The notes beneath the pieces were generated by a model that ran no database searches, was not told where the DNA came from, and saw only the letters and a list, made by a program, of their open reading frames with translations. A stretch of DNA of 64,000 bases from Hamiltosporidium tvaerminnensis FI-OER-3-3. Taxonomy: Eukaryota; Fungi; Microsporidia. A program made the translations under genes and the position numbers. Where the stretch lies: positions 558,001-622,000 of the forward strand of contig CM061246.1 of the NCBI GenBank assembly GCA_022605425.2. The letters are read 5' to 3'. Shown piece by piece: positions 1 to 64,000 of the stretch (position 1 is the stretch's first letter; each line of letters begins with the position of its first letter).

Positions 1-3000
1 TGTTGTTCATAAGTACTTATATTTAAAGGGTGTTGTTTAAATGATAGATAGTTAACAGGGTGTTGTTTATCTATACTGTTACTAACACCCTTATAACCAT
101 ACTCCTTATTACTAACACCCTCCAACATATTCCTACTACTACCCCCTAACACCCTATTATTAACACCCCCTAACATACCAATTCTCATTACATATATAAC
201 ACCCATTACCCCCACTGCCTCACTAACACCCAACAAATACATCTTAACAGGTCTACTCTGATAATAAAACATACTAACACCTCTACACACATCACCAACA
301 ACAACATAATTCTTAAAACAACACACACTACTACACATAACATGCATATCATGAAAAGCTATAGCACTAACACCTTCAATAGGACTTACTTCATATACAA
401 ACACTTTAGTACCAATACATACTACAATCTTATATCTTAACACATCACAACATATAACAGGTCCTTTAGTATTCTCTATAGCTATAACACCTAATCTTAA
501 AGTTGTTAAAGGTTTATTTATCTGTGGTATAACACTCTTTATTTTTAATATTATTAATCTACCTTTACATATGTTATCTTCTCCTTTTATATAAGAAGTA
601 CATATTATTATATAAGGTAATACTTCTTGAGTGTTATTTAATAACATATACTTTACCATACAAATATATTCATTTAACTGTAATTTATAAGAATCTATAA
701 GGGTATTACACCTATAGAGATCAAGGGAATAAGAGTAAGTCAAGGGGAGGGTATTATTGTTGGTATTATTTTTGTTGTTGATGGGTGTGGGGAGTGTGTT
801 AGTATTTATATTAGTATTACTATTATTTATATTAGTATTACTAGTATTTATATTAGTATTATTATTACTATCTAATATACTATTTATATTACTATCCCTA
901 TTACTAATATCTATATCCACATTACTAATATCCACATTACTAATATCCACATTACTAATATCCCTATTACTAATATCTACATCACCTTTAATGTCACTCC
1001 CCCTAAATCGTGTCTCTTCTACTCTTGCTATTATAATACATTCTTCTTTCTCACAGTATGTTATACCTTTTGATTTTCTTTTTATTTTAAATTCTTCATA
1101 TAAATTATCGCTTATAAAATAATTAATTTTAGATTCAAATAAAATACCTTTGGATATGTAAATGTAGAGGGTGTTAGTAAGTGGAGTGGTATTGAGATTA
1201 AAGGTTTTATTGTTGTAGGGGTTAGTGTTGTAGGTGTTAGGTTGTTAGTGTTGTTAGTAGGGGGTGTGGTATTAAGATTAAAGGTTTTATTGTTGTAGGG
1301 GTTAGTGTAGGTGTGGGTGTTGTAGGGGTGTTGGTTATGTATACTGTTGTTAACACCCTGTTGTTCTTTAGTACTGTTGTTAACACCCTGTTGTTTATTA
1401 GATATATGGTTAACACCCTGTTGGTTATGTAGTAGTGTTGTTAACACCCTGTTGTTTATTGGATATATGGTTAAGACCCTGTTGTTTATTAGATATATGG
1501 TTAACACCCTGTTGGTTATTAGATATATGGTTAACACCCTGTTGGTTATTGGATATATGGTTAACACCCTGTTGTTTATTAGTAGTGTTATTAACAACCT
1601 CCAATCCACTATCTATATTACTAACACCCTCTAATCCACTATCTATATCACTAACACCCTCTAATCCACTATCTATATCACTAACACCCTCTAATACATC
1701 CATATCACCCTCTTCCTTACTCCCTATACATACAATACTATCTACTTGTACACTCTTATGTATAAATACTCCTAAATTATTTATCTTAACTATTAACATA
1801 TCATTACCTTTAATAAATATAATATCTTTACATATAGAAAATACAGTGTTAGTGTTATTTATAGTAAATAATATAAAACTATATAATTTAAGAAGGGTGT
1901 TATTTCTATATTCATATATACTTAATAACCCATTATAATGTTTTAAAAGTATTACTGTACGAGACATGTTAGTAACAGAAGATATTTCAAGAATGGTTAA
2001 AGGGGTTGTTATGTTGTTATTAAGATGGGTATTATTAGATAGATTGTTAACAGGGTGTAAGGTATTAGATATATTGTTAACACCCTTTATTTCAGTATCA
2101 TTATAATTAACACCCTGTTGTTCATTGGTACTTATGTTAACACCCTTTATATTATTATCCTTATAATTAACACCCTGTTGTTCATTGGTACTTATGTTAA
2201 CACCCTCTAACATATCCTTATTACTAACACCCTCTACACCATCATCTCCTAATGTGTTGTGTATAACAATACTAATATCACTTATATTACCTTTATATAA
2301 TAAAAGGTACCCTTTTAAATTATATATTAATAAATAACACCCTTTTATTATTACTAATAAATTATTAGTTATTGAAAAACAATTAACACCCTTAAAAGTA
2401 TTAATAATAGTAAAGGTGTTATAATTACTAGTAGTGTTATTAAAGGGGTGATAATTATAAGTAGTGTTATTAAAGGGGTGTAAGGTATTATAATTGTTAC
2501 TAACACCTTCATTAATATCTCTATCACTAACACTTTCTAATACAACACTAGTATCATTAACACCCTCTAATCCCTCCTTATCATTAACACCCTCTAACCT
2601 ATTCTTATCATTAACACCCTCTAACATAGTAGTATTACTAACACCCTCTAACCTACTACTATCCCTAACACCCTCTAACCTAATACTATCACCCCCACTA
2701 CTCATATTATGCTTTATTCTTAGTAAATATAACACATTATCACTAAGTATATAAATAACACCTTTAAATATATTACCTTCTTTAACACTAACCCTTATAT
2801 CTTCAATTCTTTTCATATCCTTATTAATAACACATATACCTTCTACACTTATTTGTATATAATAACACCCTTCTCTTTTAAATACAAGTGTTTCTTCTTC
2901 ATCTCTTATTTCACTTTCTACTTCTATAAGTGTGTTATTCCATTCAACTAATACACTTTCTCTTTCATTACTTAAAAGGTAATAATAAGGTATGTTATTA

Positions 3001-6000
3001 TAAGAGGGAGAGATAGTGTTGTTAGTGTTAAAGGGGTGTTGTTGTATTTCTATGGTTATCACCCTGTTGTTTATTAGTACTGGTATTAAAGGGGTGTTGT
3101 GTGGTATTGTTAGTGTTAGAGGGGTGTTGTTTACTATTGTTAGTGTTAAAGGGGTGTTGTTCATTAGGGGTATAAATATTACTGTTGTTAACACCCTGTT
3201 GTACATCATTGTAGTTAACACCCTTATAATCATTATTCTTATTACTAACACCCTCTAATTCATCTATCCTATTACTAACACCCTCTAATTCATTATTCCT
3301 ATTACTAACACCCTCTAATTCACTATTCCTATTACTAACACCCTTATAATCATCAATCCTATTACTAACACCCTTATAATCATCTATCCTTTTATTATCA
3401 CCCTTATAATCATCTATTCTTATTACTAACACCCTCTACACTACCTTTATCATTAACACCCTTATAATCATATACATTGTTATTAACACCCCCTACTACC
3501 CTATCACATACAAATACCTTATTAAATCCTTTTACTTTAACACTTCTATTTACTACAAATTCTAATCTATTAAATACCTTTATAACCTTTTTATTTTCAC
3601 TTGAAAATATCATTTCCATATTTAAAATACCACCTGTCATAACACTACTTGTTATACAACCAAATGTTTCATATACTTTAACAAGAGAAATACTTATTAA
3701 TATATTTGTATTGTTGTTTATGCATTTATTTAGGGTTAGGTCAGGGTTAGGGTTATTGGGAGTATTACTATTAATATTGTTGTTTTATTACTGTTAGTAT
3801 TACCAGTATTAGGGGTATTGTTGTTTATGCATTTATTTAGGGTTAGGGTAGGGTTAGGGTTATTAGTATCTATATTATTACTATCTATGAGAGCAGTATT
3901 ATTATCAGTAATAGTATTAGTATCACATCTATCACTATTACTACCACTGTTATTACTATTGTTAAACTCACCACCACCATTACCACCCTTCATCTCATAG
4001 TACTTAAGTATATCACTTACATTATTAATATTAACACCTCTTCTTCTATTAATACCATATAAATACATATTAGACCTGTTAGATCCTATAATAATATAAT
4101 TATTATTATTACTAATACAAGTAGGAAAATAACACCCTTTTATTTTATTAGTAATTATATCTTTTATAGTGTTATATTCTTTATTTATAGTAAATATAAG
4201 GGTAATACCAGGTATAAATATTAAAAGGGTGTTATTTATAAAAGTAGAGACAGAGTTATAAATAACCGTATCAGTAAGTGGGGTGTTATTAGTATTGTTG
4301 TTAGTAGTCTTATTATAAGGGTTATTAGTAGTATTAGTGTAAGGGATGTTATCATAAGTACTATCCTCACTATTATCTAACACCCCTTTATCATAAGTAA
4401 TGTTATTATTGCCTAACACCCCTTTATCATAAGTACTATCCTCACTATTATATAACACCCCTTTATCATAAGTACCATCATTACTACTATCTAACACCCC
4501 TTTAACAAACCCTCCATCCATCTCTCTATATAACACCCCTTTATCATAAGTACCATCATTACTACTATCTAACACCCCTTTACCTAACCCTCCATCCATC
4601 TCTCTATCTAACACCCCTTTACCTAACCCTCTATCCTCACTATTATCTAACACCCCTTTATCATAAGTACCATCATTACTACTATCTAAAACCCCTTTAC
4701 CTAACCCTCCATCCATCTCTCTATCTAACACCCCTTTATCTAACCCTCTACTATACTGATTAATATTTACTGTTCTAACACCCCCTTTACATATAAATAC
4801 TACACTATTATTTCCTATACAAGATAACACCTCATTACTATACAATAATTTAAAAGTATAAAGTGGTAAAGTATGAGTAGATAATATAATAAAGGTATTA
4901 TAATTATAAGAAGTAATTAATATTTTATTATTGTATAGAAATGCCAGTGTAGGATGTAAAGAATAAGAAATAAATGTTATATCTGTTATATTATAAAGAG
5001 TAGGTGATATTTGTAAGTACTTAAAGGTAAGAGAGGAGTGTAGTAGTGTATTGCTAGTGTTAGGGGTGTAAGGGGTGTTAGTATAGGGGTTATTATTGTT
5101 GTTATCAGTATTGTTGCTATCAGTAGTATTATTATTGTTAATATTGTTATTAATATAGGGGTTATTATTAAGATTATTAGTATAAGGGTTATTACTACTA
5201 TTACTAGTATAACCCTTACAACTATAACCCTTACAACTATAACCCTTACAACTCCCCTTACTACATCCTTGCTCTTTTTGGTTGTAGAGTGGGAATAAAG
5301 AGAAATGTGTTGGTGAAATATGAATAATACCAATATCTTTAGAAAGTCTAAAGAAAGAAGGGTGTTGTACATTTATATCATATTCTTCTTTTTCAAAATA
5401 TCTTAATGAAGTAGTGATATAGCAATTTGACAGGTGGTCGTAAGTAAGGGTTGATATTTTTGCATTTTTAAAAAGTATTATTATGTTGTGATGTACTTCA
5501 TCAGTGTTAGGTGTATTTGTATTGGTTGTATTAGTTGTGTTGTTGGTTGTGTTGGTTGTATTAGTTGTATTAGTTGTGTTGTTAGTTGTACTAGTTGTGT
5601 TGTTAGTATTATCAGTTATATCGGTTATATCAGTTATATCCGTTATATTATTTGCATTATTACTTATATTATTTGTATTATTACTTATATTATTTGTATT
5701 ATTTGTATCAGTTGTATCATTTACATCCTTATTATCACCTATATCATTTACATCCTTATTATCACCTATATCATTTACATCCCCATTATTAGTTATATCC
5801 TTACCTATATTATTAGCTATATCCTTACTTATATCACATTTATTATTTATTGGTTTGGTGCAGTGAATACAGGGATATTTTTCTATTTGAAGTATTTTTT
5901 CGTAAAAAGTGTCTTTTTTTAAGAGAAAGAGTGTATGGTTAGTTTTAAAGGAGTATAGGTGTGTTGTGTTATTGGTAACTGTAAGTAGAAGGTCTGTGTG

Positions 6001-6072
6001 TGGTTGTAGTTTTCCTAAAAGTATGTGGTCACATGTTTTTGTTATGGGTTTTTTTGATATGAAGTAGTTCAT
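1..6072 (-). CDS. CPSF1: Cleavage and polyadenylation specificity factor 160 kDa subunit (CPSF160/Cft1); repeat-expanded, split by five apparent frameshifts, 3' end outside the window
   Basis: N-terminal IIILFKNAKISTLTYD...TTSLRYFE matches the CPSF160 LLLSFKDAKLSVVEYD...LSLHYFE segment. Manual translation of 750->240 gives GEDNICKGRLIILKIKSVIPQINKPLT...KGPVICC...CIGTKVFVY...AIAFHDMHV...KNYVVVGDVCRGVSMFYYQSRP, the CPSF_A C-terminal propeller. Joining ORFs 3736-6072, 3410-3640, 3028-3432, 1425-3251, 1112-1609 and the frame open to position 1 needs 1-nt indels near 3783, 3420, 3045, 1438 and 1241. Confidence 0.9.
1340..1700. repeat. 30-nt in-frame tandem repeats within CPSF160 (QQGVNHISNN and LEGVSDIDSG units)
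   Basis: Repeated ttaacaccctgttg(g/t)ttatt(a/g)gatatatgg and ctaacaccctctaatccactatctatatca units. Confidence 0.95.
3238..3470. repeat. 30-nt tandem repeats within CPSF160 (LEGVSNRNNE / YKGVSNRIDD)
   Basis: Repeated attactaacaccc(tct/tta)aat units with 30-nt periodicity. Confidence 0.9.
4348..4750. repeat. 39-nt tandem repeats within CPSF160 (DKGVLDSSNDGTY / GKGVLDREMDGGL)
   Basis: About ten 13-codon units, each containing ctaacacccctttatc/acc. Confidence 0.9.
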
Positions 6073-6100
6073 TTTAGGAGAGAAAGGGTTCTTTTTTTAA
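6073..6100 (-). promoter_or_regulatory. Microsporidian CCC-like transcription initiation motif of CPSF160
   Basis: Minus strand reads tttaaaaaaagaaCCCtttctctcctaaaATG; CCC at 6088-6086. Confidence 0.6.
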
Positions 6101-6113
6101 ATAAGAATTAAGC

Positions 6114-6345
6114 GTATAAGGGAGGGGAGAGAAAAGGGAATTTATGATTTATGGAAATTATGGGTATAAGGGAGAGGAGAGGGGAGAGAAAAGGGAATTT
6201 ATGATTTATGGAAATTAAGGGTATAAGGGAGAGGAGAGAATTTTATGATTTATGGAAATTAAGGATAGAAGGGAGAATTTATAGTTAGAATAGAAAATAG
6301 AAATTAATGGTAGAAGGGAGAGAGAAGAGAATTTATGATTTAGTA
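6114..6345. repeat. Purine-rich degenerate tandem repeat upstream of CPSF160
   Basis: Three to four copies of gtataagggag(a/g)ggagagaaaagggaatttatgatttatggaaatta. Confidence 0.85.
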
Positions 6346-6492
6346 ATAGAAAATAATAATTCTTATTGTTTTATTTATTTTATTGTTATTTAGGGATTTA
6401 TAACATGGAAAAGTAGATGATTCTTATTGTTTTATTTATTTTTTTATTGTTCTGAGTTTATTTATCTTAGAATGATAAATGTCTTTTAAAAG

Positions 6493-6651
6493 GTCTAGGT
6501 TTTACAATAATATTCAAAAGAACTATGTCTTAAATGGTGTGTGGAAGGTGATTGATATTTTTTGTTGTAAGTCTAGGTTTTACAATAATATTCAAAAGAA
6601 CTATGTCTTAAATGGTGTGTAGAAAATGATTGATATTTTTTGTTGTAAGTA
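6493..6651. repeat. ~78-bp tandem duplication
   Basis: gtctaggttttacaataatattcaaaagaactatgtcttaaatggtgtgt...tgattgatattttttgttgtaag occurs twice. Confidence 0.9.
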
Positions 6652-6790
6652 GTGTGATAGCCGGTTGGAACTTACTTTGGTGTCTCATAAGACTAATTGT
6701 ATTCTTACTTACTATCACTTTCTGAATCCAATAAACTTCTAGCTAATTTATATTATGGCGACTTACATGGAGTATACTTAAGTGTTTATA
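6600..6790 (-). repeat. Diverged inverted fragment of the dispersed 7.1-7.8 kb / 47.8-48.3 kb element
   Basis: actttctgaatccaataaacttctagctaa...ttacatgg aligns to the reverse complement of 7520-7615 (actttcagaacccaataaactgctagctaa...ttacatgg). Confidence 0.7.
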
Positions 6791-7139
6791 TGCAATAGAA
6801 AAGGTTTGGATTCTATTTGGAGATAGTGAATTTTATAGGGTTTTTCTGTATTTCCATTGTTAAGTTTTCTAACTCGAGTAAACAAAGTTGGGTTTCGATG
6901 CTTTCTTATAGAAATTACTTACAATTTTATTTTTAGATTTAAATATGGTTAAATAACTTATTTTAAATCTAAAAATAAAATTTGCTTTCTATTGAATACT
7001 TTACAGTTAATTATTTTTTTTATTTCAGTTTCTTTTCGTAAAGCGGATATTTCAGAACAGAATTTTAAGAAATAATTAACTGTAAATTAAAAGAGATGTA
7101 TAAAATAAAATTTAAAATTCAATTTATTATTAATAGTGG

Positions 7140-7780
7140 GAAAAGTAGATAACCACATAAAAAACTTTTTGCTTGGCAATGGGTGTGTGAAACTGGTGTG
7201 AGATCATTGTTTGGATTTTTGGTGGGAATAAAACCACATTACATCTTCAGTTGTTCCATGGGAGTTGTTATGAAGAGGAGAAGGTTTTAGGAATAACGAA
7301 ACTTTTCTTAAAAATTTATTTGTAGTTTTTTATGTAATTAGATCATAGACCGCAGCTGAAATTGTAGGTTTTGCCATGTAAAAGCATGGAAACCTAGCCT
7401 TGCTCACTCGGGTTAGATGACTTAGCGCCCGGGAGATATAAAAATAAACTTATTTAAAGCCAGGAAAGGTAAGTAGCGGGTTATACCTGTTGTTATGACA
7501 TTGCACCATATAGATAGGCCCCATGTAAATCTCTGAAATATATCTTAGCTAGCAGTTTATTGGGTTCTGAAAGTCTAGAGTAAGTGGTAATGCTACAGTC
7601 TTGGGGGAGACAAAAGAATCTCGGCCTTCGATAACACTCCATGCAACTAACATTAACGAACATCGGGCAACTGCTTAGCCTATTATTAGGTTCTAAACAC
7701 CTGGTAGATGAAAAGCTTTGAGACATAGGTATCACAGGGGTTTCTGATGGAGTTTGGGGTAGCAGTTATTTATGTTAAAC
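7140..7780. repeat. Dispersed non-coding repeat element, copy A (unclassified)
   Basis: Colinear with 47815-48345 over ~530 bp, GC-richer than its flanks, no long ORF shared by both copies. Right boundary is approximate. Confidence 0.8.
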
Positions 7781-7925
7781 CTAGAACTGCGTTAATGTCA
7801 TGAAAACAAATATAACACTTGCCACTATTTTAAAAAGATGGGATACTTTTAAATAAATTATTTTTTTACCAAAGGATACAGTCTTATATATTCTTAGTTA
7901 TTAAAAATTAAAATTTAAAATAATT

Positions 7926-10325
7926 TTACTTAAATAATAATTTTAGATTTGAATTAAAAAAATTATAAATTGTTTGACCTTTTTCACTACCAAAAATACA
8001 AATAAGTTTTTCTAAATTTGAACTAATAAATTCTTTTAAATTTTTAAAGTTTGAAATAACCTTTCTATAATTAAAGTAATCAATTCCAGGAATACTTAAA
8101 ATTATTTCTTGTAAAATAGGATTAATATAATTTATCTTTGATTTTTCTACACTGGGATTTTTATATCTCTTCTGTAGATTTCGAATTGATTGAATTGAGA
8201 ATAAATGTGAATTCGACCAAATAATTCTTATTTTTTTAAAATGTAAAATTATTAAAATTAATTTAGATAATATACTATTTTTAAAAGATTCTTCTTTAAA
8301 GTTAAAATAATCGGATAAACAAGGGCGTCTTCCATTATCAAATTCTAATAAAAGATAATTGAAGGTATAACTATGTTCCATCATTTTCAGTTGTAAATAT
8401 AATCTTCCACTGTTTAATGAAGAAATTAAATCTAAAATATTTTTTCTTTCTAAACATATTGAAGATCCTAATAAATAATCACCTATCTCCAAAGCCATTA
8501 CATCTATTTTATTCCCAGATTTATAAAGAAAATATGGCAAACCAGATCTCATTTCTCTAAAGTCTATATACACTTTATATTCTCTTATCTCTTCTTCACT
8601 ATCTTCTAAATCTATAGCAATTTCTTTTGATAGATCTAATGACATGGTAGAATAATTTTCGATCAGTTTTACAAAACAGTCTTTTTCATTTCTTATTTCC
8701 ATTAAATACTTTTGTTCTTCGAGAGAGTCTTTATACATTAACAAATAAACACAGACATTTTTTTCTGTTTTATTTGCCCAAGTTTCAATCTTTCTAATAC
8801 AACCCAAATCATTTTCAATAAAAAATACAAAATCATAATTTATTTCACAGAGAAGAAAATCATAAAAAGTTAGAACTGTAATAAAATTAGTTTCTTGTTT
8901 ATTTTCTGGTTTTAAAAAATTAAAAATTGTATTTTCGGTTTTGGTTTTTATTTCTGTATTTATTTTTAAACCGAAATTTTTGATTTTGTCAATCAAACAT
9001 TCTGAAATAAATGTATTTGGTGTTAGGATTACTATTTTCTTAGAAGATAATTCAATTATTAACTCAATCAGTTTATTGATTTTTAAATTGCTTGAAAATT
9101 TGCATTTAAAATTATTTTTGCATTTCGATTCCTGTTTAAAATGAGTTTCTTTAATTCTTTTACTTTTTTGATTATGGGAAATCTGTAAATATGTTTGAGA
9201 ATCCGAATTAGTAGGTTCATATTCCTTTTTATTATTTGATTCATTGGGTTTACATTTTATGGATTTGTTATTCTCTTCTATTTCCAAATAATATTCTATG
9301 GATTTGTTATTCTCTTCTATTTCTGAACAATATTCTATGGATTTACTATTCTCTTCTATTTCTAAACAATATTCCGATGATCTTTCTAATAACGCATGAG
9401 ATATTGGATGATTTATCCAAGTAGAATTATTTTTTAGTTCAATTTGTTCTTCAAAAATGGCTTTTAAATATTGATAGAAATATTTAAAATCTACATTGAA
9501 GAGAAGAAAATACAGTTCTTTCATATTTTTTAAGTCTGCGATGAGTCTTTTAATTTGTAATTTTGATTCAAATTTTTTTGAAATAATTTTTAAAATTTTG
9601 TTGAAACCATATAATAAAATATTCTCGTAATCAAAATCTATTTCTTTACAATATGTTTTGAGTTCTTTGAATAAACACTGAATTACTTCAATTAACATCA
9701 TCTGAATCTCTTCATGTTTCGAAGGTAATTTAAATTTAATCTCATTCAATTCAATTTCCTTTGCAAGAGATTTTTTAATTGTTTTATGAAATCTTGGATA
9801 AATAAATACTTTTTTTATTCTAAGAACTTTTAATATTTGTTGAATTCCAGAAAATCTACTCATTATTACATGTGGGAATACTGTAAATGCTTTTATAAGA
9901 CCTTCGCTATTTCTTTCTCTAAAAAGATAAATTATAAATTCCTCAGTAGAATTCTCTTTTAAAGTTTCTGCGTTATTAATAAGAAAGCAACTTATTTTAG
10001 TTGTTTCAATAACTTCATTTAAAATATCTGTAACTAAAATCCTAGAAGATACATAAAATACTCCTCCGGTTTTGTATAATGCTTTTCTTTTATCAATTGT
10101 CATTGGATTTTCATTCAGATTATGTAAATATTTATTTTTAAAAGAAAAAAAATATTTTTCTTCATTTAATGACAAATTAAGTAGAATAACCAAAGAAGAT
10201 GAATTTAAATACATTTTTATATTTTGTAAAATAATATCTTCTATTCCCAACCCTCTGGCCATTATAAGTAGATAATTTTTTCCATTTGCTTCTTTTAAAA
10301 TTTCTTTTTCATATTCTAAAAGCAT
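7926..10325 (-). CDS. RAD1: DNA repair endonuclease XPF/Rad1 (ERCC4 family)
   Basis: N-terminal LLIMARGLG, R..LY..GGVFYVSSRILVTDIL and YPRFH of the helicase-like domain; nuclease motifs VYIDFREMRS, GDY, ERKNILDLISSLNSGRLYLQ; C-terminal HhH-like SIPGI. Start placed at ATG 10325 (the track starts at an upstream TTG); CCC 6 nt upstream. Confidence 0.95.
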   Translation of the reverse strand: MLLEYEKEILKEANGKNYLLIMARGLGIEDIILQNIKMYLNSSSLVILLNLSLNEEKYFFSFKNKYLHNLNENPMTIDKRKALYKTGGVFYVSSRILVTDILNEVIETTKISCFLINNAETLKENSTEEFIIYLFRERNSEGLIKAFTVFPHVIMSRFSGIQQILKVLRIKKVFIYPRFHKTIKKSLAKEIELNEIKFKLPSKHEEIQMMLIEVIQCLFKELKTYCKEIDFDYENILLYGFNKILKIISKKFESKLQIKRLIADLKNMKELYFLLFNVDFKYFYQYLKAIFEEQIELKNNSTWINHPISHALLERSSEYCLEIEENSKSIEYCSEIEENNKSIEYYLEIEENNKSIKCKPNESNNKKEYEPTNSDSQTYLQISHNQKSKRIKETHFKQESKCKNNFKCKFSSNLKINKLIELIIELSSKKIVILTPNTFISECLIDKIKNFGLKINTEIKTKTENTIFNFLKPENKQETNFITVLTFYDFLLCEINYDFVFFIENDLGCIRKIETWANKTEKNVCVYLLMYKDSLEEQKYLMEIRNEKDCFVKLIENYSTMSLDLSKEIAIDLEDSEEEIREYKVYIDFREMRSGLPYFLYKSGNKIDVMALEIGDYLLGSSICLERKNILDLISSLNSGRLYLQLKMMEHSYTFNYLLLEFDNGRRPCLSDYFNFKEESFKNSILSKLILIILHFKKIRIIWSNSHLFSIQSIRNLQKRYKNPSVEKSKINYINPILQEIILSIPGIDYFNYRKVISNFKNLKEFISSNLEKLICIFGSEKGQTIYNFFNSNLKLLFK
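9259..9375. repeat. 3 x 39-nt in-frame tandem repeat in XPF (EYCLEIEENSKSI)
   Basis: atggatttgttattctcttctatttc...aatattct repeated three times. Confidence 0.95.
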
Positions 10326-10659
10326 CAAAATGGGTGATGAAATTCATATGTAGTTTAAAAAATATAAATTGTAGGTTAGACAAAATATTCCGATGAATTC
10401 CCTCATGCTAATGTTTTAATGGTTTAAAAACTAAAGTGTGAGTTTTTTCAGGAGAAATCTTCAAATTCAAATAAGAATAAAAAGAAGATATCAGAATAGA
10501 AATTCATATCACAATAAAAAAAAAGTAAAAAAATAAAATTGAAGCGTAAATTAGTAGTAAAGAGGCTACACATATTTATTTTTGATAAGAGTTTAAAACA
10601 AGAAAATATTTATTAAGCTAAGAATTACATTTTAAGCTTCAAATCAAATATTCAAAACA

Positions 10660-11150
10660 GAACACTTAGGCATTATGACTTGCTAGCCAATGAGTTGGGT
10701 CTTATTTATAATTGTAATACCGAGCTAATCCTTTAGGTGATAGCCCGGGAAGATATTTCGGATAAATATCATGAGTCTTACATAAAAAGATTTTAAATAC
10801 TCATAAATATAGAGGCATATATTCAGTCGATAGTACGAAAGAAGACAGACAAAACAAATTACTTAATCGACAAAGAAGACCTCAGTCGGACTAAATGACT
10901 AATAAAGTTTTCAGAGCGCATCATGGGTTTTATACAATAGCCAATGACAAAGAACTAATTTTTGTTTACTTCTCGCTAGAAATTAAGAATATGGTGACAA
11001 ATAGGTAAAAATCAAAAATTCTATATTTTAGAGATTAAACACGATGGAAAAGCCATACCCAAAGGAACAAACAATCAATATAAATGAAAATTCAAATCTA
11101 GAAGAAGTAATTAAAGAGGTGGAGCGAAATGTATAAAAAAATAAAAAACA
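10660..11150 (+). mobile_element. Decayed 3' end of a restriction-like-endonuclease (RLE) non-LTR retrotransposon
   Basis: Translates with stops as LRHYDLLANELGLIYNCNTELIL*VIAREDISDKYHESYIKRF*ILINIEAYIQSIVRKKT, resembling the K..KY..LA.EL...IIP.V C-terminus of RLE domains. Ends aatataaatgaaaattcaaatctagaagaag...gaaatgtataaaa, shared with 17495-17830 and 22185-22272. Confidence 0.7.
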
Positions 11151-12019
11151 AATACATTTAGAATTTAATTAACTTAAAAAGGAGAATATTTATAACTATC
11201 ATAACATAACTAAAAATAATTTTAAAACAAAGAAAAAATAGAGACTAATTATCCTATATATACCAATTTTATTCTAAATTTATTACTTCTGTGTCCGATA
11301 AATAATATTTCTTTAGTTTACCAAATTAAAAAATACTCTTCCATAACTTTTTAATATTCTTTTACAACCAACTTTTAAAATATATTACAGCACAATAAAA
11401 GTGCCATTTTTTCTTTATATTCTTAAGTCGAAATGTGCATCTTTACGTAATTTGCATAGTTAGAAATTAAACTTAATAATTTATAATGTTTTAGATGGTA
11501 ACCGATAATAAACATAATAAGGAGGATGATTTTTGAGATGATTATGAAATATGTAAGATATGGAAAAATTGTAAAAAATTATAAAGAGATATTTTTAGAA
11601 ACCAGAATTTTTTTCAAAGAACTTATAATCTTTTTATATGTTAGATTATGTTTTAGATATTTGCGGATAAACTTTTACAAAAGATAAGTTAAATTGATCT
11701 AAAAACATTTGAAGCACGTTTCAAACTTTGAATATGCTCAATACTTGTCGAACATATTAAGTATAAGTAATGTTTGACCCAAATCTAAAATTTTTACAAA
11801 ATAATGTTTAATTAATTTTTATACCGCGATAAAAAAATTAATTTTTTTGATTTCTAATCACAAGCAAATTAAATTCAATCTATATTTAATTTTATCAAAG
11901 TTATATTTAATTAATATAACCAATAATATTGAAATTTCCCCTTTTACCATATTTAGATTTTTAGTTGATTTTAAGGAGAAAAATATAATTTATAAGAAAA
12001 TGATCCCTACTGACTAGAA

Positions 12020-14356
12020 ATGTTATCCTTTACAAACGATAAAAATAGTTATTTGAAAAAATATACCAGACAACTTGATTTGGGTTGTAAATTGAACAAG
12101 TGCTGTCGAATATTTTGTAAAAGAAATATGTCAAGATCTTGTATGCAAAATATAGGAAAAATGTTGGCCAAATATGGATCGGTTTTTTATTGTGAAAATA
12201 TATGTCTTATTCTTCAGGGTAACGAGTTTTCCAATGATTATATTTCAGTTGGCTGTAGACCATTGGATTTCTTTTTTTATTTAACGCATATTTTGTTTGA
12301 TGAAGACTTTATAAAAGTAAAAAATAAAGGATGTACATCTCAAAAGTCGGAAAATTGTGATACATTTATAAATAAGAAATTAAATCATGAATTTTGCGAA
12401 TATTTTAACAGTGCTAAATTTGGAGAAGAAGATATTGTATTAATCGAAGGACTATTATATTTGCTACTCAAAAAATATGAATTTACATTAGAACAGACAC
12501 TCGGCTTAGTGATAATTAGAATATTTAATGTCGTTTCTCGTCATTATACGCTTAAAAATGTATATGTTCAGCTTTTTACAAATACATTTCTCAATATACA
12601 AAGATTATCAAAAGAAATATCGAAAGATGATGGTAATGAATGCTGTTGTTTTGAGGATATGAATAAAGATTCTATATCATCAAATATTTCAAATGAATCA
12701 AACATTCATTCCAATGAAACATTAAAATCGGTTGCAGAAAAGGAATCAATTAATACGATATCAAGCGTAACAAAAATTTCTGCTTGTAAATCCCCAGATA
12801 ATTATAATAGCAAACTAGCAAATATAAACTTAAAAAATATATTAAGCGCTGAGAGTAATCATACAAGTAGGTATTCTTTGAATAGCGCATATACATCAAA
12901 TGATACAGGATTACTCCGAGAATGTATATTTAAATCGAAAATAACAAAAAAGGATTTCATAAATCTTGTAAATTCTGTTTCCCTGTGTATAAACTCAATG
13001 GCACATGTAAATATTAGAGAATCTGCGTGTTTAGAAAATCTTTTCAATATTTTTAATATTCTCTATACAATTAATGATCAAGAAAAAATTTTAAACTATA
13101 AAAAATTTTATTCCGAAGAATATTGTAAATCCCAAAATTTCAAGGAAGAATTTAGATCTTATAAAGCAAATTTTAAATCGATGTTAAAATATACCTTTAT
13201 ACTTCCATTGAGAATGAAAGCAGAATTCATTAAATCAGAAAACAGTGATATGATGAAGTCGTGTCTGCAAGATATGTTTTTTAGAGCACTTTTTGAAGGC
13301 GAAACAAAACCGTATTTGTTTATTACGGTCGGAAGATCTACAATATATAGAGATACAATGAATATTTTAAAGAATTTAGATGATAGTGAAATGAAAAAAC
13401 AACTAAAAATAACTTTTGACAACGAAGAAGGTGTGGATTCTGGAGGAATCCGAAAAGAGTATTTTCAATTGTTAAGTGAGGAAATAACAAATGATCACGG
13501 TCTATTTAAAATCAAAAATAATTATTTATGGTTTAAAATCACAGATAGAGCTTCTGATAATCTTAGGGAATATGAAACGATAGGAAAACTAATCGGGATA
13601 GCCTTGTATAACGATGTAGTGTTAAATATACCTTTCCCAAGTGTGTTTTTCAAAAAACTGTTGTCTAAAAGAACGAATACATCTGATTTACAGCAGATAT
13701 GTCCAGATATTTTTCAATCACTTTATAATCTTAAAAAATGTCAAAAGGAAGAATTAAAAGAATTAGAACAAACTTTCGAAATAGCTTATTCCACAAATGA
13801 TATTGAAATAACACATTTTCTTGTGGAAAATGGAAATAAAGTAATGGTAGATTGTGAAAATGTCAACGAATTTATCGAAAAATATGCAGATTTTATCCTG
13901 AATGAATCTATATCAGCTGAATTTGAATCTCTTAAGAAGGGATTTTTTTCAATTGTGAAACATTCAACCGTGAGTTATCTTCATTCAAAAGAATTAGAAA
14001 AAATTATAGTAGGCACAACATTTATAGATGTTGAAGCAATTCATAAACATGCTTTAAATACAGGTTTTGATGAAAATTCATCGACTCTACAAAATTTTTG
14101 GGAAATATTTACCGAATTTGATTCTGAGAATCGAAAAAAGTTGCTTCAATTTATAACCGGAAATGATAGAATACCGGTCTCTGGGCCAGAATCACTAAAA
14201 TTAGTTATAATGAAAAATGGTTGTGATACCGATCGGCTTCCTTCATCACAAACATGTTTTAATACACTTTTGTTGCCGGAATATTCTTCCAAAGAAAAAT
14301 TAAAAAGCAAATTATTGAGTGCTATTCACATGACCAAAGGCTTCTTTTTATTATAA
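12020..14356 (+). CDS. HECT-domain E3 ubiquitin ligase, UBE3A/E6AP-like, with an N-terminal AZUL-like zinc finger
   Basis: KKQLKITFDNEEGVDSGGIRKEYF, GKLIGIALYN, KKLLQFITGNDRIP and catalytic DRLPSSQTCFNTLLLPEYSSKEKLK. N-terminal YTRQLDLGCKLNKCCRIFC resembles AZUL (Y..QL..GC....C...FC). CCC at 12005-12007; AATAAA directly after the stop. Confidence 0.93.
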   Translation: MLSFTNDKNSYLKKYTRQLDLGCKLNKCCRIFCKRNMSRSCMQNIGKMLAKYGSVFYCENICLILQGNEFSNDYISVGCRPLDFFFYLTHILFDEDFIKVKNKGCTSQKSENCDTFINKKLNHEFCEYFNSAKFGEEDIVLIEGLLYLLLKKYEFTLEQTLGLVIIRIFNVVSRHYTLKNVYVQLFTNTFLNIQRLSKEISKDDGNECCCFEDMNKDSISSNISNESNIHSNETLKSVAEKESINTISSVTKISACKSPDNYNSKLANINLKNILSAESNHTSRYSLNSAYTSNDTGLLRECIFKSKITKKDFINLVNSVSLCINSMAHVNIRESACLENLFNIFNILYTINDQEKILNYKKFYSEEYCKSQNFKEEFRSYKANFKSMLKYTFILPLRMKAEFIKSENSDMMKSCLQDMFFRALFEGETKPYLFITVGRSTIYRDTMNILKNLDDSEMKKQLKITFDNEEGVDSGGIRKEYFQLLSEEITNDHGLFKIKNNYLWFKITDRASDNLREYETIGKLIGIALYNDVVLNIPFPSVFFKKLLSKRTNTSDLQQICPDIFQSLYNLKKCQKEELKELEQTFEIAYSTNDIEITHFLVENGNKVMVDCENVNEFIEKYADFILNESISAEFESLKKGFFSIVKHSTVSYLHSKELEKIIVGTTFIDVEAIHKHALNTGFDENSSTLQNFWEIFTEFDSENRKKLLQFITGNDRIPVSGPESLKLVIMKNGCDTDRLPSSQTCFNTLLLPEYSSKEKLKSKLLSAIHMTKGFFLL

Positions 14357-17300
14357 AAATAAATAAAAATATTTTTTTCAATTTTTACTTTCTATTCAAC
14401 CTTGAAATTTATAATTAGATTTAAACATTCTCGGTTCGGTTATTTGCAATGCCATCTAAAAGCCGAATATTTATGTATTTGTTCGATTTTTATCAATACA
14501 AAAAAAAACCATATATATATGAAAGGCAGCCTCGACCTTAAAAGAAATGCAAAAGATCACCTAAATGCAACTTAACAACAAACTTTAAAATTATAGGACA
14601 AAAATCATTAGAAATATTCTAAATTCGACTTTAAAAGACAAAATTTTTTATTAGAATAGATTTTTTTTCTTAACAGCGACATTATGTTAGCTCCTGATAC
14701 ATTTGAGTAATAAAATGTCTCATAAACCCGCAAAAAAAAATGTTTGTTACTTTGAATCGATTATTTTTTAGGCTGGGTTTGCAATTATGTATTTGGTTCT
14801 GATCTGGAGGAATATAAGAGGTACTAATCTGAATATATTGGCTTATTTAATATAAAATGATATCGGACAAGTATTTACGCTATACAAACAAATTGCAAAA
14901 ATACAATTAACTGTGTAATATAGTTCATATATTTTTACAATGTATAGAAAAGTATATGAAATCTAGAAAACATATCATATCATGCACCTATATTTAAATG
15001 CTAAAAATAAATTATAGCTATAAAATGTAACAATCACCTTCGAAGATAAAATTCTAATTGTAAAGAATTTGTTTTGCTGGTAAAATATTATGAATTTAAT
15101 CTCATAAATAATACAAATGTAAAACAAAAATTATTAAAGGTTTTAAGTTCAAAAGCCTGATATAATATTTCTGGATATTATGTCTCTTTTAGTACGCATT
15201 TGTAACTCATTAAAATAAAAAATATTAAGCTTAGTCAGAACTCAGAAATAAAAGTGTCGATATAGAAAAAAAACGGTGCTAATCAAAGAAAAAATAGTTA
15301 TTTTAGGAGAAATATTTATTCCCGAGGATAAGCTCAACTTTAAGATTCCCCAAAAATATCCTATTACTGTTTATTTCTCAGATTATATATATTTTCAAAA
15401 TTTATTTACAGCATTCAAGGATAAATACTGTTCCAATAAAAAATCTATTTTTTATGACTTCTTTCTGTTTTTTTGAATATTTTTTTTTACATTACTTTAG
15501 GTATCTCACCTTGGCTCTCCCATCGCAATAAATATTAAAAACATAATGCAAAAAAATAAGATCTACGAACCATATTTCTGGTTTTCGTGGAAAATTTGAA
15601 TTTTTTCAGTAATAGAAACAAAGAATTAAAGAATTGATGACAGATTTAATTTGATTGGATTATATTATAACGTTTGTGAATTTATCAAACACAAATATTA
15701 TTTCTAAAGTTTATATACTGTTTGATTGAAATATACTGCAGTAAAAAGGTTAATAAGTACAATTCTAGTTTGATTTTTCAACATTAAAATTTGGAACTTT
15801 ATTCCAAGCAAAAAAGCAACCTTACGAAGTCAATTCCTGTATTATAAATACTCATCATATTTTTTTACAATAAAAAAACTTTTCTTCGTCAGTAATTCGA
15901 CTATTTTTCATATTTTTTTAATATCTGACGTATGAGCTACTGCCTAAAATTAACTTTGTGTAAACCGAGACAATTAAGCTAGTAAAATAAAAATTTTACA
16001 TAAATTTTAGATAGCGATTTCCTTATACCGAATAAATTTGCTCTATAAATTTCTCGGATCGACATTGGTTTCAGATCCAATCTTCTAAAGAATTTATTTT
16101 TATTTTATATTTTACATCAAACTATTCTAAATTTTAGATTTTCAATTATATGATCTACTCGGTTAAACTAACCATAATTCGCAAATTCGGACAATCAATG
16201 GGAATTTCTTTAAATATGGAATTAGGTGTTTTTATTTTTGATTTTTCAGCCAATTTTATGTTTAATTTAAAACGCCTGATATATAATTGGTCCACTTTTA
16301 GGCTTTGGGAACTTTTTTCAGTCCTATTATATCTGGAAATCAAGATTCATCAAATAAGGTAATTTTCGCTTAAAAAATTATTCTCAATGACTCTAAGTTC
16401 TGGTCGGTGTGTGGGTTGTTTATAAAACACGACTTCTTGAGGGTATTCAATGATGCATTTAGCATCTCACATATGTGTTTGGTCGCGGATCTAATCCTCT
16501 TCATGGAGTAAAATATATATTTAAAAATCATTTTTTTAAAGAAAAAAAATTTGTGAGAATTTATGGTCTTATTCCCACAAGAAAATAGAGTATTTTTAGT
16601 TGATAATATGATATTTGTTACGATACTGTTCTGTGTTATCAAAATAGAAGCGGAGAGAGTAAGGCTGTACAAAAATTGTCCTCTTGGCGATGAGTGTGTA
16701 CAACTCATGTGAAAACGATTGCCGCCATTGTGTTAATTATAATCACCTTGAATTTATAGAAAAATCTTTAATAATCCCGAGTTAGAACAGATTTAAAGTA
16801 ACAAATGGAAAACTTTTATTTGTTCATTTCAAGATAAAGAGGTAAACGATTAAGTATGTAAGTTTAAAAATAAATATTATTTATTTTGAAGTTCGTTACA
16901 GAACAGTATTATTTATAACTGTCGTATCTCCAAATTTTTTTCTCCTATCGATGAAAAAAGGGACAAACTTTTAAATATTCAATTATTTAATGATTTATGA
17001 AATCCATTTTTCCTGTATAATAGAAATATTTTTATCTTTTAATTTCTTAAAGATTATCAAGTATTCTACGAATGTAAATTATTTTTTTACAATCATTTAA
17101 GATAAAATATTTAAAAGGTTTGAAGAATTATAAAAATGTAACTTCTTAAAAAAAAATTCGACTCAAATAAATGTACGTACATGGTTTATTGAACGTTTAA
17201 ATAAAGTCGATTGTGTCCTGACGTCCTTAGAAGTCACATTTATACTTCAAGCTTTATTTTTTGAAGTATTTAAAGTCATAACGATTACATTAAAAATTCT

Positions 17301-17494
17301 ACACTATATATCAGTCGAAGTATAAAGTACAATGAATCGAAGATCATTTAATTAGCCAATGTATTACAAATGTGAAGATTGCAAAATTTAAATTTATACC
17401 AAGCGTAAATTTTAAGACTCACAAGAAATTCATAACTGTACAAAAATTTATCATTAAGCTATAAATTTATGGGTTAAAACTTTGTTCAAACCTG

Positions 17495-17830
17495 TATGCA
17501 TTTTCTTCTACCTTTTTACAACCATCTTTTCTTCTCTTAAATCAGAATCTTCATTTATGTTTATTGTCAGTTCCTCTAATGTAATACTAAACCTGAAATA
17601 AGTAGTTGATGATTCTTTGGCTTAAAGTGTTTTACACTATCTTCCTCGTTACCAGCTTGTTTTAATTCAAGTGTTAGTTCCCCGTGAATCCCAACTGTCT
17701 TAATAACACATATTTCAAGCTCTTTCCCAGCTCTCCTCGGCATTTGATTCAAACTTAAGTCCTCTTTATCGATCAAAGGATACAAAAATTTAAAACCTTG
17801 ATTTATTTTTAATAGTACTGTGTTAATAAA
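17495..17830 (-). mobile_element. 3'-terminal remnant of the same RLE-type LINE family
   Basis: Reverse complement contains VSFDR*RGLKFESNAEESWERA and ataaacataaatgaagattctgattta...ggtagaagaaaatgcata, matching the ends at ~11080-11135 and ~22200-22270. Confidence 0.65.
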
Positions 17831-20800
17831 GTCCAATCTATTTTAAAATATTGATCCTGAATAAATTTATCTATAATGAACTAAAAATGAATATAATAAA
17901 ATATAACAATTATAAAAAACCCGCTAAACAATAAAAAACGATAAAAATGCTAGAATAGATGGCTCTAGCCAAATACGAAACGAATTGAACGCCTCGGTCG
18001 ACCATCTTAGATAGAATATAAAGTAATTGGTTATGAAGATAGAGGGAAAGATTTATGAAGTTTAAAACTTTGCTCTATAATAGAATGCGATATTTCCAAA
18101 TAGACTCGGCAAATTTTTTGTGGAAAGAATGTAAATATGAGGCTAGACCGTTATATTAGATAGAGTAAATATATTATATAGAGAATCAGCTACTTCAAAA
18201 ACATTAGAATGACTTTGCAACGTAACTTAAGAGATCAAAGTATAATAATGATAATCACTCGTTCATATTCAAAGATTTAAATACAAACGTTTTTCGATAT
18301 TCATAAATTTATTGAAATTAAAAGATTGCATATGATTCAAGCAACAAATAAATATATATCGATCTATTGTGTTCAAAAGCAAGATAAAATGTAGGAATTA
18401 ATCATGTTTTGATTATATTATTATACAGGGAAATTTTTTAACATTTAAATTTTTTTATAATGTTGAATATTTTCAAAAAAAGAAACAATCATATGACTAT
18501 ATCTAATAAATATAATAAAAGCATCTGCTAAATTTGACAACAAATAATGCAAAATTTAGACTAATAAACACTTTACATGAAATTGATGCTATAAAATATT
18601 CTAGATATATTTTCAAATATAAAGCTTTTTTTCCTTAGTTTTTTATTTTTTAATATTCTGATTTAACTATCGATATATTAAAAAACAGAAGGACATTACA
18701 TTGTAATATAATGTGTAGAATTGCTTTAGAAACATGAGTATGCATGATAAAATCATAAATATTAGATTAAACAGCAAAATATAGTTATAAACACACATTC
18801 TCAGAAATTTTAAGAACATATATCAGAAGCACTGTCTTTGAATAAGTAGTTGTAACAATCTAAATTCTTCATAAGAACAAGATTTGCATTAAATTAGCCA
18901 CCAAATCAATTTATGAAAAAATTTACAAGGAACTTTTCAATAATAAAATTGTGAATTTATGATTCACTCTTAGATCATTTTCTACTCTAAGACTAAAAAG
19001 AGTTCAATAAAAGAATAAATATTAAGAAAAAGCCTTATGAATATAGGTTTTTATTTGTAATAAAGTGATAGATGTACAACATAGCCGAAAAATAAATATA
19101 ATATATTGATCTTTTGCATATTTATTAACATTTAAAATTTTTAGTGTGAAGCTTACATATTACATATTTCCTTACACTGTTTATAGAACAATTTATCTTT
19201 ATATTTGAAAGAGAATAGATAAGTCAGAAATTGACTTTAATGCTTTAACGAACAAAGTTGGAATAAGAATTCAATATTCATACAGAGAAGAGCTTTTTTT
19301 CGTATTTGATGATTATTCGAAGGAGATGAAATTTTTATAAATATGAGATTTTTTTCGTAATATCATGCACAATTTTAAATTTTTAACAAGGCTTAGAACT
19401 ATGTTGAATATTAAACAACTTATTTTAAAATAGGAATGTCTTGCAGATAAAATTAAGTTGTTAATTTTATATTTATTCTGTTCCTGGATTTAACGTTTTC
19501 TATGACTTAAAACTGGAAAAATTAATATTAGGAGTCAGCACGAAAACAGATAGGTTTAATTTGATATCACTTAATACCGGAGAAAAATTTAATACTAAGA
19601 TTGAAAATGAAAGTGATGAGTTTTATTTTATATGAATTTTATCTGTTCTAAGATATAGAAGTAAAAATTTAAATTGTTTTTAAAAATCATAAGCTGCAAA
19701 AACATATCGATAGGAATGAATTTCTTGATGTAAAGTTTAAATTCATTCATTTAAAAAATGTTTTACTAAATATAAGACGTTTAGCTAAGAAATTTTTGAA
19801 CGAAAATACGATGTGCAAATATAATTCAAAATAACCAAAAGAATTTTTTTTAATCAAAAAGGTAATGAACTTAAAGAAAAATCAGATAAAAATTCAAATT
19901 CCTTAGACTTTGTTCTGTTAAATAGAATATAAACTTTATAAGAAACTATTAATCAATTTATTTAAAAATTTATTGAACAATTTTGAAATTTTTTAAAGAT
20001 TTTTTTAAGTGTTATTTGTCTTTACTTACTCACTCAATAGGTTACCGCTCATTAAGAGCCCTAGCGTGATTTATTATAAACCTCCCCCTGTCAAGATAAA
20101 GCGCCTCGCGTTTAAATTCGTCTACAACAAGGCTCAAGATATTTTTATACATCATCTAGCTATCTAGCTTTGGGGTGAACAGAGAGTCTTCGACCGTCGC
20201 GATTAGACACATACATCCTTTTAAATACTCGGCATATCTAAGGTAACTTAGCCTGGTTAGTTTTCTTTACCATGAATAAATTATCTGATTTATCTTCCTC
20301 TTTCATATATGCTTCATATTTATTTTTTATCTGATTATTCGCTGTAATTTTATTTTTATAAAATACATGTTTCAAATTTTGATCTATAATTGATTTAACA
20401 CTTTCTTTATGACTTTTACATATTTTAAAAGCGAGTATAGACTGCACTTGCCTCTCTGGTTTTATATTACATTCGAAAGTGCCATTTCTATATTTTAAGC
20501 TGTATTTAGTCTTGACAAAACTCCTCTTCGTCGATCAAAAAAATTGTTCCGACTTTTTAGAAAGTGAAGTATTAAAAAATCAAAATAAAAATAAACGATT
20601 CCTCAAAAGTTTATTTGTTGATCGAGGTTTCTATTTTAAAATCGAGTAATATAACGACGAAGAATTACCTAAAAGTTTTAATTGGCTGTAAAAATTAAAA
20701 AAACCAATGATATTGTTTGATTAAGAATATGAATCTTGTGATATGTTGATAAATTTTACAGAACCAATACTAGTGTGCAGAGGTAGAACATGATAAGTCT

Positions 20801-22184
20801 AGAAATATTTAATTTGTTCAAAAAAATACTCATTAACCATTGTTAAACAACATTTCTGAATTTCTTACATCTTTTGAATACCATTATAGATCAATTTTTC
20901 TACTTTTATTTAATTTTAATCTTATTTCGAAAAAATCGTTTTTTTTAGATCTTCATTAGTAGTTCTTTCTTAAATTCTTTTACAAGTATCCAAACAATTG
21001 TATAATAGAATAATTTTTTTAAAGACCATTATTTTTACAATATATTTATATCTTCAATAATAATTAAATGAAAGAATTGTGCTTAAATTTATAAAGGAAT
21101 TTTATACTTAATTAAATTAAACGATTTTCCATAAATGTTACTTTTAAGTTATAGATTATTCCATAAATGTTACTATGAAGTTATAGATTATTCCATTGAA
21201 TAATAAAAAAATCATGATATTAGAAAAAAAAATATAGACAAAGGAATACTTGATACAGTTTAATAATACCGAAAAGTCAAGAGAAGAGGTGCAAATAAAT
21301 GATAAAATTATTTAAAAAAAAAGAAAATAAAGAATCTATAGCTAATATAAATTTAAAGACTTATAAAACAAGAAAGGAAAAATATTTTATGTATAAAATA
21401 TTCAGAAATTTTATTAGGAAATTGCTAAGCTATAGCTATAAATGCAGGTATGAAATAGTAAAAAATATACTTTAAAAAATCAGATGAGATTATAAAAGCC
21501 TTAATTACAGATTCAAAAATTATATCAAAGAACCTAGGTTAAGAGAATTATTTAAATATTAGGTTTATTTTTTTGTTGAATGTACAATAAATAGAGTCTA
21601 CAGACCTATGGCTATTAGTGATCATAAAACCCAAAAAAATCTAAACGAAATGCAGTTAATAGAGAAATAAATTATTTGATTCTGGATATTTATGTATTAT
21701 GTTTGTTATTACTTTATTCTACCACATTACAGTTTTGATTCACCTGTTCTTTAAATTTGAATTTTTTAGTCTCTGTACCTGTTTTGAATTCCATTATTTA
21801 TCCACACTTTAAGTTTATTAATACTGTAATTTCTAAACATTCGAAAATAGAATAAAATTAAAAAAATGAGTTTTCAAACAAAATGTTACTAAATGAAATT
21901 TCGCAAAACATGCCGTAAATATTATGAGATTCTTATTTAAATCCAAAATTTTATATGTTCTAAAAATTTTAATGGAAAAGTTAAATACTTCTAAGAATAT
22001 AGAGAACATTTATATAAAAGAATTTTATTATCGGAGAGGCAAAAGGTAACAGATTAAAATCTAAACATTTTAAAGTGATATAAAATTTTGACTAATAAAG
22101 AAAAAAATTTATGAATTAATTATATTTTCAAATGTATCGTAGATATATTAAAAAACTTATCTTTATTCTAAAAAAACAGAATCA

Positions 22185-22272
22185 CTTTAGAGGAACTGAG
22201 ATAAATATAAATGAAAAGTCTGATTTGGAAGAAGAAACATCTGTGGTAGAGGTAGAAGCAAATGCATAAAAA
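22185..22272 (+). mobile_element. Very short 3'-terminal remnant of the RLE-type LINE family
   Basis: tagaggaactgagataaatataaatgaaaagtctgatttggaagaagaa...gaggtagaagcaaatgcataaaa matches the other two remnants. Confidence 0.6.
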
Positions 22273-24224
22273 TTGCAAACCATTTTAACCCAGAATTTTA
22301 TTAAATAGAAATTCTAAAAAAATAGTATTTTAAAAAATTTGAAGGGAATAAATAAAAAATTCAGCTTTTAAAAAAACTAAGTTTCTGTTAATTGATAAAA
22401 AACAATATAATGAAATATACTTTAGAAATTACAATAACATTTATACTTATAAACCATCTTATTATTTAATTAAATTTTTATTATTTGCAAATTCTAAAAG
22501 TAGAAATTAATTTGGTTTAAAAAACCGGAATAATAAAACAAATGGAAAAATATCTTTGCTAATGCAGTTATATAAGAATCTACAACTATAAATTCCGAAA
22601 TTATTATTGTGTTAAAGTAGAAAAATAATGTATAACTTAATGTTATTAAAATATAGATTCTGTAATAATAATTTAGAATCAAGAAGAAAAAAATCTTGCT
22701 TAATTTTAAGTATAAAATGTAGAGTAATATTAGTTTGTCCTAGAAGTATTAAAAACCACAAGGAATGTCTTTTTAAAATACAGGTTTAAATATATCAGTA
22801 AAAGGATTAACAAAATATTACTAAACTCGAATACTAAAAAACTGGTATAAAAAAGAGTAATTTTAAAGTTATATTTTCAAAATTTAGTGCAGAATAAAAG
22901 AAATAGCTATAACTTATGTTCATATACAAGAAATATAGAAATGAAACCAAATATAATTTTTAGAAGGTTCATTTTTTACTCGATATATAAATATGATATA
23001 ATATTTTGAAAATAATTTTATGAAGTAGAATTATGAAACTATAAATAATGAAATAATATTGGTTTAAGAAAAATCAACGATAGAACTAAAATTATATAAA
23101 TTTTAAATCATATTTTAAATCCTTAGAAATATAGTAAGTTTCCAAGGAGTAAATATTAGTTTTTTTTAGACAGTAATGTATTTTGGAAGTATAGAGTTAT
23201 TAAAACTATGAATAATATGCAGATCTTCAATTTGTATTTTTCAGAGAATTTTTATGTACTAAAAACCATATTTATTACTGAACAGGTACCTTTTAAGATT
23301 TTTGAATTTATAAACCAAAAATACCACTTGTAAAGCATTTTTTAAAATTTGATTCTTCGTTCTAAACAAGAAATTTCATTTTTCTAATATTTATAATATA
23401 TCAATATCATTCTAAATAAATTTGATTAAAAAAAGATCTTTTGATATATTTGACATGATAAAATACTTTTTTAATTTATAAAAAAATTCTTAACCGTTGT
23501 ATGTTCGAAGGAAAAACCTGGAAATAGAAAAACAATTTTTTTAAATAGAACATCTTCTTGGAGTTAAATATTAACGAATGTGATATTTATATACACAAAG
23601 AAAAATTTGATGTTTAGTATTTTTTCTTTTTTAGATATATGATTCGTTAGTAGAGAATGGGTAAGAAAAGAAATTTGAAATAATTTAACATATTTAGAAT
23701 TCTTTATATTAGAAGTAAGTTGATTGATTTTATTTTTTATGGGTGTTATATTCTCTAAATATTTTTGAAAAGATTGATTTGGTGTTAAAATTACTGTGAA
23801 AATTATTTTTTTCGTATATAAAGGATGTTATTTATAGAACTGTTTACCCCAAATCATATGAGAATTAAAATGTCAATAGAAAACACTAAGAATGAGACAA
23901 ATCAACCAGAAATTACAATTGCATGTAACCGTAGAAATCAAGTTGATCTAATCAAATTGATCTACAAACGTACTTTCGAATCATTAACTTAGTTGTTAAT
24001 TCACGTGATTTAGATCAATGATCAAATCGATATGGTGTTCTAGTTACTTTGACATGTTCAAGTAACAAATTGGTGTTACATATGGTTACTGCTCTGATGC
24101 AGATTTTGGAGGTTTTCCGTTGTTACTTTGGTTTCTTGTGCTGCTTTATTCATCGGGATTAAGTTATGGACTCAACGAGTCAATTGTGTGTGATTTGGAT
24201 GTGACGTGTAATGGTATATTTGTG

Positions 24225-25526
24225 CAACAGGTTGATTCTGCCTGACGAGGATGCTTGTCTCTGGGATTAAGCCATGCAAGTCTGGTGAAGCGAAAGTGGA
24301 ACTGCGAACGGCTCAGTAGAACGGTGATTATTTAATCGTGTAGGAAGGATAACCGCGGGAAACTGTGGCTAATAACACGAGTAAGACGCCGACCCATCAG
24401 TTTTATCGTACGGTAAGGGCGTACGATGGCTTTAACGGGTACGGGGGATCAGGGTTTGATTCCGGAGAGGGAGCCTGAGAAACGGCTACCAGGTCTAAGG
24501 ACAGCAGCAGGCGCGAAACTTGCCCAATTGGAGAGAGGCAGTTATGAGACGTATATTTTGTAACCGGGGTAGAATACCGGTGATTGACTGGAGGGCAAGT
24601 CTGGTGCCAGCAGCCGCGGTAATTCCAGCTCCAGGAGTGTCATAGTGCATTGCTGCATTTAAAAGGTCCGTAGTCAGTGTTGACAGGGATGCTAGAAGAC
24701 ACTTTCTTCATGGAGTGTATTGGCATTCTAGGTTAGCATGTAGGAGCGGAAGAGGGCGACTGTATTGCGTAGCGAGAGGTGAAAGTTGACGACCTACGTA
24801 GGACAAACCGAAGCGAAAGCTGTCGTCCAGTACGTTTCCGGTGATCAAGGACGTAAGCCGGAGGAGCAAAGGTGATTAGAGACCCCTGTAGTTCCGGCCG
24901 TAAACTATGCCAACTGGGTGTTACGTAGTGGTACCCACGAGAAATCAAGTATATGGGCTATGGGGATAGTACGATCGCAAGATTGAAACTTGAAGAAATT
25001 GACGGAAGGACACCACCAGGAGTGGAGTGTGCGGCTTAATTTGACTCAACGCGGGACAACTTACCAGGGCCAGTTGTATGACGAATCTTTGATGAGTACG
25101 ACTAAGTGGTGCATGGCCGTTCACAACATGTGAGGTGACTTTTAGGTTTATTGCTGTAATGTGTGAGACCCTCAGCTACGGCGACTGGGGACTATAAGTT
25201 TCAGGAAGGAGGGGGCTATAACAGGTCTGTGATGCCCTTAGATGTTCTGGGCTGCTCGCGCACTACAATGTTATTTCTAGGTATATTGTAAAGATAAAGG
25301 ATAACTCGGTTGGGATTGCGTTCTGTAATGGACGCATGAACCAGGAATTCCTAGTAGTCGCGTGTCACTAACGGGCGACGACTGCGTCCCTGTTCTTTGT
25401 ACACACCGCCCGTCGTTATCTAAGATGGTGCTATGTTCGAAGAGGGTTTTCCTTCTGAGGACGTAGGATTAGATTGGATACAAGTCGTAACAAGGTTGCT
25501 GTAGGAGAACCTGCAGCAGGATCAGT
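24225..25526 (+). rRNA. Small-subunit (16S-like) rRNA, microsporidian
   Basis: Starts caacaggttgattctgcctgac; universal gtgccagcagccgcggtaattccagctcc, aaacttgaagaaattgacggaagg, tgtacacaccgcccgtc, aagtcgtaacaaggt; ends gaacctgcagcaggatca. Reduced length of ~1.3 kb. Confidence 0.98.
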
Positions 25527-25559
25527 GCTAGTACTTTTATTGTGTAGTTTTTTCATATT
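25527..25559 (+). other. Internal transcribed spacer (~30 nt)
   Basis: Short T-rich segment between the SSU 3' end and the 5.8S-like ggatcacttggctc motif; boundaries approximate. Confidence 0.8.
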
Positions 25560-27233
25560 AAACTCATACAAGGGATCACTTGGCTCCGTATCCGAGGAAG
25601 GCCGGAATAGTTTCCGAGAACTAAGGCCGAACGGCATTGTAAATGCCTGACTACCCCCTGGACTTAAGCATATTATTAAGGGGAGGAACAAAAACTAACT
25701 AGGATTTCTGTAGTAGCGGCGAGCGAACAAGAAATAGCCCCGAATGTAAGCCTCCGGGCATTGTTAAGATCGTCGTAACGAATTACCGGGACAGGTAAGC
25801 CATAGAGGGTGATAGCCCCGTAGTGACGAGTAATGGGCAGAGTAGGGTTGCTTGGTAATGCAGCCTGAAGAGGTGGTGGGTTCCATCTAAGGCTAAATAT
25901 GAGCGGAGACCGATAGCGTAATAGTACAGCGATGGAAAGGTGAAAAGCTAAAAAGTGCAAAGACGTGAAATTGTATTGAGTATCCTGATAACAGGACCCG
26001 TCTTGAAACACGGACCAAGGAGTGCATCTGCATAGCAAGTTAAAGGGGGGTTTCCTTTAAGCGTAGCGAAAGCAGATATAGCTGTTCGGATGCGACCCGA
26101 AGGGCTGTGAACTACACCTGGCCAGGTTGAAGCCATTCGAAAAGATGGTGGAGGACCTAAACTTGTTCTGACGCGCAAATCGATGGTTTGAGCTGGGTGT
26201 AGGGGCGAAAGACCAATCGAACAGCCGGGTAGCTGGTTCCCATCGAAATGTCTCTCAGGACAGCAGACACAAGTTACTTAGTATTATGCGGTAGAGGAAC
26301 GGCGGGATGAAAGGGGAGCAATCTCCACATACCGACGAACTGCGAACGTGTACGTGTTATTCTTGTACTAAAGAATAGCGATTATATATGTGTCTAGTGG
26401 GCGCGTTCTGGTAAGCAGGACGTGCGAAGAGGGATCAACCTGACGTACTGATAAGGGGCCTAATCTGGTTTTTCTTAAGGCCGTAGATGAATTGTGACAG
26501 TAGGGCGGTGGCCATGGAGGTTGGCATCCGGTAAGAAACGTGTTGCAACGTACCTACCGAATTCATGTGCGCCGAAAATGGACGGTACAAGGCCAGACCC
26601 GATGCAGTACTTATAGGTAGATGGGCGTGGTGTATGTGCAGAAGGTTTACCGTGAGGTAAAGTGGAGCATACACTAGTGCTGATCTTGGTGGTAGTAGTT
26701 ACAATTCGTGTGTGAATCGCGAAGGCTTCAGGAGAAGGGTTCTTCTAAGATTTCATAAGGAGAAGGTTAGCCGGTCCTGAGATCTCGACAGGGAATCGGG
26801 TTGATATTCCCGAGCCATCTAGGTATTTGGCAACAGTAAATATGGTGTTTACGTCTTAGGCACGACAACAAGGAGGTACCCATTCCTTGTAGCAGTACTG
26901 TATGTAGCGTGTTGTACAGAGCAATACAGGCATATGCGATTGTCTTAGCTGGGATCCGTGAAAAAATACCTTTATGACCTAGATGACCGTACCGACCGCA
27001 GCAGGGCTCCGTACGGTGTATACCGGAAGCGATAGGACAAACGTTAGTTAGGGAATTCGGCAAATTAGATCCGTAACCTCGGGAAAAGGATTAGCTCTAA
27101 GGAATTAGAACTTTTAGTTACGGGGAATCCGACTGTTTAATAAAAACATAGCTTTGTGGTGGTGTAGTACGTGGACACAAAGTGAATTCTGCCCAGTGCC
27201 CAGCTGTTAAGACAGGTCGGGCTGTATACGCAG

Positions 27234-27287
<54 letters not shown>

Positions 27288-27384
27288 CCTAATTAGTGAC
27301 GCGCACGAAAGGAGCAACGAGATTCCCACTGTCCCGACTAACAACCTGCGAACCCACGAGCCAAGGGAACGGTCTTGGCTATGC

Positions 27385-27421
<37 letters not shown>

Positions 27422-27697
27422 GTGACGCCGGGGTCTTGTGCAGCTGTAGCAAGGTGGGGCAACTGAAAGACCACTAGCTGTGCAAGCGACCCGTATTTGT
27501 CAGATGGGGAGTTTGACTGGGGCGGTACATCTGCTAGACTACAACGCAGATGGCCTAAGGGTGGCTAACTTCGGAGAGAAACCGAGGGTGTAGTCCAAGG
27601 GCAAAAGCCACCCTGACGTATTACTACACGGTAATACGAGGGGAAACCCAGGCCTAGCGATCCCATTGCTTACAGAGCATCTAGCAATGGGTGACGT

Positions 27698-27729
<32 letters not shown>

Positions 27730-27833
27730 AGCCGAGCGACCATAGCGACGCTGCTTTTTGATTCTTCGATGTCGGCTCTTCCTATCATGGTGCAGCAGAA
27801 GGCACCTAGTGTTGGATTGTTCACCCACTAACA

Positions 27834-27871
<38 letters not shown>

Positions 27872-28175
27872 TAGTTTTACACTACTGCTACGGTACTAAG
27901 GGAGCAGATGCTAGTACGAAAGGAACGAATCTGCAGGACCTCTTGTCGTGCCTATATCTGGTAAGGTACGGGCTAAGCAACGTCCTGGTACGGAAGAGCT
28001 GAAGGCCTCTAAGCTTCAACGTGGCCCTACTGTACTATCTAGCATGAAGACGACGTGCTTGGTGCTGCAGCTGTAATCCACAAGATCGCGAGTGGATGAG
28101 GCTAGCAAGCACTCATGACGAGAGATGATCACCACCTCCACGTGGTTCTCGTTGGGTAACGCCAAGAGTGATCAA
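25560..28175 (+). rRNA. Large-subunit rRNA with fused 5.8S-like 5' domain
   Basis: ggatcacttggctc (5.8S-like), gacttaagcatat, acccgtcttgaaacacggaccaagg, gtaactatgactctcttaaggtagccaaatgcctcgtc, PTC cagggataactggct...gatgtcggctcttcctatcat, sarcin-ricin loop tagtacgaaaggaac. Ends approximate. Confidence 0.96.
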
Positions 28176-28466
28176 ACAAAAAAATGTAAAGAATTTAAAA
28201 CTAAAAAAAAAGTAAACAAAAAAATGATTTCAAAAAAAATTCAAATCGGATAAATACAACGAAAGAAACATTTTAGCACCTTACCAAAAAGGATCTAAGC
28301 AAAAAAACGCAAATGCTTTTTTAACATTAGGCATGTGGCATTTAAATAAATTCCACTAATTATCACTTATAAAAAGACACATACCAGATATGTTTTAAAA
28401 TATCACTTTTTAAAGATTTGAGTCTTTATCTATTCTGGATATCTCATTACCAATTTGATTTTTAAA

Positions 28467-28482
28467 TATATTTATCCCTTTA
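28467..28482 (+). repeat. Target-site duplication of LINE copy 1, left copy (right copy 33923-33938)
   Basis: tatatttatcccttta immediately precedes the ORF1 ATG and recurs immediately after the (TTTA)n tail. Confidence 0.85.
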
Positions 28483-30135
28483 ATGGGTAAAAGAAAAATA
28501 TCGGGAGCGGTTGAAAATCGCAAAAAATCAAAATGTGAGAATACGGGTGTGAAGAGTAGGAATTTCGACGACTTTGTTTCCAGCTCATCGAGGACTAGCC
28601 ACCCTCGAGTTGTGAGCCCAATCGACTGTTTTTTTTCGGCATCTTCGAAACAGAAGGAGTGTGCGGCAGCCACGCACAAGGAGAGTAAAAAGTGTACAGA
28701 TAATAGGGATGTAAGGAGTTTTTTTGGGACAAGCATGCCAAAGCACACACAGGATGTGCCGCTGACCAGCCAGCGAAGTTTCCCGGAGGAGAAAGAGGCA
28801 CAGACTTTGTCTGTTCTTTATGCACTTGCTTCTGAGAAAATAACACTCCTTGAAAAAAGAGTGGAAAAATTAGAAGAAGAGGAAAAGAGATATAAAGAAT
28901 CTCTTATGTTGGCAAAGACCAACTCGATTGCTTTAAAGGTACTCTTTAAAGAAGTTGAGAAGCTACGTAAAGTAGCTAAAAGGTCGCGTAGGTGCCGTAC
29001 TCACAAGTGCATGATAACGGCAGTAGCACCTGCTTCCTCGGTTAGGCTAGAGGCAGGAGCCAGAGACCCTCAGGCTGATCCAGCAGCCAGCGAGTTAGTC
29101 TGCAACGCTGCAGAACTAACAGAGAAACCACCCGAGCAGAATTTGGTGGTAAATGAGGCGAAATCTCAGTCTTTCGGGCCAACCTTGGCCGCACGATCTG
29201 CAAAGGTAAAAGCTCGGTCTTTGGATAAACAGGTCGTGTTAAGGACTGGCAGTTCTACTGATCTGACTGCAAATGCTGGTGACCCTCTTGCCGCTGGAGT
29301 CTGCCCAGCGGAAGTGCAGATCTGCAACGCAGCAGAATCTCAAGGCTTACAAATTCAACGTGCAATGAATGTAAGCCATCAAGGGGCGAGGCCTGTTGAA
29401 TGTGGTACGGGCAATACCACACTGCCTCCGATAGCAACTCCTCGTTCTATCGAAAAAAAGTTACCTGAAAAGACTTCCGTAAGTGCTTCAGGAAAAGGTC
29501 TTATGGATAAAAAAAAGGAATTATCCAAGAGTAAAGCAACTGGTAACCCAGCCAGTAAACCGAGAGCCGTCAAATTGCGGACTGCCAAAAAGCCTTCCTT
29601 CGATCGTACTAAGGCACCTTCGAAGCAGAGTAGAGGGAAACTTAACTTAAACAGAGCACAGTGTGAGGATGTTGTGCAAGGCAAATCACCATTTGTCTTG
29701 AATAGGTTTGTGCTTCTTTACTTAGTTGGAGTTAAAGTAAACAAACCCGCTTATTTAAGAGCAGTCTTAGAGAACGGGGGCGTTAAATCTTACTACGTCA
29801 AGCACGTAGGCTTCACTAAGGAAGGCCTGTTAGAGTTGCTTGTGAATGCTAACAGTGTGGATAAAGTTAAAGCCATTTTTACAGGCTTTAAAGATGTTAA
29901 GACGTTTGATAACTATCTTAACAGAGGCAGTCTCGAAGAGATTGGAGAGCGGTTATCTGACCTTAAGCGCAGACTCTCATGGGTCGAGCGATTTAAAGAT
30001 AACCCGCCGGTTAGGAGGTTCCTTAGCATTCTGAAGCATACTTCAGCTCAGAATGCCTCTCAAGAAGCCTCGAAAATCTTCTACGGACTAGAAGATATGG
30101 TACTTGAGGAGCCAAAGAGCTCCTCTAGCCTATAG
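28483..30135 (+). CDS. LINE ORF1 protein (coiled coil, basic disordered linker, putative RRM-like C-terminal domain)
   Basis: 550-aa ORF preceding ORF2; heptad-like ITLLEKRVEKLEEEEKRYKESL; beta-alpha-beta-beta-alpha pattern in FVLLYLVGV...LLELLV...VKAIF; no CCHC knuckles. Confidence 0.85.
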   Translation: MGKRKISGAVENRKKSKCENTGVKSRNFDDFVSSSSRTSHPRVVSPIDCFFSASSKQKECAAATHKESKKCTDNRDVRSFFGTSMPKHTQDVPLTSQRSFPEEKEAQTLSVLYALASEKITLLEKRVEKLEEEEKRYKESLMLAKTNSIALKVLFKEVEKLRKVAKRSRRCRTHKCMITAVAPASSVRLEAGARDPQADPAASELVCNAAELTEKPPEQNLVVNEAKSQSFGPTLAARSAKVKARSLDKQVVLRTGSSTDLTANAGDPLAAGVCPAEVQICNAAESQGLQIQRAMNVSHQGARPVECGTGNTTLPPIATPRSIEKKLPEKTSVSASGKGLMDKKKELSKSKATGNPASKPRAVKLRTAKKPSFDRTKAPSKQSRGKLNLNRAQCEDVVQGKSPFVLNRFVLLYLVGVKVNKPAYLRAVLENGGVKSYYVKHVGFTKEGLLELLVNANSVDKVKAIFTGFKDVKTFDNYLNRGSLEEIGERLSDLKRRLSWVERFKDNPPVRRFLSILKHTSAQNASQEASKIFYGLEDMVLEEPKSSSSL

Positions 30136-33100
30136 TCAGGACTGTCGGAACTGTTGACACCTGCCAACAGATAAAGCCGTGCAAAGCAGGTCCCGCGGTA
30201 TACTCTGTCTGGGGGGTACCGCATAGGCATCGTAGTGTTTTTGCTGAAACACTAGAGGCGAGAGGTTCCAAAGGTACGTATGTCAAGCGAGTTATACAGC
30301 GAGATGGACGTAGACGACTTGATGTGACTGTTGAGAGTGGGATAGACCCGGAAACAGTGCAAGCTGTGAGTAGGAAACATCTTGGGTACTGCAAAACCCA
30401 TACACTAGGGAGAAAAAAGTCTGTCAGAATTTGCACGGAATCGTATAGTAATCTTAGATTACTTACGCTAAATGTAAATTCCTTTGGATCAAAACGAGAG
30501 GAGGTTCTAATGCTGACCGGTAAACTCCACCCAGACATTCTATGTCTCCAAGAGACATTACGCTACACAGGGAATTCTCGGAACGTTATTCCGGGATACG
30601 AGGTGATTGAAAGCTTTGCCAACAAGGAGGAAAAAGATGGTAGAGGACTGATTTTAGCTGTGCGTCGTAAGTTAGATCTTACGCTATCTTCAGTTGAAGT
30701 ACATCCTAACTTCTTGGCTGGCATTGTGTGTGGCAAAAAAGCGTCTGGTGGCTGGTTTAAATTGCTTGTTGTTAACGTGTACATTCCTCCGAAATGTTCA
30801 CTATACGGCAACAGAGCGGAAACGCTCGAAGCTCTGGGATCTTTTCTTGTTAGCGAAAACAAGAAAAACGGTTTGGATGATATTCTAGTCATGGGCGATT
30901 GGAATATGACTCCAGAAGAGGCTGCTAGGTTCCTGGCTGTCAACAACCTCTATTGCACGAATAAATGGTTATTCGAAGCACCGCGAGCTACACGTGCAGC
31001 AGCACACGGTGCCAATAGATGCATTGACTACTGCCTGTTTCTGAAAAGAGAGTGGGCGGAGGTAGTTAAAGTGCACAGGAAATGGGATATATCGGATCAC
31101 CTTCCTGTAACTGTTGACGTTAGGGTGGACACGCTCACACGAGCTGTACGCAAGAAAAAGCTCTTCTTACGCAAGTTTGTTGAGCGGTCACTTGCCGAAA
31201 AGCTTATAAGCTGTCCGACCTGGAACAGTTTCGGTCACAATACGGATCATGGGATTTATGTGGCAGAAACTGTTAAAGAAGTAGCAAAAAAGTTGGGTCT
31301 TGAAGGTACTTTTTCAGATGGAAATAGTTTATTTTTGCCTCGGAAGCTTAAAAAGACTATTGACGATAGACGGAGAGTTGCTTTCGAAATGAGAGCCGGC
31401 CGAGCTCATCCGAACGCCTATGCTGTCCTCAAACGAAAGTGCGAGGAAATGAAGCTTCTATATAGGCGGCAGCTGAGAATAAAGTGGGCACAAAAAGGTA
31501 TTGCGGCGGCAACAAACCGGTGCATGAGAGATGTGTGGCAGTGGACCAGAAGGTCTGCTGGAATGCCCAAATTCTCGGCTGCCAATCGCACGGTTTTGGA
31601 TGAAAAAGGCCAAATTGCTTCGGATGAGCAGACAGTGTTGCAGGTCTGGTACAACCACTTTCGTTCCTTAGCAACAATGAATAATGAGTTACATAGCAAA
31701 GACACTCAATCTGATTGTCTTATCGAGGATAACAACGCTCATTATAATGATTTGATTGCTTGGCAAGAGGTTATTTCAGCGCTGCACGAGTCAGCAAACA
31801 ACAAAGCATGTGGTTTAGATGAGGTACCAGTAGAAGCGTACAAAGCTCTACTAATGGATACTCATGGCGTAAGTCTGATGGCACAGCACATTTTACATGT
31901 GCTGAACGAGGCCTGGACAAATAGAATACCTGACAGCTGGAGAGTGTCAGTCATAGTACCGGTACCGAAGAAAGGTGATTTACGAAAGCCTGGAAACTAC
32001 CGTGGAATTTGTCTGATAAACACTCTTCTTAAACTGCTGTGTAAGGTTGTGGAACGCCGAATGCGTTTGTATGCTGAGAATAATAGCCTCTTGTGCCGGG
32101 AACAAGCTGGTTTTCGTACTCGAGAGGAATGTGTTGCTCAGGTGGCAACTCTTTTAGAAATTCAAAGGAGAAGATTTATTCGAGGTAGAGAGACTGTTTG
32201 CCTATTTATCGATTTCGAAAAGGCTTACGATAGAGTTCCTCATGATCTAATCCTTTTGAAACTAAAAGAGCAAGGCTTTTCTGGAAAACTCCTAAGATTC
32301 CTTAGAGATCTGTACACTGATCTACAGGTTGGTGTCAAAGTAGGCGATAAAACAACAAGCCTATTCCCATATAATATCGGCCTCCGCCAAGGCTGTCCGC
32401 TATCACCTCTATTATTCGATCTTTATATCGATGACATTTTTAGAGGTGTTAATGGTATAGCATGCGAGGGTCTTAATTATAGGGTTCCGGGTCTGTTGTT
32501 TGCCGATGACACTGTCCTGCTCGGTGATGATGTGGCTGCCGTACAACTCAGTATGGATAAAGTGATGAGGTGGTGTGAGACCTGGGGAATGCGTATTAAT
32601 ATAGATAAGTGTGGGTTGTTACTTCCCCCGGTTCTTACAGTTAACGTAATGATAGGTAAATCAGCAGTCCTGTTTGTCAAACCTAAAAATACCTAGGCAT
32701 TGTGTTGGCCCGCACGTTTTCTCTAAAAGAATTGATTCTTGGGAGAAAAAAGGCTGTGTTTCCGGTCCGAAAAAATGCTATGCCATTCCTCTGCAGATCA
32801 GAAGTTCCGCTTTATTTTAAACTTCTGATTATAAAAGCATGCATTATACCCATTGTAATGTATGGGAGCGAATTGTGGGGAATGAGCAAGGTCAGAATAG
32901 TATCTGTAGGTTGCGGCGTTACACGCTCTTTGGCAGCAGCTTTTGGATGTCGAGAGAATTTTGCCCAGCTGGCAGCTTTCAGAGAGTGTGACATCCAGCC
33001 TTTATATGAAAAGGCAGCTATGTCACGTGTAAGAGGCTTTTTGAAATGGCAAGAAAGCAGAACGATCATCCGGGACTTGCTCAATGGTAAGTTTACAGCG

Positions 33101-33715
33101 AGGAAGAGGACGTGGGTTACTCAAACCCGAATCTGGATGAAAGCTTATACTGGAAGTCCTTTATCGGGTTTGAGTAACAAAAAGAATAGTCTCTTTATTA
33201 AAGAGGCTATTGTTAAAAGACAAGACCGAGCCGATAAGTCAGTTATAGGTGGCTTACGTAGGCTGTGGGGTCTTAATAGTGGTTATAAGTGGATCTACGC
33301 AGAGCTAAACAACAGGGTGTTAGCTAGCAGTATTAGGATGCTGCGTAGATTCAGAATAGGACTGGTTAAATTTAGTCCGCAACTGGCAGCTTTAGGAAGA
33401 TTACCGAATAGGTATAGGGAACGCTGTCCATGTTGCGAGGAACCAGTCCGAGAAACTTTGTGCCACCTAGTGTTCATGTGTAAGAGGTGGCAAGTGGAGC
33501 GGTTGATGTTTACAGCTCAGGTTACGAGAAAAGTTGTAAAATGTTTGAAATCTTCTGATGCTGTAGGGAATTTAGGATTAAAGGTGTTAGGAGTGCTCTT
33601 GGAAGGGGAGTGGCAAGCTGCTGGGCTGCAGCAAAATCGAGTTGGCATGGCTTTGGTGAAGTTTATTGGAGCAGTAATGCCTCAAAGAAGACAGATCCTT
33701 AATGGTTTGCAATAA
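30129..33715 (+). CDS. LINE ORF2: AP endonuclease, reverse transcriptase and C-terminal CCHC finger; one frameshift near 32675-32690
   Basis: APE motifs TLNVNS, ILCLQET, VVNVYIP, VMGDWN, CIDY, ISDHLPV; RT motifs QAGFR, FIDFEKAYDRV, GLRQGCPLSPLLF, LLFADD; CPCC...ETLCHLVFMC. The frame is open from 30129. Copy 3 reads through the frameshifted region as VETYRYLGI. Confidence 0.95.
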
Positions 33716-33778
33716 GACCAGGTTGTGTTAACTTAAAATGTGTATGTGTGGGATAAAGGGAGACGTGTGACCTTCTAG

Positions 33779-33827
33779 AACCGAAGTCCGATTGCGGATA
33801 TGGTGGCTATACATAGCCGGGTCGGTT
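33779..33827 (+). promoter_or_regulatory. Three-way-junction RNA structure in the LINE 3' UTR
   Basis: P1 aaccga/tcggtt, P2 tccg-attg-cgga, P3 ggcta-taca-tagcc; compensatory changes in the relative at 34098-34146. Confidence 0.75.
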
Positions 33828-34052
33828 TATAAGGAATTTTGTGTGTTGTAGATTTGGCTGATCTTAAGGAAAATAAACCGAATTTTATTTATTTATTTTA
33901 TTTATTTATTTATTTATTTATTTATATTTATCCCTTTATATATAAGTAAACTATTTTCAAAAGACAGCATCGAGATTTTTAATTGAGAAAAAATCAGTAT
34001 TTTTATTTATCATTTCTTTTCCTTTGCTTCAAAGTTTTCAAAATTTTTAAAT

Positions 34053-34280
34053 CTAAGACTTGTACTGTTATAGTTTTCTTACCTGTATATATTCTAGAAC
34101 CGAAGTCTAAATGTGGATATGGTGGCTGTACACAGCCGGGTCGGTTTTATTGGATTTTTGTTTTTGAGTGTGGTTCATGGTATGGAAACGAATAGCTTAG
34201 TTTCCCTTTAAAAACAATACAACGAGTAGTGCTGAAAACTTTTTATCAATAAAGCCGAATTTTATTTATTTATTTAAAAA
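34053..34280 (+). mobile_element. Short element matching the 3' UTR of a related LINE (extreme 5' truncation or SINE-like partner)
   Basis: Shares the ~55-nt structured core and the aataaa(g)ccgaattttatttatttattta terminus with copy 1 but differs in between; possible degenerate TSD aaaattt(t)taaat at 34040-34052 and 34281-34292. Duplicate at about 61840-62068 on the minus strand. Confidence 0.7.
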
Positions 34281-37200
34281 AAAATTTTAAATATATACAA
34301 TCACAGAATTACTGTATTCATGTTTAGAATATAAAAATGACCAAAGATCACAAAGTTTTAATCATTTGAATCATAAATTCAAAAAAAAGAATATATTTGT
34401 CAATCTTTGATAATATATAAATAAGAAAAATAATAAATATATTCACATACATTGCTTTAAAAAATAATGTATGTATACATTATAGAAAGAATTTCTTAAC
34501 TAGCATCTCTTTGTTCAAATAAATGATAGATATATGCGCAAAAATACTTTAAAGGATATATAAATAATTTTTTAAAAAAAAACTTTATGAGATGAATAAA
34601 CCAATGTACTAGTGGCTTTATATATTTGACATTAAATAAAATTTGAGATTTTTCTATAGCGTTATAATAATATATTTGCTAAGTTTTGAATTATGAATCT
34701 AATTACATAGAAATGAAACAGAAAAATATAGAGGCATATTTGCCAATAATAATTTACTCAAAAAATAATGGTAGATTTAATGATTCAAATGTTTAAAATA
34801 GATAGACAAAGCTTATTTATAAAATTCTAAAATTTAAATTTTTGGATCATAAATCAGTATCAAGCATAAATTTCTGTTTGGTAATGATTAAAAAAATTTT
34901 TTGTTAACCATTGCAAAATTGGATTTTCAAGTTATAACTTAACGGATCTAGTATTAAGAAAATTTAGAACAACAAATATAATTTTTTCAGTCAACCAAAC
35001 AAATATATTGAAATAAAAGAATTAATTAAGGGAAATTTTTGTATTATATAAAAATAATAGATTCTTGGCACTACAGAGTTACCAAATTACATTAAAAAGA
35101 AATATATACTAGAAATATAAGATTAATTCAATAAATTGAACAAGAATAATAAAAATATAAAGTAGATAATAAGCAAAAGTATTAACTTCTAATGATTGAA
35201 GTTTATGTTATAATGGTTCAAAAGTTCTATTTTTATCAAAAAAATTAAATTTGAATATGAATTTTAAGTTAGCAAAATACTAAAAATTATGAAGATGTAC
35301 AATAATTGGATGGTTATACCCCTCTGGCAATAGTAAAAAACCTATTGGATTATCTTTAGAAAAATATAGCAAGCAGTCAACATGATTTGTCACAAGGAAT
35401 GCATATTTTTCTAAAATATAATGGCTTTTAAATTAATTTTAGAATAATATATTTTATAATGTTATATTATATCATTTAAAACTCTTAAAAATCATTATAT
35501 TTATATGAATGTTATGGTAATTAATGCCAAAATGATTAAATAACATTAAGAGATATTAAAATTGGTTTTAAAATAATTATCATATAGCAATATGACGATA
35601 AATTAATCGAAAAATATTGTTTTAGTTAATTAACGAAAAAATTCATAAATCTAAACGAATAAAAAAAGACTTTACAACATATATATTTATTAAATCGCGT
35701 CACGGTATATGAACAGCAATTGTTTAAATCGTTTTACAACAGCTAACAACTTATTAAGTAAACCACAATCTTTTATCCCGTAAAAATTGATTTAAGTCGT
35801 TTAATGAATGTTTCTTAAAACAGAAATTTTTCCAATCGAAATAGTCGTTAAACCATACCCAACCTTCCTCTTTTTTTAACCTCGATGAGCTTTATTAATG
35901 TTAAGTCTGCAATATGGTGCAAGAATAAAATAAGACACACAAATTTTAATCTATATCTTTAATTTTTATGTACTATTCATACTAAAACTTGAATAAAACT
36001 AGTTATAATTACAATTTTTAAAAAAAATAAAAATCCACATGCATAGGGAATATGAAGTACAAGCTAAATAAACCGTAAATATATACAAACCAGAATTATA
36101 TAAAATATTTCAATTTAAATATATTAGAAATAAACGTCTTTAACTATAGAATGAATGTTACTTTTCTTAAATTTACCATTAGCTGAAGTATTTAAATAAT
36201 AGGTTTTGGAAATCATAATGGAATCGTTTATTCCATAAAAAAAATATAGAAAACTGCAATATTTAATTATAAACTGATTCGTAAAATTATGTTTTTGGTA
36301 ATTTATATTAGTTTATATTTAACTTCCATTGAAGCTTACAATTAAATGACTATGATGTATAGAACGCTATCAAAAAAAAGACAGAAGAATGTAAGTATAT
36401 TATAAAACTAAATTTCTTGTTTCGGTTTGAATAATAATAATTATAAAAAATTTAAGAAGAGGTTAGTTAATGTCTAATTATTTTATATCCAAGCGAAAAA
36501 TTTTGTTTCATTCAAAGTAATAAATATGGAAACAATTTTTTCAGAATAAAATAAAGGTATAAAAAATTTAAAACAATAAAGAATTAGAAGAACTTAACAA
36601 TTTATTAAAATTTATCAAAATATTACATGGTCCAACGAAAAAATTTTATTTCGTTAATATATAATAATTTTTAACTTCAACTAGCAGTAAAGAAGTAAAT
36701 CACTGACTGAGATTTTATAAATTAGAATCGAGTTTTCTTCTTTATAAAGTAAAAATAATATATATTTTATCTTTAATTTAAAAAGTTTTTGAAGTCTAAA
36801 TTTCCTTTAGAATACCATTTTACGAATATTTAATACATATTTCAAACATAGCATAAATAAAAAATAACAAAAAATCATACAGATGACTTCTATGCGCCTT
36901 GTATTATTCGGATATCAGATCGAAAAAGACGGATATTCCGAGATATTAAGAACAAAAAACAATTTAAAATATACATCTTTAAAATTAATAATTTTATAAA
37001 CAAAAAGAAATATTTTAAATTGATTTTCGTATATTAAGACTTCTAAGACCGTTAATAAGTAATTAAATATTGTAAAATTCATCATGGTGTAATTTATGTT
37101 GTTCTAACGTAATGGTATACATAAATATCACAATTTATAAGCTTTAAAGCCGTATTTCAGGATGAGAATATTACTTTACCCTTCTCAAATATTTAAAAAT

Positions 37201-39271
37201 GAACATTTTAATCAAAGCAAAACAACTGTCTAGCCTATGATTAAGCCATAAGATGGAATATTTTTAGTTTAATATAACTACATTCAAACTTTATTTATGT
37301 TACATTCTTTATATTCACTATATATTCGAAATTTTTTTATAAAATTAAAATATAAGAGTAATAAAAAGATAGCGTTATTTTATCTATAAATTACATAGAT
37401 ATCATCAAAATATATAACAACAAAATATCTTATAAAAAAAAGCTTGAAGTAGAAATTGAAGATGCTGAATAGTCAGATAGAAAAATTCTTGTAGATAATA
37501 ATCCTACTTTTACTTATATACGAAATATACAATCGTGTATATATTATACTACATTTTAATAAAATATCCGAAAACGTTTTTAATTTGGTATATTTGGCAG
37601 TTGTTTATATAAAGGTTATTCGATCTTATTACAAAATCTTTCTAATAAAATTAATAATGTTGTGAGATTATAAAGTAATTTTTGGTTTTAAACATGTTAG
37701 TTTCTATGTGCATTTAAAAATAATAAGTCGACCGAGTTTCTTTATATAGTACTTGTCATCGGAACGAGCAGATCTGATTTGTAAAAAAGGCTTTTAACCA
37801 GATATATTCTCATGAGTGTTAGTTGCACAAGTAATTAAATCTAACATTGTTAAATTAAAAAAGAACACGTGTGATACCTACTCTATTATGCTATTATCTC
37901 AAAATTTAATCCCTTCATGTTCGATATAATTCTTTCATAGAACAAGATCAAAATATTTAATTTATATTGTGAGCAGTTTCGCATTAGTCAACCAATATCA
38001 TGTGTTATATCATTTTTAAGCATTAGAATTTATAATATAACCAGAGGGCTTTATAATTTTCTTACATTACATGGATTTTTAGTTAATTTCTTGCTTGGCT
38101 TTTCTAAAGTTCCAAAAAAGAAATATACTATTAATACGTTAAAGTAAAAAAGATTTTTCTGCTCTATTCATTTTTTTGGTCTTTTATGTGATATTTTAAG
38201 CGAGACCTATGATAGAATAACCATTTTGAAACAGCGTCCAGGAATATTCTTTAACTGAATGCCTTCTTAAATAGCCCCAAAGATAAGTTTATAGTAAACG
38301 TGAGGATGGTGTAAAACGTATCATAAACGCCTTTTTATTGTATTATTTTTCTCTGCATAAAGTTTTTCTGTAATACCAGAATTTTTTTGATTTTCAACTT
38401 CAAAGAAATTCAGATTATTTTAAAGATATATGATTCACTAAGATAATGTAGGTCAGCGTTAGTAACTATTATCTCATGCAAATAATATGTATATTATTAG
38501 ATATAATATAAATCAATTACATCGTTTTGTAATTTAAAAAATGGAACTCTCTTATATCCTTAATGAGATTCAGAAAACTAAAAGGATTTTCTTTAAAAAA
38601 TATATTTTTCTTTAGATTTTTGTTAATCCTAAAACCAGTTTAAATAACCCAGATAATTTAAAAATTTGTTTTTTTAATGGTGTATATGAAAGATTTATAT
38701 CTTACAGTCCTAAATGTTTTTTATAATTTTGACTAGTTCTAATCTTTTCGAAACGCAGTAATTGTTAAAACAGATTTGAAAAACATTTTTACGACTAACA
38801 TTTTTCTTTAAATACGTTTTTTACTGCAAAAATATAATAGATTTATATTTTAAATTCTTGCATTTTATACAATCATCCTTAGGGTTATATATCTGTTAAA
38901 TGTTTATTATATTTGTAAGTAATATATTTATTAGATGGAATATAAATACAAGAATAGAAAGAAAAGCACCAAGCACTCAATAAAGTGAGCAAAGAAATGT
39001 ACAAAAAAATTTAAGCAAAATTTAGATGGGAAATATAGATAGGCATACTTGATATTTTTCTCCATATATTCTGTATTTAGATATAATAAACTAAAAATAT
39101 TTTTAGTATAATAAGAATAAAAAAGAAAAATGCAAGTATACGATCAGAAGAAATAATAAAATAAGAAAATTTTAAAATTTTCTTTTGAAAATAAATCCGG
39201 GAGTAAAAATATATTTATAAATCGAGAAATAGAAACCAAATGTATGACGACTATTGTGTTGTAAGGCGCCC

Positions 39272-42200
39272 ATGGGCAAAAGAAAAATATCGGGAGCGGT
39301 TGAAAATCGCAAAAAATCAAGATGTGAGAATACGGGTGTGAAGAGTAGGAATTTCGACACTTTGTTTCCAGCTCATCGAGGACTAGCCACCCTCGAGTTG
39401 TGAGCCCAATCGACTGTTTTTTTCGGCGTCTTCGAAACAGGAGGAGTGTGCGGCAGCCACGCACAAGGAGAGTAAAAAGTGTACAGATAATAGGAATGTA
39501 AAGAGTTTTTTTTGGGACAAGCATGCCAAAGCACACACGGGATGTGCCGCTGACCAGCCAGCGAAGTTTCCCGGAGGAGAAAGAGGCACAGACTTTGTCT
39601 GTTCTTCATGCATTGCTTCTAAGAAAATAACACTCCTTGAAAAAAGAGTGGAAAAATTAGAAGAAGAGGAAAAGAGATATAAAAAAACTCTTATGTTGGC
39701 AAAGACCAACTCGATTGCTTTAGAGGTACACTTTAAAGAAATTGAGAAGCTACGTAAAGTACCTAAAAGGTCGCGTAGGTGCCGTACTCACAAGTGCGTG
39801 ATAACGGCAGTAGCACCTGTTTCCTCGGTTAGGCTAAAGGCAGGAGCCAGAGACCCTCAGGCTGATCCAGCAGTCAGTGAGTTAGTCTGCAACGCTGCAG
39901 AACTAATAGAGAAACCACTCGAGCAGAATTTGGTGGTAAATGAGGCGAAATCTCAGTCTTTCGGGCCAACTTTGTCCGCACGATATGCAATGGCTAAAGC
40001 TCGGTCTTTGGATAAACAGATAGTGTTACGGACTGACAGTTCTACTGATCTGACTGCAAATGCTGTTGACTCTCTTGCTGTTGGAGTCTGCCCAGCGGAA
40101 GTGCTGATCTGCATAGCAGCAGAATCTCAAAACTTACAGATCGAACGTGCAATGAATGTAAGTCATCAAGGGGCGAGGCTCGTTGAATGTGGTACGGGCA
40201 ATACCACACTGCCTCCGATAGCAACTCCTCGTTCTATCGAAAAAAAGTTACCTGAAAAGACATCCGTAAGTGCTTCAGGAAAAGGTCATAAGGATAATAA
40301 AAAGGAATTATCCAAGAGCAAAGCAACTGGTAACCCAGCCAGTAAACCGAGAGCCGTCAAATTGCAGACTGCTAAAAAGCCTTCATTCGATCGTACTAAG
40401 GCACCTTCGAAGCAGAGTAGAGGGAAAATTAACCTAAACAGAGCACAGTTTGAGGATGTTGTGCAAGGCAAATCACCATTTGTCTTGAATAGGTTTGTGC
40501 TTCTTTACTTAGATGGAGTTAAAGTGAAAAAACCCGCTTAATTAAGAGCCGTCTTAGAGAACGGGGGGTTTAAATCTTACTACGTAAAGCATGTAGGCTT
40601 CACTAAGGAAGGCCTGTTAGAGTTGCTTGTTAATGCTAACAGTATGGACAAGGTTAAAGCCATTTTTACAGAATTTTAAAATGTTAAGACTTTTGATAAC
40701 TATCTTAACAGAGGCAGTCTCGAAGAGATTGGAGAGCGGTTATCTGACCTTAAGCGCAGACTCTCATGGGTCGAGCGATTTGAAGATAACCCGCCGGTTA
40801 GGAGGTTCCTTAGCATTCTGAAGCATATTTCGGCTGAGAATGCCTCTCAAGAAGCCTCGAAAATCTTCTACGGACTAGAAGATGTGGTACTTGAGGAGCC
40901 AAAGAGCTTCTCTAGCCTATAGTCAGGACTGTCTGAACTGTTGACACCTGCCAACAGATAAAGCCGGGCAAAGCAAGCCCTGCGGTATACTCTGTGTGGG
41001 GTGTACCGCATAGGCATCGTAGTGTTTTTGCTGAAACACTAGAGGCGAGAGGTTCCAAAGGTACGTCTGTCAAGCGAGTTATCAAGCGAGATAGACGTAG
41101 ACGACTTGATGTGACTGTTGAGAGTGGGATAGACCCGGAAACAGTGTAAGCTGTGAGTAGGAAACATCTTGGGTACTGCAAAACCCATACACTAGGGAGA
41201 AAAAAGTCTGTCAGAATTTGCACGGAATCGTATGGTAATCTTAGATTACTTACGCTAAATGTAAATTCCTTTGGATCAAAACGAGAGGAGGTTCTAATGC
41301 TAACCGGTAAACTCCACCCAGACATTTTATGTCTCCAAGAGACATTACGCTACACAGGGAGTTCTCGGAACGTTATTCCGGGATACGAGGTGATTGAAAG
41401 CTTTGCAAACAAGGAGGAAAAAGATGGTAGAGGACTGGTTTTAGCTGTGCGTTGTAAGTTAGATCTTACGCTATCGTCAGTTGAAGTACATCCTAACTTC
41501 TTGGCTGGCAGTGTTTGTGGCAAAAAAGCGTCTGGTGGCTGGTTTAAATTGCTTGTTGTTAACGTGTACATTCCTCCGAAATGTTCACTATACGGCAACA
41601 GAGCGGAAACGCTCGAAGCTCTAGGATCTTTTCTTGTTAGCGAAAACAAGAAAAACGGTTTGGATGATATTCTAGTCATAGGCGATTGGAATATGACTCC
41701 AGAAGAGGCTGCTAGGTTCCTGGCTGTCAACAACCTCTATTGCACGAATAAATGGTTATTCGAAGCACCGCGAGCTACACGTGCAGCAGCACTCGGTGCC
41801 AATAGATGCATTGACTACTGCCTGTTTCTGAAAAGAGAGTGGGCGGAGGTAGTTAAAGTGCACAGGAAATGGGATATATCGGATCACCTTCCTGTAACTG
41901 TTGACGTTAGGGTGGATACGCTCACACGAGCTGTACGCAAGAAAAAGCTCTTCTTACGCAAGTTTGTTGAGCGGTCACTTGCCGAAAAGCTTATAAGCTG
42001 TCCGACCTGGAACAGTTTCGGTCACACCCCTAATCATAAGATTATGTGGCAAAAACTGTTAAAGAAGAGAAAAAAGCTAGGTCTTTAAGGTACTTTTTCA
42101 GATGAAATAGTTTTTTTTGCCTCGGAAGCTTAAAAAAACTATTGACGATAGACGGAGAGTTGCTTTCGAAATGAAAACTGGCCGAGCTTATCCGAATGCC

Positions 42201-44390
42201 TAAGCTGACCTCAAACGAAAGTGCGAGGAAATGAAGCGTCTATATAGGCGGCAGCTGAGAATAAAGTGGGCACGAAAAGGTATTGTGGCGGCAACAAACC
42301 GCTGCATGAGAGACGTGTGGCAGTGGACCAGGAGGTCTGCTGGAATGCCCAAATTCTCGGCTGCCAATCGCACGGTTTGGATGAAAAAGGCCAAATTGCT
42401 TCGGATGAGCAGACAGTGTTGCAGGTCTGGTACACATCCATCGTTCCTTAGCAACAATGAATCATGAGTTACAGAGCAAAGACACTCAATCCGAGTGTCT
42501 TATCGAGGATAACAACGCTCATTATAATGATCTGATTGCTTGGCAAGAGGTTATTTCAGCGCTGCACGAGTCAGCAAACAACAAAGCATGTGGTTTAGAT
42601 GAGGTACCAGTAGAAGCGTACAAAGCTCTACTAATGGATACTCATGGCGTAAGTCTGATGGCACAGCACATTTCACATGTGCTGAACGAGGCCTGGACAA
42701 ATAGAATACCTGACAGCTGGAGAGTGTCAGTCATAGTACCGGTACCGAAGAAAGGTGATTTACGAAAGCCTGGAAACTACCGTGGAATTTGTCTGATAAA
42801 CAATCTTCTTAAACTGCTGTGTAAGGTTGTGGAACGCCGAATGCGTTTGTATGCTGAGAATAATAGCCTCTTGTGCCGGGAACAAGCTGGTTTTCGTACT
42901 CGAGAGGAATGTGTTGCTCAGGTGGCAACTCTTTTAGAAATTCAAAGGAGAAGATTTATTCGAGGTAGAGAGACTCTTTGCCTATTTATCGATTTTGAAA
43001 AGGCTTACGATAGAGTTCCTCATGATCTAATCCTTTTGAAACTAAAAGAGCAAGGCTTTTCTGGAAAACTCCTAAGATTCCTTAAAGATCTGTACACTGA
43101 TCTACAGGTTGGTGTCAAAGTAGGCGATAAAACAACGAGCCTATTCCCATATAATATCGGTCTCCGCCAAGGCTGTCCGCTATCACCTCTGTTATTCGAT
43201 CTCTATATCGATGACATCTTTAGAGGTGTTAATGGTATAGTATGCGAGGGTCTTAATTATAGGTTTCCGGGTCTGTTGTTTGCCGATGACATGTCCTGTT
43301 CGTTGAATTTGTGACTGCCGTACAACTCAGTACGGATAAAGTGATGAGGTGGTGTGAGACCTGAGGAATGCGTATTAATATAGATAAGTGTGGGTTGTTA
43401 CTTCCCCCGGTTCTTACAGTTAACGTAATGATAGGTAAATCAGCAGTCCTGTTTGTCAAACCTAAAAATACCTAGGCATTGTGTTGGCCCGCACGTTTTC
43501 TCTAAAAGAATTGATTCTTGGGAGAAAAAAGGCTGTGTTTCCGGTCCGGAAAAATGCCATGCCATTCCTCGGTAGGTCAGAGTTCCGCTTTACTTTAAAG
43601 TTCTGATCATAAAGCATGCATTATACCAATCGTAATGCATGGGAGCGAATTGTGGGGAATGAGCAAGGTCAGAATAGTAATTGTAGTTTGCGGCGTTACA
43701 CGTTCTTTGGCAGCAGCTTTTATATGTCGAGAGAATTTTGCTGCCTTGGCAGCATTCAGAGAGTGTGACATCCAGCCTTTATATGAAAAAGCAGCTATGT
43801 CACGTGTAAGAGGCTTCTTGAAATGACAAGAAAGCAGAACGATCATACGGGACTTGCTAAATGGTAAGTTTACAGCGAGAAAGAGAACGTGAGTTACTCA
43901 AACCCGAATCTGGATGAAAGCTTATACTGGAAGTCTTTTATCGGGTTTGAGTAACAAAAGTAGTGGCCTTCTAATCAAAGAGGATATTGTTAAAAGGCAA
44001 GGCCGAGCTGATAAGTCAGTTATAAGTGGCTTACGTAGGCTTTTTGGTCTTAATAGTGGGTATAAGTGGATCTACGCAGAACTAAATAACAGGGTGTTAG
44101 CTAGCAGTATTAAGATGCTGCGTAATTTAGAATAGGACTGGTGAAATTTAGTCCGAAACTGGAAGCTTTAAGAAGATTACCGAATAAGTATAGGGAACGC
44201 TGTCCATGTTGCGAGGAACCAGGCTGAGAAATTTAAGCCATTTAGTGTTTGTGTTAAGAGCGCAAGTGGAGCGATGGATGTTCAAAGATCAGATTACAAG
44301 AAAAATTGTAACATGTTTAAAATCTTCTGATACTGTAGGGAATTCAAGGCATCAAGATACTCTTGGAAGGGAAATGGCAAGCTGCCGCAG
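39272..44390 (+). mobile_element. Decayed LINE copy 2 (ORF1 and ORF2 pseudogenised, 3' UTR and tail missing)
   Basis: Colinear with 28483-33625 from the ATG onward; many frameshifts and stops (fragments 39648-40541, 41153-42088, 42457-43314). Confidence 0.95.
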
Positions 44391-46059
44391 TTCTAAACAA
44401 CGAATTGTCATACCTGACCTGAAGATCATCAATCGGTCAATATACCAAATAGAAAATAAGTATAAAATTGAAAGGTTTGATATCATTTATATCACATAAA
44501 AATAATATTTTTATTCTATATTTAAAAACAAAAAAGAGGGGTATGCCATCATGAATAAAATTAATCAAGACGATTATTTTACTTATAAAAACACTTCTTT
44601 ACTCAATATCATTGGAACAGTGAGCAGGAAGACGATCTCCTTGTTGGAGATGTACTTCAAACTTAGCTGCCTTCCCGAAAATTACGGCAAAAGGCTAATA
44701 TTTATTGTATCACAACAAAATGTTATTTGTTTTTCAAACATTCCAAGGTCTTTCAAAATTAATTAAATTTTCTAAAATTTATAAAATATAGAAACAAATT
44801 AAAACAAAAGAAGAAGTTGCGAGAATTACATGAAGAAATTAATCGACGTTTAACCACAATAAAAGTATAAATGACAAAAATTACAAAACTTAACTAGCTT
44901 TTACTTTTACATTTTCTAGAAAAAATTTTTTTATTCGAAATATTCTTAGCAAGAATGCAATCTCTTTAATCAGGACGTACTTCAAATTTAGCTTTCCATT
45001 ATAAAAATAAAGTTTTATAATTTTATGTTTTGCAAATTTTACAGGATTGTATGGAAAAAATAAAAAATCCGGGACTTTCTAAAACATTTTTCGATTGAAA
45101 AAATACTTGGTACTTATAGATCATACACGGATTTTTTGTTTTGAAAAGAATAACAGATTTTAAGCATTATAAAACAGAATTGAACATCCTTTGTTTTTAG
45201 AATTGTATCAATGAATTTAAGCAAAATATAGAAGCATACAAATAATATGAATTATGAGTAAAGGAAAATAAGACGAATTGTGAAATAAAAAAACGAGTGA
45301 CTTAAACAGTACCTATAGAGGTTCGTTCCGAGGGTTTATCGACATCTTTAGGAATTAAAATACTTTGCCGAAGTCATTTATAGGTTAATATCGAGCTAAT
45401 TTGAAAAAAAATTAATAGATCCACACATGAGCAGTAAATTAATATTCCAATCAGAGAAATCTAAGAAATCATTTGAGCAATACAACTCAGTTAACACCGA
45501 ATGTGTCGCTAGACAGCTAGCTAAGTTTTCTGTGAAAAAGTAAATGTTTTAATCTCAAAACACCATTCATTTTATACTGCTCCCTTTATTTTATATAATT
45601 ACTAAAACTAAAATTTTATCTTTAAAAACGTATGGACTCGGTTAAAAAAATTATAAACATTTATAATATAAAATAAAATCGAATAAATTTTTAGTTTCCG
45701 CGAATCTGTGCCTTTTAGTTGTATTTTTATAATATTTCTGTTGTTTCAAAATAAATTGAATAACTGTTTTTTATGGTATTCTTGGATGAAAGGATTTGCG
45801 AAAAGTTCCAGTATTATACATAAAATAAAATATCTTAAGCCTGATGTCATAAATTTCTATTGCATTACATTTTTTTGTTCCATTATGTATTGCAGCTTAT
45901 AATTTTATAATGCAAAAATATAATATTATAGGATTTTATAACATCTTTGTAATAACTTATTAGAATTATTTCTAAATAAACGTGCTAAAGAACCGAAAAG
46001 CGCACTAGACAGAAAACACAATCGTTTGTATTATATAATTAACCAATTTTCTAGAAAAA

Positions 46060-46330
46060 CCAGATGAAATAATCATAAGGATGATTTTCATATTTCTATA
46101 AAAGTCATTAGAATGATAATCGGAACAGACTATGAGAATGGTTACATTGCCACCATAAGGAAAATTGCTTTAATAAACAAAAACTACTATGGAATGCACC
46201 CAGCGGCTGTAAAAGATTATGTAAATATATGTGGTAGGTGCGGAAATTTTCTCTTAAATAAATTTAAAGTACCAATTCGCATCCTATACATTTTTCTTAT
46301 AATTATGAAAACGTTAGATTAAAGTGATTT
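46060..46330 (+). pseudogene. Remnant of an integrase zinc-binding (HHCC-like) region, Ginger/Gypsy-type
   Basis: ENGYIATIRKIALINKNYYGMHPAAVKDYVNICGRC parallels HSVAQIGLNKMMALFVEKYYWIPKAYIREYIRDCEE in the 52-53 kb transposase. Confidence 0.5.
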
Positions 46331-47814
46331 TAACTCTATCACTAGAACTCTACGAAATTCGTTTGACTGATCTTGTCACGATGAAACATATATTTAATCG
46401 ATTTTAATGTATTGCATAACTTACTATGTTAATAGTAAAAAACATGCGAAAACAAACAGATTTAAATAAAGAGTATAAAAGAATAGGATAATCAAATTTA
46501 AATTTTTATCAGTTAAACATCTTATTTCTATAATTTCTTGATTTTTTCTTATTTTTTTACGTTAAGATTTTAATTTTATAATTTTTTTTGTTCGTTAACA
46601 TCTTATTTCTATAATTTTTTTACTTATGATATAAAATTTCTATACTTCGCTAATCCGTTACCAGCCAAATTTCCTAAAATACTCTTTACTGCCAAACAAA
46701 CGCATTAATACATTCATTTCAAATTAATCTCATCTTAATTAGCACGCAGAACATTTCTGCGTTTCTTTACCATCAGTTAATGGTAAGCAAAATAAATGAG
46801 GCGGAATGACGGAGGAATGCATTTTCAAATACGACAGTAAATGACAAAATTATATGCAAAAATGTATTTTGCTCTAAAAAATAGACACTTGAAATATGTT
46901 TAACAATTTTAGGATCTCTCTCAAAAACTTTCATGTGTAGTAAAACAAAATTAACATTTCTGAAAGATGATCTAATTACAACTGTATTGTAACAGCTGTT
47001 GTCTGTCTTCTTATTTTAATAAATATTATAACATTACCTTTCGGGTAAACGACATGTGTTAATGAAAAGTTTCAACACAGCGAATATCTTCAATTTACAA
47101 AGCAATAAACAATGGCTTAAGTACATATGTAGATCTATTAAGTTATAGAAAATTTTATTTTAGCCAAAAAAAACCATTGCTAAAAGGCTTGGAATGTTAA
47201 CTTAGAGCTAACTCAAAGAACGATTTTAAATTTTAAATTTAAAATTCTGAATGTGATTAAAAGGTTATAAACGATCTCATCTTAAAAATTTCAACTTTTT
47301 TTGATGTTAATATTATCTCAGAAGTTTATCAAACAGCATAGTTGTAATAAATTTTTCAATTAATAATTACAAACGAACGATGTTTTAGAAAACAAGAAAA
47401 ATATTATAAAAGCTAAGCGTTTTATTTTAATGTTCTTTTAAAGAATTACTAAAAAAATGGCTTTATAAAGAAAAGCTAATATTTCGTATTAATTTCTGTG
47501 AATATTCAAATTATTTCAATAATTAGTAAATTAATAGATTTTAGTGCCAGTCTGAGATTTTAATTTATGAATCTACAATTTTTTTATTTTTATATTTCTA
47601 CAGTAATTAAATGTGAGGTTTAAAACAGAAATTTTTATTTTTTATTTTCATGGATTGTTCAATATAATAAACGATTTTAAAAAGTCATTATTGTTCTATT
47701 GCAGAAATATTTTTATTAGAAGCTTTATTGATTCCTTGGGTTCTTTGCATCATATTCGAAATATTCTTTTTAATATAAATTTTATTTAATAATTATAACA
47801 TGAATATAAGTGGA

Positions 47815-48345
47815 GGGAGGATAACCACATAAAAAACTTTCTGCTTGGCAATGAGTGTGTGAAACTGGTGTGAGATCATTGTTTGGATTTTTAGTGGGAA
47901 TAAAACCACACTACATCTTCGGTTGCTCCATGGGAGTTTGTATGAGGAGGAGAGGTCTAAGAAATGGAGAAACTTTTTCCACAAATTTATTTGTAGTTTT
48001 TTACGTAACCAGATTGCAGACCGCAGCTGAACAGGTAGGTAATTGCCATGTAAAAGCATGGAAACCTAGCCTTGCTCACTCGGGTTAGAAGACTTAGCGC
48101 CTGGGAGATATAAAATAAAAAACCATTTAAAGCCGGGAGAGCTAAGTAGCAGGTTATACCTGTTGGTATGACATTGCACTGTCTAGGTGGACCCCATGTA
48201 AATCTCTGAAATATATCTTAGCTAGAAGTTTATTGGGTTCAGAAAGTGTAGAGTAAGTGGGAATGCTGCATAGTCTTGGGGGAGCCCAGGGGGGGCTTCG
48301 GCCTTCGATCACCTCCATGCAACGGACATTAACGAACTCCGGCAA
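47815..48345. repeat. Dispersed non-coding repeat element, copy B
   Basis: Direct, diverged repeat of 7145-7670; ends in a homopolymer-rich region. Confidence 0.85.
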
Positions 48346-48442
48346 CCCCCCCCCCTTTTTTTTAAGTTATAAACACATTAAAAAAAAAAGGGTGGGGGGA
48401 AAAAGGAGGGGAGGGGAAAAAAGGGGGGGGTGGGGAAAAAAT

Positions 48443-48495
<53 letters not shown>

Positions 48496-48496
48496 A

Positions 48497-48550
<54 letters not shown>
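48346..48550. repeat. Homopolymer-rich tract ending in ~100 nt of almost pure poly(A)
   Basis: Runs of C, T, A and G followed by an A tract at about 48447-48548. Confidence 0.9.
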
Positions 48551-51543
48551 ACATGAATATAGACAACATTAGCGTTATTTTATTGTTATTTGTAACGAAT
48601 TTAAGAATAATAGATTTTTCCTATCTTACAACATTCAAGGAACTTAAATGATACCCGTGCTAATACTGGAGCATAATATATTTAGTTATGTTTGATTAAA
48701 AGAACTTTGAAGCTTTGGGATATGTCTTTTATATTTTTCTTTCCTTTCTTTTAATACTATTATATTTCAAGTTTAGATAAAAATTAATCCTTGGATCGAG
48801 ATGATATGAAATATTCTATTTAGAATCAATAAAGAATCATTATTTTATTTTTATAATGAAGATTCAATATCAAGTTTTGAAATCCCCTTTATTCTGTAAC
48901 TAGTAATATCTTTAAAATAATTATAACAAAATTTCGGTTATTTTCCTATATCTTCTCGAAGTTAGCTTATAAATATTCTTATCTTCTTTAAATTTCAAAT
49001 GTAAATCAAAAAGAATTTGATTAAAATATATAGATGAAAATGTTAAAACAATCAAAAAAAAATAACGAAATTTATTGAATATATGTAAAGGTTTGGGGTA
49101 TATATTTTTTTAAATAAAATTTTCGTGAATTTTCATTGTATGGAACGCAGATTTAAAATTATAGACATATTTTAAAAATTAATATTACATGATCTGAGTA
49201 ATGTATTTAATTAAATAGGTGCTCAAAAGTTTTTTTTAACAAACAAAATAAAAAAGTTAGAAGTAATACATTAGTTCTAGATTGCTGTTTAAAAATCTAT
49301 TTTTGTTTATATAATGAACATAGACACGTTAACGTTTTATGGGTATATAATCCAAGAAAAGTGATAACGGAAATCATCTTATAACATTTTTTTAAAAAAT
49401 TCGAATTACTTTTTTTAAAAATTATATATAAATCAAAAAAGCATAATTCCAAGCTAGAAATTGATTATTCCATGAAATTGGCTGTAATCCAAATGAAAAT
49501 GAATAGCCATGACTCGCACTAAACCAAGATATCATGTACGAACTGTATAAAATGTTGACTGGATTTAAATGTTTTTCTTATATGTAATTTATTCGAATTC
49601 AGAAAAAGAAAGGGTATATTTGGAAGTGCTTTAATCTTATTCTGTGAGAAAAATGCCGATAGTATATGTATGATGATTCGTTTTATAATGTGTAATAAGC
49701 ATCGGCGCATATATTTTTAATTTTAATTTCTTGAGTTTTATTTGTAACTATAAAACGAATCTTTATAAATATCATATAGGTGTATCAATTAGAAAAAGGG
49801 TGGAGCAAGGATAAAGATTGCTTCTTTGACGAAACAAATTTCTAGAAAAATATTACAAAATTAAAGCGCTATTAATTTTTTTTCTTTTAAATTAACGAAT
49901 TCATTTTTTAAAAAAGGTTTAAAACTAGTCTTTTCACTCCATCATTTCAATCAAAAAGCTATTTATACCCAATCTAATTAACAACGCGTCGAAAAATATA
50001 AATTAACCATAAATTAAAATAGTTACATGTATGGTTCGCCGGGAAGCCAATGAGCCATAAAAACATGTTATTTTTTTGTTTCCACATAAATTAGTTAAAA
50101 AATCTAGCTTTTTTCGTGTAGAAGAATGCTTCAAATAAATAATAAAATATATTTAAGCAATAAAACAAACTACGAAAAATCTTAAAAACTAGTCTATCGT
50201 GAAAATATCTGGTAAAACAACTTTCTAAAACTTAAAATATTTTATGCGAAGTTCCAATGACCCGTAACTACCTTAAAGTTGCTAGTTTTGTCCATGTTTG
50301 CAATACTACAAATATGAATAAAAAATATTATATCGATCATCAATTAAAAAAATATCGGAGATTTGCACCTATTTCTCTGTATCTACTGAGAAAAATCATG
50401 TGGTTTTAAAATTGTTCACGGTGTTTTAGGCAAGTTTGAAAGCACAAGATGCATGTTTGGAAAGATTGCCAATACCACACCCAATTTAGTTTCATTCATA
50501 ATAAAAAAACATTTGCATATGAAAAACCAATGATAATGTATAAAATGTGGTCTGGTATCATAAATACGGTTAGTAGTTGTATTTTTATTCTGCAAAGAAA
50601 AATAAATGGCCTTGAAACCGAAGCTTTTTAGAGCATTATCTATAAAAATAATCAAATACTTACCGACTGCATTAGAATATTGTAATTGTGTAAATTTTCT
50701 TTTAAAAAAGAATTTTATAGCTTCAATATTATTTGAAATCCATATTAATAATTATTTAATAGGAAAATCTGAAAATCTCCTTTAAAACTGTAAGAGTCAA
50801 AGAAAGTAATATAAATAAATAAAGCTGCTTCTCTTTTTATCTAGTAAAAAAAACTCTATTTCAATAAATTTCGTGTATTATGAAAATGAAGAGCGTATTC
50901 TCCTTATGATATGCAAATATATCTTCTATTATGTGCAAGAAAATTTAAAAAAGAACATTAATATATTTTTAAACACTTCAAAAAAAATAACGGGAAGAAA
51001 TTCCAACATACAAATTTTTGAACAATTATTTTTTTACAAAGAATGAGCTTTTATCAGAATTTCTTTGAATTTTAAAAAGCCATCAAATCTTTCTTTCGAA
51101 TTCAAAGATTTACCAACTGATTTTTTAGTTTTTAAAATCTCGTTATTTACTTAAAAGACATTTCTGTGGTTATATGCTACTCTATTTCTGGAAATACGCA
51201 GAGTTGGTATGGTTTTTTAGAGAAATTTGTATTCCATAAATATAGTTATTGTTCATAGCTAATCTTTCTCATGAAACATCTAAAAACCAAAACATAATCG
51301 AGAATGCAGATAGAAATATAATAGAAGCATCAAAATATCTAGTAAAAACCAGACACCTATTTGCGATATAAAAATAACACAGAGTAGTTAAAAAAAAATA
51401 TCTGGGAATCGCATGAGTAATTTATTTAGTTATTTCTTTTGATACTTGAAATTAATAGAATATTTCTTTTTTCATCTATATTCTGTCTTAATGATTTAGA
51501 CAACTGGCTTGTACTTCTAGTTTAGAACTTGGTTGAAGATTTA

Positions 51544-53668
51544 TGTCACAGGCCAATAAACCCCCCCCATGTCCAATAGAACCCCGTTATTTCCTATATA
51601 CCCCCCTTTATTTTTTAATGATTTATAGAACCCCGTTATTTTCATATATTTTATCTAAGGGCCATATATTTAAAAAAAGGAAGTGATTTTTTCCCTAAAT
51701 TTAATAGGGGTCTCTGTAAAAAATGCTTATATAGTTTTCAACTTGAATTTCCCGCGAAAAAAAATATTTTAAGTTTCGCCAGAATAAAAATAAAAACTTT
51801 AATGATAATACTTAAATAATAAAAAATGTCTATAATAATTGCAAAGTAAATTAAATTAAACTCATTTTATTACGCCACTGAAAACTGTTCTTGTGTCTTC
51901 ATCATTGTTTTTTACTTCAATCATGTTGTTCATCAAAATAGCGGTAACTGTAAAAACCGAATTATCCTAAAAAGAGTCAAAAGGCGCTCTTTTGGTTTAT
52001 GTATTCATATCGAAGTCTTTTTTTATCAAAACTTGATCTCCAATAGACAAATCTCTCTTGTGTCTATTTGAATTGTTGTTTCTAGAATTCTTTCTCTATA
52101 ATTCTTAAAATGCTTAGCAATATCCGAACGAATTTTACTATTGATTTCAAGATAATCAGCTATTATAGTGGTTGTGGTGGTTACTGTTTCAGTAAATTCT
52201 TCATGTATTCCGAGGCGATTTCCAGGATCTATTGTGTATCCGCTGCATTTTCTTCGACTAAAATCATATCAGGATCTATATCAATAGCAGGCACTATCAT
52301 ACTGGCTTCGTTTTCAACTATTATGCTTCTAGGAAGTGGATTGTTAAAACCTGGTTGTCCGAAGAAAAGCATAAATGGATATTTGTTTGTTGCACCATGT
52401 ATTGTTCTATTATATACACAAACAACAATATTAAGATGTTTCATCCACCTTCTTCCGCCTGTTTCATGCAATTTCTTCGCTAGCCATCTTTTTATAGTTT
52501 GATTTACACGTTCCACTTGACCTTGCGCCTTTGGATTGCGTGGTCTTCCATGTATAATTTTGATGTTAAGTTCTGTTAAAAGGCTTCAAGTAGTGCATTT
52601 TTAAACTCTCGACCGTTATCGGATTGTATTACCACCAGGACACCGAAATTGTTAAATAAAAATTATAATGAATCTCTTACTAATTCCGAAGTTTTATTAA
52701 TCAGCTTAAAGCTCCAGAGATTTTTTGTGTATGTGTCGATTACATTGAGAATCCTGCTATATTGATCATTTTGATCACTGTATCTCCTTGGATCTACACA
52801 ATTCATCATAAATAGATCCTGTTTTTTTGTAATATGATTTATATATATTGGCTGAATTGTTTTTAGAGAATTGAATTGACTAATTCTTCACAGTCTCTTA
52901 TATACTCTCTTATGTATGCCTTGGGAATCCAATAGTATTTTTCTACAAACAAAGCCATCATTTTATTTAATCCAATCTGTGCAACAGAATGCTCTATTCG
53001 AATAATTTGTTTAATCAAGACAGTTTCAAATCTAAAAACGGCTCTTATTACATGATCGCTCCTTTTAAAACAAATATCATCTCCGAGCAAAGTAAAATGT
53101 TATGTCTCAACAATTCTTTTCTTCTTTAAAATAATCGCTGGATACTGATTGATTTTAAATATGCTGTTAGAATTTCTTTTTCTTTCGTATTTTTACAACT
53201 TACAATCTTTGGCATTTTGGTTACATTATGTTTTTATATATAAACCGAATACTTAGAAAAAAAACAAATAAGCTGAAAGCATTAAATAAATTTATATACA
53301 GTGTTATGTTGTTGAGTGTCTGTATCGAGTTTTACAACGAGCTTTTGCTTTACAAATACTAACAAATGCAAAAAACCGAAAAAAGCAAAAAAAGAACTGA
53401 AAAGAAAAATATAAATTTTATTGGATATTTTATTCATAATTAACACATCCTATTTGTTTATACAAAAGAAATGTTAAAAAAGGATGGATAAGAAATATTG
53501 AAAGGAAACTAAAATAAGAAGGTTTATCGAATAAAGGAAATAAATGGGTTATAAGGATATATAAATCAAAAGGCTACATCAAAAAATAAAGGGTGTTATC
53601 AAGATTAAAGATGTATAGGACATAACGGGGTTCTATTGGACATGGGGGGGGTTTATCGGCCCGTGACA
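51544..53668 (-). mobile_element. Ginger-type (Ginger2/TDD-like) DNA transposon, structurally complete
   Basis: ~55-bp TIRs tgtcac(a/g)ggcc(a/g)ataaaccccccccatgtccaatagaaccccgttat(t/g)tcctata; TGT...ACA termini; 4-bp TSD ttta at 51540-51543 and 53669-53672; encodes a retroviral-like integrase with no RT, gag or LTRs. Confidence 0.9.
51870..53215 (-). pseudogene. Integrase-like DDE transposase pseudogene
   Basis: Fragments: degenerate HHCC region (EHSVAQIG...KYYWIP..YIREYIRDC), LNVIDTYTK, IQSDNGREFKN, IIHGRPRNPKAQGQVERVNQTIKRWL, YNRTIHGATNKYPFMLFFG, IGDQVLIK; several stops and frameshifts. Confidence 0.88.
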
Positions 53669-56600
53669 TTTATTAATAATAACTGGGATTAAATCTAGAA
53701 AAGAAATTTAATATGAAAGATGCTACGTGTAAAAAGATTCGAGATAAAAAAGAGGGAAAAATAAAAGAAATAGACAAAAATGGCATAAATTGAATTTGTT
53801 AAAGATATTTAAACTAGATTAAATCCTAAAACATAATTTGAATAAATATTCTTAGTATAACCAGATATGTGATAGAACACGCTATCGTGATAAAAAAATC
53901 TTATTTAGTCTTTTAAAAAAAATTTGTCATTTATTTTTACATTATAATGAATGTGAGAAAAGTAAAATACAAATAATGAAGTTTAGCACACATTCGTAAA
54001 AAATATTTTCTAAGCTGAAAAATGTTCGAACAAATGGTCTAATTAAACACAAATATATTTTTGGCTAACAATCTATGCAATTACTTCAATATAATAAAAC
54101 AAAAACCTAACTAGTAAGTTTATAAATAATCTATTTAAGAAAATCCAAATTGATCGTAATCGTTGACTTTTGAAATTTAATCTTCTATGAACTCTGCTTT
54201 TAATATGTTGTAATAGATTGTTCAATAAATCCTGTATATTTTCAACGATTCTAATATTTTGAACATGGAGATAAATTAATATTTTAATCATTATTTTTTC
54301 AGTTAAATCTGCGGACAACTTTCTAAACAAAATTTTTTTGTGCATTGTAGTATTCTACTACATAATTATAGATTATCGGAATTCTCTTATGAAATATGAA
54401 ATTATATTTTATTAAAAATATATTGGTTGAAGAAAGAAAAACAAAGAATTGAAATAATAAATTAAATAAACCTTTTTATTAATAAAAACAACTCTTTATC
54501 TACACGGGTTAAAAAACCCTTTACTTCGACTGATAGAGCTGCTTCTATCAAAGATACCTTTTATCTGGGTGCCTCGAGAGAGATTACGACAGGCATATTT
54601 ACTAAATTTTAATACGCATTGATGTAGCATAAAATTTCATAAAATTGCTCGAGGCTGAAAAGCAAAACTATTTGACAAAAATAAAAAAAGAACAGGGAAA
54701 TATATGTACCAAAATGTATGTCTTATAACCAATTTATGGCCTGTTAATCGTGTTGAAATTTATAATATTTGCCGTTTAAAACAATTAAGAATTTTCAAAG
54801 AGGGGGTGTGATTAGTATTTTTAACAAATATATATCTAGACTTATAAAATAAGACAACAATTTCTTCTTAAATTTCTCCATCAAAATATAAGATTTGAAA
54901 AATTTTGAAGTAATGTTTTTTAAAAATGAAGTTTAAAAAATCATTAAGAATAATGTTAAAGTAATCTTGTGGATGAATAGGGCCTCTTCTTTTCTATTTG
55001 TGTTGTATATACCTTTTTGAGGCACATGCGAAAAAAATATACAATGTTGAGAAAATATATAAAGAGAAATTCAAGCAATAAATTATTTTTTGCTCATCGG
55101 TAAAGAAAACTCTTTGATGCAAAAAAACTGGCTATTATAACTATAGAACTTCCCGTTTTATGTAAAAATAAGCTTAAAAATTAAAAGGCGAAATCAACTA
55201 CAAATAAAATGTGTTGTGAAAATATTGTTACTTTTTTTAGTGTAGTATGCACCGCAAATACTCTGAAATGATCAAAGATGCCAACAGAATTAATTCTTTG
55301 GTTTATTTATGAATCCGAATGCAACGTTATGCAAATAGTTTGAACAAATTCTATGCACATTTATCAAAGAAGCTATTTTCTTTAATTGATGAACCTTTAA
55401 TGTGGTTAATTAAATATCCAATTAAATTACTCTAAATATGACTGGATGTTCATTAAGTTTAGTTCATGCTTTTGTGTATATGCGATAAATAAAATGTGAA
55501 TCAGATTGAGAGGAAAGTGCTCTGCATTTCCTTTGTTTGAACCTGCAAAGTAAACTCTTAGTGCTAATTTTTGGAGCTAACATACAATTCTGCTATGGGG
55601 ATCCTTCATAAAGAAATATATCAATGTTCCAAAATAACGCAGTATAAAAAATAGAATCCGCCAGGAATCCACGTAAACTAAACGAAAAGCGTTATTCGAG
55701 TTTATAAAAATCATAGGAGGAGATAAAAATGAAAATCAAATAAGTCCGTGCAACGCGATTCATATAATAAAAAATAAAATAGAAACTTCATTTAAAGTTT
55801 AATTGCTAGAAAAAAAAAATGGTTAAGTTGGTTATATTAATCATACAATGAAAAGAAATGAATAAGACATTTGTTTGCTAAACAGTCTTCTATTATTGGT
55901 GGGAAAAATGGAGTTATGGTAGAAAAAAAGTTATTATCATTAAACAACTATATTTGCTAAGATTTAACACAAAAAACGTCTATTTTTGTAGTTAATTTAT
56001 TCGCTCTGAACATCTTGATTTCTAAACGAATATAAATGAATTTTTAAAACTAATGCATTACCTCTGCTTTTAAAAATTATTGAAAATACTCAAACCAAAA
56101 CCTAAGTTTGGGAAAACTAAGAGAGGTGTATAATTCGAAATAAACCACAAAATGTTTTTTTAAAATGCGAGAAACTGCGCATACTTACACTCCCCGAAGC
56201 TGCAATTTAATTTCTTCGGGGATGATCGCTTCAGATTTATACTTTGAAAATCCAAAAAGCCAAGACCTTTTCTAAAGAGTCACATTTTTACTTGATGTAG
56301 TACCGAAATAATTTTATGTATTTATTTGGCAAGTTATTGTGACAAAAACCATAAATTATATAGAAAGAAGATTATAAAACAAAATGACAAGAAGAATTTG
56401 TATAATCGATGATCGCAAAAAAAATATAAATTTAACTATAGTTCAACGAAATGTATATAGATAGGCACAACCAACCTTATATGATACATAAAAAACTAGC
56501 ATATTTGAAACCCCTGAATTAGCCAACAATATACGTGAAAAAAAAATGCATTGATCAGAAAAAAATTGTAAAATAAGAAGGTGCTTAGATAACGAAAAAG

Positions 56601-59600
56601 AAATTTCCATATCTTGAAGTTGTATGATAGAATCACTGGATATTTACAGGGAAATTTTTAAAGTTTAAGATAAATATCTAGATAAAGATGGTGGTTAAGA
56701 TGATGTGGACTTACCATCGAAAAATGCTAAAAAGAAGCCAGATTTTTCGTGAACTAAGTTTTTGGTTCATATTTTTTTCACTATTTTCGACTTTTTGATA
56801 TTCAATATTTTAATAAAGCAGCTAGAAAATTTTTAGACAAAATCATTTATACTTAAAATTTACATATGTGTTTAAATAAGACTGCTTGTTTATTTTACAA
56901 CGTAACATGGTGTATAAAATTTTGATTTTTTATTTCCTAATTTTTATGCAGCTATTTCCGCTAGTTTATATTACAAGGAAATTTTAAATAAAATCATACT
57001 CATTAATTTTTATTTTGTGAGTACTTGCATTTTTTTCAGAAATGATGTCTTGCTTATCTTCCTTCTAGCAGAAGAGTACAAATTGTTTCGAAAGAAACCA
57101 ATATTCTAGATTCTTTTCTAAGAAATTTTTACCTAAATTATTTTCCTATAGGAAATTTCTTAGTTATTGAAAAATGCTTCTTGTATTTTACCTCCTATTA
57201 TGTTCATAATATATATAATATATCTATAATTCTATAAAAACAAACATTAGATAAATTATAACCAGTAGAATGTTGCTAGTGAATTCTAGAATCTACGATA
57301 AAATTATCATGACTATACTTGTTATGAAAATCGCTATAAAGTCAAAAAATTTTAGTTTAAAAATTGTCTATTTAAAACCATCTCCACAAATATAGCATGC
57401 AAAAATAGCTTTGATCTCATAAAAACCATTTAAAGAATTTAACAACATATCTTCCTTATATGCCATATAGAAAACAAAGTTGCAAAATATTAAAGGAATT
57501 TTTAATGGTTTTAGAAGCCTTATTTGAATTTAAAGAGAAGGTTAAATTTAAAACCAATCCGGTTTAACTTTTTGAATGTTATAAGAGCAGCTTAGATTGT
57601 TATATGCTTCAAATTACAGACTTTTGAATTTATGTAATTGCCAACTCAATTATATACATATTATATGCGCGTAATAATGCTGAATAAATGTTAATGCTTG
57701 CTTTGTTTTGATAATGATTTTCTAAATACCTCTCTCTGTCTCTTTAAATTGGAAGGACGAGAAAATTCTGGTTCGAAGAAAATGTTTACATATATAGAAA
57801 AAAAGAAATAAAAGAGGTCTAACATGTTCTAACACAGTTATATCTTAATTCGAACTTTTAATGCATAATTTAAATAATCAAATGAGGTCGTGTAATATTT
57901 TTGGCATTGATTTTGATAAAATTATTTATCATACACCACTTTAAACTGCACACAATTTGCCAAAAAATGCGCATATGATATATATTTTTTTATTAAGGGA
58001 CAATCTAGTCGATTTCATCATTGTAAACTTTGAGATAAGTTGAATGAAGTATTAACAAACAATACAAGTAGTGTAAAAAATAATCTCAATCCTTAAAAAA
58101 GCATTGTATAATACTACTGTATAAATAAATGATTGTTTCTACGGTCAAATGCGAGACTGCTCACAATATAAATTAAATATTTTGATCTTGTTCTATGAAA
58201 GAATTATATCGAACATGAAGGGATTAAATTTTGAGATAATAGCATAATAGAGTAGGTATCACACGTGTTCTTTTTTAATTTAACAATGTTAGATTTAATT
58301 ACTTGTGCAACTAACACTCATGAGAATATATCTGGTTAAAAGCCTTTTTTACAAATCAGATCTGCTCGTTCCGATGACAAGTACTATATAAAGAAACTCG
58401 GTCGACTTATTATTTTTAAATGCACATAGAAACTAACATGTTTAAAACCAAAAATTACTTTATAATCTCACAACATTATTAATTTTATTAGAAAGATTTT
58501 GTAATAAGATCGAATAACCTTTATATAAACAACTGCCAAATATACCAAATTAAAAACGTTTTCGGATATTTTATTAAAATGTAGTATAATATATACACGA
58601 TTGTATATTTCGTATATAAGTAAAAGTAGGATTATTATCTACAAGAATTTTTCTATCTGACTATTCAGCATCTTCAATTTCTACTTCAAGCTTTTTTTTA
58701 TAAGATATTTTGTTGTTATATATTTTGATGATATCTATGTAATTTATAGATAAAATAACGCTATCTTTTTATTACTCTTATATTTTAATTTTATAAAAAA
58801 ATTTCGAATATATAGTGAATATAAAGAATGTAACATAAATAAAGTTTGAATGTAGTTATATTAAACTAAAAATATTCCATCTTATGGCTTAATCATAGGC
58901 TAGACAGTTGTTTTGCTTTGATTAAAATGTTCATTTTTAAATATTTGAGAAGGGTAAAGTAATATTCTCATCCTGAAATACGGCTTTAAAGCTTATAAAT
59001 TGTGATATTTATGTATACCATTACGTTAGAACAACATAAATTACACCATGATGAATTTTACAATATTTAATTACTTATTAACGGTCTTAGAAGTCTTAAT
59101 ATACGAAAATCAATTTAAAATATTTCTTTTTGTTTATAAAATTATTAATTTTAAAGATGTATATTTTAAATTGTTTTTTGTTCTTAATATCTCGGAATAT
59201 CCGTCTTTTTCGATCTGATATCCGAATAATACAAGGCGCATAGAAGTCATCTGTATGATTTTTTGTTATTTTTTATTTATGCTATGTTTGAAATATGTAT
59301 TAAATATTCGTAAAATGGTATTCTAAAGGAAATTTAGACTTCAAAAACTTTTTAAATTAAAGATAAAATATATATTATTTTTACTTTATAAAGAAGAAAA
59401 CTCGATTCTAATTTATAAAATCTCAGTCAGTGATTTACTTCTTTACTGCTAGTTGAAGTTAAAAATTATTATATATTAACGAAATAAAATTTTTTCGTTG
59501 GACCATGTAATATTTTGATAAATTTTAATAAATTGTTAAGTTCTTCTAATTCTTTATTGTTTTAAATTTTTTATACCTTTATTTTATTCTGAAAAAATTG

Positions 59601-62190
59601 TTTCCATATTTATTACTTTGAATGAAACAAAATTTTTCGCTTGGATATAAAATAATTAGACATTAACTAACCTCTTCTTAAATTTTTTATAATTATTATT
59701 ATTCAAACCGAAACAAGAAATTTAGTTTTATAATATACTTACATTCTTCTGTACTTTTTTTTGATAGCGTTCTACACATCATAGTCATTTAATTGTAAGC
59801 TTCAATGGAAGTAAATAGAAAACTAATATAAATTACAAAAACGTAATTTTACTTATCAGTTTTAATTAAATATTGCAGTTTTCTATAGAATAAACGATTC
59901 CATTATGATTTCCAAAACCTATTATTTAAATACTTCAGCTAATGGTAAATTTAAGAAAAGTAACATTCATTCTATAGTTAAAGACGTTTATTTCTAATAT
60001 ATTTAAATTGAAATATTTTATATAATTCTGGTTTGTATATATTTACGGTTTATTTAGCTTGTACTTCATATTCCCTATGCATGTGGATTTTTATTTTTTT
60101 TAAAAATTGTAATTATAACTAGTTTTATTCAAGTTTTAGTATGAATAGTACATAAAAATTAAAGATATAGATTAAAATTTGTGTGTCTTATTTTATTCTT
60201 GCACCATATTGCAGACTTAACATTAATAAAGCTCATCGAGGTTAAAAAAAGAGGAAGGTTGGGTATGGTTTAACGACTATTTCGATTGGAAAAATTTCTG
60301 TTTTAAGAAACATTCATTAAACGACTTAAATCAATTTTTACGGGATAAAAGATTGTGGTTTACTTAATAAGTTGTTAGCTGTTGTAAAACGATTTAAACA
60401 ATTGCTGTTCATATACCGTGACGCGATTTAATAAATATATATGTTGTAAAGTCTTTTTTTATTCGTTTAGATTTATGAATTTTTTCGTTAATTAACTAAA
60501 ACAATATTTTTCGATTAATTTATCGTCATATTGCTATATGATAATTATTTTAAAACCAATTTTAATATCTCTTAATGTTATTTAATCATTTTGGCATTAA
60601 TTACCATAACATTCATATAAATATAATGATTTTTAAGAGTTTTAAATGATATAATATAACATTATAAAATATATTATTCTAAAATTAATTTAAAAGCCAT
60701 TATATTTTAGAAAAATATGCATTCCTTGTGACAAATCATGTTGACTGCTTGCTATATTTTTCTAAAGATAATCCAATAGGTTTTTTACTATTGCCAGAGG
60801 GGTATAACCATCCAATTATTGTACATCTTCATAATTTTTAGTATTTTGCTAACTTAAAATTCATATTCAAATTTAATTTTTTTGATAAAAATAGAAGTTT
60901 TGAACCATTATAACATAAATTTCAATGATTAGAAGTTTATACATTCGCTTATTATCTACTTTATATTTTTATTATTCTTGTTCAATTTATTGAATTAATC
61001 TTATATTTCTAGTATATATTTCTTTTTAATGTAATTTGGTAACTCTGTAGTGCCAAGAATCTATTATTTTTATATAATACAAAAATTTCCCTTAATTAAT
61101 TCTTTTATTTCAATATATTTGTTTGGTTGACTGAAAAAATTATATTTGTTGTTCTAAATTTTCTTAATACTAGATCCGTTAAGTTATAACTTGAAAATCC
61201 AATTTTGCAATGGTTAACAAAAAATTTTTTTAATCATTACCAAACAGAAATTTATGCTTGATACTGATTTATGATCCAAAAATTTAAATTTTAGAATTTT
61301 ATAAATAAGCTTTGTCTATCTATTTTAAACATTTGAATCATTAAATCTACCATTATTTTTTGAGTAAATTATTATTGGCAAATATGCCTCTATATTTTTC
61401 TGTTTCATTTCTATGTAATTAGATTCATAATTCAAAACTTAGCAAATATATTATTATAACGCTATAGAAAAATCTCAAATTTTATTTAATGTCAAATATA
61501 TAAAGCCACTAGTACATTGGTTTATTCATCTCATAAAGTTTTTTTTTAAAAAATTATTTATATATCCTTTAAAGTATTTTTGCGCATATATCTATCATTT
61601 ATTTGAACAAAGAGATGCTAGTTAAGAAATTCTTTCTATAATGTATACATACATTATTTTTTAAAGCAATGTATGTGAATATATTTATTATTTTTCTTAT
61701 TTATATATTATCAAAGATTGACAAATATATTCTTTTTTTTGAATTTATGATTCAAATGATTAAAACTTTGTGATCTTTGGTCATTTTTATATTCTAAACA
61801 TGAATACAGTAATTCTGTGATTGTATATATTTAAAATTTTTTTTTAAATAAATAAATAAAATTCGGCTTTATTGATAAAAAGTTTTCAGCACTACTCGTT
61901 GTATTGTTTTTAAAGGGAAACTAAGCTATTCGTTTCCATACCATGAACCACACTCAAAAACAAAAATCCAATAAAACCGACCCGGCTGTGTACAGCCACC
62001 ATATCCACATTTAGACTTCGGTTCTAGAATATATACAGGTAAGAAAACTATAACAGTACAAGTCTTAGATTTAAAAATTTTGAAAACTTTGAAGCAAAGG
62101 AAAAGAAATGATAAATAAAAATACTGATTTTTTCTCAATTAAAAATCTCGATGCTGTCTTTTGAAAATAGTTTACTTATATATAAAGGGA

Positions 62191-64000
62191 TTTTTTAAAA
62201 TAAAATAAAATAAAATAAAATAAAATAAAATAAAATTCGGTTTATTTTCCTTAAGATCAGCCAAATCTACAACACACAAAATTCCTTATAAACCGACCCG
62301 GCTATGTATAGCCACCATATCCGCAATCGGACTTCGGTTCTAGAAGGTCACACGTCTCCCTTTATCCCACACATACACATTTTAAGTTAACACAACCTGG
62401 TTTTATTGCAAACCATTAAGGATCTGTCTTCTTTGAGGCATTACTGCTCCAATAAACTTCACCAAAGCCATGCCAACTCGATTTTGCTGCAGCCCAGCAG
62501 CTTGCCACTCCCCTTCCAAGAGCACTCCTAACACCTTTAATCCTAAATTCCCTACAGCATCAGAAGATTTCAAACATTTTACAACTTTTCTCGTAACCTG
62601 AGCTGTAAACATCAACCGCTCCACTTGCCACCTCTTACACATGAACACTAGGTGGCACAAAGTTTCTCGGACTGGTTCCTCGCAACATGGACAGCGTTCC
62701 CTATACCTATTCGGTAATCTTCCTAAAGCTGCCAGTTGCGGACTAAATTTAACCAGTCCTATTCTGAATCTACGCAGCATCCTAATACTGCTAGCTAACA
62801 CCCTGTTGTTTAGCTCTGCGTAGATCCACTTATAACCACTATTAAGACCCCACAGCCTACGTAAGCCACCTATAACTGACTTATCGGCTCGGTCTTGTCT
62901 TTTAACAATAGCCTCTTTAATAAAGAGACTATTCTTTTTGTTACTCAAACCCGATAAAGGACTTCCAGTATAAGCTTTCATCCAGATTCGGGTTTGAGTA
63001 ACCCACGTCCTCTTCCTCGCTGTAAACTTACCATTGAGCAAGTCCCGGATGATCGTTCTGCTTTCTTGCCATTTCAAAAAGCCTCTTACACGTGACATAG
63101 CTGCCTTTTCATATAAAGGCTGGATGTCACACTCTCTGAAAGCTGCCAGCTGGGCAAAATTCTCTCGACATCCAAAAGCTGCTGCCAAAGAGCGTGTAAC
63201 GCCGCAACCTACAGATACTATTCTGACCTTGCTCATTCCCCACAATTCGCTCCCATACATTACAATGGGTATAATGCATGCTTTTATAATCAGAAGTTTA
63301 AAATAAAGCGGAACTTCTGATCTGCAGAGGAATGGCATAGCATTTTTTCGGACCGCAAACACAGCTTTTTTTCTCCCAATGAGCATTTCTTTTAGAGAAA
63401 ACGTGCGGTCCAAAACAATGCCTAGGTATCTGTAGGTTTCAACCACCGGGACTGCTTTTTCACCTATCATTACTTTACCTGTAAGACCTGGGGGAAGTAA
63501 CAACCCACACTTATCTATATTAATACGCATTCCCCAGGTCTCACACCACCTCATCACTTTATCCATACTGAGTTGTACGGCAGCCACATCATCACCGAGC
63601 AGGACAGTGTCATCGGCAAACAACAGACCCGGAACCCTATAATTAAGACCCTCGCATGCTATACCATTAACACCTCTAAAAATGTCATCGATATAAAGAT
63701 CGAATAATAGAGGTGATAGCGGACAGCCTTGGCGGAGGCCGATATTATATGGGAATAGGCTTGTTGTTTTATCGCCTACTTTGACACCAACCTGTAGATC
63801 AGTGTACAGATCTCTAAGGAATCTTAGGAGTTTTCCAGAAAAGCCTTGCTCTTTTAGTTTCAAAAGGATTAGATCATGAGGAACTCTATCGTAAGCCTTT
63901 TCGAAATCGATAAATAGGCAAACAGTCTCTCTACCTCGAATAAATCTTCTCCTTTGAATTTCTAAAAGAGTTGCCACCTGAGCAACACATTCCTCTCGAG
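62191..64000 (-). mobile_element. LINE copy 3 (3' part; 5' part outside the window)
   Basis: Near-identical to copy 1 in reverse orientation, with 3' UTR and (TTTTA)n tail. Confidence 0.95.
62403..64000 (-). CDS. LINE ORF2 C-terminal part (RT and CCHC), uninterrupted
   Basis: Open frame with FIDFEKAYD, QGCPLSP, FADD, YRYLG and CPCC...H...C; continues past the window edge. Confidence 0.95.
   Translation of the reverse strand, partial: REECVAQVATLLEIQRRRFIRGRETVCLFIDFEKAYDRVPHDLILLKLKEQGFSGKLLRFLRDLYTDLQVGVKVGDKTTSLFPYNIGLRQGCPLSPLLFDLYIDDIFRGVNGIACEGLNYRVPGLLFADDTVLLGDDVAAVQLSMDKVMRWCETWGMRINIDKCGLLLPPGLTGKVMIGEKAVPVVETYRYLGIVLDRTFSLKEMLIGRKKAVFAVRKNAMPFLCRSEVPLYFKLLIIKACIIPIVMYGSELWGMSKVRIVSVGCGVTRSLAAAFGCRENFAQLAAFRECDIQPLYEKAAMSRVRGFLKWQESRTIIRDLLNGKFTARKRTWVTQTRIWMKAYTGSPLSGLSNKKNSLFIKEAIVKRQDRADKSVIGGLRRLWGLNSGYKWIYAELNNRVLASSIRMLRRFRIGLVKFSPQLAALGRLPNRYRERCPCCEEPVRETLCHLVFMCKRWQVERLMFTAQVTRKVVKCLKSSDAVGNLGLKVLGVLLEGEWQAAGLQQNRVGMALVKFIGAVMPQRRQILNGLQ

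Follow-up and report, generated by a model that had tools for sequence, protein, structure and literature searches.

The LINE copy at this locus raises the question of how an element is transcribed when its first nucleotide is also the first of its own start codon. The persistence of LINEs is attributed to a promoter that is itself transcribed as part of the 5′ UTR. Microsporidian transcripts are near-leaderless, with the core promoter upstream of them, and this arrangement is a real problem for any retroelement. The window analysed here was a stretch of 64,000 nucleotides (C1:558001–622000) of Hamiltosporidium tvaerminnensis, a Daphnia parasite, and the genome examined comprised 21.6 Mb in 17 contigs. 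The initial annotation of the window had described a LINE copy, copy 1, that lacked a 5′ UTR and seemed to borrow a CCC promoter motif of the host from its insertion site. The mechanism proposed there was only partly supported, and the borrowing of a host promoter motif is unproven.

Insertion limits and rDNA setting of copy 1

Copy 1 and its parts were located as follows.

28467–28482, forward strand: 5′ TSD copy, tatatttatcccttta, with CCC at 28476–28478, 4 nt before the ATG
28483–33922, forward strand: copy 1 of the LINE, a real target-primed insertion
28483–30135, forward strand: ORF1 of copy 1, intact and 550 aa long; the element starts at its first base
30324–33715, forward strand: ORF2 of copy 1, APE endonuclease and reverse transcriptase, in a broken frame
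33716–33922, forward strand: 3′ UTR and (ATTT)n tail of copy 1
33923–33938, forward strand: 3′ TSD copy, 16 bp

The insertion of copy 1, an APE-type LINE, is genuine, recent, and target-primed, and its first base is the A in the ATG of ORF1. The 16-bp TSD was perfect, and the last base of its 5′ copy directly preceded this ATG. The 5′ junction read ...aaaTATATTTATCCCTTTA/ATGGGT (a slash marks each junction), in which the CCC was followed by a 4-nt spacer and the ATG at 28483, and the 3′ junction read (ATTT)n/TATATTTATCCCTTTA/tatataag. Eight paralogous rDNA flanks at four other loci (L051–L058) were uninterrupted, with the sequence ...aaatacatttcttccttta/tataagc, and the 5′ and 3′ flanks of copy 1 were contiguous in those eight arms, overlapping by 16 bp. 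Because these flanks are empty sites, the insertion limits of copy 1 are exact, and the exact TSD together with the eight empty sites confirmed the earlier description of a copy without a 5′ UTR. In principle, the terminal 1–4 nt of the TSD (ttta) may come from the element as microhomology, which would place the 5′ end of copy 1 up to 4 nt before the ATG and otherwise at the ATG itself.

The product of ORF1 had no match in Pfam or PDB sequence searches. Its nearest database relatives were proteins of H. tvaerminnensis and H. magnivora, and the exact ORF1 of copy 1 was not on record in the database search. ORF2 contained an N-terminal APE-type endonuclease (Pfam Exo_endo_phos, 2.2e-11, residues 47–259) and a reverse transcriptase domain (Pfam RVT_1, 5.9e-33), and its best PDB match was human L1 ORF2p (2.4e-27). 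The ORF2 frame was broken by a 1-bp deletion near 32678. This deletion sits in a tract of ~140 bp (32630–32765) where, in the alignment, copy 1 was equal to the decayed copy 2 and differed from copy 3 at ~20 positions; gene conversion appears to have introduced this tract and thereby inactivated copy 1. The TSD, the empty sites, the simple-repeat tail, and the 5′-truncated copies of the family are all hallmarks of APE-type LINEs.

The insertion was located close to a ribosomal RNA gene unit.

24225–28118, forward strand: rDNA unit from Rfam, with SSU at 24225–25527 and LSU at 25631–28118

The two genes were matched by SSU_rRNA_microsporidia (1205 bits) and LSU_rRNA_eukarya (1728 bits). Copy 1 lay 365 bp downstream of the LSU gene, in the same orientation as the rRNA. 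The LSU 3′ flank was present in ten copies in the assembly, which belonged to five loci. Each locus was a large palindrome, in which two inverted rDNA units were separated by 27–40 kb and an old LINE copy occupied the central part. The paired LSU 3′ flanks were positioned as follows.

C1:585900/625334
C1:1206109/1233631
C10:345514/372974
C14:888452/914795
C17:607682/637243

Four of the eight young independent insertions (copy 1, copy 3, L022, and L025) were found within ~1 kb downstream of an LSU gene, as was an older related fragment, and all of these were in the rRNA orientation. The copies bearing ORF1 were all (7/7) located inside the five rDNA palindromes. The regional bias toward rDNA was strong, and read-through transcription would be a live alternative source of expression. 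The Rfam search of 28300–29100 gave no ribozyme match at E ≤ 10, a result that divergent ribozymes could escape, and the folding of the first 240 nt of copy 1 was not unusual (z = +1.3).

Copy 2 and the sequence upstream of its ATG

The second 5′ junction of the family was provided by copy 2.

39246–39271, forward strand: GC-rich 26 nt, gacgactattgtgttgtaaggcgccc, directly before the copy 2 ATG and ending in CCC
39272–44385, forward strand: copy 2, old and decayed, without the last ~300 nt of the LINE

When copy 1 was compared with copy 2, the homology began at the ATG (28483 and 39272, respectively) and none was found further upstream, in agreement with the initial annotation. The first 400 nt of the LINE occurred seven times in the genome; position 1 was present in six of these occurrences, and copy 3 started from position 309. 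Four further loci, on C14, C1, C10, and C17, had the upstream sequence of copy 2, including the 26-mer. The five copy 2-type loci were 90–96% identical and colinear over 13–15 kb or more, from ~5 kb upstream of the ATG to past the LINE, and the LINE copies at all five had one internal endpoint at ~5139. The same locus also occurred in H. magnivora and in an older H. tvaerminnensis assembly. Judged from their colinearity and shared endpoint, the five loci are segmental duplicates of one ancient insertion. Since they represent one insertion, the family has only two independent full-length 5′ junctions. Other assemblies added no new independent 5′ junctions, as the contigs of H. magnivora and of the older H. 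tvaerminnensis assembly were copy 2-type or cut at their ends. The initial annotation had regarded a common upstream sequence in other copies as a sign that copy 1 was a chance truncation. Such a sequence was indeed shared by four more loci, but the comparison is invalid for segmental duplicates of one insertion.

A TSD search for the copy 2-type insertion gave chance-level 9–10-mers only. The insertion has no TSD or empty site because its 3′ end (LINE ~5140–5440) is missing in all five paralogs. An empty-site search with the flanks of copy 2 revealed no LINE-free paralog; the upstream flank occurred only at the five loci, and the downstream flank was an unrelated 212-bp dispersed repeat. This repeat, at 44478–44689 just past copy 2, had more than 35 copies genome-wide. 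The C14 paralog was without it, and the repeat was therefore inserted after the segmental duplication.

In the 26 nt before the copy 2 ATG, the G+C content was 14/26. No other of the 1261 windows that cover the 1286 nt preceding copy 2 was as rich, and 1.2% of 26-mers in the AT-rich background of the window reached this value. The G+C content was 22% in the flank and 44% in the element, so that the 26-mer was unlike the flank (p about 0.004–0.012) and like the element. A genome search with up to three mismatches found the 26-mer only at the five copy 2-type loci, and none of its 11-mers recurred in the rDNA, the LINE body, or elsewhere in the window. Comparison with the LINE body, the rDNA, and the retrieved loci gave no significant match, so that template switching onto a known RNA is not supported as its source. 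From its composition, the 26-mer is probably an element-borne leader of about this length, with CCC immediately ahead of the ATG. The view that the upstream CCC of copy 2 is host flank is not supported, as the 26-mer is locally extreme in G+C and unique to copy 2-type loci. The initial annotation had noted that the upstream bases of copy 2 could be the real 5′ UTR, and the unique GC-rich 26-mer is most simply the leader of the element.

The surroundings of the copy 2-type ATG varied little. Among the five paralogs, no variable site was found from −136 to +27 (39136–39298; paralogs L002–L005), and variation was low up to +400, compared with ~10 variable columns per 100 elsewhere. The copies in the window and on C17 and C10 were 100% identical over 631 nt. 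Either gene conversion or constraint would account for this invariance. A 126-codon antisense ORF over the copy 2 junction (39144–39524) was rejected as a gene because its frame was not conserved among the paralogs.

Independent insertions and CCC motifs near start codons

A genome search with the 3′-terminal LINE sequence revealed further copies. The young independent insertions had their 5′ ends at LINE positions 1, 309, 4586, 5190, 5291, 5292, 5315, and 5332, and seven of the eight were thus 5′-truncated. Five short copies had clean TSDs of 12–20 bp at varied AT-rich targets. One of the truncated copies, copy 3, ran off the window.

62191–64000, reverse strand: 3′ part of copy 3, running off the window, with its 5′ end at LINE position 309

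Copy 3 was located at the same site as copy 1, in the other palindrome arm. It had a 13-bp TSD, tccctttatatat, with the 3′ copy at 62178–62190, and an (ATTTT)nA6 tail. Because its TSD, tail, and 5′ end differ from those of copy 1, the two insertions are independent. The 5′ junction of copy 3 was tatAT/G (L050, C1:625329–625334), in which the AT of the target and the G of the LINE form an ATG. This ATG lay 7 nt after the CCC of the target and was in frame with ORF1 residues 104–550, open for 448 codons. An in-frame ATG junction of this kind would arise by chance in about 2–3% of cases, as an estimate.

Paired hits of both arms were seen twice. Copies 1 and 3, in opposite arms of a single rDNA palindrome, were inserted within 8 bp of each other (28467–28487 and 62178–62198). 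Another such pair, L025 and L022 (C1:1206964 and C1:1232214), shared one nick site in two arms and had (ATTT)n and (ATTTT)n tails. Among the short copies, a start at LINE position 5291/5292 was found in at least three independent 3′-UTR-only copies of this family and an older related one (window 34092–34290; L029, L030, L044, L047, and L048), and GGG motifs were present 12–25 nt upstream of this position. The discrete 5′ end suggests a subgenomic RNA or a SINE-like partner as a possible source of these copies.

The CCC motif was compared between the LINE junctions and the host genes of the window.

3736–6072, reverse strand: host ORF for a 778-aa protein without a name, CCC 13 nt before the ATG
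7926–10325, reverse strand: host ORF for an ERCC4 nuclease, CCC 6 nt before the ATG
12020–14356, forward strand: host ORF for a HECT ligase, CCC 12 nt before the ATG

The motif thus preceded the start codon in 3/3 host ORFs of the window. It directly abutted the ATG in copy 2, with the 4-nt spacer described above in copy 1, and these observations of the initial annotation were reproduced throughout. 5′ RACE in E. cuniculi has shown that leaders are shorter than 7 nt and that a CCC-like motif lies immediately ahead of the start codon (PMC2803860). Copies 1 and 2 both had CCC within 15 nt of the ATG, as do microsporidian start regions, and 2.9% of intergenic positions had CCC in the preceding 15 nt as background.

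At the target of copy 1 (28474–28478), both arms of the locus had ATCCC, and the eight arms of the other four loci (L051–L058) had CTTCC. The CCC was specific to the only rDNA locus that was hit at that site.

Besides the site shared by copies 1 and 3, none of the six independent target sites had CCC within 15 nt of the 5′ junction. The motif thus appears not to belong to the target choice, and the endonuclease preference for CCC that had been offered in the initial annotation is not supported. From the 2.9% background, the chance of one CCC site among seven was estimated at about 19%.

Origin of the 5′ end of copy 1

The reading preferred here, tentatively and short of calling it probable, is that copy 1 may have been copied from an AUG-start RNA of a master element that had its own CCC leader. 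The master would have had the form of copy 2, with ~26 nt of its own leader and CCC directly before the ATG. In microsporidia, transcripts begin a few nucleotides past a CCC motif. Transcription of the master would occur as in host genes, with the start just downstream of the element's own CCC, and the RNA would begin at the AUG. A retrocopy of such an RNA would begin where copy 1 begins and would not contain the promoter. The family would not be intrinsically leaderless, and copy 1 would be a promoterless daughter, in whose TSD the CCC is probably fortuitous. The start of the transcript at or near the AUG, which the initial annotation had proposed, is the most economical explanation for copy 1; we infer this start, as we do the element-borne leader and the role of CCC in setting the start in H. 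tvaerminnensis.

Two coincidences were weighed. For an element entirely without a leader, a 26-mer as GC-rich as that at copy 2 would arise by coincidence at roughly 0.4–1.2%. If it had a leader and was randomly truncated to the first base of the ATG, the coincidence would be 1 in 30 in the best case and 1 in ~5,000 in the worst. Both would be expected if a master of the copy 2 form were transcribed, like host genes, from just after its CCC. The truncation points of the young insertions were varied, so that a chance truncation exactly at the ATG would be rare, and the discrete 5′ end at 5291/5292 of the short copies indicates that DNA 5′ ends in this family can mirror defined RNA ends. Against the preferred reading, a second, upstream start or a read-through RNA is needed to pass the leader on. 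The reading also relies on two independent full 5′ ends, and the invariant copy 2-type junction could reflect gene conversion.

Chance 5′ truncation comes next in probability, and we consider it rather unlikely. The LINE would have a short 5′ UTR of at least 26 nt, as in copy 2, and copy 1 would have stopped at the first base of the ATG, the CCC of the TSD and the preserved ORF1 both being coincidences. Truncation was the rule among the young insertions, the leader of copy 2 looks element-borne, and one CCC site among seven is unsurprising. However, this account requires one exact base out of ~5,470, or ~1 in 30 if the stop is confined to the leader, at a junction without microhomology favouring that base. 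A family that has no 5′ UTR, with host DNA supplying both upstream CCC motifs and with activity only beside CCC through endonuclease preference or selection, appears unlikely; in a variant by 5′ transduction, the leader of copy 2 would have been brought from a lost donor locus. It is consistent with CCC within 4 nt of the ATG at both independent full-length junctions (2/2, against ~2% expected within 10 nt), with copy 3 in the same CCC-bearing site and its in-frame ATG, and with the ATCCC target in the window against CTTCC in the eight paralogous arms. These points are opposed by the last 26 nt upstream of copy 2, which are compositionally unlike the flank, by the reduction of five seemingly supporting loci to a single insertion, and by the six other target sites without CCC. 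Selection for CCC is not expected to be visible in fossil copies, which may never have been active.

Expression that depends on rDNA is the least probable of the four, and we regard it as very doubtful. The LINE would target the spacer downstream of LSU in the sense orientation and be read through as R2 is, and RNA processing would produce the UTR-less 5′ end. The sense-oriented insertions downstream of LSU and the confinement of all ORF1-bearing copies to the palindromes argue for it, and R2, which lacks its own promoter, is considered to be transcribed together with the rRNA repeat (PMC2881922). On the other side, neither an HDV-like nor another ribozyme match was obtained, the fold of the 5′ region was ordinary, the rRNA genes themselves are not interrupted by the insertions, the endonuclease is APE-type and not restriction-like, and short copies are also found far from rDNA. 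The four explanations are not fully exclusive. A further reading by promoter capture, also improbable in our estimate, holds that the RNA would be started at the AUG from a non-transcribed host-type motif and that every copy would be promoterless. Copies would survive behind a fortuitous CCC, present at about 3% of AT-rich sites, or downstream of rDNA on the sense strand, and the minimal promoters of microsporidia would make such a cycle workable.

In most characterised LINEs, the promoter is internal to the 5′ UTR; the promoterless R2 is the known exception (PMC2881922). The present LINE resembles L1, Drosophila jockey, and the I factor in its ORF1 and its ORF2 with APE endonuclease and reverse transcriptase, in TSDs of 12–20 bp, in frequent 5′ truncation, and in a simple-repeat 3′ tail. 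Unlike in these elements, a 5′ UTR is absent from copy 1 and no longer than a few tens of nucleotides in the older lineage, and the sole recognisable signal is a host-type CCC upstream of the ATG rather than a downstream internal promoter. The association with rDNA, the sense orientation, and the lack of an evident promoter of its own are shared with R2 and R1. In contrast to these, the insertions lie in the spacer 365–1000 bp downstream of the LSU gene and not at a fixed site inside LSU, the endonuclease is an N-terminal APE type and not a restriction-like domain C-terminal to the reverse transcriptase, the Rfam search gave no match to a 5′ ribozyme, and short copies are dispersed. When compared with the starts of microsporidian host genes (Peyretaillade et al. 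2009, PMC2803860), the LINE is similar in its CCC at 0–4 nt (6–13 nt in the host ORFs) and its AT-rich upstream sequence, and differs in that the candidate motif precedes ORF1 of a mobile element. According to work cited in PMC4202319, an LTR retrotransposon of Anncaliia algerae has a microsporidian signal in its putative promoter.

If copy 1 was merely truncated, the finding is ordinary. If its RNA starts at the AUG, the locus would show how a LINE copes with the promoter architecture of microsporidia: most daughters would be dead on arrival, and the family would depend on its own upstream motif, on chance motifs at the target, or on rDNA read-through. The 5′ ends of such copies would also serve as a natural reporter for the start of CCC-directed transcription.
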